63,837 nt of DNA from NCBI GenBank assembly GCA_038087875.1, contig CM075989.1, positions 5,084,001-5,147,837 on the forward strand, read 5' to 3'. The position numbers and the translations under genes were made by a program. The notes under the pieces were generated by a model. It was not told the DNA's origin, searched no databases, and saw only the letters and a list, made by a program, of their open reading frames with translations. This stretch comes from Malacoraja senta. Taxonomy: Eukaryota. The first letter of the stretch is position 1, and the number at the start of each line of letters is the position of its first letter. Shown piece after piece: positions 1 through 63,837 of this stretch.

Positions 1-1459
1 GGACATCACCAGTTGCTGGGTGTCTTCTCTGGTGATGCTCTGCCAGGCCTGTATTGCAGCCATATTTAGCTTATGCTTGTTTTGGGGGCTAGTCCCCTTC
101 AGTTTTCTCTTCAGCATATAAAAGGCATGCTCAATTGGGTTCAGATCGGGTGATTGACTTGGCCACTCAAGAATTGACCATTTTTGGCATTGAAAAACTC
201 CATTGCTGCTTTCCCCTCCCCTTACCAGCTCTCCCGCAGCCCACTGTCTCCGCCTCTTCCTTTCTTCTTCCCGCCCCCGTCCCCCACCCCCACATCAGTC
301 TGAAGAATGGCCTCGACCCGAAACGTCACCTATTCCTTCGCTCCATAGATGCTGCCTCACCCGCTGAATTTCTCCAGCATTTTTGTCTACCTTTGTTGCT
401 TTAGCAGTATGTGTGGGATCATTGTCTTGTTGTAGAGAGAACTGCCGGCCAATGAATTTTGAGGCATTTGTTTGAACAGATTGGAAGTAGCTACACACTT
501 CAGAATTCATTATGCTACTGCCATCAGCAGTTGTATCATCAATGAAGATAAGTGGGCCAAGTTCCTTCAGTAGTCATACATGCCCAGGCCATAACACCCC
601 CGCCACCGCGTTTTACAGATGAGATGGTATGCTTTGGATCCTCGGCAGTTGCTTCGCTCCTCCACAAGACCTTTTTTCCAGAACTGTGGTTGCACTTTTA
701 AGTGCTTCTTGGCAAACTGTAACCTGGCCATCCTATTTTAGCAGCTAACCAGTGGTTTGCATCTTGCCTATGTGTTTCTGTTCCTGAAGTCTGCGGACTG
801 TGGTCATTGACAAGTCCACACCTGGCTCCTGAAGAATGTTTCTGATCTGTCAGACAGGTGTTTGGGTATTTTTCTTTTTAAATAGAGAGAATTCTTCTGT
901 CATCAGCTGTGGAGGTCTTCCTTGGCCTGCCAGTCCCTTTGCGATTAGTAAGCTCACCAGTGCTCTCTTTCTTCTTAATGATGTTCCAAACAGTTGATTT
1001 TGGTAAGCCTAAGGTTTGGCTGATATCTGATTGGCTGATAAACAGTTTTATTCTTGATTCTCAGTCTCATAATGGTTTCTTTGACTTTCATTGGCACAAC
1101 TTTGGTCCTCATGTTGATAAACAGCAATAAAAGTTTCCAAAGGTGATGGAAAGACTGGGGGAAAGACTAGGTGTTGAGAGCTCTTATACATGCATGAAGG
1201 AGACAATTAAACACACCTGAGCAATTACAAACACCTGTGAAACCATGTCCCAAACATTATGGTGCCCTGTAATGGGGGGACTATGTATAAACACAGCTAT
1301 AATTTCCACATGGTGAAACCAAAATGTATAAAAATGGCCTTCAATAAATGTGCAATTTAACCACATGTGATTTTTTTCTATTACAAATCTCAAATTGTGG
1401 AGTACAGAGGCAAATAAATAAACTATGGGTCTTTGTCCCAAACATTATGGAGGGCACAG
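1..1459 (-). mobile_element. Tc1/mariner IR/DR transposon, copy A (cut by window edge, degenerate)
   Basis: Transposase remnants (QQDNDPTHTAKAT); TIR ends ...CATTATGGAGGGCACAG|TA; colinear with the 5240-6866 copy. Confidence 0.93.
213..389 (+). mobile_element. Penelope terminal-repeat fragment inserted in Tc1 copy A
   Basis: Absent from Tc1 copies B and C; imperfect 13-bp duplication at 200-212/390-402; hammerhead-like core at 300-327. Confidence 0.8.
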
Positions 1460-1619
1460 TAGACGAGTGAATTTTGACATCAACATCCACATTTTACAAA
1501 ATAAGTAGTCAACCTGCTTAGATCAACTTTTTTTTTAAAGAAACAAGAGATTGGGGAAGTGGAGAAAGCCCCACCTCTTATTCCCTGTACCTGAAGTAAC
1601 AATTATAAGTGGGCTCTGA

Positions 1620-2195
1620 CTAGTCCTCAGAAGACTGAGGAAATTCAGCATGTCTCCAATGACGCTTACAAACCTCGACAGATGCGCCATAGAAAGCATA
1701 TTGCCGGCTTGCATCACAGTGTGGTTTGGGAACAGCTCTGCCCAAGACCGCAAGAAATTGCAGATGGTTGTGAATGTAGCCCAGTTCATCACACACACCA
1801 GACTTCCCACCATTGACTCCATCTACATTTTGTGCTGCCTTGGAAAAGCACCCAACATAATCAAAGACATCCCACTCGTCAATTCTTCTCCTCCCTGCTC
1901 CTGTCAGGCAGAAGATACAGAAGTTTTAAAGTGCACACCAGACTCAGGAACCTTTGTTATCAGGCTTTTAAACGGTCCTTCCATAATCTAGGGTACTGCC
2001 CGATTTACCTCTGACCTACAGTGGACATTGCACTGGATGGACTTGAAGTGAACTCTGTATCTTTCCCTTTGCTCTACTACTGTACTTGAGTTTGACTTGG
2101 TTGTATTTGTGTGTAGTGTTATCTGATCTGATTGCATAGCATGCGAAACTAAACTTTCCACTATACTTTAATATACATGACAATAATAAACCTAA
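1620..2195 (+). mobile_element. Rex1/Babar-like LINE 3' fragment
   Basis: ORF 1650-1991 RCAIESILPACITVWFGN is a typical Rex1 ORF C-terminus; ends in GACAATAATAAACCTAAACC tail. Confidence 0.8.
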
Positions 2196-2349
2196 ACCAT
2201 CCTCCTGGATATCAAATAGAAGGTTTGTGCGAGCAAGAATCTTAAGATGTCCTTGCATCAATTTCTACCCAGGGATAACAAGAATGCTTTAATTACCTTT
2301 CTTACCACAATGGGCAGGATGGAGGCATGCTTACAAACTGGAATTGAGC

Positions 2350-3047
2350 CATGTGTAACATGTGTGGAAAGGGTGGCGGATTTCCGCTTCTTGGGAATCC
2401 ACATTGAGGAGGACCTGACTTGGAGCGTGAACACCTCTGCGCTGCTGAAAAAGGTCCAGCAGAGACTGTACTTCCTGAGGGTGCTCAGGAAGAACAACAT
2501 CACCCAGAGACTGCTGCTATCCTTTTATCGATGCTCAATTGAGAGCATCTTAACATACTGTGTATGCGTGTGGTACACCAGCTGCACAGCGGCTAAGAGG
2601 AAAGCGCTCCAGAGGGCAATTGACAACGCCCAGAAGATTATCGGCTGCCCTCTCCTCACCTTGAAGGACCTACACAGTTCCCACTGTCTCAAAAAATCCA
2701 AGAAGATCATAAAGGACATTTTCCACTCCCTGTTTGTACTGCTGCTGTCAGGCAGACGGTACAGATCAATGAGGACAAGGACAAACAGACTCAAAAACAG
2801 TTTTTATCCCACAGCAATAAATACACTTAATGTAGCCACCAAATGAGTACAGGTGTGCTACACACCAAAGGGACTGGGAAATCGACAGAAGAATGTGTTT
2901 TTTTTTTCATGTTATTTATTTTAGTTGTTTATCTTAGACTTTTGCTCTAAGAAAATGTGTGCACTGACTGGTTGGCATTTCTAATTTCGTTGTACATGTT
3001 TACATGTTATAATGACAATAAAGTATTCATTCATTCATTCATTCATA
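2350..3047 (+). mobile_element. Rex1/Babar-like LINE 3' fragment with (ATTC)n tail
   Basis: ORF 2247-2846 (FRFLGIHI...KKVQQRLYFLR...RYRSMRTRTNRLKNSFYP); AATAAA followed by ATTC repeats. Confidence 0.88.
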
Positions 3048-3150
3048 ACATTTGGTTAAATTCATTGGAACAATACATAGGTAAACACCATTGTTATAGC
3101 CATTAGTATGGGTATAGCCATTGATCCACAAAACAATGGTGAATTGAACT

Positions 3151-3241
3151 GAAGAAGGGTTTCGGCCCGAAATGTTGCCTATTTCCTTCGCTCCATAGAT
3201 GCTGCTGCACCCGCTGAGTTTCTCCAGCATTTTTGTGTACC
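3151..3241 (+). mobile_element. Solo Penelope pLTR/hammerhead unit with 13-bp TSD
   Basis: GGTGAATTGAACT at 3138-3150 and 3242-3254; the unit starts at the CTGAAGA core. Confidence 0.88.
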
Positions 3242-4188
3242 GGTGAATTGAACTCCATCTGTTGGGCAAGGATGACTAATCTGTGAAAGCAATGCCTTTG
3301 AGGTTTCCATCACAAAGTGCTATCACATGTGTGTGGAAATGTGTTGGAGCTACACAATGTCAAGTTCTGGGAGTCACAAAAATGCTTCAGGGCACAATAG
3401 TGTTGTAATCCAAGTAGTTTAGCAAATGCTCCACTGAGACATAGATAGGGTAGACAGTCAGAACTTTTTTCCCCAGGGTGGGGATACCCAACACTAAAGG
3501 CAAAGCTATAAGGTGGGGTGTGGGGGTGGGGGGTTAGTTTAATGGAGATGTGTGGGACAAGGTCCTTTTTAATCACAGAGATTAGTGGGGGCCAGGAACA
3601 CATTGGGATGGTGGTGGAAGCAGATAAGGTGGTGGTATTTAAGAGGCTTTTAGATGGAAGTGCAGTGAATAGAGGGATATTGATCATGTACAAGCAGATG
3701 ATATCAATACTGTTCTAGGTTCTAAGCGAAAATTACGGTTTACAATATATATATTGGGATGTAATGTACTGTGACCAACTGCACTGACCCTCAGGTACCT
3801 TGAGGGAGCCCACAGTACACAAATGCCTTTGAGGGATGTTGATGCAATGTGTGGGTTTTAAGTCGGCAATTACCAAGGAAAAGAGGGGGCAAACTCTGCT
3901 AGCTGTCAACATAGGATCCTACCACAATAGCAACATGAAATTCCGATGAAAGGTCTCGACCAGAAACGCCACCCATTCCTTCTCTCCAGAGATGCTACCC
4001 GACCCACTAAGTTACTCCAGCACTTTGTGTCTATCTTCACATGACACTGACCAACTGCAATGGCCCATCTTTTACAGTGTTACAATCCTTTTTACACAAT
4101 TAATTTAAAAACAAATTTAATTGGCGGAAGTAAACGGAAATCGAAGTGCAAGAACTGCGACAAATAAAACCAGAATCCATGAACTTAC

Positions 4189-4258
4189 ATTGTGAAGATA
4201 GTGCATACAGCTTTCTTGCTCGTAATATTCTTTCAGCGTGCCATAGCCATGGAATTTC
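4189..4258 (-). CDS. ABHD2: ABHD2 coding exon 7 (70 nt; KFHGYGTLKEYYEQESCMHYLHN)
   Basis: Hand translation; ttcAG|G acceptor, AAT|GTAAGT donor (phase 0). No downstream exon found in 1-4188, so the gene continues off the left edge. Confidence 0.95.
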
Positions 4259-4672
4259 CTGAAACAGACATATTATTGGAGAACCAAACTAAACCAAAAT
4301 TGAGATAAACAGAAAAAACATGTCTGGTAATTCATTTTCACACATCACATTTTTCACGTTAGTCAAAATACACATTCAAGTAGAATAGTTTCATGTGAAA
4401 CACGTAATGTATAAAATTGCCTTGTCAAAAGATTGGCATCCTCCCATATAATCACAACCCATGTATTTACTGGAATAGGGTGAACTGATAGAATGTAAAT
4501 TCTCAACGTTTTAAAATGTAATGCACAAAAGATTTATACTTCCAAAATTCACAATTATCTGGCCGACAAGGTAGGATATGAGCACCACAGTTTAAATAAG
4601 CTTCAGTTTAAGCAAGGTGGCAGATGGGATGTCAGCCAGAAGAACAAAGGAATGGTCAAGTTCATAGTAGAT

Positions 4673-4936
4673 GGGTGGCACGGTGGCACAGCGGTAGGGT
4701 TGCTGCCTTACAGCACCAGACTCGGGTTCAATACTGACCACAGGTGCTGCCTGTACTGAGTTTGAACGTTCTCCCCGTGACCTGATTGGGTTTTCTCAGA
4801 GATCTTCAGTTTCCTCCCACACTCCAAAGACGTACAGGTTTGGAGGCTAATTGGCTTGGCATAAATATAAATTGTCCATCGTGTGTGTGGGATAGAGTTA
4901 ATTTGAGGGGATCGCTGGTCAGTGTATCTAAACTAA
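4673..4936 (+). mobile_element. HE1/V-SINE-like tRNA-derived SINE
   Basis: A-box GGTGGCACAGCGG, B-box GGGTTCAAT, core GGTTTCCTCCCAC-like segment, CTAAA tail. Confidence 0.85.
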
Positions 4937-5239
4937 GCGAAAAATGGGATTTTCAGGAGATGGGATGTTATAAAAGTCCAACATTTTCTGAAAGCTTCCA
5001 CTGATTGCAGGACCTTTACGGATGGAGCATCTGGTAAAAAATATATCAGGACTGAGGAACAAAAGGAGACATCAAGATTGCAGATGCTGTTTTCTGGAGT
5101 AAAAAAATAAGCTGGACGAACTCAGTGGGTCAGACAAGGCCCACAGAGGGAAATGGGCAGTTGGGTTGGGACACTTCACCTGGGCTGAAAGGGCAGAGGG
5201 GAGAGAACCAGTATAGAGGCAAAGAGCTGGCAAGTAATA

Positions 5240-6866
5240 CAGTGCCCCCTCCATAATGTTTGGGACAAAGACCCATCATTTATTTATTTGCCTTTGTACT
5301 CCACAATTTGAGATTTGTAATAGAAAAAATCACATGTGGTAAAAGTGCACATTGTCAGATTTTAATAAAGACAATTTTCATAAATTTTGGTTTCACCCAT
5401 GTAGAAATTGCAGCAGTGTTTATACATAGTCGCCCCCCATTTCAGGGCACCATAATGTTTGGAACACAGCATTGTCATGTAAATGAAAGTAGTTATGTTT
5501 AGTATTTGTTGCATATCCTTTGAATACTTGAAGTCTGCGATTCATGGCCATCACGCTGGGTGTCTTCTCTGATGATGCTCTGCCAGGCCTGTATTGCAGC
5601 CATCTTTAACTTATGCTTATCTTGAGGGCTAGTCCCCTTCAGTTTTCTCTTCAGCATATAAAAGGCATGCTCAATAGAGTTCAGATCGGGTGATTGATTT
5701 GGCCACTCAAGAATTGACCATTTTTTAGATTTGAAAAACTCCTTTGTTGCTTTAGCAGTATGTTTGGGATCATTGTCTTGCTGTAGAATGAATCGCCGGC
5801 CAATGAGTTTTGAGGCATTTGTTTGAACTTGAGCAGATAGAATGTGTCTATGCACTTCAGAATTCATTATGCTACTACCATCAGCATTTGTATCATCAAT
5901 GAAGATAAGTGAGTCAGCACCTTCAGCAGCCAAACATGCCTAGGCCACCACCATGTTTCACAGATGAGATGGTATGCTTTGGATCTTGGGCAGTTCCTTC
6001 TCTCCTCCATACTTTGCTCTTGCCATCACTCTGATATAAGTTAATCTTCATCTCATCTGTCCACAAGACCTTTTTCCAGAACGATGGTTGCTCTTTTAAG
6101 TACTTATTGGCAAACTGTAACCCGGCCATCCTATTTTTTGCAGCTAATCAGTGGTTTGCATCTTGCCTCTGTATTTCTGTTCATGAAGTCTTCTGTGGAC
6201 AGTGGTCATTGACAAATCCACACCTGACTCCTGAAGAGTGTTTCTGATCTGTCGGACAAGTGTTTGGGGATTTCTCTTTATTATGGAGAGAATTCTTCTG
6301 TCATCAGCTGCGGAGGTCTTCCTTGGCCTGCCAGTCCCTTTGCAATTGGTAAGCTCACCAGTGCTCTCTTTCTTCTTAACGATGTTCCAAACAGCTGATT
6401 TTGGTAAACCTAAGTTTTGGCTGATGTCTCTAACAGATTTATTCTTGTTTCTCAGACTCATAATGGTTTCTTTGACTTTCATTGGCACAACATATTGGCC
6501 CGCATGTTGATAAACAGCAATAAAAGTTTCCAAAGGTGATGGAAAGACAGGAGGAAAGACTAGGTGCTGAGAGCTCTCTTATACCTGCATTAAGGAGGCA
6601 ATTAAACACACCTGAGCAATTACAAACGCCTGTGAAGCCATGTGTCCCAAACATTATGGTGCCCTGAAATGGGAGGATTATGTATAAACACAGCTGTAAT
6701 TTCTACATGGTGAAACCAAAATGTATAAAAATACCCTTTAATAAAATCTGACTGTGCACTTTGACCACATGTGTTTTTTTTTTAATATCACAAATCTCAA
6801 ATTGTGGAGTACAGTGGCAAATAAATAAATGATGGGTCTTTGACTCAAACATTATGGAGGGCACTG
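5240..6866 (-). mobile_element. Near full-length Tc1 (DD34E) transposon, copy B, ~225-bp IR/DR TIRs, TA TSD
   Basis: TA|CAGTGCCCCCTCCATAATGTTTGGGAC ... CAAACATTATGGAGGGCACTG|TA; inner direct repeat CAGGGCACCATAATGTTTGG in each TIR. Confidence 0.96.
5499..6506 (-). pseudogene. Frameshifted Tc1 transposase
   Basis: Three ORF pieces: HTH with GRPRK (6144-6533), WTDE (5923-6129), QQDNDPKH...SPDLNSIE with 34 residues between D and E (5499-5933). Confidence 0.93.
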
Positions 6867-7024
6867 TAGGTGAATCCAGGTGAGGGGGGGGGGGGGTTGG
6901 CAGATAGACAGATGTGGGGAGAGTAATGGGTGGAAATAGCAGAGCCTGGAAGCTGAAAACAAAAGATGAATGGTTGCAGCCGATAGAATCTGATAGGAAA
7001 GGAAGGTGAAGAATAAAACCAAAT

Positions 7025-7140
7025 GGGCACAGGGGCGCAGCTGGTAGAGCTGCTGCCTCAAAGCGCCATAAACCCAGGTTCGATCCTGACCTTGGGTGCT
7101 CTCTGTGTGGAGTTTGCATTCTTCCTGTGACCGCATGTGT
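7025..7140 (+). mobile_element. 5' part of HE1-like SINE, truncated by the GC-rich element
   Basis: GGCGCAGCTGGTAGAGCTGCTGCC...CAGGTTCGATCCTGACC. Confidence 0.75.
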
Positions 7141-7880
7141 CTTTTAGTCTTTTTAGACTTTTTTATGTGGGGGGGGGGGGGAGAACTGTTTTTTTCCAGT
7201 GGCTACCTGGTCGAGGATGCGTCTATTCTCCGAGGCGCATCTTTGCCCCCTCCTCGCGGCCTACCATCTGGATTAGCGTAGCCTTTCCTGCCGGAGACCG
7301 GCCAGAGCTTCAGCTTCAGCAGCGGCGCAGCACTGAAGTATCATCGCTGAGCGGACGATGCCATACCGGGGTCGCCGTGTTGGAAGCTCCGGAGTGCTGG
7401 GACTGCCGACTTTAACATCGTGGAGCTGTGGTCTGCAGAGCTTCCAGCCTCGGCAGCGCTGACTGGAATCTCTAGCCGAGGTCGCCAGTGTTGGAGCTCC
7501 GCCCAGCTCGGCCTGTGGACTTCGGAACCGCGGTCTCAGTAGGAAGCGGCCGATTTGGAACTCCAAGCCGCTGAGAGTGTTCTTCCGATGCCGGAGTTCC
7601 ATCATCCGGCGAGAGGGCCTGAAACATCAGGCCGCCGTTGCAGCGACCGTGGAGGCCTCAATAGGTCCCGACCATGGGTGAACAAAGAGGAAGAGGACTG
7701 GACTTTGTTGCCTTCCCTCAGTGGGAAACGTTGATTCCGCTGTGGGGGTGTTTTTATGTGTTTATGTTTAATGTTAAATTCTATAGTGTTGTATTTATAT
7801 TTTTTGTGTGCTGCATGGTAACTCAAATTTCACTGCACCAATTGGTGTATGTGACAATAAATGTCCGTTGTCCTTTTGTT
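7141..7880 (+). mobile_element. GC/CpG-rich non-autonomous retroposon with LINE-like 3' tail
   Basis: CpG-rich body with repeated GGAGCT motifs; tail AATTTCACTGCACC...GTGACAATAAA resembles the Rex1 tails in this window. Confidence 0.6.
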
Positions 7881-8359
7881 TGTAAATTCAATCAAAATAA
7901 TGGAGGGTAGGATGGGCGACACGGGAGAAGGTGGGGGAGGAGAGAGGGGCTTTCAACGGAGCACCAGATTGCCTTGTCTGTGCTTGGTTTTACAAATGTT
8001 GTGAAGGCCATGTTGAGAGAACCTAATAAAATAGAAAAGGTTGTAAACAGTGCACTTGAATCACTGCCTCGCCATGATGGGTTGCTTAGGTCCTTGAATA
8101 GAGGGGAATGAAACTGAACCGTGCTGTAACCTGGGGACGACTGCATTGTGTTTTTGGTGTCAGTTTTCCCACGGAAGTTCTTGGGAACTTTATCATTTAT
8201 CTGAATACGCACCAACAAGCATGCAACAATGTGGCACTCCCTCAATATTTTGCTGGAGTGTCAATTCCGATTAAAAGTCTGAATGTCTGTAGACTGTATA
8301 GTACAACCCTTGAATAGGCAAGACTGCTTGCAGAACCACTAAAACAGATCACCACTTAC

Positions 8360-8473
8360 CTCATGATGTTATCATCAATATGCATCAGTGAGGTTGCTGT
8401 GTAAAGTTTGCTAAGATCCACATCTACCAGAGCATTAGGCGATTTGCACCCATTCTCTCCAAACAATATTTTC
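8360..8473 (-). CDS. ABHD2: ABHD2 coding exon 6 (114 nt; KILFGENGCKSPNALVDVDLSKLYTATSLMHIDDNIMR)
   Basis: Hand translation; tgcAG|G acceptor, AG|GTAAGT donor; DLSxLYTATSLMxIDDN motif of ABHD2. Confidence 0.95.
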
Positions 8474-9324
8474 CTGCAATAAAATGTTAACACGAGGAAC
8501 AAAATATTAATTTCACATTAATATTTACAGACAACATTTGGAAAAGTCTAACATTAGGAAAAACAGATAAAGGCAAAACATTGTTTGAATGCGATAAGTT
8601 CTGATGTACCTGTACCAACAACAAGTACATCTAATTACAGGTCTGTAATATCATTATCTACCTCAAATCAATTGCTGTAGAAATCTTCATCCTTGCCTCT
8701 GATACCTAAAGAAATTACTTTTCCAATGTTATCAAGTCCATTTCCATTCCATTCTACTTTTCACAATCACAAAGTAATAAGACATTAAAAATACTGCCCA
8801 TCAAGTCTTAAGTCTCTCTAGGTTCCATTCAATCATCAACCTACACATATACTGGCTACCAAGCAAGCAATTCTATGTAAAATTCATGCCCATTTTTAGA
8901 TAATCCAGTCTTTTAGATAATTTTTAGATAATCCAGTCGATCCCAACCCATCAGCCCAATAACCTTCAATAAGCTCACGAAACTGTGACCTCTTGATCTT
9001 CTCCAAAATTTCATCCTACCACTCCCGACCTTTACCTGCCAAAGCCCGAAACAACAAACTACCTTCCTAAATAATTCTGTTTTTTGACTTCTCTTCCTAC
9101 TTTTATGATGCGCTTTAGTACCATCTCTCTGGTCAAGTTTTTCGGCTTTTCCCAGGTATATCATTATGTACCTTAATGCTCCTGCTTAATAATGTCATGA
9201 AGTCCCTGGGAATGTTTTGCAATGTTTGAAGGCCAATTGATGAGTAAATCTAGCAGAGTACATCCATAATGCTAATTCAGATATTGTTGTCATTGGGAGC
9301 TTGAATCCAGCATAATGGGAAGGT

Positions 9325-9515
9325 AGAGAAAAATGCTGGAGAAACTCAGCGGGTGAGGCAGCATCTATGGAGCGAAGGAAATAGGCAACGTTTCGGGCCC
9401 GAAACGTTGCCTATTTCCTTCGCTCCATAGATGCTGCATCACTCGCTGCGTTTCTCCAGCATTTTTGTCTACCTTCAATTTTCCAGCATCTGCAGTTCCT
9501 TCTTAAACATAAACT
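9325..9515. mobile_element. Palindromic (foldback) Penelope pLTR unit with 10-bp TSD
   Basis: Inverted arms centred on CAACGTTTCGGGCCCGAAACGTTG; ATGGGAAGGT at 9315-9324 and 9516-9525. Confidence 0.88.
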
Positions 9516-9771
9516 ATGGGAAGGTCATTTACCATCTTTGCTTTCTGTATGATTAGCTGGGCTCTTTCTTGCTACCTATGCTGGTCCTTCAAAGGTTTCC
9601 ATTCTATGTAGGTCTATTCATAAGTAAGCAGCCACATCTGCACTTAAGCCTTCTTTTTATCGTAGACAGCAGTAAAAAGTTATGCTGACCATCACTGATT
9701 TAAAACACGTGAACAAAATCTCATTCTGGGTCAGCTAGGCCAAATTTAGTGGCATACGAACCTCAAATTAT

Positions 9772-10145
9772 GGACGGCATACTGGCTGGCTGGTGGAGCT
9801 GCTGCCTCACAGCACCAGAGGCCTGGGTTCAATCCTGACCTAGGGGGTGCAGTCTGTGTAGAGTTTGCAAGTTTCCCGAAGACTAATGGGTATGGAGTGC
9901 CGGTTTCCGGTTTCCTCCCACATTCTAAAGACGTGCAGGTTTGTGGGTTAATTGGGTTTGGTAACATTGTAAATGGTCCATATTGTGTGGGATAGTGCTG
10001 GTGTACGGGGTGATCACTGGCCGACGTGGACTCGGTGGGCCGAAGGGATTCTTGCCGTGCTGTATCCAGACTGTAAATTGTCCCTTGCGTGTTGGAAATT
10101 AATGCGGTGAGTTAAAGGACCTGTTTCCACACTATCTTTTAATCA
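9772..10145 (+). mobile_element. HE1-like SINE
   Basis: B-box GGGTTCAATCC, conserved core, GGACTCGGTGGGCCGAAGG 3' part. Confidence 0.82.
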
Positions 10146-10602
10146 ATCAATAATGGCTGCTCGATGATCAATAACTGCCCACAGCCATGATGTTACTGAG
10201 CTGAGAGGAGAGTTAGCAGTTCCATACTTTACGAGCACTCCTTTTTCATAAGAAATGGTTTTGAAAAGTGGCAGCGATGCAAGACTTCTTTACAAACTGA
10301 ACCTCTGTTGGTTGGATTTTTTTTTTAAGCATAGTGACAGCACATTAATACAAGTAATACTGTAACTCAAGAATAATTTGCCTTTCACATTATCATGAAC
10401 TAATCGACTAATTGACACAAAAGTATTTTGTCATATGCACTGATATGGAACAATGAAATTCTTACTTGCTGCAGCACAACAGCAATGGATGCTAATAAGG
10501 TCATAAAATTATTGGCAGCACCAAAGTAAACTTGGCTAGTGATCAGGAAAATGAAAGTAATGGTTTTAGCAAATCCAGCTAGCTTACTTTGATGTTACTA
10601 TT

Positions 10603-10910
10603 GGGCAGCATGGTGGTGCAGCGAAAGAGTTGCTGCCTTGCAGCGCCAGAGACCCAGGTTCGATCCTGACTACTGGTGCATGTCTGTATGGAGTTTGTAC
10701 ATTCTCCCCATGACATGCGTGGGTTTTCTGCGAGATCTTCGGTTTCCTCCCACACTCCAAAGACAAACAGGTTTGCAGGCTAATCAACATGGTATAATTA
10801 TAAATTGTCCCTACTGAGTGTAGGATAGTGTTAGTGCTCAGGGATCACTGGTTGGCGGGACTCGGTGGGCCAAAGGGGTTGTTTCCGCATTGTATCTCTA
10901 AAGTAAACTA
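10603..10910 (+). mobile_element. HE1-like SINE, full length
   Basis: GGTGGTGCAGCG A-box, GGTTCGATCC B-box, TGTATCTCTAAAGTAAAC tail. Confidence 0.87.
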
Positions 10911-11281
10911 TTAATTGGGCATTATATCACTATTGAGAATCCGAGCTCCAAGATGGCAGTGAGCACAACGTCAGAATACCTTACAATAAAGTATTTCCAA
11001 ACACATGCTCTTAGGCTGCACATAAACTCTGTTTAATCAATTACAAACAAGTGCAAAGTAGGACTAGGGTGGGGGGGGGGGGAAATGAAAGTGTGGTCTT
11101 ATGCAAGTTAGACCTGTTATGAGCACATAATTATGCAATGACAGGTTAGGCATTGTCTGTTGTGACTCTGCAATAAGTTCATAGGTTTTGTTAACCAAGG
11201 ATCACCTAATTTACTCGCAACAACTTTTACAGAGTACACAAGAATCACAATACGCAAATGATCAACCAAAGTAAAGGTCAC

Positions 11282-11374
11282 CTGTGAAATAAAATAATCT
11301 TTTTCATGTTGTCTGCCATTAGGAAGTTGTAAAACCTCCGACACTGGTCCCATTGGAGGAAAGTTTCCTGTGCC
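11282..11374 (-). CDS. ABHD2: ABHD2 coding exon 5 (93 nt; AQETFLQWDQCRRFYNFLMADNMKKIILFHR)
   Basis: Hand translation; cttAG|G acceptor, AG|GTGACC donor; in phase with both neighbours. Confidence 0.96.
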
Positions 11375-12240
11375 CTAAGCAAAACAAAAAAAACTTCAAG
11401 CATATGGTAAAAATACATAAAAGCTCCATTCATGATGTGCTATGCAAAGCTGGTTCTTGCAGTAAGTTTGGAGACAAAGAGAACTGAACCTTATTACAGA
11501 GGACTGATATTTTATCTACATTTACAATTTGCTTGAGACTTGAATTCCATATGTCAGGAAGCTCTTCAAAACAGTCCTGACATTCCTGGCTAGAAGGCAA
11601 ACAGCAGTTTCCTGCCTATTGTAGAACATATTTTCCCAGCCTTCAACCCCCCCCCCCCCCCCCCCCACCTTTCTTGGGCATATCTAGTTTATTGATCCTG
11701 TAATTATTATTGACCTAAAAATGTCCTCCCAACGTATCCACCATGCTGCAACTTTCACCCTCTTACCAAATTAGAAGTCATTGCATGGTTTTCTACACCA
11801 GAACATTCCTTAGACGATCATAAAGCTCGGTTACTTTGAAAATGCAACAACAAGACTTGGTGAGTTGCCTTGTATGGTCATTTTTAAATTGACTCTGGTG
11901 GTGTGCTACCCAGTATCAATGTAGATAACAGCAGTTGTCACAACAGGCTTAAATAAACTCCTTCGATAAAATGTGGTACAAAATACTGTTGATGCTTGAA
12001 TCTGGAGAAAAAGAAAAACTGCTGGATCAGGGATCCGGCAGCATCTGTGGAGAGATGTTCCGTCAATGCTTGGGGTCAGAACCCTTCCGTCGACTGTCTA
12101 ATTCCTTTCACAGTTGCTACCCCACTTGCTGAGTTCTTCCAGCAGTTTGTTTTTTGTTCCTTCTATAACCGTCTCGCAACAACTCTATTTATAACAAGTA
12201 TATTGATAGACCGAGAATAACAGCCAAGAGTAAGTCATAA

Positions 12241-12821
12241 AGGGGCTGTCCCAGTTATGCGATTTTTTAGGCAACTGTCATAATCGTAGCTGTTCGCCAA
12301 AAAAACGGCGACTACACCCCCCCTATGACAAATTACAACAACATACCACCTAGTCGACGGCAAGCTACCGACAACCGGCGACCCATTAGGACGTCCACCC
12401 ACGGCCACACCTACGACAACCTACAACCACACAGGCGACAACCTACGACAACCGTAGTCAACCTACGTCCATCCGCGACAAGCTACGACAAGCTATGACC
12501 CTGTCAGCGACAACTGAAGACAATTCAGTCGCCGGTTCCTGTCGTCAGTTGACGTAGGTAGTCGCCAATGGAATTCACCGAAGTCAGCACCGGCGACAAC
12601 CTACATCACCTGGCGACAACCTACGACGGCACCTACGTCAGAAGAAGTCAAGCTACGCCCATTGGCGTCAACCCGCTGTCGGCAACATTTTTTAACATGT
12701 TGAAAATCCAGCGGCGACCAGAAAGACACTATGACTCTTTGGGCGACTGAGGAGAGACTACTCACGACCATACAGGCGACAGCCTAGTCTCCTAAAAAAT
12801 TGCCTAAGTGGGACAGCCCTT
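12241..12821. mobile_element. PIF/Harbinger-like MITE with internal CGACAAC(C)TA repeats
   Basis: TAA|AGGGGCTGTCCCA...TGGGACAGCCCTT|TAA; 3-bp TAA TSD; ~35-bp imperfect TIRs. Confidence 0.8.
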
Positions 12822-13756
12822 TAATTTCTACATTTGCTTACATAAAATGTCCTGTTAAAGCATTAATAATTCAAACAAACCAACTTAGTTATACAAAAAT
12901 GGCAGAGGTTCACATGCGGTACAACTACAGGAGGATTGATCTTCACAAGGTTTAAAACCCATTTACTTTCAGACATTTAACATTTTTCAAGCAATTCCTA
13001 ATCCATTCAGGAATTCAGACTTGTTCAGTATATATTAACAAGGGAGAAAGTACAATTTATGTGCATTAGGCCATTTTTTTGTGTTCAAGAGTTCTAAAAA
13101 GTAATATTCCTTCTGCACGATCAGCACATGATCTTCATTTTTACCCTTATTTTGGACAAAATCAATTTCCGTTGTATATAATTAACCTCAAAACAATAAA
13201 GAAAATGAGAACAGCCAGATGTTTTTACGTTGTAAATAATTACTTCTCACTGCTAAATGTAGGAAGACAAGCCAGAAATTGGTCCAACTCTAGAATCATT
13301 TTGTTGATGTGAAGGTTGTGGTAAATTATCTCTGGACTATACTTAGCAGGACATCACAACTTGGCCTTTCATTAGCCTCAGAGGTTTGAGACAAAAGAGA
13401 ATAAACTCATGTTTTACATTTGTGTTGGATGTGATACATTTTACATCATAAACACAAGGGCAGCAGTCTATTGACAAAATGGTCAACCTTTTAACCTGCT
13501 GCTCTTGTCTCCATCTGACTAGGAGCAGACCACCAATGTGACCATTGAGCCATGGGTATGCCCGAACAAAAATAAATAGATAGAGTTTCATAGTCAAATT
13601 AACAGAACTTGAGTGAAATGAACAAAACATTATATAAATATTAATTATTCTAAAACAGCATGCATCTAACCTACATAGCTTTGCTCTGCAATGTATGCCA
13701 ATGAGCAAAGTAGAAATGAATTTGTAACACGCCAAAGCTAAGCAAAAGCTAAGCAA

Positions 13757-14178
13757 AAGTTTAGTTTAGTTTAGAGATACAGTGTGAAAACAGGTCCTTT
13801 GGCCCACCGAGACCGCACCGGCCAGTGATCCCTGCATATTAACACTATCCTACATACACTAGGGGCACTTTACACATACCAAACCAATTATTCAGTCTAA
13901 AGGGTCTCGACCCGAAACTGTCACCCATTCCTTCTCTCCAGAGATGCTGCCTGAGTCACTCCTGCATTTTGTGTCGATCGTCAATGAATCTACAAACCTG
14001 TACTTCTTTGGAGTGTGGGAGGAAACTGTAGATCTCAGAGAAAACCTGCGCAGTCACGGGGAGAACAATGGAGTACAAACTCTGTACAGACAGCACCCGT
14101 AGTCAGGATGGAACCCCGGGTCCCCGAAGCTGCAAGTGCTGTAAGGCAACAACTCTAATGCTGCACCACCATGCCACC
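13757..14178 (-). mobile_element. HE1-like SINE containing a nested pLTR unit (~13891-13981)
   Basis: (GTTTA)n tail at the left end; SINE core interrupted by AGGGTCTCGACCCGAAAC...GATGCTGCC. Confidence 0.85.
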
Positions 14179-14848
14179 CAAAACAACCAGCATACAAACC
14201 TCTACTGTTTAAGTGATGTAAATTCTCTGGGGATAGCTTTTAGTCATTGCTTATTTAGTCCACCGAGTTTGGACTGATGTTGTTAAGGCTGAATTCCATA
14301 AATGAACTTCTTTTTGAGCAGAAAAAGTGTAGGTTTACACTGACGTCCTCTATATTTAGCTACGAAAGAGATGTGAGCAGAGAATTCTTGCTGGAAGTGT
14401 ACAAATTTCAGTAAATGAGTATTAACGAGAAATTACTAACAAGCAGTTCTCTGTAAACTCATTATTGTACAAAATATTGGTAATCTCTTGTTTAAAAAGG
14501 AAAATCCATTCAGCTTGCACAATGAAAGAAAAACACTTTCAACTGTGTTTTATTTAAATATACTATTAAAGAGGTCTGTATTCTAAAGCTGCATTCATTT
14601 ATACAAACACTAGAGGTCTTATGCTTTTACTGGAAACATGAAAGATTCCAAATATCAGCGTATAAAATCATTTTTGGTTTGTTTAAGCTCACGCTTTAAA
14701 GGGATATGTTCCAATCTAGAACAAGCTCAATATGGGTCTCATTAGAAGTTTACAAAGCTGAATTGACAAACCTACAGAAATTAACGTCAGCAAAAGCTGG
14801 TGATTTTGGTAGCAGAGGGCCAAAAATAGACATTTTATGCAGAGAATT

Positions 14849-15176
14849 TGGGCGGCACAGAAGGGCAGCTGGTCGAGCTGCTTCCTCACAGGACCAGCGA
14901 CCTGGCTTTGACCGTGATCTTGGGTGTTGTCTGTGCGGAATTTGCGCATACTTCCTGAGATTGCATGAGTTTCTCCGAGTGCTCCGGTTCCTCCCACATC
15001 CTAAAAGACATGCGAGTTTGTAGGTTAATTGACCTCTATAAATTGCCCCTTGTGTAACCAGTGAATGAGAAAGTGGGATAACATAGAACTAATGCGGACG
15101 GGTGATTGATGGTTGGCATGGACTCTGTGGGTGGAAGGGCCTTTTCCCATGCTGGATCTCCAAGTTCAACTAAACT
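14849..15176 (+). mobile_element. HE1-like SINE
   Basis: Colinear with the other copies. Confidence 0.8.
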
Positions 15177-15640
15177 CTGTTAACTGTAAAGGACCAGGTT
15201 GATTTGGGGTTTATTCCTGTGGTTTGATTTCAGGGACTTTTATTGGAAAGCTGCAGCTGCTTCACATTAGTTTACAACAAAAACAGCCAGGACACTCTTC
15301 ATTATCTGCTCAAGGCCTCTTTGTAACTAGAAGTTGAGCGAGCTTAAGACCACAACCTTTCTTTTCATCCTTTGTTTTGCACGAGGGGAAATATTTCCTC
15401 TTCCCAAAGTAATCTGGAGTCAAGATTTGAAACTGTACAGTAATAATAAGCCATGGCTTATGAATTTGTGGCGCAATGAGAGCAGCAATATAGTGCCTTG
15501 CTACACTCATAATTTCTAACAATTATATAACAAATATATTTTTAACAATTATCTAACAATATACAACAAAATATATTCCAAATAATATTTATCTGCTGCT
15601 GAATCTAGAGATGTTTGTGAAATCTTTGTCATGCTTTATT

Positions 15641-16000
15641 AGAGTCATAGAGTCAGAGTGATAGTGTGGAAACAGGCCCTTCGGCCCAACTTGCCCACAC
15701 CGGCCAACATGTCCCAGCTACACTCGCCCCACTTGCCTGCGCTTGGTCCATATCCCTCCAAACCTGTCCTATCCATTTACCTGTCTAACTGTTTCTTAAA
15801 CGATGGGATAGTCCCAGCCTCAACTACCTCCTCTGGCACCTTTTCTATACATCCACCACCCTTTGTGTGAAAAAAGTTACCCCTCAGATTCCTATTCAAT
15901 CTTTCCCCCCTCCCCCCCCCCCCCTCATCTTGAACCTATGTCCTCTGGTCCTTGAGACTCTGTGCTATCTGGGCAAGAGACTCTGTACATCTACCCGATC
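15641..16000 (-). mobile_element. CR1-type LINE 3' fragment
   Basis: (AGAGTC)n tail and GGAAACAGGCCCTTCGGCCC end shared with the SINE 3' ends. Confidence 0.72.
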
Positions 16001-16557
16001 TTTGGAATGCATGATTCAGAGCTGCTTTGTAACACAAATAAGCCAGAAATATTAAAATTCTTAAAATGTTCAGGAATACCCGGCATACACCTTTTCAAAT
16101 TTTAAGTTGTAGGGGGCAGTCATGTAGATACATTACAAAAGATAGTGCATTGAGATGAACTGATGCAATTTGTGGTTTTATGTAGGGATAGTAGGCAGGT
16201 GAGCAGGGAGTCCCTTCATATATCAACGAAGCATGGAATCTTTGGTTCCATTTGACCAGGCAAAGTATTTAAAATAAGAAATCATTTTTAACAAAGCAAC
16301 ATCCTTTTAGAACAGAACCAAAACAATGACTTGGATTTAATGCTCAAATTCGAGAAAGGGAATAGCATAAATTGTATGTGCTGTGCTGGAACAAATTGGT
16401 AAAAATAATTTTGCCATTTAAGTATTTTGTCTAAAACTATGGCAGGATATTTCTGTGACTGTAGTGGTGCCTGGTTTGACATAACAAAGCTACATCTATA
16501 CTACTTCCAAAGTATAGAAAATAAATGGCATTAAAAATGCCAATATTGATACAGAAT

Positions 16558-16847
16558 GTACACAAAAATGCTGGAGAAACTCAGCGGGTGCAGCAGCATC
16601 TATGGAGCGAAGGAAATAGGTAACGTTTCGGGCCGAAACCCTTCTTCAGACTGATAGGGGGTGGGGAGAAGAAAGGAAAAAAGGAAAAAGGCGGAGGAGG
16701 AGCCCGAGGGCTGGGGGAGGGGAGGAGACAACCAGATGGCTGATGAAGGGGAGGGGACAGCAAGGGCTAGCAGAATTGGGAGAATTCAATGTTCAAGCCC
16801 CCAGGATGTAGACTGCCCAAGCGGAATATGAGGTGCATTTCCTCCAA
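16558..16847 (-). mobile_element. Young Penelope 3' fragment (end of GIY-YIG ORF plus pLTR)
   Basis: Nearly identical to 57236-57525; intact hammerhead-like core at 16622-16649. Confidence 0.9.
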
Positions 16848-17411
16848 TGTGTTGCTCTTTACAATTCTCGGCTTGTTCCACCTTAAGAGAGTATTTTAAA
16901 TTGACTTGAAATCCAATTGGAAAATAAAAACCTTATGTTTTATCCTTTTATAAGGCGCATGGGAAAGACATGATCTGAATCTCTACAACTACATATTTGT
17001 AAGGTTCACAAAAAATGTGAAACATCAAGTGGAACAGAACTCCCCTTGAACAAATCACTTCAATTCTCAAGTGACTTTACAAAGTTTACTATAAACGTTT
17101 GTTTTCTTAGGCCCATACACACCTCACTCATGCCCCACTTCATCTTCATTGGATTGTAAAAATATTGCACCATAGCCCACACTCAGCACATTCAGGGCCA
17201 CAACTTTGACTGCAAAACACCTCACTACTAATGTTTTCTCTTAAATCAACTTGCATAATGTACATCACACTTATCAACACTTAATTTATGGAATCAATCT
17301 CATCTGTATTCTCCCGATTCTATTAACTTTCCAGCGTTTCTCCATAAAAGACATTACGCTAAAATGTACTCGGTTAAAATACCAAACCAAATAAGACACT
17401 GTCTATCAAAC

Positions 17412-18190
17412 ACCCATCCTTTTTCTCCAGAGATGCTTCCTGACCCGCTGAAATACTCCAGCACTTGGTCTCTATCAAACGATTGTTTTGCTGAACACGT
17501 ATGCTCAGTTTGCTTTGGTCTACCCAGTTACCAAACATTTTAACTCCCCTTCCCATGTTGACCTTTCTGTCCGAGGCCTCCTCCACGGCCAGAGTGATGC
17601 CAGACGCAAATTGGAGGAACAGCACCTCATATTTTGCTTGGGCAGCTTACACCACAGCGGTATGAATGTTGAATTTTCTATTTTCAAGTAACCCCTGCAT
17701 TCCTTCCCTCCGCCCTTCCCCACCCTAGTCATCCTACTAGTTCCACTGTTTGCATCCCCATAACCCTTCGTTATCACCTCTTCCCCAGCCAACAATGGGC
17801 CATTATGGCCCCCACCCTTCCGTGGACATCTATTGCTAGCCCTGATTTGTTCTGCCCTTTATCTACCTCCAGATCCTCTCTCTCCCTTACATAGAAACAT
17901 AGAAAATAGGTGCAGGAGTAGGCCATTCAGCCCTTCGAGCCTGCACCGCCATTCAATATGATCATGGCTGATCATCCAACTCAGTATCCTGTACCTGCCT
18001 TCTCTCCATACCCCCTGATCCCTTTAGCCACAAGGGCCACATCTAACTCCCTCTTAAATATAGCCAATGAACTGGCCTCCCCCCCCCCCTACTTTCAGTC
18101 TGAAGGATTCCGACCCATGTCACCCATCCTTTCTCTCAAGAAATGCTGCCTGACCCGATGAGTTATTCCCGCATTTTGTGTCTATCTTCC
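17412..18190 (+). mobile_element. Older Penelope 3' fragment interrupted by a CR1 tail (17889-18079, minus)
   Basis: ORF 17488-17691 (KHFNSPSH...RKLEEQHLIFCLGSL); pLTR at 18096-18190; short pLTR piece flanked by TCTATCAAAC at 17402-17411/17471-17480. Confidence 0.82.
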
Positions 18191-19724
18191 AAACTAGAAA
18201 TGATATGCAATATCTCTAGCTTCTCTTAGTTAATCTTTACTTCAGAGTTCTCATGAGGTTTGACTGTTTGTTTAAAAGGTTCTTAATTGTGTCCTTAATG
18301 TAGAAAAGACACTATATTCAGACTTTAACTGGTCCATTGATTTACCAGAATTGACTGATTGTTTGGCCTATTTTTTTGTTTAAAAATGAATTCACAAGAG
18401 GAAGTAGGGAAAGGAAATGAACTTGTGGAATTTCTGAACCTGCCTACAACATTATTGCAACATCCTGAATTAGTCTTTTCTGCAAATTCTGAAAAGAATT
18501 AATGTTTATTTTACTGCAAACTTAGAGCCAATTGTTATTTGTTTAAAGACTTTTGTAAGTGAAGCCAGATAGCACTTTGGTAAAGGACGGCAAGAGTTTG
18601 AAATTCCTCCTGAAAAGCTATTGCTAGGCAAACTCATTTGAAATCTGAGACCGATAGATTTTGGTTATGGTATTAAAAAATATGGGCCAAGGGGATTATG
18701 TCTGGATTTCAAACACAATCATGATTGCAGTGCATAACGGCTGCAGGCCAGTCCAATTTCATTTTTATTCAATCGCAGAATGAGAGTATGTGAGAAGGCT
18801 GGCGATAGACCAATTCGCTTCTTGGCAACTTTTACAAGGCTGCTAATGGATACCCAAATGGTTCTGAGGTCAGTCGTGGTGTTGCACTTCAATATGTCAA
18901 ACTGGCAGTACTTACACAGTAACTGGTAGAACCCTGGAAAATATTGTACAAGAGTGATATGGAAGGCTAGTGCATGGTTCCCTAAAAATCGTGAGCCTGG
19001 TGGACTGTGTTGTGAACAAGGCGTATGGCACGCTTGCCTTCATTGGGAAGGTTAATGAGTACAAAAGAGTGATTGTCAGAGGTAGCTATAGAAGCTGATA
19101 CAATTACCACTTTCAAAAACATTTGGACAGACATATGAATAGGAAAGGTTTAAAAGAGCTAAGGACCAAGAAGAGCTAAGGACCAAATGCAGGTAAACAG
19201 GACTGGCACAGAATGCCTGAGTAGCATGAATAATATGGGTCAAAGTGCTGTGCAGTTCTATGACTCTTAAATTGAAACTTTAAGTATGAAATCCAATGCA
19301 AATTGAACTTATGGCTCAAAATTGTTCATACTGTTCTCCAATTATTAGCCGCCTAATGTATCCATTAAATGGCCTTGCCCCACATTCAAATGACATGCTT
19401 CAATATTTTTCCATCAAGGAACTCAGGTGCAATTGCCGGGCCCTCATGTTTATCCCTCCCTCGTACAAAGAACACTTCATGCTGGTCCTATGTCAACTAC
19501 TATTGATTGAAGAAGACCATCACAGGTCCTGCCCTCACTCATCATCCTTGGTTATTAATTTTCCAATTCCTTATCTGCACGTGGATGAAATTCATTGATT
19601 TAACTTCTCTAGCTCCAGGATACTAAAGCCAACCCCAGAAGCTTAAACAATCTTGTGGTTGCTTAACTGGGGACTGAATTCAAGAACATCAATGTTAATC
19701 ATAATTGGTTTGCATCTGTGCGCA

Positions 19725-20180
19725 GAAAAGATTTACAAGAATGTTGTCAGGACTTGAGGTATAGAGGGAGGTTGGGCAAGCTAGGACATTATTCCTTGGA
19801 GTACTGGAGGATGAAGGGTGATGTTACAGAGGTATGCAAAATCATGAGGGAATTGGATAGGGTAAATGCACAGTCTCTTACCCAGAGGAAGGGAATTAAG
19901 AACCAGAGGTTATGGGTTTACGGTGAGAGTGGAAAAAATTAATAGGAACACCATCAGCAACTTTGTCCACGCAGAGGGCGGTGGGTATAAGGAACAAGCT
20001 GCCAGAGGATGTAGTTGAGGCAGGGACTATAACAAGATTTGAAAGACATTTGGACAGGTACGTAAATAGGAAAAGTTTAATGGGATGCGGGCCAAAGGCA
20101 GGTGGGACTAGTGTAGATGGGGCATCTTGGTCAGCATGGGCAAGTTGGGTCAAAGGGCCTATTTCCATGCCGTATGACTC
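19725..20180 (+). mobile_element. CR1-type LINE 3' fragment
   Basis: ORFs 19718-19942 and 19963-20259 (TQRAVGIRNKLPEDVVEAGTITRFERHLDRY). Confidence 0.8.
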
Positions 20181-20228
20181 TCCCTTGGGACATAATACAT
20201 GCATACATTTCCATAAAGATCAACTCAC

Positions 20229-20412
20229 CGTAGTGCGCTGTAGCCTTGACACACGCTGATGCAACAAAGAACATTTTCCTGGTTCACTTGATCCTCTCCA
20301 AGAAATTTGCAAACTATGTTTCCACCCAGGCTGAACCCCACAACCACCAGCTGGGTCTGAGGGAATGCTTTCTTTATGTTGTTCACCATGGCGCCAAATT
20401 CCCATGTACAAC
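20229..20412 (-). CDS. ABHD2: ABHD2 coding exon 4 (184 nt; GCTWEFGAMVNNIKKAFPQTQLVVVGFSLGGNIVCKFLGEDQVNQENVLCCISVCQGYSALR), contains catalytic Ser
   Basis: Hand translation, not in the ORF track. tatAG|GT acceptor, CG|GTGAGT donor; GxSxG motif GFSLG. Confidence 0.97.
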
Positions 20413-21780
20413 CTATATGGAAAGAATGATGTTAACTTCCAAAGCAACTGAAGATAGAAACATTTATTCAAACATTTCAATCCCAATTCACCGTATTTCT
20501 TCGGTTCCGTACATCATGTGCTCTGGGTTCGAGCAAATTTAAAAATACAGATATGCAGTTAAATTTGTTAGAAATTGAATATTTTAACGAAATTCATTCA
20601 TCGTCAGAATGAAAATGCTCGTGTTGTTTTGGGAATTCACTTAAAGGTTTTAATTCAATTTTGTTTCGTTTATTGTCACTTGTACCATATTATGTGCAGT
20701 TTTGTTCAAATCTTTCCACACTATATTTAGGCAGCACCCAACAAACCTAATTTGGCAGAACAAATATCTACATTTGGCACATCTTCCTATCAAAAAAAAT
20801 GTGCACAGTGCAATTCTGTGACTTTAATCCACAATGACTGTGCTGCTGACAAAGATAGGTATGTAGTTTAAATATGTGAATTGCCAATGTATGCACATCC
20901 ACAACTGATATATTGCGAAATATATAATGAAAATTACAGTACCACAAAGACAAAATATGCAAATTTCCTTGCAGTCATTATGTAAAAAAATTATCAAAAG
21001 GGCAATTATGCAAACTAAATGATTTTTATGAAGTTTGAAGGGCTCTTGAGCAGTAGCACACAAAAGATGTATTGATGAACCATGGCTGGAATATATCAGT
21101 TTTTCCACTAGCATACCTTCCAAATGCAGCGTGATCCAATAGCACAAGCCTCCAGGGCTATTCAGACACCTGCACAAATTTAAGGTGCTAGAGTGCTTCA
21201 TCATATCGTTGAATTCAATGGAAATATTTCATTATGTTTGACTTTTTTTTGGAGTGCAGTGCACAATGCCTGTGTAAATACTGTAAGCTTTTAAAAACAA
21301 TACTTTACAAAGTAGCAAGGGGCTTATTTGATTTTGCTGATTAGTTCCCAATAATGAAACACCATATCTCCCTGAACTGTCAAATATGGTCATAGACCAA
21401 CTGCAGTTGAGGAAGGCCATTGGGGCCATTACAACTCTTCTATCCAGAACAACCCAAAAAAAACCCGGCACTTCACGACTTCCTTGTGCAACAAGTGCAG
21501 CTCCAATCTTAACCTGAACACGAGTTTAGTTTAGTTTATTGTCACCTGCACAGTGAAAAGCTTTTGTTGCGTGCGAACCAGTTAGCAGAAAGACAATACA
21601 TGATTACAATTGAACCATCCACAATGTACAGATACCATAGTTAAAGTTTAAAAAACGCTGCTGTCGGAGTAGAGATTTAAAGGAGTAGAGCGATTGTAAT
21701 GCGTGATTGCAAATCCACTTCTGTGACTAGGAAGCAGAGAGCCTGGCTTGGGTGCCGTCTTGGATCTAAGATGATAGTAC

Positions 21781-22270
21781 TAGGGTTGCCAACTGACCCG
21801 TATTAGCCATACGGGACTGCCCTTGCCCCGTATTTGACTGCTAATAGTCGGGTCGAGGGGACTGTCGGGTCGGAGCGCCGCGTCCACTTCACCCTTCCAG
21901 ACGTAGTGCAACCCATGGAGTGTAGCAGCAGCGCCTCGCCCGTGGCCCTGTCGGTCGGCAGCACGGCCAGCAGTCCGACCTTCGGACCTTCGCTTACCGC
22001 CGACACCGCCACCCCCCCTCATGGCCGGTGATCGGTTCATGAGTTGGACGGGGTGCCGGATTTTGCACGCAACGTCCCTTGCAAAGTCCGGCGCCCGGGC
22101 CAAAACTCCTCAGCCCGTCTGCCGGCTGGGCTTTGTGTGCAGTCCAGCACCTGGGCCAACTCATCATTCACCCAGCCACGGCCGAGTCGGTCAACGAATT
22201 GCCGTCGGGAATTTGTCCCTTAATTTGACCATTTGCCCCTTATTTGGGAGTGAGAACGTTTGCGATCCTA
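21781..22270. mobile_element. hAT-family MITE, GC-rich
   Basis: TAGGGTTGCCAAC ... GTTTGCGATCCTA imperfect TIRs; 8-bp flanks GATAGTAC/GATAGCTC; subterminal CCCGTATT/CCCTTATT repeats. Confidence 0.75.
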
Positions 22271-25200
22271 GATAGCTCCCTAAGTAATAGCACATTCAAA
22301 GAATAGAATGATTAAATTGAGCCACAGGTGACGACGTTTCCATCTGTGCCAGACACAAATGCAGATTATTGTCAAATCTTAAATAATAACTTCCCTTGAG
22401 AAAATATTGCAAAAGCAAGTCCCTCAAGTAACCAACTCCTTTACCTTGTTAATCTAGTTATGTTAAAGAAAAAGAAACCAAGTCAAAGCCCATAGAGCAG
22501 AACATCGAAATAAGAGACGAACAAGGCTATTGAATGCTAGCAACATTAGTTGATTTTTTTAAAGCTGAGATGAAGCGAAGAATCTAGCAAAGAGATCCTG
22601 TTTGAGTTTCAAGAAAAAGGTAGAATTAGCTGTGGTAACATGAGGCTTGATTTTAAAAATCTTTGAAGATGCAAGGAAAATGGAACAGGTACAGAGATTT
22701 TGCTCCTTTTGATATTATATTTAATAAAGCATACAGCTGGTGGTAGCAAGAAATCAACTAAGAAAATTTATGACTCATTTATTTACCAACTCCCATAGCA
22801 ACAGGCGGTTATTCTTAGCAATGACAGCAGGGGAATGAAGTCTGCATAACTTTAGGAACATTCAAGTGAAAGAACATTTAGGTGCATCAAACATTGGCAT
22901 GGATTTCAGCGGAGTACAAAGGTGGAAGAATGGATTCAGAACAAGTGCAGTAACATTTTCAGGGTGATTTCTTTCCAATCCTTCCAGACTCATTTGAGAT
23001 TATAGGTTCTGCAATTTCTCGAGTGTTTGCCTGCTTTCAGCACTATGCCAAAATACTAATTCTTGGGAAGACCGTCAATCAGTCACAATAATCAATCAGC
23101 AATGTCAAATCTAATGCAGAGAAAAATTTAGAAAATGATCACATGCTCTAAATTTGTAATAAAAATCAAAGGACTGTGGCATATGAAAGTCTGGCTGTTT
23201 ATTGCTTTACTAGCAAGCTTTGTAATAAAATTAAATGCAGCTGGGCTTCATCTCTACAATTCTTTCAAACTGTTAACGTTGATTTAAGAACGATAAGATT
23301 AAATAATATCTCACTCAACAAATAGCAGTATATTTCTAATTACATGCCCACTTGGCATCTACAATGAAGTTGAGCACATTGTATGTGTAAAGAATAGAGG
23401 GTTAAAGGATCAGCCCATGCTCTGACTGGACAGAAAGATCTGCTTCTACTGTTGGATCTTTTTTTTTTAACAATATGAGATGTGATCATCTTTTCGAAAA
23501 ACACAAATCTGTTTACATAACCCTACTTGCCTCAAACTATTACAATCCTTCTAGTGAAGGGATTCCCCGTGCTAAATGTCCAGGAATTAGTATAAACACA
23601 TGTAACTTTAATTTATAAAACCATAAAGCAAAGAAAAAATATCATTAAAATGGATCAATAGGCAAAGGTTTTTCAATCGCATTTGGTTAATCAAATGTGG
23701 TAAAAATATGAGCAAGTTATTGATATGCTATTTTAACAAGATACAGAAAAGAGTTAACTCAATCCCAAGGAAGAAAGGCAACTTATAGAACTTTAAATTG
23801 CAGAAATATATGCAGGGAACAAAGTAGAAATGCTATGGCATAATTCATAAGAAAAGAGATGGCACTTCTATTAAACCACAATGTTACAACATGTCCAAAT
23901 TAAGGTTGTGAGCGGTGCTCACTGTGAATCTTTATTAATCCTATGATCTACAAAATGCACAAATGAAATTTAATCTATGTAATATTGCAACAATTTCAAA
24001 GGTTATACCTTTGGACTATGAAATGTCATGATTAGGCACTATGGACTGAAACAAAACAGATATGCTGAAACTTGAATGGTTAATTAATGTTAATCCTTCA
24101 ACTAAGCTTGAAAACTGCACTCAAAGTGAAGTTCAAACAGATGTTTTATTGATGAGGCGTTGTCAGTTGTGGAACACTATATTCAGAGAGCTCCAGCATC
24201 TGAAAACAACACCCACAAATACGTCAAATTTTATAGTTCAGTAAGGTCAACAAGTCACAATCACGGGTGAAATTCATGAGAAGTTTTATTACAAAAGGGC
24301 TTTTGGCCATCATTTCATATCAATTTATTCATATAAAAACATCCCAGGTTTTAACTTAGATCTGCATTCCTGCAGCCTAGATCAAGTAGTAGATAAGATG
24401 CAGATCCAACTGCATACAAAAATATTATGGCTGTCAGCAACTCTAATCAGAATCACAACATAGACTTAACACAAAACACAGAAAGGAAAGCATTTATAAT
24501 GACTCATAAATTTACTAAAGCACAAGAATTAAATTATGGAGTTAACCCAGATCTAAAAAAGAAAACAAATCTAGACAAAGGTGCGGGTCATAATGCGAGA
24601 CACCAACAAGACTGATGTAGTAAGGAGGCTTGTCATACTGTCCACATATCACACAAAGTTAGTTGATCAATGCTTCAGTGCCAATTCTTTGTAAAAGTAA
24701 TCCAAATGAACAAATTCTCACTTTAAAATATTTTGGAATGACCCGACGATGTCGGTGAGCTTGACGCCATTGTCCTTTACCTTTCATTACTCCAAGTGTT
24801 TACTCACTCTTACAGGCTCCAATATTCACAGCATTTTCAGCTTAGCTTTAGTTTAATACCTGCATAATTTTGCCTCAGGTCACTTCAGTCCAGTGAAATT
24901 TACCAGAATGCTCATAATCCAGCACAGCCAGGGCTTTGGTTTTGCCCGACAGATTTCTCAGGCAATTGAATGTTATTCCTATTAATATTTAAACACCTTT
25001 TAAATTCACTTTAAAAAAAGATGTTACACAGCTTTTTGAATTTTCTAGTAAGCCAGGTAAATTTAAAGAGTTTGCGGGAACAGGTGAATTTCAATGGAGC
25101 ACAGAAAATTGCAACTACCAAACAATCAGGATTTCCGAATACTTAAGATGGTCGATCATTGTAGATTTACTGTGATCCCATTGTCTCATGTCTCTCCTCC

Positions 25201-26082
25201 ATTTGATTCATATTTGTTTGCACTTTGTCAAATTGACACTCTCTACTGACTCCACTTTTATTGCACTTTTTACAGCTGTATCCTGTAGGCACAATGTACA
25301 GGGTCTCGACCTGAAACCTATCGTGTTCTCCAAAGACTCTGTCTGACCCAATGAGCTCTTTGTGTTTTCTCTTTTGTTTGCCAGCCTCTGCAGTTCCTTG
25401 TTTCCACGCTTCAGTGCAATGTGCATGGACTTGTTAGTACTGTTTGCCAATTTAGCATTCTTTTGCTGTTCTTATATATGGGTAATTGCCAGAGATTGTT
25501 AATATACATTCGATTTATCAATCTGTATTTGGACTTTCAGGAAATTGTCCCAATAGATTTATTTTTTGATTTATGCCCTTTAAACACATCTTAATTGCAT
25601 CTTCGCAAAGTCACTCACATTCTTCTGTCCTCATTTGTCAAAGAGCTTTCAAAGAGTTTTGAAATTGTAGGAGAAAAGGCAAATAGAGATGTTGTGTAGA
25701 GTTAGCGAGATTCAATTGCTGCATTGGGAATTAATTTCAATAAGAATGCAATGACAAGTCTTGGAACAACACTCAATAAATTACAGACAAAATAAAATTG
25801 CAACAGGCCTGGAAACACTCGAGTTTTCAAGATCTACACAGACTGCAATTTCTGAAGATACTCTCATGTTAAAAGAGATACCGTCAAAGGCAATATACAA
25901 TCATCTCATCAAGAGTATTTAATTATAAAGCGTGGTGGTACCTCTGTAAATCCAATCTTAGAAGTTAGCTACATTTCTGTGGTGAGCTGTCGTCAGAAAC
26001 TGAAGTGATCTTTAATTCAAAGTCATTATCATTTACAGAAATATTATCAAAAATTTGTATGCCTCTGGGAACTGTTGCAATT

Positions 26083-26285
26083 TGTTCAAGAAGGAACTGC
26101 AGATGCTGGAAAATCAAAGGTAGACTAAAGTGCTGGAGAAACTCAGCGGGTGCAGCTGCATCTATGGAGCGAAGGAAATAGGCAACGTTTCGGGCCGAAA
26201 CCCTTCTTCCCGAATCGTTGCCTATTTCCTTCGCTCCATAGATGCTGCCGCACCCGCTGAGTTTCTCCAGCACTTTTGTCTACCC
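26083..26285. mobile_element. Palindromic Penelope pLTR unit
   Basis: ~85-bp inverted arms around CGGGCCGAAACCCTTCTTCCCG; yields mirror-image ORFs 25965-26273 and 26130-26357. Confidence 0.87.
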
Positions 26286-27585
26286 GCAAGAATGAATTTA
26301 CTGCTTTTCATTTTGCACAGAGCTCTGGAGCGAATACTAGAGAAGAAACTCTGTTGACTGTGCAGAATAATAACTGTAATAACTGAGCTCATTCATTACA
26401 ACTTCAATAATTATAGCTGCAAATTGTATGGACTGCCTGGAGTTTAAACTATATAAATTCTCAAGGAACATTGTTCAATTATGTTGATACCGACACACAG
26501 AGACACACTCACACACGTGATGGCCGTAGGATAGGTTGAAAGATTGGTTAAAAGATATTAGTTGACACAGAAAGAGTAAGGAGGTATGCCAGGAGTATAC
26601 ACTGCTCTACCAATTCACAGCTTAAGTACTGCACACAAGTGTTGTGGTCACAGTACAGAACTGATGCAATTACCCTTGAGAGAGCAGAGAAGAATTAAGA
26701 TGTTAATAATCAAGCATTGGACATTTGTTCGCTGTTTAAAAATGAAGGTTTTTTGTTTTGTTTTTGTGAAACAGTGAAAGCTTTAATGGAGGTGTGTAAA
26801 ATTCCAAGGAGCCTCAAACTAGTAAGTAGGAAGGACCCAATTCCCCTAACAGGAGATGTCAAAGACCACGAATGGCACATATTTAAGTTAATCTGTAGAA
26901 ATAGAAGAGGGGGTGTATGGAAAGGAGATAAGCATCTGGAACTCATTGCCAGAAAGGTGTCGATACAAAAAAAGACCCTAAATTAAAAAATTACTTGTAT
27001 GAGTATTTGAAAAGGCATGGCCTAGAGGATCACAGACCACAGGAAGTGCAAGTGAGTTAGTGCCTTTTTCAATCTGCATGGACATGGAACAAATGACATT
27101 GTGCTGTACATTTTCTATAATTCTATTAAGAATATGCTTTTGTAAATACTTATGCTTCAAAGTTTTATTAGCTTGTTAAGATTAGACACATGAAGACACC
27201 AAACTAAAAGGGTTATATATTTGGTGCCATTTGCAACATGTTCCATAACCCCATGTTTAGCTGTAAACACCCCAACTATCAGCTTTGTCTTTATCAGCTG
27301 TGAGGCATGTTATCTGCAAGTTACATATGGCCAGTTGCATGCTTCATAAACTCAGTGTCAAAAAGCAATAAGGAAGAACACACCACGAGAACAGACTAGT
27401 ATGGGAACAGGCCCTTTCCCTTTGACACACTATGTCTGCATCAAACATGACGCTAAATTAAACTAATCCCCATCGGACAGCACATGGTCTGTATCTTTCT
27501 ATTTTCTGTCTGTTTAGATGTCTAAATGCCTCTTCAATGTTCTACCACACATTCCCAGCCACCACCAGTCTTCATGTGCCTAATT

Positions 27586-28265
27586 TGTAATTGTAATTGA
27601 TTTATTAGCCAAGTATGTAAAAACATAAAGAATTTGATTTGCCACACAGACATACCAAAAAAGCAGCAAGACACACAACTGCATAAAAATTAACATAAAC
27701 AACCACCACAGCGCACTGTGATGGAAGGCAATAACGTATTATCTGCTTCCTTCCTTTCCTCCTGCAGTCAGGGCAGTCGAACCATCCGCAGTCGGGGAGA
27801 TTGAAGCTCCTGTAGCCGGCAATCGAAGCTCCCGCGTCAGGGCGATCAAAGCTCCCGCTTCGGGGCGATCGAACCACCACGTCGGAGCAATCGAATCTCC
27901 AGCGTCGGGGCGATTGAAGCTCCCGCGATCGGGACAGTCGAAGCACCTGCGGTTGGAGCTCCCGAAGTCGTTCCCTAACCAAGGGACAGTGAGCTCCATG
28001 ATATTAAGTCCGCAGGCTCCCGCAGTTGGAGCTCCCGAAGTCAATCCCCAGCAAAGGGACCGCCAGCTCCACGATGTTAGGCCGCAGGCACGATATGGAA
28101 AGAAAACGCATTTCCGCTGAGGAAATAAAAAAGTTCCCCCCCCACACACATAATACAAAACTAAAGATACACTAAAACATACATTTAACAACAGACTAAA
28201 AACAACAAAAGAAGAAGAGAACGAGAAAGACAGCTGGCGAGGCTGCCATTGTGCGACACCACCTC
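27586..28265 (-). mobile_element. GC-rich non-autonomous retroposon with internal 22-24 bp minisatellite
   Basis: (CAATTA)n tail after AATAAA on the minus strand; ~8 copies of GTCGGGGCGATCGAAGCTCCCGC at 27767-27965; related to 41594-42200. Confidence 0.7.
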
Positions 28266-28709
28266 CAGTATCCAACATTTCCAACCTTGGAAAATCTGAC
28301 AATCTTCTCTATCTTTGTCATTTATAATTTTATATATTACTATCACAAAGAATAATAAACTAAAATGAAGCATCTCCACAGCTGATAGTTATTTAAATAT
28401 TAATGGGAAAAATCTCCAAATATCAATTGTGCACTTTACTCAAGTGAAATTCATGTCACCGGAACACTTCCCCCCTAGTTCACACTGCTCTCCAAGGCCA
28501 CTTTCTACACATGAGCCTGCGGGGTGAACCTAATTCTCCAAGCATACTTGATTAATCCTAATGGGATCTTCAATCATCACATAACAGTTAATTACCAGCA
28601 GTGACGAGAGACAAATATCATAGATATTTGCAACACAGATTACCCAATAACGCAGTTGCAGCAAGGGATGTACAGCTCAGTAGCTGAGTAAAGCCTCTAT
28701 GCCCACTAG

Positions 28710-28890
28710 CAGGGCTCTCGCTTAACTTTTTTTACCTGTTGCCAGCCGGGCAACCTTGACAGCTTTTTAGGTTGCCAAATGACAGTTTAGGTGGTCATTG
28801 AAGACGGTTTACATGACGTGTGCGATAATGTGCTCGGACGAAGTGCGTAGTTACCAGTCGGAATTATGCTCAATGAAGCATTCACATATT
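28710..28890. mobile_element. Possible hAT terminal fragment, followed by a pLTR piece (28893-28995, minus)
   Basis: Starts CAGGGCTCTCGCTTAAC; CpG-retaining sequence; second end not found. Confidence 0.4.
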
Positions 28891-29291
28891 ATGTTCAAGA
28901 AGGAACTGCAGATGCTGGAAAATCGAAGGTAGACAAAAGTGCTGGAGAAACTCAGCGGGTGCAGCAGCATCTATGGAGCGAAGGAAATAGGCAAACAGTA
29001 ACATACAGAAGCTGGGAGTTCTGTTCATGAGGAAATGGGGAAGATTGTGATGAAAAGGGTTCAGAAAAGATGAGAGGGACGTGGCGAATACCTCAGAGGG
29101 TTGAATTGGATTGGGGCTTGAAGATTAAAGAAAAGGAAGGGGAGCAAAATTATACTGCATGTACAAGAGTGAGGGTGGAGGCATGTTTGTTGGAAGCAAG
29201 AAAAGGAAAGAGTTTTGCCAATTGAGGTCTAGTTTTCTTTTTAGAAAGCAATTTAGGAAAAAACCATGCTAAAGGAACAAGAAATCAGATT

Positions 29292-29497
29292 TAGGTACAC
29301 AAAAATGCTGGAGAAACTCAGCGGGTGAGACAGCATCTATGGAGCGAAGGAATGGGTGACGTTACGGGTCGAAGGGTCTCGACCCGAAACGTCCCCCAAT
29401 CCTTCGCTCCATAGATGCTGCCTCACACGCCGAGTTTCTCCAGCATTTTTGTCTACCTTCGATTGTTCTAGCATCTTCAGTTCCTTCTTAAACAAGA
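29292..29497. mobile_element. Palindromic Penelope pLTR unit
   Basis: Inverted arms around GACGTTACGGGTCGAAGGGTCTCGACCCGAAACGTC; ATCAGATT on both flanks. Confidence 0.85.
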
Positions 29498-30345
29498 CAT
29501 CAGATTCAGTGGCCATGTGTATAGATCAACAAAACCAGCATTTTCACAGGAAATGGAAAGCCCCTGCAATTTTTGACCACAGCATTATTGTATACTGTTA
29601 ACTTTTACACTCACGTCTATACTTTTATTGCAGACTATTCTTCATCTTGGCAGCATCCAGGAGCAACAAAAAATATTACTGATGCCGTAATATACAAAAA
29701 CTGACAAATGAACCATTAAAAAAAAATATAGGTTGCTTAATTTTTAGTATATTCCTCAACATTTTATATATAACAGATTGCTCTGTATATTGCCAGATTG
29801 TAGAAAACAAATAGTAATTAACAATGAATATCTGGAAATAATAAAATGTTGCATAATTCTCTCCATTAAATAAAGACAGACTCTTTCAACAGAAATTTAA
29901 CACATCATTTTTTCAAAATGAACCATTACAGCCATTTCAACCTCCTTTCATCAAACCCCTTTGATGTCAACCTTGAAGAGACGTGGCTATTGCCAAATAG
30001 TTTGTTTATGATGACAGCAACTAAAGATATGCTCATGGGGAGGTGAACAATGTGCAAGCTGGTTCTAGCTCAAGAGACAGCAGGCTTTGGATCAGTTATC
30101 AGAGCAGTCTGAAACCATAGCACCCAACCCATAAAATCAAAATGGCATTATTCCAGAACTTTGGGTGTGATATCAGGACAATCTCCAGTAATTCCCATGA
30201 AGAGGCTGGGGACATTTTACTGTTAAACCTGATTTATAAAATCACAAGTTAACACAATGCAAGAAACGGAAGAGACAGTTGGTTGCTCACATGGGAGATC
30301 CATCGTGCAAATGAACTCAGGATTTACCCCTGCACTGTTTTTGAT

Positions 30346-31120
30346 GAGTTTAGTTTAATTTATTATCATGTGTACTGAGGTAGAGTGAAAAGCTTTTGTT
30401 GCATGCTAACCAGTCAGCGGAAAGACGAGACAGGATTACAATCGAGCCTGCCACATTGTACAGATACATGATAAAGGGAATAACGTTTAGTGCAAGATAA
30501 AATCCAGAAAGTCCGATTAAAGATAGTCCGAGGGTCACCAAAGAGGTAGATAGTAGCTCAGGACTTCTTAGTTGTTTATAGGATGGTTCAGTCTCCTGAT
30601 AACAGCTGGGAAAAAACTGTCCCTGAATCTGGAGGTGTGCATTTTCACACTTCTGTACCTCTTACCTGATGGAAGAGGGAGTGACCGAGTGAGACTCGTC
30701 CTTGATTATGATGGTGACCTTGCAGAGGCAGCGTGAAGTGTAAATGGAGTCAATGGAAGGGAGGTTATCTTGTGTGATGGTCTGGGCTGCATCCATAATT
30801 CTCTACAATTTCTTGCGGTCTAGGATGGAGCTGTTGTCAAATTATTCCGATCAAGTGGTTTCTACAGTGCATCCGTAGAAGTTGGTTAGAGTTGTAGGGG
30901 ACAGGGCAAACTTCCTAAGCTTCGATGGAAGTAGAGGCATTGGTGTGCTTGGCCATTGCTTCGACATTGGTGGTCCAGGACAAGTTTCTGGTTATATTTA
31001 CCACAAAGAATCTGAAGGTTTCAACTATCTCTACTTTGGCACCGTCAATGCCTGCAGGGTTATGTTTACCACTTCAATTCATGAAGTTGATCACAATCTT
31101 CTTTGTGTTTCTTACTGACA
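30346..31120 (-). mobile_element. Rex1/Babar-like LINE 3' fragment
   Basis: Reverse complement of the 1620-2195 and 56865-58078 family; GTTTAGTTTAATTTATT tail. Confidence 0.8.
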
Positions 31121-31499
31121 ATGAGAGAAACTCTATATCTTTGACTTTCCTAAATGCCTAACAATCTATTTTTAAAATATATTCAGTAAGATGGTGTCCA
31201 CAGCTTTATTGAGTAAAGAATGTTGAAGGCTCGTGAGCATCAAGACGACGACACCCCTTTTAGCTCAGCCATGAAAGATAAACCCATGATTTTAAGACTC
31301 CTGACCACGGGTCTAGACAGATCAACAAAGGGAAACTTCATTCTACATCTACTCTGCCAGGTATCGTTAACAAGTTTTATGTATCAGCTCTTTCTACTCA
31401 ACTTGAATTGTAGGCCAGTCTGCCTAACCATCACACAAACCCATCATTCCATTCCTGTTATCACACGTACTAAAGATATGCTCATATATGCTTACATAT

Positions 31500-31684
31500 G
31501 GCTATATTTAAGAGGGAGTTAGATGTGGCCCTTGTGGCTAAGGGGATCAGGGGGTATGGAGAGAAGGCAGGTACGGGATACTGAGTTGGATGATCAGCCA
31601 TGATCATATTGAATGGCGGTGCAGGCTCGAAGGGCCGAATGGCCTACTCCTGCACCTATTTTCTATGTATCTATGTATCTATGT
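31500..31684 (+). mobile_element. CR1 LINE 3' tail with (CTATGTAT)n repeat
   Basis: GGCTCGAAGGGCCGAATGGCCTACTCCTGCACC followed by an octamer repeat. Confidence 0.85.
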
Positions 31685-31924
31685 ACGTCCTTCCTGACGT
31701 AAGCAGACCAGACCAGTACACAACCTTGTCAATGCGATCTCACATATGAAAATTTGTGAAATAGATCATTTGTGAAATAGATCATTTGGAAATGTAAATT
31801 GTATGCTGGAAATCCTCCACAAATTAAAACAACAGATTAGACTTTAGAGTCTATAGACTTGACACAGCATGGAAACAGGCTCTTCGGTCCACAGAGTCAA
31901 CACCAACTACTGATTATCATAACG

Positions 31925-33157
31925 ATTTATATATTAACAATGTAGACAAAGGAATTAAATGTAACATCTCCAAGTTTGCCGATGACACAAAGCTGTGTCA
32001 GTGTGAGCTGCGAGGAGGATGCTATGAGGCTGCAGGGTGACTTGGATAGGTTGGGTAAGTGGGCAGATACTTGGCAGATGCAGCATAATGTGGATAAATC
32101 AAGTCAAGTGAGTTTATTGTCATGTGTCCCAAATAGGACAATGAAATTCTTGTGAGTTTATCCACTTTGGTGGCAAGAAAAAGGCAGATTATTATCGGAA
32201 TGGTGTCAGATTGGGAAAAGGGGAGGTCCTGTACATCAGGCACTGAAAGCAAGCATGCAGGTAAAGCAGGAAGAAAGCAATTTTTCATATGGCCTTTATT
32301 GCGAGAGGATTTGAGTATAGGAACAAGGAGGTCCTTGTTCCTATAAAAAGCTACTGTAATGCGCCCTTTTAAATTGCCCCTCGGGGACAAATAAAGTGCT
32401 TTGATTGATTGATTGATTGGTCCTACTGGGGGTGGGAGATTGCAACCTTCACGTGGTCCGCCCTGTTTCGACGAATGCAATCAACCTGGCGTGCACAATC
32501 AAGTAAGATCAAATAGAACAAGTTGTTCCTTTAGGCTGTGCACACCATATGCAAGAAGAAGAAGAAGGAGGTCCTATTGCAGTTGCACAGGGCCCTGTTG
32601 AGACCACACCTGGAGTATTGCGTGCAGTTTTGATCTAATTTGAGGAAGGACATTCTTGCTATTGAGGGAGTGCAGTGTAGATTCACCAGGTTAATTCCCA
32701 GGATGGCGGGACTGACATACGATGAAAGAATGATTCGACTGGGTTTATATTCACTTGAATTTAAAAGGTTGAGAGATCTTATAGAAACATAAAATTCTTA
32801 AGGGATTGGACAGGCTAATTGAAGAAAAAGTTTTCCCAATGTTGGGGGAGTCCAGAACCAGGGGTTACAGTATAAGAATAAGGGGTAGGCCATTTAGGAC
32901 TGAGATGAGGAAAAACCTTTTCACCCAGAGCTGTGAATCTGTGGAATTCTCTGCCACAGAAGGCAGTGGAGGCCAATTCACTGGATGTTTTCAGGAGAGA
33001 GTTAGAATTAGCTCTTAGAGCTAATGGAATCAAGGGATATGGTGAGAAAGCAGGAACGGGGTACTTATTTTGGATGATCAGCCTTGATCATATTGAATGG
33101 CAGTGCTTGCTCGAAGGGCCGAATGGCCTACTCCTGCATCTATTTTCTATGTTTCTA
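31925..33157 (+). mobile_element. CR1 LINE RT/3' fragment with nested insertions
   Basis: TCCAAGTTTGCCGATGACACAAAG encodes SKFADDTK; NLWNSLPQKAVEA; insertions at ~32098-32151 and 32336-32564. Confidence 0.88.
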
Positions 33158-33275
33158 TCTGGTCACTTATCCCACTTTCACATCCACTCCATACACACTA
33201 GGGGCAATTTACAGAGGCCAGTTATCCTACAAACTTGCATGTCTTTGGGATGCGAGGAAACCGCAGCACCCGGTG

Positions 33276-33351
33276 GTAGGGGGGGAGGGGGAGGGGGAAG
33301 GGGAGAGGGAGAGGGAGAGGGAGAGGGAGAGGGAGAGGGAGAGGGAGAGGG
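33276..33351 (+). repeat. (GGGAGA)n purine microsatellite
   Basis: Direct reading. Confidence 0.9.
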
Positions 33352-34668
33352 AATTTCAGGTCAATGATCTTCCAGCAGAACTAGAAAAGGAAGAAAATGA
33401 GCAGGGTTAAATTTCAGAGGAAGGGGTGGTTGAGGTGCAGAAAGTAAAGTAAGTGTTTCTGATAAGGTGGAAGCAAAGAATTTGCTCAGGTGACAATTGC
33501 TTTCACAACCATTGCATTAATTATAGTTCCATCAAGAGTGGTGTAACAGGAACAACAGCAATTAGAGGAGTCAATACACAAGAACTGAGAGATGCAGAAT
33601 CCAAAAAGTGATGATAACCTAAAATAAAAGAAAGCTGGAACCATTCAGTATCTCAAGGTAGCATCCGTGACAAGAGAAACGGAGTATACAGTGCAGGTGA
33701 ATGACCTTGCATCAGAACTGGAAAGGTAGCTTACCTGAAGTTGAAGTCAATATCAAGTCTTATGGGCTTATCACACAAGATCGATGAGGTACTGTTTCAC
33801 AAGATTATGTTAAACTTTGTTGGACCAATGTAGAAGATGAAAGACGAAGGGCACGGGAGGAGTAGAACGGAGAATTTAACCAACAATTGACTGAAAGTGT
33901 AGAGTAGCCAGATGCGTTCTGAAAGCTGTCGACTAATTTGAATTTCACTCTTGCAGTTTTTCACCTTTCAATCCCCCCCGTCTTTTCTTTGAAGAGAAGT
34001 TGCCTTAGACATTGCTGCTGAGACTACAGGTCTGCTTTGGAAAGGAAATCTGCACTGCGTGATCTGCACAAGTCAAGTGTGAACTTTTGGAAAAAATTGG
34101 CAACGTGCATTTTATCGTGCTGGAAAATTAATGCATTTACACCTTTGCTTGAATTGCAATTAATTGACATGAACCGATTACAGTAAAACTGATATCTAAC
34201 TATTTGGAAACGTTATTGCTATTACATTTTGTACGAGAGGGCGTGAAGGAGCGAGAAAAGGGGGCAAAGGCATGTGGGACGGGGTGGGAGGGAAATGCAG
34301 ATGCTTTGGCGTCTGATGCACCAGATCATTTGCTCTGTTCCATTTCGATTCACTGGGGTCCCTGCCCCCACACTCAGCTGGTTCACTGGAAAAATTACAA
34401 TTGCATAACATCTACAGTGAACATCTAAAATGTAAATCTAATTGAATTAAAGTTGCGATATCAATAAAAATACCATCCAAAGGCCTGGAAAATGTGTTAG
34501 TCTGCCTCAGTATCAAATTTTTGCTGTACACCAAAATTTTATTTTGTATAATTAGTGGCTCTATTTTAGCTGAATTGTAACTGCAACTTCACTGCACAAT
34601 ATTTGTCACAATCATTCTGTATTGGTTTTTTTTTATTAAGATAAAGCAAAAAAAAAAATGTTTCTTAC

Positions 34669-34836
34669 CATATGTAAACATACGAGGAGAAGTAAGTTCA
34701 ATATTAGGCAAAGCACCGAGATGATTGAGAACAGCACAGCGGTATCCATTCTTCTGGGCATAATCGACAAATGTCCGAATATACTGCTTTTCACTGTGAT
34801 TAGCTATCCCAGGACAAATCACCATAGTAATATCCT
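34669..34836 (-). CDS. ABHD2: ABHD2 coding exon 3 (168 nt; EDITMVICPGIANHSEKQYIRTFVDYAQKNGYRCAVLNHLGALPNIELTSPRMFTY)
   Basis: attAG|AG acceptor and G|GTAAGA donor; peptide essentially identical to mammalian ABHD2. Confidence 0.97.
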
Positions 34837-35693
34837 CTAATCAAAATAAGAAATTGGTGGTATCAATAAATGTTATTAAACAGGCTAATGATCAGAATGT
34901 CTTAATAATGACAAGATGATATTTGTTTAACCCAGAAAAAAGACATTTAGCCTAGATTCCAAACTCTCAACTATGCACATCGCCTACTAGATGTTTCCCT
35001 CTCTGCTAACATGTAGGACAGAACTTTTGTACTGTACATATTTCAGATTTATTTTCCAGTAATGTATTCCACAAATCTGGTATCTTTTGGGTGAACATAT
35101 TTTACATACTTTATATATTGTGCTCAATGAACAATACATATACATCAAATTCAACAAGATCAATACCTCGATGGATTAAGGGACCAGATTTGCAGTGTAC
35201 CAAACAGTACATGGCCAAAGCTTTCTTCAACATTATGTATCAGCTTAGAATCGGCATACTATTCACTATTGAACAAGTTGGTGTATTAAACAGAGTCTGT
35301 GCCCGATTACAACCTGAGATGCTGCCTGTCCCACTGAGTTACTCCAGCTTTTTGTGCTTATCTCCAGCTTTTAAATGATTGTTGAACAAACATAGGTAGA
35401 GTTAATTTATCCTCCATTTTCCAAAATCTAGCTGTGCAAAACATATTATAACCTCAAGTTATGCCCTCTTGTTCTTTAATCTTAATGGATTATGTAGTTG
35501 AACCCCACTTGAACTACAATATTCCCCAAAGCCCTACCAATGTGATGTTGTTGCTGCAGCTAAGTGTACAGTCAACTAACAGTAAATGAAATCCTTCTCC
35601 TTTTGCACTTTTGAATAGAAGAATAACTATTATGTAATAAATATTTGTAGTTTCACCAAATTCTCCCTCAGTCATACTTGGGTGTTCACTCAC

Positions 35694-35869
35694 CTCCAGT
35701 GTTGTGCTCTGCCATAGGCTCAAAAAGGTCCCACGTAGCAGTAGCTCCATCAGACATGGGAAGATACTTGCGTAGACCATAGGGATGGGGAGAGCTTACA
35801 CGTCCCATTTTACCATACAATGCTGTCTGCACATGTCCACTCTTTCCCCAGATGAGGGGCGGAATATAT
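35694..35869 (-). CDS. ABHD2: ABHD2 coding exon 2 (176 nt; EYIPPLIWGKSGHVQTALYGKMGRVSSPHPYGLRKYLPMSDGATATWDLFEPMAEHNTG)
   Basis: aacAG|A acceptor and G|GTGAGT donor; phases join exons 1 and 3; peptide matches ABHD2. Confidence 0.97.
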
Positions 35870-36059
35870 CTGTTCAATAAAACAAATACAAATACTAGTC
35901 ACTTCACAAGAACATCGTTCCTCAAGCCATTATCCCCAACAAGATATCCTCTGTGGTTTACACCCATCCCACAATAAAGCCAAATATTTCTGCAGATGAA
36001 AGTGTTTTTGTTGATAGCAATGCTGTTCTTATCCAGTGACACCTTATCAGATGTCTTAA

Positions 36060-36416
36060 CTTACAATCCAGCGATATGAACGTTGAATTCTCTAATATTA
36101 GATAACTTCCACAAACACTCCCCTCTCCCACTCCCCTCCCTCTTTCTTCATTTGAGGTTCATTAACCAGCTTCACAGTTCAAAACTATATATCCGTCTTT
36201 GGCTCACCAGTATTAGCCAACAGTCGGCTTATCAGGGAACCTCCTTGTCGGAGGTCATCTGTTGTCGGCCCTGATTTGTTCTCGTCTTTTGCTTCTAGTC
36301 CAACCTCCCTCCTCCAATAATCAGTCTGAAGTAGGTCCCAACACAAACGTCACTTACCATTTTCTCCAGAGATGTTGCCCGACCCACTGAGTTACTTCAG
36401 CAGTTTGTGTCTATCT
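36060..36416 (+). mobile_element. Old Penelope 3' fragment
   Basis: GAACGTTGAATTCTCTAAT end of ORF; degenerate CAGTCTGAAGTAGGTCCC...AAACGTCAC pLTR. Confidence 0.65.
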
Positions 36417-36799
36417 TGTGTTCATCAGGTCTAACCTTTCATTCTTCACTGAATTACATTCCAAAATGAATTCTCCCGAGACCCTACAAAATAAGACTCA
36501 AAACATTGGATAGGTATTAGCTGCCTAACTGAATTTTAACTAATCTTATGCCTTGGTTTTCCTTGCAACTGATTCCTTGTATTCTTATGACATGAGCAAT
36601 AAGAGCAAGCCCAGGCCTTAAGACCGGTCAAACCAACATTGCAATCGCTATAATCAAGCTAATCCATTACCTCATCCATTTTATTTCCTGATCCTCGCTT
36701 CTCTTGACTTGAGGTATCCAAATATCTATACCTCAGTTTGAATCAGTTGCAACTCTCTGTGCAAAGCTTTCTTGGCTAGAAAATTTTAAAAACTCATAA

Positions 36800-37075
36800 T
36801 GCAGTGGCGCAGAGGTAGAGTGGCTGCCTTACAGTGCGAGAGACCCATGTTCAATCCTCTCTGAACGGAGTTTGTACGTTCTCCCTGTGACTGCTGGGTT
36901 TTCTCTGGGTGCGCCCGTTCCCTCCCACAGTCCAAAGACGTGCAGGTTTGTAAGTTAGTTGGCTTCTGTAAATCGTCCCCAGTGTGTAGGGTAGAACTAG
37001 TGCATGGATGATCATTGATCAACAAGGACTCAGTGGACCGAATGGCCCGTTTCCACACTGCATGACTAAACTGAA
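36800..37075 (+). mobile_element. HE1-like SINE
   Basis: Colinear with the other copies. Confidence 0.82.
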
Positions 37076-37774
37076 ATCAGAATGAAAGGACATCTAACCA
37101 ACTTACTGAATTTCTAACCTCACACAAAATCACGGCCCGAGTTCCAACTCAATAACCAAAAATTAAAACATCCTCTGAATATCCTCTCCATCAGACTTCC
37201 TCAATTTTATCTTACAAGAGGATTTCCTCTCATTTTTCATGCTTCAAGAACAGAAACCAATCCCACACAATAATTCTTCAAATAACAACCCTTCATCTTT
37301 CAAATCAATGTACAGGGCTACATCACACTACCTCCAAGTGTAACCTTGCCGTGGTGTAGACAGTAAAAATGTGCATTGTACCTCAGAGGTGTTCAAAATA
37401 AATTTGTGTACAATAATTACAAGGTTTCCTTCTTGTAAACAGAACACTTGCTATAAAAATCAACTTACCATTTGTTTCCTAATCACTTGCTGCACATGTG
37501 TGTGTTGTTAGTACACACAACCATAGCGCACTCAATACCAAACCTACATCTATAAAGCATATTTTTGGAATGACATTCCTCAATATTATATTCCATATAC
37601 CAGCTTGTTGCCCAACTAACCCGTCTATACACATCTTCCTTTTCGCTTATTCTTCACCTAACCTTTTTGTCAGACTTGAATTTATTAAACTGTTCTTTTA
37701 TCTAGCTATTAATATGATTGTTAATACTTGATCCTTGCACCCTAAGTAATAACTCAGCAACCCAAACATTAAAT

Positions 37775-37900
37775 AAAAAGGAACTGCAGATGCTGGTTTA
37801 CATCAAAGATAGACACAAAATGCTGGAGTAACTCAGTGGGTCAGAGAGCATCTATGGAGATGCAGCCTGACCTACTGAGTTACTCTAGCTTTTTGTGTCT
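37775..37900. mobile_element. Short foldback pLTR unit lacking the ribozyme centre
   Basis: AGACACAAAATGCTGGAGTAACTCAG ... CTGAGTTACTCTAGCTTTTTGTGTCT; AACCCAAA on both sides. Confidence 0.72.
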
Positions 37901-39043
37901 AACCCAAAAATAACCTGTTTTATATTATGTTAACCAATCTACATGCTTATGTATCACGAAGATCATGAACTCTTATGAAGCGTCTGTTTTCATGGCACCT
38001 TTTAAATACTTTTTCACTTATATTCAGTTTAAATACATTTTCACTGATTTATCTTGCAAGCTGTATCATCAAAAAAAAAACGCGTGCAATTTTCAGAAAA
38101 CCATGTTGAGTTTACCTAACAAAGAATCGTGTTGTGTAGGAAGGAACTGCAGATGCTGGTTTAAACCGTAGACACAAAATGCTGGAATAACTCAGCAGGA
38201 CAGGCAGGATCTCTGGACAGAAGGAATGGGTGACATTTCAGGACCCTTCTTCAGACTCTTCAGAATCTCATTGGTGCTTCTTCATTAATTGATCTGGCAT
38301 TTCTCAGTAAATCAATTCCAGGTTAACAGATTTGGAGCAGCCCTTGTCTAGAAACGTTCTACATTAAATTAACCACTGATAAATAAAGGAATCTTCCATT
38401 GCAAAAGTACATTAAAAACAAGACTATAGCAGGAGGGATCCATTGGTGAGAAATCTTGTTTTTTCATAAAATGTAAATTTGTATTTGCCTCAAAGCACAT
38501 GTAACCAAAAATACTAAAGAAACAAAACTGCAGAGGACTGGTTTACAAAAAAAGACAAAATGCTGGAGTAATTCGGCAGGTCAGGTAGCATCTCTGGAGA
38601 ACATGCATAGGTGACGTTTCAGGTCAGGACCCTTCTTCTAAAATAGATTATCTGATAGGAGTATACAAGACCTGATAGAAATGCAAGATAATGGGAGGAA
38701 GATAGAGGGCAGGTAGAATCTCCACCACCTGCAGAGGTATTAAAAACTAGGTTTTACGATGAGTTTTAAAGAGGATCTGAGCATTGTTTTTGTTTTGCGA
38801 GTGAATATCATGAATGCACTGCCAGAGGAGGTGGTGAAATCAAATGCCATCTGTACATTTAAGCTGCATTTAGACAGACAGAAATAGGCAATGTATAAAA
38901 AGGATTTGGGCCTAATGCAAGCAAATAAGATTAGTCTAGATGCGCAAAAAGGTCGACATGGATGTGGTGGCATCAAGCACCATTTTTTTTTTGCTATATG
39001 GCTCTAGGACTCCAAGTTATTTAGGTGACTTGCAAACCGACTA

Positions 39044-40384
39044 CAGATGCACCTCGACTTACGCTATTTCAACTTTACGATGGTGCACGGTGGCGCAGCG
39101 GTAGAGTTGCTGCCTTACAGCGAATGCAGCGCCAGAGACCTGGGTTCGATCCCGACTACTGATGCTGTCTGTACGGAGTTTGTACGTTCTCCCTGTGACC
39201 TGCGTGGGTTTTCTCCGAGATCTTCGGTGTCCTCAAACACGTACAGGTTTGTAAGTTAATTGGCTTGGTGGATGTAGAAATTGTCCCTAGTGTGTGTAGG
39301 ACCGTGTTAATGTGCGGGGATCGTTGGTCGGCGGGGACTCGGTGGGCCTGTTTCCGCGCTGTATCTCTAAACTAAAACTAAAAAAAAGTGATACACGTTC
39401 AGTAGAAACCCGTACTTCGAATTTTGAATTTTGATCTTTTCCCGGGCTAGCGATATGTGGTACGATACTCTCTCGTGATGCTGGGCAATGGCAGCGAGCC
39501 GCAGTTCCCAGATAGCCACGCGATCACGAGTGTAAACAACCGATACACAGTGTACTGTGTTGCCCCCCCCCCCCCCCCCACAGCGTGTCGCTCCTTCTGT
39601 ACCGCCTCTCCCACTGTGCAGGACCTCACCATAGCACAGAGACAACTTAGTCAACATTGACCAGTTGGGCCGAACGGCCTCTATCCGTGCTGTCTGATTA
39701 TGTTCTCCGTGTGGGATTTTCTGGAACTTTGAGGCGGTGAGTGGGGAAAGTCTTTGTGCCGCTGGAATTCACCGGTACCCCCAGTTCAAGTGCTACGTCC
39801 GACCCACCACTGTTGAAACACTTCACCGGTCTCACCGGAGCAGGGGGTGTGAGTGGGAATGGGGAGAGAAGGTGGGGGAGAAGGGGATAGAGGGAGAGGG
39901 GATAATGAGATTGGGGGAAGAGGGGGATAGAGAATAGGGGGTGGGAAGAAGAGGTGGAGGAGAGATATGGGGAGGTTCCCATTTCTCGGCAGCTGGTACA
40001 CAGGTGTGGGGTGCTGTGACCACTTGGGACGGAGGGGACCGTCCCAGTCGGTCCAGGACATGGTGTGGCTGGCAGACCGTGCCCCCACGGGTCAGGGTGT
40101 GTCTGCCGGGCGGGGGAGCTCCCCGTACACTGGCCCTTTGATGGCCGGCGGGGACCCGGTTCCCTTTGCCGGGCGCTGGGCTGTTGACCAGGAGCTGGGC
40201 TGGGCCAGGCAGCGAGGGCTCAGCAGGACGTGGTCTCTACCCCACCAGAAGCCGGGTTTTCTGGGCTGCACTGCCGTTGTACACCCGTGGCGGTGTACAT
40301 GTCAGTGGGCCCACAGGCACATTTTCGACTTACGATGGGTTTATCGGAACGTAACTCCACCCATCGTAAGTTGAGGGGCACCTG
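39044..40384. mobile_element. pogo/Tigger-like (Tigger5/MER47-like) non-autonomous DNA transposon, TA TSD
   Basis: TA|CAGATGCACCTCGACTTACG ... CGTAAGTTGAGGGGCACCTG|TA; subterminal CGACTTACGATG repeats; nested SINE at 39083-39381. Confidence 0.8.
39083..39381 (+). mobile_element. Young HE1-like SINE nested in the Tigger-like element
   Basis: CACGGTGGCGCAGCGGTAGAG, GGGTTCGATCCC, CTAAACTAAAACTAAA tail; CpGs retained. Confidence 0.88.
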
Positions 40385-41593
40385 TATATAATCTTTTGAT
40401 CACTAGCCAAAAATTCTACACAATTTCAATAACACCCTCAGTTTAAGAAAAAAAGCAAAATGCTTACATGGAAACCTAAATCACAGTATCAAGGGCCAGT
40501 TATTGAACCGGGTTAAATTGAAGGCTCTGTATGTCAGGCCAAATTTGGCCTAATAACTGCTTCTGTCATCTCAGGTCTTTAATTGTTGCCAAATTGGAAG
40601 AACATTAGCTTCTACTTCACTAAATAATATATGCTTCATCAGGTGCTATTGACAGAAGCAATGCCATTAAGGTTAATTTAAAACAACTGGAGCGCTGTCA
40701 AAAGTTCGGCATGTCTTTTAATTTCCTTGACTGCATGCGGCTCCATTCATTATTAAATAAAGTAGGCTTAGTGCATGACAGTGTTGCAATGTGGTAGAGT
40801 TACACGGATGGATCTCATGACTCACTTCATTCCGACTGCAGAGTGCTTATGAACTAACCCTAATTGCACAAAAACTTTGACAAAATACAGTTACTCAGAA
40901 GACTCGAGCTAAGTGCTGACTATTTTCACCATCATTATTATTTCCCATTTTTGCCATTAACTTCTTACCAGTGTTATTATCATCAATGTTTTTCATGAAG
41001 AAGCATCCTAAAGTTGTCATCAACAAGAAAGCAATTCAATACCAGCCCATTAAAATCACAGCAGATCACAACTTTAGGCAGAAATTAGTTTGCTGTTAAA
41101 CTACTACAGTAAGTAAAGTGCACAAGCTGCCACGAGTTAAGTCACTGGAGGCAACATTAAAATGTAATCTTCTCAATATATTATGAGATTTTTAAAAAAC
41201 TGGGACGCTCTTTAATTATAATATGATTTTAAGGTTAAACAGGAAATAATTGTGTTCAATGCAAATTACAGACATATAAAGTAATGGGGAAGGATATTAA
41301 ACATTCAGATGGGCATGTGGGACTTTGCTCAATAGTACTCAAAGATCATGACCCCTCTCTCTTAGTCTCATTAAACCAGAACATGGGGTTAAAGATGAAC
41401 CTGGCATCAAAGTACTACATTTTACAGGGGATAAGGGTTAAATTAGAATATTATCAAACCTTTAAGTTCAAGACCTAGAAGAATTCTGATTTTGCAACGA
41501 ACCTATAAATAATCCAAGTCTTTAAACAGAATGACTATACAAGTTTAAGAGAACTTTCCATTTCCCTAGACACAGATCAGCTACAGCACTATT

Positions 41594-42200
41594 TCATAAT
41601 CATAATCACATTTTATTAGCCAAGTATGTTTTGCAACATATGAGGAATTTCATTGGCCATACAGTCATCATAGCAATAAAAAGCAAAACACACAAAATAC
41701 ATAAACTTGACATAAACATCCACCACAGTGACTCCTCCACATTCCTCACTGTGGTGGAAGGAGAAAAAAGTTCAATCCCTCCCTTCTTATTCCTCCAGCA
41801 GTCAGGGGCCTCTAACCTTCCGTTGACGGGACGATCTTACTCCCGTAGTCGGCGGCGAGCCTTCCTCGTCGGGGCGATCGAGGTCCTGCATCGGGAGGGG
41901 AATCTCAGCATCCCCGTATCGGGCAATCGACGAATGTCGTGTGGCTTTTGGAGCTTCCCGACGACGGTCTCAACTCGAGACTGCGAGCTCCCGATGGTGA
42001 AATCCAGTGTCATGGAGCATCGACCCAGGCAAGGAATCGACTCCGATAGCAAGTGCATGCCCCGTGGTATGGTCCATAGTCAGTCCCGAGCAAGGCCTCC
42101 AGCCCCACGATGTTAGGCCGCAGAACGACCGGAGATGTGATCCGGAAAATAATCGCATCTCCGGCAACGTAAGCGATTGGGAAAGTTCCCCCCCCCCCAT
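41594..42200 (-). mobile_element. GC-rich retroposon related to 27586-28265
   Basis: Shared TTTATTAGCCAAGTATG tail, GTCGGGGCGATCGA unit and CGATGTTAGGCCGCAG block. Confidence 0.7.
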
Positions 42201-42233
42201 AAAAATGTTAATAGATATTTTAATATCTATATA

Positions 42234-43908
42234 CAGTGCCCTCCATAATGTTTGGGACAAAGACCCATCATTTATTTATTTGCTTCTGTACTCCACAATT
42301 TGAGATTTGTAATAGAAAAAAATCTCATGTGGTTAAAGTGCACATTGTCAGATGATAATAAAGGCCATTTTTATACATTTTGGTTTCACCATGTAGAAAT
42401 TACAGCAGTGTTTATACATAGTCCCCCCCCCCCCCCCCCATTTCAGGGCACCATAATGTTTGGGACACAGCAATGACATGCAAATGAAAATAGTCATGTT
42501 TAGTATTTTGCTGCATATCCTTTGCATGCAATGACTGCTTGAAGTCTGCGATTCATGGACATCACCAGTTGCTGGGTGTCTTCTCTGGTGATGCTCTGCC
42601 AACCTGTATTGTAGCCATCTTTAGGTTATGCTTATTTTAGACAATAGACAATAGGTGCAGTAGGCCATTCGGCCCTGAGCCAGCACCGCCATTCAATGTG
42701 ATCATGGCTGATCATCCACAATTAGTACCCCGTTCCTGGCTTCTCCACATATCCCCTGACTCCGCTATCTTTAAGAGCCCTATCAAGCTCTCTCTTGAAA
42801 GTATCCAGAGAACCAGCCTCCACCACCCTCTGAGGCAGAGAATTCTGGGGCTAGTCCCCTCAGTTTTCTCTTCAGCATATAAAAGGCATGCTCAATTGGG
42901 TTCAGATCGACTTGGCCACTCAAGAATTGACCATTTTTTAGCTTTGAAAAACTCCTTTGTTGCTTTAGCAGTATGTTTGGGATCATTGTCGTGCTGTAGA
43001 CTGAACCGCTGGCCAATGAGTTTTGAGGCATTTGTTTGAACTTGAGCAGATAGGATGTGTCTATACACTTCAGAATTCATTATGCTACGACCATCAGCAG
43101 TTGTATCATCAATGAAGATAAGTGGGCCAGTACCTTCAACAGCAATACATGCCCAGGCCATAACACCCCCACCACCGTGTTTCACAGATGAGGTGGTATG
43201 CTTTGGATCTTGGGCAGTTCCTTCTCTCCTCCATACTTTGCTCTTGTCACTCTGATATACGTTAATCTTCGTCTCATCTGTCCACAAGACCTTTTTCCAG
43301 AACTGTGGTTGCTCTTTTAAGTATTCTTGGGTTTTTTCTTTATTACAGAGAGAATTCTCTGTCATCAGCTGTGGAGGTCTTCCTTGGCCTGCCAGTCCCT
43401 TTGTGATTAGTAAGCTCACCAGTGCTCTCGTTCTTCTTAATGATGTTCCAAACAGTTGATTTTGGTAAGCCCAAGGTTTGGCTGATGTCTCCAACAGTTT
43501 TATTCTCGTTTCTCAGCCTCATAATGGCTTCTTTGATTTTCATTGGTACAACTTTGATCCTCATGTTGATAAACAGCAATAAAAGTTTCCAAAGGTGATG
43601 GAAAGACTGGAGGAAAGACTAGGTGCTGAAAGCTCTTTTATACCTGCATTAAGGAGGCATTTAAACATACCTGAGCAATTACAAACACATGTGTCCCAAA
43701 CATTATGGTGCCCTGAAATGGGGGGGCTATGTATAAACACAGCTGTAATTTCTATATGGTGAAAACAAAATGTATAAAAATGGTCTTTATTAAAATCTGA
43801 CTGTGCACTTTAACCACATGTGATTGGTTCTTTTACAAATCCCAAATTGTGGAGTACCGAGGCAAATAAATAAATAATAGGTCTTTGTCCCAAACATTAT
43901 GGAGGGCA
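42234..43908 (-). mobile_element. Tc1 transposon, copy C (internal deletion, interrupted by CR1 tail at ~42639-42845)
   Basis: TA|CAGTGCCCTCCATAATGTTTGGGAC start; ORFs 43343-43579 and 42892-43494 (WTDETK, HDNDPKH); right TIR end eroded. Confidence 0.94.
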
Positions 43909-44523
43909 TGGTGAATGACATTGGCAGGTAGCTAAAAGGGGAAAGCAACAAGTAAGTTGTGCTAGAGGTTCACACCTAGATTTGGCATTTAAGGGACTTT
44001 TGGATAGGCACATGGATTTGCAAGGAATGGAGGGATAAGGGTTCTGTGCATGCAGATATGAGCTGGTCAGTATCATATTCAGCACATTGTTGGCAGAAGG
44101 ACCCGTTCCTGTGTTGTACTAAGTTCATATACCTTTGATGTTCCCCAAAAGTGCTTCAAAGAAGACATATTAGTTTCTGAAACAGACAAAATGAGGTAGC
44201 CACCGTTCTTTAGTAGCTAATGGGGTGAAAATAACAAGTTAAGCTGCTTAGGTTGATGTCGCCTTTGGAATAAATGTTAGCCAGAGCACTGACTGAACTG
44301 CCCTGACTCAAATAGTGCCAACGGATCTTTTGAATCCCTGAACAGATTTAATATTCCACCCTAAAGATGACACCTCCAATAATGCAACACTCACTATGTC
44401 ACATTGCCAGATTTCATGCCCAAATCTGTAGTAAATCCAAAAAATGTAAGACCCAATAAAACAGGAAATAATGTGAAGAAAGGATCAATGCTAAAATTAC
44501 ATGTCAATATTTTCACTAAAATT

Positions 44524-44574
44524 CCAACCATAAGCAGAAATGGTTTTGCAACCATAAGCAGAAATGGTTTTGCA
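44524..44574. repeat. 24-bp tandem duplication CAACCATAAGCAGAAATGGTTTTG x2
   Basis: Direct reading. Confidence 0.85.
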
Positions 44575-45415
44575 AGGGTTAAATGCACAGCCGATTGATT
44601 GCCACAGGAATCCTTTCTTTCTTGTGAAATTTAAGTACCTCGCTGCATCTCATAGAAACAGAACAGCTCCAACAAACTGAAGAAACAAAACAAACTGTTT
44701 GATCCACGGAACCGTGTGTTAAACTTCCCATGCAAGATGACAAATTCTCTCTCCTCCCAGTTGAATATACTTCAGAAAATGGCTGAGATTCTGTGCAGGA
44801 TTTAAATTCCAGAGTCCAGTCAAGTGAATGTAATCCAATTCCTGACCCAGTCGGGCAAATGAAATTCAATCTATTTATGTCTGCCAAGTCTCTCCCACAA
44901 CGCCTAGATAACTAACATTTATTTAGCAGAGACAGTTCAATCCATGACAATGGCTTGTCTCAAACCACTTTTTTAAAGATTTCAATTGAGCTTAATAGAG
45001 TGACTTGGGAGTTAATTTTTACCTCAATTTTAGTCATGAACTTATTTCTTGGAAGAGTTGATTCTTTGGGCTCATTCTTTCAATATGGCATTTTCTGGCC
45101 TGAGTGTTCATTGGAATTATTTTATCATGACCTTTATACTAATCCCATCTATTTCTAGAATATTCTCCAGTCCATTAACCTCCCAGATCTTTCTAGTCTT
45201 TTGTTCATCCTGCACTTGTTTTGCTCCACCATTGGTCATCAAATTCTATTCCCTGGAATTCCCTCCCTAAATCTCCCTGTCATTAATCCTTCCACATGCA
45301 CTTTTTCCACCTAACTTTAGTCTCAATATCAAAGACAATGTTTGCCTATGCTTTCAGTAAGTGTTTTCCTGTATCAAAGGCCCTTGAGAAAGGAGTTGTA
45401 TTATCAGAGCAATAA

Positions 45416-45831
45416 ATAGACAATAGACATTAGGTGCAGGAGTAGGCCATTTGGCCCTTCGAGCCAGCACCACCATTCAATGTGATCATGGTTGATCATC
45501 CCCAATCAGTACCCCGTTCCTGCCTTCTCGCCATATCCCCTATCTTTAAGAGCCCTATCTAGCTCTCTCTTGAAAGCATCCAGAGAACCTGCCTCCACCG
45601 CCCTCTGAGGCAGAGAATTCCACAGACTCACCACTCTCTGTGAGAAAAAGTGTTTCCTCGTCTCCGTTCTAAACGGCTTACTCCTTATTCTTAAACTGTG
45701 GCCCCTGGTTCTGGACTCCCCCAACATCGGGAACATGTTTCCTGCCTAGAGCGTGTCCAAGCCCTTAACAATCTTATATGTTTCAATGAGATACCCTCTC
45801 ATCCTTCTAAACTCCAGAGTGTACAAGCCCA
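45416..45831 (-). mobile_element. CR1 LINE 3' fragment
   Basis: ORF 45506-45736 (ESRTRGHSLRI...FFSQRVVSLWNSLPQRAVEAGSL); (TCTATTG)n-type tail. Confidence 0.88.
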
Positions 45832-45932
45832 CTCTTAGTGTCAATGAACAATTGTCATTTCCACAGAGCGATATAGCATGGCTGTTGATATACAATTTAC
45901 CACAACAAACTCCTCATATCTATTGTACACAT

Positions 45933-46685
45933 GAGGAACTGCAGCTGCTGGCTCACAAACAAGGCAGTGCTGGAGTGGCTCAGTGGGACAGGCATGGTAG
46001 TTGGGGGAGAAAGCTGAATGAGAGGTGGGGGCAGGGAAAATTCTAGCAAGTAATAGGTGGATATAGGCGAGGGGGATTTTTGATTAGCAAATGGTTGGAC
46101 AGAGATGAAAAGACAAAAAGTATGAGATGAGGATAGAAGAGGCACGAAATGTGAAGCCAGTGGAAGTGGACTGTGAGAAGGGGAATGGGAGAAATGGGTG
46201 TGCATCCAGGTGGGGCATAAGGGGAAAATAGGAGGGAGAGGGGTGAGTGAGGAGTGTTGGTAGATTAGTTTCCAACAATTGGAGAATTCAATGTTCGTAC
46301 CATTGGATTGTAAGAAACCCAAGCAGAATACAAGGTGCTGTTCCTCGCCTCTGTGTGTGGCCTCACTCTGGCAATGGAGGAGGCCCCAGAACAAAAGGTC
46401 AGTATGGGAATGGGAAGAGTGCTTAAAATAGTTAGCAGCCGGGATATCCAGCTGACCAAGCAAGTGTTTGGTGAAACGGTCGGCTAGTCTATGCAATGTC
46501 TCACCAATGTAAAGGAGGCCACATCAGGAGCACCGAATGCAGCAGATGAGGTTGGAGGAGGTACACATGAACCTCTCACCTGGAAGCACTGCTGGGATCG
46601 CTGGATCAATATGAGGGAGCAGGTAAATGGACAGGTGTTAAATCTCCTGCGGTTGCAGGACAAAGTATCTGGGGAGGAAGTGGTT
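45933..46685 (-). mobile_element. Old Penelope fragment (GIY-YIG region plus 3' repeat)
   Basis: ORF 45897-46496 (HRLADRFTKHL...EEQHLVFCLGFL). Confidence 0.8.
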
Positions 46686-48399
46686 AGAGCAAGTAGTTCA
46701 CTCGCATCATTTTTTCCTTATGTCTATTATTGCAAAGAGAAGAAAATCTGGTGGGTGCCAGGACCTTTATCAAAGGATTGATGGTAGAGGAAGCTTATGA
46801 ACCAAAGCCACTCATTCTGACTAACAAATGGCCATTCCCACCTCAATTATTTCACAGGATTGCCGGTAAAAATAGCAATATCCCAAACATCATTGGGATA
46901 GTAAATTACAATTTGGACAATTTCAATAAATTGGCAGTTTTAAATGTTTACTTTATGAATTCATAGGACATAATCTCAAATTGTAGAAAAGAAACACGAG
47001 GCATAAGATGGATATCTGTAACAGCTTGGAAAAGCACAGGATCAGTATTGCTCTAGTGGTGAACATTCTTCTAGAACACATAAGAGATTAGCTTGTCCTT
47101 GCTGCACTGTATAAACGGGCCAAGTGGAATGACTGTGTGGTTGACTAACATGTCTATTCCTAGGGGAAGGTTCCATTTTGCATTATGCAAAAGTCGACAG
47201 TTTATGCACGCTCTGACCAACATTATTCCTTTGAGCATCCTCAAGGCAATTCAAGCAAACTTGCTGTGGACTGCATATCTGACAACATTTGCCTTTCATT
47301 CCACTTTAAACTAATTCACTGGACATCAGATGAATTATTCTGTCCACACGGATTTTAATCGTACAAAGAGCCACGTCTTATTCAAAGGCGACCAGTTACT
47401 CAACTTCAATTTAAGAGATGATCTCTGAAAAACAATGTTTAACGGCATTGAAAAATGATTAGCCAATTTTGTCCATCTCGACAAAGCCAACTAACATTAA
47501 AACTAATCGTGAATAAAAGGTCAACGTTCAGACTTTTCTTGATAAGTAATGATTTAACTGAACAAAAAGCAAGGAAATGCAAAATAAGGTCTGCTGGTGG
47601 AATAGCGAGAGTAATGGTTTGCATCTGTGGAGACAGAGGGATAGTTGACTGCATCAGGATTCAGAATGTTGAGGGGAGATAGCCCGTTGGAAGAGGCTGG
47701 CGGGGTGGGGGGGGGGGTAGGGGGGTTGAGGCAGGAGCTGGTAAGTAGAAGCAGATGAGGGGGGAATATGATGAGCAGATGGAGCAATATTGGAGGAGGG
47801 GAGGGATGGAGGCAGAGAGAGGCTGGAAGATGCCAAGTGGAGACTACAAAAATCTGCAGAGTCTGGATTCTGCTAAGTATTGAATGCCATAAGTGGAACC
47901 AAATAAGAGAGAGATGATGGGTAGAATACATTTAAATGCAACTATATTAAAGACTTTAATTTATAACTAATAACAGCAACCTTTTATGATTATTAAAAAG
48001 CCAGAATATAAATTAAGTAGATAAAATCTTGAGATTTATTAAATAAAAACATTCCTGGCAAAAAAGGTTGAGGGGGAGGTTTGGTGTGTTCTATCATCTG
48101 TTTTTATGAAAAATCTATAAACATAGACATTAAATGGTCCCAAATGCAAGTTTTTATGTTGTACAGAAATGTTAATAGCCCCTAAATGAAAAATGATTTG
48201 TATAACTGTTGGAAAAACCAAGTTCCCTCATGTCAAAAGAATGTGTTTCCATTATCAATATCTAACACTGGATTACACAATTACTCTACAAGATCACCAG
48301 ACAACAATTGTGCAGGCTTTCATAACATGGACATACCAAAGTTGGAAAAAAATTACGGACCATTCTCCAAAGAGGTTCTGGAAAATGTGAGTAAAAAGG

Positions 48400-49290
48400 A
48401 GTAAATTGTGAGGAGGCCTCAGATCAACAATAGTTCTAACGAACAGCATATGATCCGCCAACATTTTCGCCACCTCCAACGGGATCCCACCACTAGCCCC
48501 ATCTTCCCCTCTCCACCCCTTTCCGCAAAGACCGTTCCCTATGCAACTCCCTGGTCAACTCGTCCCTTCACACCCAAACCACCCCCTCCCCAGGTACTTT
48601 TCATTGCAACCGCAGGAGATGCAACACCTGACTCTACACCTCCCCCCTCGGCTGTCCAAGGCCCACAACAGTCTTTTTAGGTGAGGCAGTGGTTCACTTG
48701 CACCTCCTCCAACCTCATCTATAGTATCTGCTGTTCCAGGTGTGGACTCCTGTATATCGGCGAGACCAACCCCAGGCTCGGCGATCGTTTCGCTGAACAC
48801 CTCTGCTCAGTCCATCTGAACTTACCAGATCTCCCAGTTGCTGGACACTTTAACACACTGACCTTTCTGTCCTGGGCCTCCTCCATTGTCAGAGTGAGGC
48901 CCAGTGCAAATTGGAGGAACAGCACCACATATTTCACTTGAGCAGCTTACACCCCACCTGTATGAACATTGACTTCTCTAACTTCGTAACCCTTGCTTTC
49001 CCTCTCTCCATCCATCCCCCTTCCCAGTTCTCCGACCAGTCTTACTGTCTCCGACTACATTTTATCTGTTTGCTTTGTTGTTAACTTCTCCCAGCTAACA
49101 ATGATCTATTCTAAATTGTCCTTGATCTCCATTCCCTTTGCCCCGTTTTCACACTTTCTGATCTATCCAACTCCCCCCCCCCCCCCCCCAGTCTGAAGAA
49201 GGGTGAAGAAGGGTGTCGACCTGAAATGTCATCCATTCCTTCTCTCCAGAGATGCTGCCTGAGAGTTACCCCAGCATTTTGTGTCTATCT
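48400..49290 (+). mobile_element. Penelope fragment (Cys linker, GIY-YIG, pLTR)
   Basis: ORFs 48408-48680 (RQHFRHLQRDPTT) and 48681-48941 (NLIYSICCSRCGLLYIGET...RFAEH). Confidence 0.88.
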
Positions 49291-50347
49291 GTAGTTCTAA
49301 TGAAGTTATACTTCAATCTCAAAACTGCTCTCTTTACATGTATAAATAAGAGTCAACATTTTACTGTTCATGTTTTGGATTATAACCAGTATTTGACATT
49401 TAGTCTTGTAGTTTTCCAGTTTTAACCAAAAAAATATAAGAACCAGAAACGGCAATTTGGAAAAATTATTATCATTCTGATAAAGTGGTACAGACAATAA
49501 ATATCATTTGTGCAGAATTTACTATTCCTGTTCATTTTGCTTCAAGAATGTCGCATGTGGCTATTAAAGTTCGCACAAACTGCTGACCAGTCCCATTTGC
49601 TTGTGAAAAGTGCTGGGCAGTGTAGCAATAACAGTGAATAGTCAACAATTGGTCACAGTCACTAACTTGGAATGTGCAGAAATAGGCATTATTAAGATAC
49701 AGCACAAGAATAAGTCCATTGGCCCACAATGTCAGAGCCAAACACAATGCCATTAAAGTAATTAACTCTGCCTGTGATCTATATCTCTGCTTGTAACCCA
49801 TATACCTACATGTCAATGTGCCTACCTAAAAGCCTGTCGTATCTGCCTCCATTACCACCCATGGCAGACTTTCCAGGTACCCACCAGAGTTGTTTTTTTT
49901 AACTCACCTCGTAAGTTTGCCCTTCTCACCTTCAAGCTATGACCTCTAATCATTGACATTTCCATTCTGGGGAAAAAGATCTGAAGAAGGATCTCGACCC
50001 AAAACGTCACCCAATCCTTCTCTCCAGAGACGCTTCCTGTCCCGCTGAGTTATTCCAGTATGTTTGTGTCTATCTTCGGTTTAAACTGCAGATAGTTCCT
50101 TCCCATGCAAAAGGTCTGACTGTATACCCTATCTATATACTTCAATACTCCATTGAGCCTCTAACACTCCAGAGAAACCAATCCAAGTCTGTTTAGCTGA
50201 TACCCCCTCAGCCAGGCAGTATTGTGGTAAACCTCTTCTACATCCGAATTGAGATTAATTATGACAATCACTGGGTACCAGCATTATTAGAACTAAGTTG
50301 GCGGCAATTTAATAAGAATTTCCTTACAGCAACAACTCAAAGATGTG

Positions 50348-50526
50348 TTTAAGAAGGAACTGCAGATGCTGGAAAATCGAAGGTAGACAAAAATGCTGGA
50401 GAAACTCAGCTGATGCAGCATCTATGGAGCAAAGGAAATAGGCAACGTTTCGGGCCGAAACGTTGCATATTTCCTTCACTCCATAGATGCTGCTGCACCC
50501 GCTGAGTTTCTCCAGCATTTTTGTCT
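50348..50526. mobile_element. Palindromic Penelope pLTR unit with 14-bp TSD, ~100 bp from the first coding exon donor
   Basis: AACTCAAAGATGTG at 50334-50347 and 50527-50540; centre CAACGTTTCGGGCCGAAACGTTG. Confidence 0.9.
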
Positions 50527-50633
50527 AACTCAAAGATGTGCTTTGATGAGCCTTTCAAATGCAACAATGAGTCTTCAGCAACACATAATTGCTGTGCACC
50601 TATATATAGCGGAGAGGCAATTAATTTACTTAC

Positions 50634-50836
50634 TCTTTGGTCAGCAGTGGGCATGATTTCAGCAGGAATCGAGTTAGCGGGGTGTCCTGGAAAGTCAGGT
50701 CCGGAGAAGCAGTTGGGCTCTTGAGATTCAGGCATCTTACAATGATGTACAACACTGCGGCGACTGCGGCCAGCTTCATCCCATCAAACATGGCCGGCAT
50801 TTCCGGAGCAATCCTTACACTTTCGGAGTCTGCCAT
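50634..50836 (-). CDS. ABHD2: ABHD2 first coding exon (203 nt CDS; MADSESVRIAPEMPAMFDGMKLAAVAAVLYIIVRCLNLKSPTASPDLTFQDTPLTRFLLKSCPLLTK)
   Basis: Translation matches the vertebrate ABHD2 N-terminus (signal-anchor KLAAVAAVLYIIVRC). ATG at 50836 has A at -3 and G at +4. Likely acceptor ttgcAG at 50844-50843; donor GA|GTAAGT after 50634 (phase 2). Confidence 0.96.
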
Positions 50837-50970
50837 CGTTATCTGCAAGTTCTCTTTCAAGGAAAAAGAAAATGGTCAGCAGCTGCCAGTAACATAAATG
50901 AAATGGTTCAATGCTTAGAAATACATAGGCAAAATGACTTTGTGTGCAAAATTGATGATGGCACAATTCA

Positions 50971-51064
50971 TTCTGAAGAAGGGTCTCGACCCGAAACGTC
51001 ACCTATTTCTTTCGCTCCATAGATGCTGCCTCACCCGCTGCGTTTCTCCAGCATTTTTGTCTAC
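50971..51064 (+). mobile_element. Solo pLTR/hammerhead unit with 10-bp TSD
   Basis: GCACAATTCA at 50961-50970 and 51065-51074. Confidence 0.9.
50973..51000 (+). ncRNA. Putative minimal type I hammerhead ribozyme core
   Basis: CUGAAGA-A-GGGU(CUCG)ACCC-GAAAC-GUC. Conserved core boxes, stem II and GUC cleavage triplet are present; helix I pairing is weak. Confidence 0.6.
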
Positions 51065-51409
51065 GCACAATTCAAATCAATCCACGGTTTTAGTTGACAC
51101 ATAATAGTTCCCTGGAAGTGATTTATGGGGCGGGAGGAGTGAAAAATGAATATTTAGGTCCTGGTAGAAAACGACTACAGAGGAAGCAGTTGGATTTAAT
51201 GCTCCCTCGCTCTATACACAATCGGAATTTTCCATGCACATATATACTGCAAGACGAGTCAATCTTCAAGAGAAAAGGGAAAGTTTAAATATATATTTGC
51301 AGGCTTGTATAGCTATAGTGATAACTATAGTAAACTCCAAGTGTTTGCAACTATAATATTTTGCACTCTAAATTGCTGAGCCACAGCAGTCCATCTCGAC
51401 TCACAAAAG

Positions 51410-51711
51410 AGCGGCAAAGTGGTGCAGTGGTAGAGTTGTTGCCTCACAGCTCCAGAGATGAAGTCAACCCTGGCTACAGGGTGCTGTCAGTAGGGAGTTT
51501 ATACTTTCTCCCTGTTACCGCATGGGTTTGCTCCATGTGCTCCCTCGCATTTCCTCCCACACTCCAAAGTCCTACCGACATTGGAGGTTAATTGGCTTCT
51601 GTAAATTGTCCCCAGTGTGTAGGATAATGCTAGTATACGGATGAATGCTGGTCAGCGCAAATTCGATGGGCCGAAGGGCCTGTTTCCTCGCTGTATCTCT
51701 AAAGTCTAAAG
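51410..51711 (+). mobile_element. HE1-like SINE
   Basis: Colinear with the other copies. Confidence 0.82.
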
Positions 51712-52524
51712 TAATAAAATGCACTTCGTTTTTAGTGCCTGCTTCCGACTAATCTTTAGAGTTTCAAGAAACTAAAGATTGTCTTTCTTATGTTCTGCCG
51801 CATTAGAGATTCTTAAGTTTTTTATTAAAAAACAAGAACAAACATATTTTTAGGAAAACCACATCCCGGGTTAGTTCAAGCATGGGAAGGGATTGGAACA
51901 GCAGAGGGGTCATCTAAAACCCACTTTTCCAAGTTTCACTATAATTCACTTTTACACCATAGCGAAATGAAATGAAGGAAATTAAAAATGAATATAAACT
52001 TCCCAATTAAGTTATTCACTCTGATCAAAAGCAAATTCAGTCAGAGTAGCGGTGGGAAATGGTTCTATTTACGTAACAAGATTTGGTTTTCTGATTGCCA
52101 ACCTATTAAAACAAACACTACTTTAATAAATGTATCGGCATCAAATGGCATGGGGTTAAAAAGATGCTGTAAATTAATTAAATTTCACCCCAATTACATC
52201 GTAACAAGCCACCACTAAGACCAATACATACCAGCTGCACCTCTTGAAAAATAATCATGATTCATCCAAAGCTGAACAACGATAATCCATCATTCACTTA
52301 TTCACTGAATTGATTGACATTGCTATTTTTAACTCAATTATCCGATCAGCTTCCAAATGTAGCCATTATATAGCAAGCTATATTTATGGCTATCTAACAA
52401 TAGCAATGCATTCACATGGTGGCTTTACAAAAGGTCAGTGCTTTACGTTGAAGTCACATTTAAATAGAAGCATCGGGGGAGTTACCAGAACTAGTGAAAA
52501 GCAGCTAATAAAGCAGGATTCTAA

Positions 52525-52921
52525 AAAGCCCCGTCCCACGGTACGAGTTCATTCCAAGAGCTCTCCCGAGTTTAAAAAAAATCAAACTCATGGTAAGCAC
52601 GGAGAATGAACGTAGCGGGTACATCGGAGCTCGGGGACGTCTCTGACCGGCTCGTAAAGCTAACGGCAGGTACTCGGGAAGACCCGCTAATGGCAGGTAA
52701 GCACGAGAAGACTCGTGAAGATTTTTCAACATGGTGAAAAATCAACATTTTCAAAATCAAAATCATATTTCAAAATCAAAATCAACAAAAATCGCCATTT
52801 TTCAACATGTTGAAAAATGTCCACGAGAGCCCCGAGTGGCCATTACCGTAAATCTCCAAGTTCGAATCAGGGCAAACTCGGGAGAGCTCTTGGAATGACC
52901 TTGTATCGTGGGACAGGGCTT
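52525..52921. mobile_element. PIF/Harbinger-like MITE with ~48-bp TIRs
   Basis: AAGCCCCGTCCCACGGTACGAGTTCATTCCAAGAGCTCTCCCGAGTTT and its near-perfect inverse; TAA on both flanks. Confidence 0.82.
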
Positions 52922-55900
52922 TAAGAGTGTAAATAAATGTAACAAGAGGGGAGAGGGGGGAAGGGCAATGGTGTGGAGTTAAGATACCTAACACTGCAGA
53001 GATGAGAGGCATGTCTTGCAAGGTGTGCTGGCAGGAGATATTGCAAGAGGCTGCAGTACAGGGGAACAAGGAAGTTGAACAGATTTAAAGGCCATTAACG
53101 TGAAATTGTCATTAATCAATACAAAAAGAAATCAGTAAATGGTTACGATATTGAACTTGCTATTTAGGGCAATTCAAGCGTATAGCAGACGCATGAGCAG
53201 CTTAAGACAGAACAAAGGTGATGTTCATAAAGGTAGATGAAGTGAGGAAGGTAGAGCTCCAGAGGGTAAAGACTTCGACATATATAGCAAGGCTGGTGGG
53301 TTGCACAGCATGGTTGAGCCAAGTGGCTAGCTCCCATGCAACATAAATTGTAATCAAAGAAACTGGGGAAAAAAGAACCATTAACGGAACACAGGACATA
53401 CAAGAACAACGTCGGTGAGAATGTGGGGAGAATAAAATGGTATTTGCGCTAACAGTGAAGATCGGCATGGACTTGGTGAGTCCAAGGCCCGATTTCTGTG
53501 CTGTACAACTTTAGGAATGGGCAAGTTTCCTCTGACAGCAGCCCATGCATTTCTCCTGGCTAGTTCTCAGACTATTTCTCCATTAGCTCACAGAAGTGTC
53601 CCTCTTTCTTATTTTCTTCCCCCTGTATAATAATTAAACATCACTCGCTATCCACCTTCATTTATTTTGGTGGTAATTCATCTCAATATCAAATAATTTC
53701 CTTTATAAACAAGAAACTCGTTCAAGAGCAGCATTCATTGGAATACACACACTACACTGTAAGTGAGTAAAGATAGACCTGCAAATATGCAGAGGTGTTT
53801 CAGATTCCTCCACATCCAATAAATACAACTGCTGCACAGGGCTGCTACAAATGAATGTGATATGCATTTTAACATAGCAAGATCCTGCAGCTAACTACGA
53901 GATCAACTTTTGGACAACCTTTTAGGAATATTGCAGAAGACATCATATGTACTATTAGATCTTCTTTCAATCTGCCTTATGCTTTTCTAATTATAATAGC
54001 ACACATACTACAAGATAAATTTTAAATGCCATGGGTTTCTGAGATATTAGGAAAGAAAGGCAGGAGTTGATCCTTGAAGCCAAGTAGTTTATGGTGCTCA
54101 CTCGGAGCACATGAAAGAAGAGCAGAGAGGAAATAGGGAACTTCCAGACAAGTACTTCTCACTGACAACCCAATTTCAATTCCAATTTTAAAAAGTTTTA
54201 AACCACTTGATTAGTTTGTAAATAATAACATCTTTCTTGCATTCCATTTCCATGGCTTACAGCATCGGGTCACAACCATTTTTCTCTGCAGATGCTGCCT
54301 GACCTTGGGAGTTTTTCCAGCATTTGTCTTTTTAATTTTAGGTTTCCAGCATCTACAGTATTATTTTAATTTCCATCAACAATGACAGTCTGTTAACAAC
54401 CAAATAGCTGGCTGACATGGTGATACGAGATACTGAAACACTTACTTGATTGGGGTTGCAATTGAGCAATTACAACCATTTGCGGATGTCAGATTAATCA
54501 TAATCTTAAAAAGGAATCTATATCAGCTTATTGAACCTCATGTGTGGTTATAAAATATGTGATGAAAACTAAATGTAAGCAATGCAAACTTTATAACAAG
54601 CATCAGTTTCCCCTGAAAATTGTCCACTTATCTAATTAAATGTGTATATCGAAAGAGGAAGCATAAAGTGAAAAATTATTGGAAATAGGATTAAATACAT
54701 TTTTAAAAATCAAACATTTTGAACACCAGGATGAATTTGCATCACCTATCATCAAATTAAGTGAAATATTAATTAAGTCGGAAGAAGAGTCCCAACCCGA
54801 AACGTTACCTATCCATTTTCTTCAGAGATGCTGCCTGGCCCACTGAGTTACTCCAGCATTTGGAGTGTCTATTAAATCGTGACTTTGTTTCTCCTAACAA
54901 CTGTGACTGTTTAGGTTTCATCAGCTCCTGATAGATACACTAAAACTCTCAAATGAATATTCCATAGACTCTATTACCTCATCTTTAGGACAGCATGTTT
55001 GTCAAGTTACAACCCCAAATACAGGATCTGCATGTTATGCTTTGGAATGGTGTATTGATCAAACATCATTGTTAATGCTGTGCTTGCTACATTAGGATAT
55101 TCTATTTACACTCAAAGCTGTTTTAAGAACCAGAGTAATTTCTATTCAAACAACAGTGTGATTTTATTTCCATCACGTATCCCAATTTGTCGCTTACTCA
55201 TACGTTCTTTCGAAATTCATGGGTGTGTAGACACAACTTCCAGAACATGTGACTCACAGACGGAACAACAATTTAAAATGCAGAAGTAAAATGCAGAAGT
55301 AAAAGTTGTGCATAAAAACAAAAATACCAATGCCAAAAACATTAGTGTCACCTTCTGTGATGGTGTTTCTACTGGAGTAGCTATTCTAATCCCACTTTCC
55401 ATCCAGTTCCACACATCCTACAAAATGTCCCCACTTTTCTTTTAAATGTTGATAAAGATTCTACTCAATTGCCCTGGAGTTAAACATTCCATGCCCATGA
55501 GTTTTCACTGTACAGACAATATCGCAACTCTTTTGCTTTCTGTATATGGATACCTTGATCAATCAATACACTTATTGAACTCCTAATGCCCCTTGTAAAT
55601 TCTAATGATCTCCCTAGCAACAAAATAATTACATTTTAGCGAATGTAAATTCATTGTGTTATTTTATTATTGGCTTCTACTCATGCCTGTCATTTTCTGT
55701 AGGCAGGTTATTTATATCCATATAACTGGTAATATTGATCCCAGAATCTGTATAAATGCCTTTTACTCAATCTTTCAAACTAACTCTGCATAGCAGCCAT
55801 ACGTTCCCTCATCGTAGCAGCATCTTGTTACATTCTTGTTTATCCACATGTTAACCCATTTATCAGTGCTGCTAACGGCCATCCTACTCAATTTACAAAT

Positions 55901-56069
55901 TTGTGGACGACACCACCGTAGTGGGCCAAATATCAAATAATTACGAGACGGAGTACCGGAAGGAGACTGAGAACCTTGCACCCTGGTGTCAAGTAAACAA
56001 TCTTCTCAATGTCAGCAAGAGAAAGAAGATTGTGTTCGACTTCAGGATGTGAAGCAGTATATATATCCT

Positions 56070-56854
56070 TACATACAACAAGTGATCCTCCGTCAGTTTC
56101 GCCACCTCCAACGTGACCCCACCACTCGCCACATCTTCCCATCTCCCCCCATGTCTGCCTTCCGCAAAGACCGCTCCCTCCGTAACTCCCTTGTCAATTC
56201 TTCCCTTCCTTCCCATACCACCCCCTCCCCTGGTACTTTCCCTTGCAACCGCAAGAGATGCAACACTTGTCCCTTCACCTCCCCCCTCTACTCCATTCAA
56301 GGACCCAAGCAGTCGTTCCAGGTGCGACAGAGGTTCACCTGCATCTACTACAACCTCATCTATTGCATCCGCTGCTCTAGATGCCAGCTGATCTACATCG
56401 GTGAGACCAAGCGGAGGCTTGGCGATCATTTCGCCGAACACCTCCGGTCGGTCCGCAATAACCAACCTGACCTCCCGGTGGCTCAGCACTTCAACTACCC
56501 CTCCCATTCCGTATCTGACCTCTCTGTCCTGGGTCTCCTCCATGGCCACAGCGAGCAACACCGTAAATTGGAGGAAATGCACCTCATATTCCGCTTGGGC
56601 AGTCTACATCCTGGGGGCTTGAACATTGAATTCTCCCAATTCTGCTAGCCCTTGCTGTCCCCTCCCCTTCATCAGCCATCCGGTTGTCTCCTCCCCTCCC
56701 CCAGCCCTCGGGCTCCTCCTCCGCCTTTTTCCTTTTTTCCTTTCTTCTCCCCACCCCCTATCAGTCTGAAGAAGGTTTTCGGCCCTATTTCCTATTTCCT
56801 TCGCTCCATAGATGCTGCTGCACCCGCTGAGTTTCTCCAGCATTTTTGTGTACC
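56070..56854 (+). mobile_element. Young 5'-truncated Penelope-like element (Neptune-type Cys linker + GIY-YIG endonuclease), 10-bp TSD
   Basis: Uninterrupted ORF to 56648: CNRKRCNTC, NLIYCIRCSRCQLIYIGETKRRLGDHFAEH, HFN, KLEE, GLN; TATATATCCT at 56060-56069/56855-56864. Confidence 0.93.
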
Positions 56855-57233
56855 TATATATCCTGGTATATATTGACAGCGCCGAAGTAGAGAAGTTTGA
56901 AAGTTCCAAGTTCCAAGGAGTAAATAACACCAGCAACTTGTCCTGGACAAGCCATATTGAAACAGCCAAGAAAGCACATCAACGCCTCTATTTCCTCAGA
57001 AGGCTTAGGAAATTTGGCAGGTCCCAGACAATTCTCACCAACAGATGCGCCATAGAAAGCATTCTATCGGGATGCATTACTGCATGGTTTTGGAACAGCT
57101 CCCCATCCAAGACAGCAAGAAATTGCAAAGAATTGTGGACGCAGCACAGACCCACGCAAACTAAGCTCCCTTCCATTGACTACATCTACACTTAATGTTG
57201 CCTCGGCAAGGCTCCCAGCATAATCAAGGACAA

Positions 57234-57754
57234 AGGTACACAAAAATGCTGGAGAAACTCAGCGGGTGCAGCAGCATCTATGGAGCGAAGGAAATAGGTA
57301 ACGTTTCGGGCCGAAACCCTTCTTCAGACTGATAGGGGGTGGGGAGAAGAAAGGAAAAAAGGAAAAGGAGGAGGAGGAGCCCGAGGGTTGGGGGAGGGGA
57401 GGAGACAACCAGATGGCTGATGAAGGGGAGGGGACAGCCAGGGCTAGCAGAATTGGGAGAATTCAACGTTCAGGCCACCAGGGTGTAGACTGCCCAAGCG
57501 GAATATGAGGTGCATTTCCTCCAATTTACGGTGTTGCTCGCTGTGGCCATGGAGGAGACCCAGGACAGAGAGGTCAGATACGGAATGGGAGGGGGAGTTG
57601 AAGTGCTGAGCCACCGGGAGTTCAGGTTGGTTATTGCGGACCGACCGGAGGTGTTCGGCGAAACGATCGCCAAGCCTCCGCTTGGTCTCACCGATGTAGA
57701 TCAGCTGGCATCTAGAGCAGCGAATGCAATAGATGAGGTTGGAGGAGATGCAGG
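57234..57754 (-). mobile_element. Young 5'-truncated Penelope-like element (GIY-YIG + pLTR)
   Basis: ORF 57444-57761 nearly identical to the plus copy; TAATCAAGGAC on both flanks. Confidence 0.93.
57300..57327 (-). ncRNA. Putative minimal hammerhead core (UUCG-loop, GUU variant)
   Basis: Reverse complement reads CTGAAGAAGGGTTTCGGCCCGAAACGTT, ~120 nt downstream of the GIY-YIG ORF stop; identical motif at 16622-16649. Confidence 0.55.
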
Positions 57755-58099
57755 TAATCAAGGACCCATACCCATAATCAAGGACAATACCTCTTCGCCT
57801 CTCTCCTATCAGGCAAGAGGAACAGAACCCTAAAAACGGATACTTCCAGATTCAGTTTCTCCCAGTATTATCAGGCAACTGAACCATCTTATCACCAACT
57901 GGAGAGCAGTCCCGAGCTACCATCTATCCCATTGGAAGCAGTCAGACTATCTATAATCAGATTGTCCTGGACTTATCTTGCACTAAACGTTATTTTGTTT
58001 TTCCTGTACCTGTACACTGGACAGCATGATTGTAATCATGTATAGTCTTTCTGCTGACTGGATAGCATGCAATAAAATGTGTTTGGATAAGGATAATAT

Positions 58100-58220
58100 A
58101 GATAGGTGACTTTTCGGGTTGAGACCCTTCTTCAGACGCAAGGAGGGCCCTGACCCGAAACGTCACCTGTGTTCTCCAAAGATGCTGCCTGACTCGCCGA
58201 GTTACTCCATCACTTTGTCT
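58100..58220. mobile_element. Back-to-back pLTR half-units
   Basis: GGTGACTTTTCGGGTTGAGACCCTTCTTCAGAC followed by GAGGGCCCTGACCCGAAACGTCACC. Confidence 0.7.
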
Positions 58221-59249
58221 TATTTTATCTGAAGGATGAAGTTGTGAAAGTTGCACAGCAGAATTAAACAATAACTATTGATACATATAAATTAAGATAC
58301 TTATCAACTTGACTGCAGCAGCATTCTCAGAACAAGTCATAGTCAGATTATTTTTGTAGCTACCACTGAGCAACGATGCAAACTGCCAAGAGATCATCAT
58401 AGAATAGTTCCAAAACCACCACATGCAAGCTTCAGCAATTTAACAATGACAATTTGAGGAGCTTCTCAGAAAAAATTACTTTAATAAGAAAACTGCCACC
58501 AACATTGGCATTGCAACACTTGCCATTCATGCCAAGGGTTCTCATTGTTTTTTACACTCAGTAAAATACTTGAATAAAAAGACTTCACAGATATACAAAT
58601 GGGACATTTCTGAAATTTCAAAACTGTTATTGCAACTTAATTCATCAGTCTTTCCCACATTAGCTAAAGCATAAACTCCAAATTTGCCAAACAATCTTGT
58701 AACTACACCCCTTCATCCCTGGTAACATTCCATTAAGTCTTTACTACCACTTTTCCACTGATTACACTCTCTCCTTGGAACCAAAAGCTACAATATTTGT
58801 GTGACACCAACATGTAATTTTACAAATAAGCATGCCGTTTTTCTTAATTCTACTTTCCCATGAGAACATTTTTTTTCTCAATAACAGCATTACCGATATC
58901 ATCCATTATGCACTCACCATGTAAAGAGTATTTCACTTTTCCCATTCTTAAATGTAAAATGTATTTCACATTTTTAACAGCAAACAACTGCCCAGCCACG
59001 CTGCAAGCTTATGGATATCTTCTTGTTTTCTTTCACAATTGTTGGGCAGTTTTTCCTTTTCCTCTCCAAACTCCACCTCCCCACTCATGCTCCCATTTCT
59101 AAATTTTGGTGATATCAAATCACACGCTTGAATTTACCTTGTACATTAACCCCAATTCTTTTTACATCCAGGTCGTTCGTCTACTCAGTAACCAGCCATC
59201 TCTTTAGGAACACCTTTAGAGGTTGATGAACTTTCCTTCACTCTTAACA

Positions 59250-59541
59250 GTGACGCAGCTGACCTGGGTTCAGCGCCTGAGACCTGGGTTCAACCTTGAC
59301 CTCAGATGCTGTGTGGAGTTTGCATGTTCTCTGTGACTGTGTGTGTTTCCTCCGGGTCTCTGATTTCTTCCCACATCCCAATGACGTGCCTGTTTGTAGG
59401 TTGATTGGCTTCTGTCAATTGCCCCTAGTGGGTCAGGAGTGGATGACAAAAAGTGATAACACAGAACTAGTGTGAATGGACAAATGATGGTCGGCATGGA
59501 CTCGGTGTGCCGAAGGGCCTGTTTCCATGTGGAATCTCTAA
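59250..59541 (+). mobile_element. HE1-like SINE
   Basis: GGGTTCAACC B-box, core and GCCGAAGGGCCTGTTTCC end. Confidence 0.8.
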
Positions 59542-61917
59542 GGTAATCTATTACTCCAACAATATGTCTATCCACAGAACAGGTCCTCCATTATTGTTGC
59601 TTGTCAAATCTCAAGTACCTCTCCTTTCGGTCTTCCAACTAAATCAGAATTTAGCTTGTATCCAATATCTGAGAGCCTGAACATCAGCCACTGAACCCCT
59701 TTGCCACAGTAAATAATGGTAGAACTGACCTCAATATTGCATTCTCATCTACCTGCCATAACCTTTAAAAAATATTCATGCATCTGTTTCCACCCGCCTT
59801 TGAAAAGGAGAGCTCCAATGACTCGTGGCCGTTGGAAATAAATGGTGCCATGACTTCAATTCTAGATTCTTTCACACGAGGAAACCGCCTTTCTCCATCC
59901 ACCCTGTCAGAATCATATACATTTCATTCAAATTACCTCATACTCTTTCAAACACATAGCCTAGATTTACTCATCTTTATTCATTAAAACAAACCTGTCA
60001 TTCCAAGTAATAGTCCGATAAATCTTTACCAAAAGACTTCCAAGACATTTACAATCATTTTATAAATTGAGATTATGGATGTTAATATCTGCACTAAGTT
60101 TACCAGAGTCCGAATGATTTGTAGGTAACAATGCCATTGAGACTGGAGATGAATGCGCTGGGGAGGTTTACTCCAATGTTGATTATTGTTTGCAATATTC
60201 TTGTGGGGATGTCAAGCCGAGATGCTTCTGGTGAGGCAGAACCCAAAGGCAATTATGCCATAGATTTCCAAATTACACACATGGTGCAAGAGAATTGAAA
60301 CTACCCAAGAGACAGCCCAGTTCCAACAGCTGCCCCCTTAGCATAAAAAAAGTAAACAAGCCTCTCATCATGTCAATAAATCCCCTCACCAGACAATCAC
60401 AGTAGATTCATAAAACACTCCCCTTCTTAAGTTACCTTGGTTACATCACAGAACAGTACAAGTGGTGATCATTAAGCCGATTGCACATCTTCCTTTTTGA
60501 ATGAGCTTTCCACAGCCCTGTTTGTTCCTTCCATAGCTCTCATTTCTACACCCCCCCCCCACCCACACTTCTACTCAGTTCTATCCTGTAATGCACCACC
60601 AAATATGCTTGAGGTATCCTTTCAGGCAGGGAACTCAAGATCCTAACTTTTGTTTAAAAAAAAAATCAGCAGCTCCAATCTAGTTTCTTTGAAAAAGACC
60701 TCAAATCTTTGATGCAAAACTGAATCCTCTTGATATATTTGGAAGGTCAGGTGGCATCTGTCAAGAGAAAAACAGAATTAAGGTTTCAGGTCAATGACCA
60801 TGTATTAGAATTTAAATCTTTGTCTTGCTTGTATTGATTGCCCCTCCTGCCAAAGGAACCAGATTGTGCTCATTCACTGAAATCAAAACCTTCCATGATC
60901 TGACCAACTTTTGAAAATCTCATTACCATTCTGAGCATGGAGAACATTTATAGTTTAACCTCTCACCAAATATGGTACCATTTTAATAAAACCTCAAACA
61001 CTTCTTACTACTCCTAAAGTTTGTTAAAATATGCCAGGTGCCAAACTAGTGACTTAAAGGTTTAAAATCCCAAGAAAGTGATCTTGCTTTTGGAAACAAG
61101 TTTCAAGAAACCACAAGCAGAATATTAATACAAGTTGCATGTGCTCTTCTACAGATTGTAACAAGCATTCGTTTATCAGTAACAGCCAAGTTGTCTGATC
61201 ATTCTCTTACGTTCCACTATTAGTTGTACACAAAAGATATTCACCCAAAAACCTTTCAAGAAGAAACAAAACTACAACTGAGGAGTTTCTTTCTCTCCAC
61301 TAATTCTGGTCTCAGAGGAATTTCTAATCTAAACTTCACAAATCAAAGATATTTCTTAAAGAACACAGCACAAAAACCAAAAGTAAAATCTAAAATGTCT
61401 GAAAGATGAAGCTGCTCCATATGCCGCAGGCCAATTTGACAAGCAAACCCAAGTTAGCGACTGTAAAACTCCATGTGTTTAGATTTCTTTTTTACCACTG
61501 TTATATTTGAAGCTTCAGATCAGAAAGTCTACAAGGAACAATCCAAAGCCATTTGATAGATAAATAAATGGTAAATCGGGTCACAGAGATTTGATGTTTT
61601 TAGCAATATGGTTGTCAATGGACATCCATTTTGGAATTCCAAAACTGATATGAAATCACCAAAAACATGTGATAACATGCAAGTTTCTTAAAATTCTATT
61701 TAAATTTGGGTGTGATTAACCCAAAATCAAAACTTCAACAGACTTGTTTTTCTATGATTATAAAATTAATATACTTCAGGAGCTACACTTCTAACCCCAC
61801 AAATCTGGATTCTATGTGTAGGAAAGAACTGCAGATGCTGGTTTAAATCGAAGGTAGACACAAAATGCTGGAGTAACTCAGCGGGTCAGGCAGCATCTCT
61901 GGAGAGAAGGAATGGGT

Positions 61918-61945
61918 GACGTTTCGGGTCGAGACCCTTCTTCAG
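61918..61945 (-). ncRNA. Putative minimal hammerhead core within a pLTR unit (~61815-61949)
   Basis: Reverse complement reads CTGAAGAAGGGTCTCGACCCGAAACGTC. Confidence 0.6.
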
Positions 61946-63837
61946 ACTCTAGATCAGTAAAAGTTTTACTTTTATATTGAGTGTTCATTTTGGCATAGTT
62001 ATTTGCACAGAATTGTAAGCAAGATATAATGAAAATTAAATAAAAAGCTGACATTTTAAATAGAAGCCAATTTAACCCATGGAAATGCATGTATTTTTCT
62101 CACTAGTAATTCAACACACCTTTGTTTTCGTTCTTACTACTATCAATTACTACTTTGAACTACGAAGCAATTTGTCTTAACACTATGCCACAAGGTTTGC
62201 ATCTTCAACATATTCACCAAGTCAGCAACAAAGGTGGTTTGCTGCACTGTGGTCAATTAAACTACGGACAACACATACAGATCAGGAATTTCCTGCAACA
62301 ATGATATAACAGTAATTAATTAACATATGGAAATCTCATTGAAAAAATTAGTGCAGTGAAAAATAACCTAATCATTATCATTAACAATAGATGCTTTTGA
62401 ATAATTCCAAGAGGCGTATCTAATTTCCAATTTCATTTGATAATACCAACTGGAAATTTCACAACTGTAATCTGATAAATGGTGAACTAACCTTTAAAAC
62501 TATGGCTAGATAGAGTGTCTAAGGCTACGCGTTTTTAATTAATTGGCTTCAAAACAAGAAATTGTCGTTTCGCAACATGGAACGTCTACAAAATCATCCG
62601 ACATGCTGTTATCTCTCAAAAAAGACAAAATATAGATTAGAAATGGAAATGGAACTGTGTAACTAGACATAGGTACTTAGTGAAAATTAGGGTCAGACAT
62701 ATTGGTCTAAACATTTGCCAGCAGACAAAAAACAGACAATGGAACAATATTTTCTGATCAGAGCTCTTTTTACAGCAGTGATCGTCTCAAGCTGTCATGG
62801 TGTTCCAGGATGGAGCTTCCGAGGCCAATGGTACAATAAGGCCAAGTCACCTCTCAGCTCACCCTGTCTTGTGGGACATTGCAGGTTGAAGGTTCGGGTT
62901 GATAGACATAAAATACTGGAGTAACTCAGCAGGTTAGGCTGCATCTCTGGAGAAAAGGAATAGGTGACATTTCGGGTCGAGACCATTCAGGTTGTTTGGC
63001 TTACACACGTGGAATAGTCAATGGCAAATGCAGATACTGGGCTTGGCAGCAGTGTATTTTACATAGCACTTAAATGAAGACTTCAGAAGATTCCGAAATG
63101 TTGTGGAAGACAGTAAAATGGTCGCTATTATCTTTTTTTTCTTTGCTCTTAGGAAACTGCAAGAAAATCTAGATTAAAGCAGAATAAGGTGTTCCTGACT
63201 GTAAAATATTGAATTCTCAAGCTCAGAGGACTAGACATTTTTACATAACAAAGACGAACAGCCACTGATGACTAATAGAACACTAGTGGATGAAACTAGT
63301 TTGTACGGTGGCAGTGATCCAGGGACAAATAGTAATACTAAATAAACAAAACAAAAAAAATTGGAGCTCAACCCACTGAGCATCAAAAGAAACTCATCTC
63401 TACAATTTTCAATCCTCTGTGAAACAGAACATTCTTTGCTTTGTGTTTTAATAAAAAATAATTCAAAGAGTAAACTGGTCGAAGGACACTTTCAAATCCA
63501 TTCCGCCAGCATTTATCTCAAGTTAACATTCCCGTAGTAAACATTTTAATTATGAATGTATCACAATGAAGAATATGCAGCAAAAGAGTTTTCAGGTCAG
63601 AGCACACAAAAGGATTTACATGATGGATGAAACCATTTGAGCTGTGATTGCAGTTAAAACATCACCTACACACGACTGTCATTATGAGCACAGCGTCTAC
63701 AAACTGCAGAGACAATCACAGTAAAATTTTACCCAGTAATTCAAAATATTTTGGATTTGAAATATCAAAAACAAGTCTTGTCATCACCTTCTCAAGGACA
63801 TCTCAGAACAGGCTTTAATGTTAGCCTTGTTTGCAAT

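What the first reader, a model, noticed from the sequence alone, without database searches (positions are those of the whole stretch)
9315..9525. Family of foldback (palindromic) ~180-200 bp pLTR insertions pivoting on ribozyme stem II
Seen: four independent palindromic units (9325-9515, 26083-26285, 29292-29497, 50348-50526), plus variants at 37775-37900 and 58100-58220. In the four main units the symmetry axis falls in or beside the GGG..CCC hairpin, though each junction differs. One arm ends at TTTTGT(C/G)TA(CC) and the other extends ~35 nt further to TTCTT(A/G)AACA. Different 8-14 bp TSDs on three of them show separate insertion events. Inference: they form de novo by hairpin-promoted template switching during Penelope reverse transcription, giving MITE-looking hairpins of retro-origin. 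Inverted pLTRs are known for Penelope, but this stereotyped miniature form may be poorly described.
Basis: partly seen in the sequence, partly recalled or inferred. Interest (0 to 1): 0.72.

Follow-up and report, generated by a model that had tools for sequence, protein, structure and literature searches.

The report
Palindromic Penelope retroelement stubs
These 130-200-base hairpins are pairs of head-to-head stubs from the end of a Penelope-like jumping gene, each apparently built afresh when it landed; the layout is already known for this family, but these tiny, frequent copies offer a way to test how it forms.

Summary
The palindromes are real: five in the window, none in 20 shuffles. Each is two head-to-head stubs of the terminal repeat of a Neptune-type Penelope-like element, whose GIY-YIG end lies in the window attached to the same repeat. 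One arm carries the 35-base tail, the other does not. Target duplications are 10, 14 and about 13-19 bases; each unit has its own junction and subfamily marks, so they arose separately. This is not a MITE. Corrections: 58100 is not a palindrome; 37800 pivots about 30 bases past the ribozyme; the pairing used is not stem II; no unit keeps a complete hammerhead core. Junctions cluster there probably because copies usually stop at the ribozyme's 5' edge. Best mechanism (about 0.5): both target ends prime at the two known start sites, and the tail-primed strand jumps onto the other cDNA. Simple snap-back is the main rival (0.3). Inverted copies, a one-sided tail and palindromic junctions are published for Penelope elements. 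This scan noted the same mini-palindromes before in a shark genome (e1-7858806, e1-7858769). A small variant of a known kind, useful as a natural test set.

The parts
9315..9324 (+). Unit 1, left copy of the 10-base target duplication; its last 6 bases also match the element's short end
9325..9397 (-). Unit 1, short (tail-less) arm, from +16/+18 to about +90
9398..9473 (+). Unit 1, body of the tail-bearing arm; axis between 9397 and 9398, no spacer, 4 shared bases (GGCC)
9474..9509 (+). Unit 1, the tail of about 35 bases
9516..9525 (+). Unit 1, right copy of the target duplication (9510-9515 is a short stretch of unclear origin)
26083..26284 (.). Unit 2: tail arm on - strand 26083-26209 reaching +3, short arm on + strand 26209-26284 starting at +18; 14-base spacer from the tail arm; no target duplication found
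29293..29494 (.). Unit 3, older hammerhead type: short arm on - strand from +14, tail arm on + strand reaching +6; 6-base spacer; duplication 29276-29294 / 29491-29509 with 2 mismatches
50346..50527 (.). Unit 4: tail arm on - strand reaching +11, joined through the family's own 6-7 bp inverted repeat; 14-base duplication 50334-50347 / 50527-50540
37774..37901 (.). Unit 5, oldest subfamily: tail arm on - strand reaching +43, short arm from +49; 4-base spacer; weak 11-base duplication
58102..58225 (.). Head-to-head pair with a 36-base left arm; old, not a long palindrome, not counted
56073..56855 (+). 5'-truncated parent-type copy: linker zinc-finger motif, GIY-YIG coding end, pyrimidine-rich stretch and the same terminal repeat; 10-base duplication
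57234..57755 (-). 5'-truncated parent-type copy with GIY-YIG end and complete minimal hammerhead motif (+1 = 57327); 11-base duplication; used as reference for contigs
16555..16857 (-). Shorter 5'-truncated parent-type copy
3149..3241 (+). Single tail-less stub starting at +1, 13-base duplication
50971..51064 (+). Single tail-less stub starting at about 0, 10-base duplication
28892..28994 (-). Single tail-bearing stub starting at about +27

Best explanation
What it is (about 0.92): miniature insertions of a Neptune-type Penelope-like retroelement, each made of a tail-bearing stub of the terminal repeat and an adjacent inverted tail-less stub, formed separately at each insertion. How it most likely forms (about 0.5): twin priming with a template jump. 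The element's endonuclease nicks both target strands 10-14 bases apart. One target end primes reverse transcription at the inner start site (short end), the other at the outer start site 35 bases further on (tail end). Both copies run toward the usual 5' stop at the front edge of the hammerhead. The tail-primed strand, finishing last, jumps by 1-7 bases of inverted microhomology onto the other cDNA and copies it back to the target; the overhang is trimmed and gaps are filled. Shown here: the anatomy, the duplications, the distinct junctions, the spacer coming from the tail arm, the 5' stop zone. Taken from another element: two start sites and cutting and extension of both strands (PAc in vitro). 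Inferred: the order of priming, the jump, the trimming. The products lack a full ribozyme core and look like inert by-products.
For: Identity: the repeat is continuous with a coding end that scores 23.1 bits on GIY-YIG (cut-off 22.6) in 1 of 2 young copies tested, 18.4 in the other; 25 relatives at E up to 1e-10, the best eight 52-67% identical, seven of them named from sharks and rays; RT and GIY-YIG together in 4 of 5 relatives scanned, RT below Pfam's cut-off. Separate origin: five different junctions; in 4 of 5 units the tail arm matches its own short arm best at 24 (unit 5: 14) diagnostic columns. One tail per unit in 5 of 5, about 0.02-0.03 if the two ends were drawn independently, while tail-less single copies are the majority. 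The short arm ends where tail-less single copies end. The spacer comes from the tail arm in 4 of 4 informative units. The longest 3'-terminal self-pairing among 92 positions of the young subfamily is at +11, the unit 4 junction, and the same continuation is a listed loose end in 95 contigs of run X3, another organism. PAc cuts and extends both strands and starts at two sites that bracket the tail (PMC11167929).
Against: The junction sequence cannot tell a jump onto a second cDNA from a fold-back on the same strand. Only five units; no genome was held. PAc is Poseidon-type and this element Neptune-type, so the two-start-site result is borrowed. Unit 4's arms do not match each other best (17 of 24 columns against 18 of 24 with two other units; 8 of 66 differences, three from one gap), and unit 3's arms differ at a site that marks a subfamily: this fits two RNAs or later mutation better than one RNA. 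Microhomology is only 1-2 bases in units 2, 3 and 5. Unit 2 has no duplication. Units 1 and 4 differ by one base at the centre, and a recurrent junction could also come from a spreading master copy. My search for Penelope with twin priming listed 3 papers, none on this by title or abstract, so I have no direct published support.
Confidence: 0.5

Rival explanations
1. Snap-back (closest to the first reader): one cDNA primed at the tail end stops near the 5' boundary, folds on itself and is extended on its own strand; it stops or is cut at the tail boundary and joins the second target end.
For: Spacers are short (0, 14, 6, 3, 4 bases) and come from the tail arm in 4 of 4 informative units. The +11 hairpin is the predicted fold of the nascent strand, -4 kcal/mol, z -1.7 to -1.9. 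In unit 5 both arms stop within 6 bases of each other away from the usual zone. Small-hairpin inverted duplications with 2-base microhomology are reported at L1 insertions (10.1101/2024.12.14.628481, passages). The tail is said to be needed for endonuclease recognition in Penelope (as cited in PMC11167929), which could supply the cut.
Against: Needs an extra step to stop exactly at the short end. Predicts palindromes with two tail-less arms, since tail-less single copies are the majority; 0 of 5 seen. Arms must be identical at birth, which unit 4 strains.
Confidence: 0.3
2. Self-priming of an antisense transcript, as proposed for rotifer Penelope elements, makes the head-to-head hairpin before integration.
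For: Published proposal for the same head-to-head layout with palindromes at the junction (PMC3846280, passages).
Against: PAc uses a sense template with internal starts in vitro. It does not by itself explain one tail per unit or the shared short end. No expression data: no RNA holder was listed.
Confidence: 0.09
3. A few master palindromes arose once and were spread whole by the Penelope enzyme.
For: Units 1 and 4 have nearly the same centre; the +11 junction recurs in 95 contigs of another organism.
Against: Units 1, 2 and 4 carry different subfamily marks in the arms and tail, units 3 and 5 belong to older types; five junctions in five units. Copying a hairpin RNA from its tail would not stop cleanly at the short end.
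Confidence: 0.05
4. A single stub inserted first and a later break was repaired by host fold-back synthesis.
For: Hosts make short inverted duplications at breaks (search listing only: PMC11724301, PMC7467729).
Against: The duplication flanks the whole unit in 3 of 5 clearly, and the second arm never copies tail or flank.
Confidence: 0.04
5. A DNA-transposon MITE that captured Penelope sequence.
For: Overall hairpin shape and size.
Against: Ends are unequal by 35 bases, duplications vary (10, 14, 13-19), centres differ, and the arms are the end of a retroelement present as single copies and long copies.
Confidence: 0.02

Closest known systems
Endonuclease-bearing Penelope-like insertions with an inverted pLTR and a one-sided tail (Arkhipova et al. 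2013, PMC3846280; Craig et al. 2021, PMC8557442; passages read)
   Same: Inverted 5'-truncated copy directly at the 5' end, head-to-head; 30-40 base tail on one end only; palindrome at the junction; 8-10 base duplications there, 10-14 or more here.
   Different: The passages describe units with an ORF or cargo between the repeats. Here both partners are cut down to about 75-125 bases, so the whole insertion is one hairpin, about one per 13 kb in this window.
Minimal hammerheads of metazoan Penelope-like elements (Cervera and de la Pena 2014, PMC4209133; parts 1-2 of 4 read)
   Same: Core CUGA-N-GA, an unpaired base before stem II, G-C first pair, GAAAC-GUH with no real stem III; mostly single dispersed copies; pairs 100-700 bp apart on opposite strands were noted.
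   Different: In these five units the two half-motifs abut and the CUGA core is missing or incomplete; stem II is 4 bp, not 7-8.
PAc (Poseidon of Anolis), two internal start sites (Frangieh et al. 2024, PMC11167929; parts 1-2 of 4 read)
   Same: Two alternative ends that bracket a tail; uncut ribozyme RNA used as template (4 of 5 tail arms reach upstream of the predicted cut at +28/+29).
   Different: Different clade; the parts I read do not model inverted products; here the 5' stop lies at the ribozyme's front edge.
Non-LTR retrozymes (Li et al., bioRxiv 10.64898/2026.07.22.740005; part 1 of 5 and passages read)
   Same: Small non-coding units derived from Penelope terminal repeats; head-to-tail joints of a 97-99 base unit exist in this family.
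   Different: Retrozymes are head-to-tail with complete ribozymes; these are head-to-head with broken cores. The word 'palindrom' does not occur in that main text.
LINE-1 twin priming (concept recalled; mentioned in 10.1101/2024.12.14.628481, passages)
   Same: Both target ends prime on the element's RNA and are joined through microhomology.
   Different: L1 twin priming inverts a part without duplicating it; here the same stretch would be copied twice.

Membership tests
Endonuclease-bearing Penelope-like element | C-terminal GIY-YIG endonuclease upstream of the terminal repeat | tested here: met
   23.1 bits against cut-off 22.6 for 57444-57851, 18.4 for 56079-56645; continuous with the repeat
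Endonuclease-bearing Penelope-like element | Reverse transcriptase in the same ORF | tested here: inconclusive
   No RT part of this element in the window. RVT_1 matches in 4 of 5 relatives at E 3e-6 to 1e-4, below Pfam's cut-off.
Endonuclease-bearing Penelope-like element | Minimal hammerhead motif in the terminal repeat | tested here: met
   Motif read in single and long copies. Stem II pairs in 77% of 87 cells but shows no covariation above shuffles; no Rfam hammerhead match.
Endonuclease-bearing Penelope-like element | Self-cleavage of that motif | not testable with these tools
   Needs an RNA assay; the five palindromes lack a complete core.
Endonuclease-bearing Penelope-like element | Optional 30-40 base tail at one end | tested here: met
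   About 35 bases, one arm in 5 of 5 units
Endonuclease-bearing Penelope-like element | Inverted 5'-truncated copy adjacent at the 5' end | tested here: met
   Head-to-head in 5 of 5
Endonuclease-bearing Penelope-like element | Short target duplications of variable length | tested here: met
   3 of 5 units clear, 1 weak, 1 none; 5 of 20 single or long copies with 10-13 exact bases
Neptune/Nematis clades | CX2-5CxxC motif in the linker before GIY-YIG (PMC8557442) | tested here: met
   C-x4-C-x2-C in the 55971-56648 frame and in P0001, P0010, P0016, P0019
Neptune/Nematis clades | Placement in an RT tree with reference elements | not tested
   No named reference set was fetched
MITE (DNA transposon) | Matching terminal inverted repeats at both ends | tested here: not met
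   One end is 35 bases longer in 5 of 5
MITE (DNA transposon) | Fixed duplication length and constant interior | tested here: not met
   10, 14, 13-19 bases; five different centres
Non-LTR retrozyme | Head-to-tail repeats each with a complete type I hammerhead | tested here: not met
   Units are head-to-head with broken cores; head-to-tail joints occur elsewhere in the family
microRNA precursor | Match to an Rfam family at its gathering score | tested here: not met
   0 of 15 matches reach it; best 58.8 bits against 95

The most novel reading that the evidence does not exclude
These stubs are the bare footprint of the Penelope integration reaction: both target ends prime at the element's two start sites and the strands are joined by a jump of the enzyme. 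One mechanism would then explain the long-unexplained inverted repeat and the one-sided tail of all such elements, with reverse transcription running off a defined RNA 5' end at the hammerhead's front edge. Cartilaginous fish genomes would hold very many independent read-outs, and the fresh hairpins could feed small-RNA silencing of the parent.
Probability: 0.35. Interest if true: 0.65.

Novelty: new variant of a known kind. Interest (0 to 1): 0.4.

Why it matters
How Penelope-like elements make inverted repeats and a one-sided tail is called an open problem in PMC8557442 (passages). Long copies are rare and hard to assemble; these are short, frequent (5 in 64 kb) and each records one reaction, so a genome-wide count can separate the models. 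They would be misfiled as MITEs or microRNA hairpins by automatic tools. In transgenic flies, inverted regions of Penelope give siRNAs (PMC3681739, passages), so young hairpins inside transcribed DNA could silence the parent; nothing here shows that they are transcribed.

Tried and rejected
No genome was held, so counts rest on one window. Exact-pattern scans of metagenome, viral and prokaryote contigs gave 0 matches each. No RNA holder was listed; this says nothing on expression, and editing or small RNAs could not be tested. Rfam: 15 matches, none at gathering score, none a hammerhead. Stem II covariation: not above shuffles, 478 of 500 as high. Folding single motifs did not give the hammerhead fold (3 of 3, z -0.25 to 0.57). 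Idea that the ORF starts at the ATG at +51: open through the tail in 3 of 7 tail-bearing arms, broken in the rest including both older copies; not supported. My automatic spacer finder was misled by mismatches in 4 of 5 units; spacers were read by hand. The count '11 of 18' printed left out 3 long copies and 1 partial hit; the full count is 11 of 22, and for older copies an alignment start may reflect upstream divergence, not a true end. Joints in table 5c with offsets of 31-35 could be fold-backs or short tandem duplications; not used. Only 1 opposite-strand joint was among the 15 joints shown, 136 not shown. Contig depth drops upstream of -5 but is no copy number. Run X1 may be the window's own source. 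Paper searches that found nothing: Penelope with hairpin, palindrom, shark, skate, non-autonomous (5 of 6 terms); Neptune, Penelope-like, palindrom, MITE; Penelope, elasmobranch, hammerhead ribozyme. The library lacks most subscription papers and Repbase or Dfam entries, and I read no supplements; figures or supplements of PMC4209133, PMC3846280 and PMC8557442 may already show such minimal units.

Full report
Numbering. +1 is the C of the hammerhead core CTGA in the copy at 57234-57755 (minus strand; +1 = 57327). Stem II is +9..+12 with +17..+20, the predicted cut is after +28, the short end is at about +93, the tail end at about +129. The reading of the motif as a minimal hammerhead follows PMC4209133; Rfam does not detect it.

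1. The observation. Five long hairpins exist in the window and none in 20 shuffled windows. All five belong to one repeat family, which with its longer copies covers about 10% of the window in 30 hand-listed pieces. In each of the five, one arm stops at the short end and the other carries about 35 more bases. Duplications are 10 exact bases at unit 1, 14 exact at unit 4, 19 with 2 mismatches at unit 3, a weak 11 at unit 5 and none at unit 2; 3 of 300 random pairs reach a score of 10. The pair at 58102 is head-to-head but has a 36-base left arm and is not counted.

2. What the repeat is. Three young longer copies continue upstream through a pyrimidine-rich stretch into coding sequence. That frame holds a GIY-YIG domain preceded by a C-x4-C-x2-C motif, which marks Neptune and Nematis elements and is absent from Penelope/Poseidon (PMC8557442). 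The closest of 25 longer relatives are shark and ray proteins at 60-67% identity, and 4 of 5 relatives scanned carry RT plus GIY-YIG. Six such coding fragments lie in the window. So the arms are the 3' terminal repeat of a Neptune-type element, and the host is probably a cartilaginous fish (inference). No RT tree was built.

3. Separate origins. Read tail arm first, the junctions are: unit 1, tail arm to +16, no spacer, 4 shared bases; unit 2, to +3, short arm from +18, 14-base spacer, 1 shared; unit 3, to +6, from +14, 6-base spacer, 2 shared; unit 4, to +11, through a 6-7 bp inverted repeat; unit 5, to +43, from +49, 4-base spacer, 2 shared (read by hand). Units belong to different subfamilies, and in 4 of 5 the tail arm matches its own partner best at diagnostic columns; unit 4 does not. 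Arms differ at 3-8 of 65-66 columns in units 1-4 and 7 of 45 in unit 5, which looks like ordinary decay; I see no sign that pairing is maintained.

4. Why the junctions sit at the ribozyme. Single copies stop in the same place: 11 of 22 begin between -5 and +8, two of them with exact duplications of 13 and 10 bases. In contigs of four runs laid on 57226-57760, listed loose ends fall at -1 with long, unlike flanks in two runs (149 contigs in X1, 290 in X2, agreement about 0.3), and head-to-tail joints run from -1, -2 or -4 back to the short end (tables cut, 2087 loose ends not shown). The loose ends at -4 in all four runs resemble an older subfamily's upstream sequence and are not counted as true ends. 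So first strands usually end at the front edge of the motif. This could be a transcript start (TCAGT resembles an initiator), a splice acceptor (pyrimidine tract then CAG; in D. virilis the intron ends at helix I, PMC4209133), or a stall at the C-rich tract; I cannot tell which. Four of five tail arms extend upstream of the predicted cut, so the template was uncut, as for PAc. None of the five keeps the full core. The one strong pivot is not stem II: in the young subfamily the loop II sequence is complementary to the GAAAC core, giving the longest terminal self-pairing among 92 positions. It gives the unit 4 junction exactly, unit 1 within one base, and recurs in 95 contigs of run X3. The older type lacks this repeat.

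5. Mechanism. Four facts need explaining: one tail per unit (5 of 5), a second arm that ends where tail-less single copies end, a spacer from the tail arm (4 of 4 informative), and a duplication around the whole. PAc protein cuts and extends both target strands and starts at two sites that bracket the tail (PMC11167929). If each target end primes at one site, the first, second and fourth facts follow. If the tail-primed strand finishes last and jumps onto the other cDNA, the third follows too. Snap-back gives the same junctions and explains the short spacers well, but needs a further step for the exact second end and predicts two-short-arm units, of which I saw 0 of 5. I put these at about 0.5 and 0.3. 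Against any one-RNA model: unit 4's arms and one site in unit 3. All steps after the anatomy are inferred.

6. What is known. An inverted truncated copy at the 5' end, a tail often on one end only, and palindromic junctions are described for Penelope-like elements, with self-priming proposed (PMC3846280; PMC8557442; inverted terminal repeats and a 34-bp repeat in PMC2377424). Pairs of minimal hammerheads on opposite strands 100-700 bp apart were noted in 2014. Three searches found no paper on this minimal form in sharks or rays, within the library's limits. Earlier notes of this scan describe the same units in a shark genome and the single stubs in a ray; they agree with the reading I had recorded before and are not independent evidence.

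7. Verdict. Its value is as a large natural test set for an unsolved step. Interest 0.4.

Noticed in passing
window 57329-57332 and 57233-57234 (table 5): Head-to-tail joints of a 97-99 base unit (from -1, -2 or -4 back to the short end) appear in contigs of all four runs: retrozyme-like tandem forms of the same stub.
   Followed up: partly
window 17412-17470; joint 57298 to 57239, table 5c: One single copy with a 10-base duplication starts right at the predicted ribozyme cut (+29), and a joint in runs X1 and X3 falls there too; a weak hint that cut RNA is sometimes copied.
   Followed up: partly
window 57328-57400 (minus strand): A long pyrimidine tract ending in CAG lies directly before the hammerhead core; it could be a splice acceptor or, as TCAGT, an initiator.
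   Followed up: no
window 56073-57755: Two young Penelope-like copies face tail-to-tail with 378 bases of another retroelement fragment between; each has its own duplication (10 and 11 bases), one in a TA-rich target.
   Followed up: partly
window 3147-3241, 16555, 56855, 57234, 29293: The GTG variant of the short end occurs only in tail-less arms (four single or long copies and unit 3's short arm), never in a tail-bearing one.
   Followed up: partly
window 2220-2846: 208-residue open frame with a Pfam ALKBH8_N match (E 7e-19); similar pieces at 1620-1991 and 56812-57195 look like fragments of another retroelement family.
   Followed up: no
window 5499-6578 and 42892-43512: Frames that resemble Tc1-type transposase pieces (label recalled, not tested).
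   Followed up: no
window 52525-52922 and 12237-12825: Unrelated elements with 40-49 base inverted ends 300-500 bases apart, more like true MITEs.
   Followed up: no
window 9780-9900: A decayed SINE-like repeat next to unit 1 (label recalled, not tested).
   Followed up: no

Follow-up and report, generated by a model that had tools for sequence, protein, structure and literature searches.

The 28-nt motif at 50973..51000 of the window, by which we mean the whole 63,837-nt stretch of Malacoraja senta DNA analyzed here, is supported by its sequence as a minimal type I hammerhead in the terminal repeat (pLTR) of a Penelope-like element (PLE) of very high copy number. We judge it probable that a working element of this family cuts its RNA slowly after GUC/GUU as a protein-assisted dimer, and that the copy at 50973 does not cut. 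That the family carries or once carried a self-cleaving RNA is plausible; the activity is likely to be weak and confined to the working element. Most copies, the one at 50973 included, are unlikely to function as ribozymes. As a ribozyme discovery this means little, since PLE minimal hammerheads have already been published for many animals. The high motif load of the genome is of some value, and the role of PLE hammerheads could be studied in a young family such as this, whose open frames are long.

The motif and its surroundings in the window

A degenerate form of the 28-mer was scanned over both strands of the window, with 100 shuffles as the control. Positions are counted throughout with C3 of the hammerhead core as +1. 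Exact matches were found at 50973-51000 (+) and at 16622-16649, 57300-57327, and 61918-61945 (−), the same four sites that the sequence-only reading had given as intact. Nine matches were obtained at ≤3 mismatches and none in the 100 shuffles. A profile built from eight window copies (threshold E ≤0.01) detected 37 copies, among them all 14 of the degenerate copies named earlier; core, G10.1-C11.1 pair, and palindrome were all free of defects in 4 of the 37, namely the exact matches. Head-to-head inverted pLTR pairs were frequent, and Rfam miRNA matches in the window proved to be such pairs. The features discussed here are as follows.

50973..51000, forward strand: minimal hammerhead motif with CUGAAGA, an extra A, a 4-bp stem II with a CUCG loop, GAAA, and an ACGU palindrome; cut predicted after C51000
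50971..51064, forward strand: focal insertion of 94 bp, made up of the motif and a 64-nt pLTR tail and starting 1-2 nt ahead of the core
50961..50970, forward strand: left target-site duplication (TSD) of 10 bp, adjoining the focal insertion
51065..51074, forward strand: right TSD of 10 bp, adjoining the focal insertion
50634..50853, reverse strand: first coding exon of the host alpha/beta-hydrolase gene, ATG at 50836; limits read by eye
57234..57755, reverse strand: 5'-truncated element with the end of the GIY-YIG frame, a pyrimidine-rich 3' UTR, the intact motif 57300-57327 with a 2-bp helix I, and the tail
56071..56855, forward strand: 5'-truncated element that keeps the Cys linker and the GIY-YIG frame; motif at 56766 disrupted by a deletion
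16558..16857, reverse strand: 5'-truncated element with the intact motif 16622-16649, in the sense of the host gene, in the intron between the exons at ~20.3 kb and ~11.3 kb
61854..61948, reverse strand: solo pLTR copy with the intact motif 61918-61945 and a 2-bp helix I, followed by the optional extension
50383..50527, no strand assigned: two pLTR stumps forming a head-to-head inverted pair, neither of them with the 5' half of the core
9323-9480, 26120-26289, 29295-29456, and 58102-58220, no strand assigned: further head-to-head inverted pairs of pLTR stumps without the 5' half of the core

The anatomy was as claimed, with an extra A after A9 (A at +8, between 9 and 10.1), an ACGU palindrome at 15.2-16.2 without a helix III loop, a 2-bp helix I, and a stem II containing either U-G with a UUCG loop or U-A with a CUCG loop. 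However, more subfamilies exist than the two that had been distinguished, older ones having a CCCG loop. The description of the 50973 copy as intact holds for its core but not for helix I, in which one of two pairs is left because the 5' end lies 1-2 nt before the core and G2.2 is missing.

The window consists mostly of introns of a minus-strand alpha/beta-hydrolase gene, which we take to be ABHD2-like, with exons spanning 8.4-50.9 kb. Alpha/beta-hydrolase Pfam matches lie at ~34.7 and ~20.3 kb on the minus strand of the window, and further exons at ~50.7, 35.85, 11.3, and 8.4 kb, with another at ~9066 of locus L042. Searches of the PDB with two host exons gave no matches. The focal insertion is intronic, with ~110 nt between it and the splice acceptor of the first coding exon. 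Because it is antisense to the gene, it is not present in the host pre-mRNA as a hammerhead. The other three intact copies share the host-gene strand, and one of them is clearly intronic. We regard the focal copy as debris, a short leftover insertion, and cutting of RNA by it as unlikely.

The first coding exon has pLTR stumps within ~110 nt on either side, three in all (50383-50527 and 50971-51064), and pairing between these is conceivable in the pre-mRNA. The window also holds remnants of Tc1/mariner-type transposases with DDE_3 matches (5499-6578 and 42892-43512, both −) and C-terminal LINE fragments (1620-1991, 2220-2846, and 56812-57195, all +), two of which have Pfam ALKBH8_N matches. 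The LINE fragment at 56.86-57.23 kb sits between two Penelope copies facing each other tail-to-tail.

The parent element and its abundance

The GIY-YIG fragment in the window served as the lead to long frames at other loci. Locus L036 is a partial tandem. Its truncated copy contains a motif at 2753, which lies 165 nt ahead of an ATG; the frame that follows encodes reverse transcriptase (RT), a CX4CX2C linker, and GIY-YIG. After the frame come a pyrimidine-rich UTR of ~120 nt and, ~120 nt past the GIY-YIG stop, the second motif at 6822. Both motifs are intact; they lie 4,069 nt apart and flank the RT-endonuclease frame on the sense strand. The frame is interrupted once, in its N-terminal part. 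Pfam matches at L036 to RVT_1 (E 6.5e-06) and GIY-YIG (E 0.0012) were both below the Pfam cut-offs, and Atlas neighbors with a score of 0.98 carry RVT_1, GIY-YIG, and HTH_animal. A CX2-5CxxC linker between RT and endonuclease is a Neptune trait common to Nematis, and the Cys linker seen at this place in the L036 and L037 proteins points to the Neptune or Nematis clade.

All traits of EN+ PLEs were present, namely RT followed by a C-terminal GIY-YIG, partial tandems, inverted 5' copies, an optional 30-40-bp tail, and TSDs. Copies terminate near +94 or +130, i.e. ~64 or ~100 nt beyond the cut site; TSDs of at least 9 bp were found for 29 of 301 copies, the control giving 7 of 898. Microhomology is common at the 5' junctions. 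The proposed identity as a Penelope minimal hammerhead was borne out: the four traits described in PMC4209133 were seen to the extent that a single family can display them, the motif lying on the sense strand in the pLTR of an element encoding RT and GIY-YIG.

Between its N-terminal domain and RT, the ORF (L036:3100-4300, L037, and L040) contains a long, variable region of Pro-rich repeats. A copy at L039:1-1680 with an 820-aa frame has a 3' UTR that has grown into a tandem minisatellite of at least 1.6 kb. In the window, a GIY-YIG remnant at 45897-46640 (−) is older and diverged and has a long pyrimidine-rich UTR; part of its tail is kept, and the hammerhead region has apparently been deleted.

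Exact motifs in the 1.94-Gb genome number 21,179 + 20,816 = 41,995, and the reversed control gave none. This load of ~21,600 per Gb may be set against ~4,500 per Gb in axolotl (126,247 motifs in 28.21 Gb), for which the descriptors differ from those used here. The genome was sampled on its ten largest contigs, from which 158 stretches of 10 kb each (1.58 Mb) were taken at round coordinates. The profile matched 650 times, or 0.41 per kb, in this sample, and the window, with 37 copies in 64 kb, has a similar density. Core, stem II, and palindrome are kept in 47 of the 650 copies, 38 of these 47 also having the 2-bp helix I, and none of the 47 has an intact same-strand partner within 5 kb inside its own 10-kb stretch. 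A separate locus, L202 (G000:C1:4012000-4021999), is built of ~2.45-kb tandem units, each with about four tRNA genes and two opposed pLTR stumps in which the NUH region is broken.

Conservation, folding, and copy ends

Clustering of the 343 near-complete copies among the 650 gave eight clusters with mean divergences of 8-26%, which are not independent lineages. The CUGANGA, GAAA, and NUH core is identical in all eight cluster majorities. Greater conservation of the core than of flanking pLTR sequence, the lack of which had been named as grounds for refutation, was found at a borderline level: none of 11 core positions is variable among the majorities, as against 19 of 62 in the tail (Fisher p = 0.056, three CpG-decay variants set aside), 43 of the 62 tail positions being conserved. 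Five changes fall within the motif: at two loop bases, at C17 (to U), and at one U-A pair each in stem II and helix I (to U-G). All are tolerated ones that preserve pairing or H17. As judged by eye, the UTR upstream of the motif appears unrelated between subfamilies while TCAGT persists. The two computational checks proposed earlier came out negative. No two-sided compensatory change was found among 13 sequences, the covariation score being 0.078 compared with 0.116 in shuffles, and Rfam hammerhead models had no match at E ≤1 across the window or at E ≤10 in L036:2600-2950.

Among the 343 copies the G10.1-C11.1 pair is G-C in 215 and G-T, through CpG decay, in 58, and the palindrome has C-G in 174, with CpG-decay forms making up most of the remainder. 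Helix I consists of U-A (or U-G) and G-C; its third position is A-C in 203 of 343, and neither folds nor pair counts gave a longer helix. The catalytic G12 is altered in 28% of individual copies, the same as its CpG partner and thus the plain CpG rate; CpG-rich core bases in general are retained in subfamily majorities and lost at 21-29% in individual copies. Non-CpG changes affect 109 of 2,039 core bases (5.3%), 1,185 of 14,132 tail bases (8.4%), and 221 of 2,038 stem II bases (10.8%). The lower core value is not what pure neutrality predicts and may be caused by the choice of complete copies. The dispersed copies decay without evident selection. A head-to-head pair at L092:767-776 has several A-to-G changes in the motif in both arms, possibly scars of RNA editing.

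Folding was modeled without tertiary or protein contributions. When six natural copies were folded with at least 40 nt of tail, the probability of stem II was ≤0.05 because the purine-rich core pairs with a pyrimidine run past the cut site or, given more upstream sequence, with the UTR. For the eight cluster majorities at 95 nt the hammerhead-shaped fold lay 2.0-6.5 kcal/mol above the minimum, the gap being 5.7-6.5 kcal/mol in the four youngest clusters and 2.0-4.4 kcal/mol in the four oldest. At 33 nt stem II forms with a probability of 0.94-1.0, with the exception of the youngest cluster (0.14). The ACGU duplex is worth −1.7 kcal/mol. Since the competing fold is favored, the naked monomer is predicted to be inactive, which would be consistent with the weak cleavage of dimers (PMC4209133) and the protein-assisted cleavage (PMC11167929) reported in two published studies.

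Young copies were defined by at least 92% identity to L036 (n = 47). Their 5' ends lie at −6 to +2 in 16 cases (7 at −2), at −13 to −1620 in 14, and at +5 to +50 in 17. The possibility that copies begin at the cut site was rejected, as none of the 47 starts at +29 and one at +30. Genome-wide, the five bases upstream of the core are kept in 10,265 of 19,101 exact young motifs (46% lost, or 11.7% per base), and tails run two bases past the cut site in 45,164 of 46,429 copies (97.3%; 1.4% lost per base); the two pattern sets represent slightly different subfamilies, and chance matches slightly inflate the cut-site set. Many insertions end at the leading edge of the motif. Because nearly all copies cross the cut site, the inserted cDNA derives from uncut RNA, and the copy ends lend genome-scale support to the in vitro result that uncut RNA is inserted.

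The copy ends also point to a testable RNA start just ahead of the core. The five-base loss may mark this start, and our best guess for its position is the initiator-like TCAGT. The initiator consensus resembles this sequence. An Inr-like element has been reported in a pLTR. Loose ends at −6 to −3 were also seen in contigs of presumed RNA runs from organisms B and C. A candidate cap-derived extra G was counted in 9 of 20 copies of a first sample and by hand in 35 of the first 100 of 1,410 matches (p = 0.057), which is a weak test. The pile-up could otherwise reflect a 3' splice site as in D. virilis, a pyrimidine tract and CAG lying directly ahead of the motif; among the best 15 of 37 and the best 15 of 164 joints in the contigs of presumed RNA runs, none was a GT..AG joint at this CAG. 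It could also reflect fold-back of the cDNA at TCAG-T-CTGA. A fuller version of the start-site reading, which we put forward tentatively and hold to be possible rather than likely, is that RNA starts at TCAGT, 2-3 nt before the core, so limiting helix I to 2 bp. Solo copies would then represent the first 95-130 nt as complete run-off (strong-stop-like) cDNAs. By removing a ~31-nt capped piece, cleavage would act as a protein-triggered mRNA off switch, not as maturation. The 5' ends piled at −3 to +1, their absence from the cut site, and the conservation of TCAG without a pairing partner favor this reading.

For the preferred reading, that of a terminal-repeat hammerhead active in the working element, we count the anatomy of a published minimal hammerhead, the pLTR-ORF-pLTR arrangement of L036, the invariant core, copies that span the cut site, the lack of same-strand partners, and the decay of G12 in copies. 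Against it we count the borderline core-tail contrast, the lack of compensatory change, the 2-bp helix I, the competing fold, the slower non-CpG decay of the core, and the cleavage of just 1 of 9 Xenopus dimer elements (bioRxiv 10.64898/2026.07.22.740005). Transcription would begin in the upstream pLTR and two motifs would pair through ACGU to form helix III, while the element protein would help the RNA to leave its more stable inactive fold. Cutting would trim or inactivate part of the transcripts and would not make the insertion template, and the dispersed copies would be by-products of short reverse transcripts.

Alternatively, the motif may no longer cleave in this lineage; its hammerhead shape would then be an inherited relic, and the same bases would be kept because they act as a promoter or as a signal for protein binding or reverse transcription. 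The short helix I, the greater strength of the competing fold in the four youngest clusters compared with the oldest four, the largely conserved tail, the fact that cut RNA is not used for insertion, and the success of Naiad PLEs, which thrive without canonical hammerheads, all fit such a relic. However, all changes in the motif between subfamilies preserve pairing or leave an allowed base at H17, the majorities retain CpG-rich core bases that decay in copies, and the folding model leaves out tertiary and protein contributions; we consider a relic unlikely. The many ~95-130-nt solo copies with uniform ends and TSDs might alternatively belong to a non-autonomous element of their own, similar to a retrozyme or SINE and replicating itself via hammerhead processing, and retrozymes have been derived from pLTRs (bioRxiv 10.64898/2026.07.22.740005). 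This is very improbable given that the copies are dispersed monomers with ends away from the cut site, that 7 of 8 clusters contain copies with endonuclease-like sequence upstream, and that the one tandem array examined (2.45 kb) is a tRNA cluster with broken motifs. Retrozyme identity was itself rejected on the count of same-strand neighbors in the sample, which gave no tandem units. Co-option of intronic copies to cut or shape the ABHD2-like pre-mRNA could draw on the nearness of the focal copy to a splice acceptor and on the three intact copies on the host strand, but the orientation and missing helix I pair of the focal copy, the decay of G12, and the ordinary copy density of the window leave it with hardly any probability.

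Comparison with known systems

We found no publication describing the motif of this particular family in a partial coverage of the literature outside Repbase; the supplements of bioRxiv 10.64898/2026.07.22.740005 may list it. In supplement file 2 of PMC4209133 no shark or skate name was found, and file 1 may still list the family. The comparison draws on the papers cited and also on PMC8557442, PMC6765202, PMC6155905, and PMC3846280. Head-to-head inverted copies have been described for PLEs.

The motif shares with the PLE minimal hammerheads of Cervera and De la Peña (2014, PMC4209133) the CUGANGA-H / GAAA / NUH core, the extra base after 9, the G10.1-C11.1 pair, the palindromic 15.2-16.2, the position in the pLTR, and the occurrence mainly as single dispersed copies. 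It differs in a 2-bp helix I with U-A or U-G and a 4-bp stem II. Published helices I are mostly of 3-5 bp and of 2 bp in few cases, which puts the family at the short end (PMC4209133). The 41,995 exact motifs compare with ~4,000 in coelacanth and ~9,000 in Xenopus (PMC4209133), counts obtained with differing descriptors. A canonical type I hammerhead stands further off, with a 6-bp helix I and loop contacts as against 2 bp here and no Rfam match.

PAc, the Anolis Poseidon element (Frangieh et al. 2024, PMC11167929), is alike in having a pLTR hammerhead, two 3' end positions ~35 nt apart, and insertion from uncut RNA. Its cleavage needs protein and is dispensable for insertion, and its two initiation sites and optional tail resemble the copy ends at +94 and +130 (PMC11167929). 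In contrast, the PAc ORF starts inside stem II, whereas here the ORF starts ~165 nt past the core, the protein has the Neptune/Nematis Cys linker, and activity is putative. The pLTR of D. virilis Penelope (PMC4209133; Schostak et al. 2008, PMC2377424) also has a 2-bp helix I, an AG just 5' of helix I, and a promoter within the pLTR; its AG is the end of a proven intron, whereas here a putative CAG acceptor follows a pyrimidine tract. Non-LTR retrozymes (PMC7229834; bioRxiv 10.64898/2026.07.22.740005), found in one chondrichthyan according to the latter, have a type I hammerhead and a tie to PLE pLTRs in common with the family. They are tandem non-coding units with a hammerhead in each, whereas the copies described here are dispersed and arose by truncation of a coding element.
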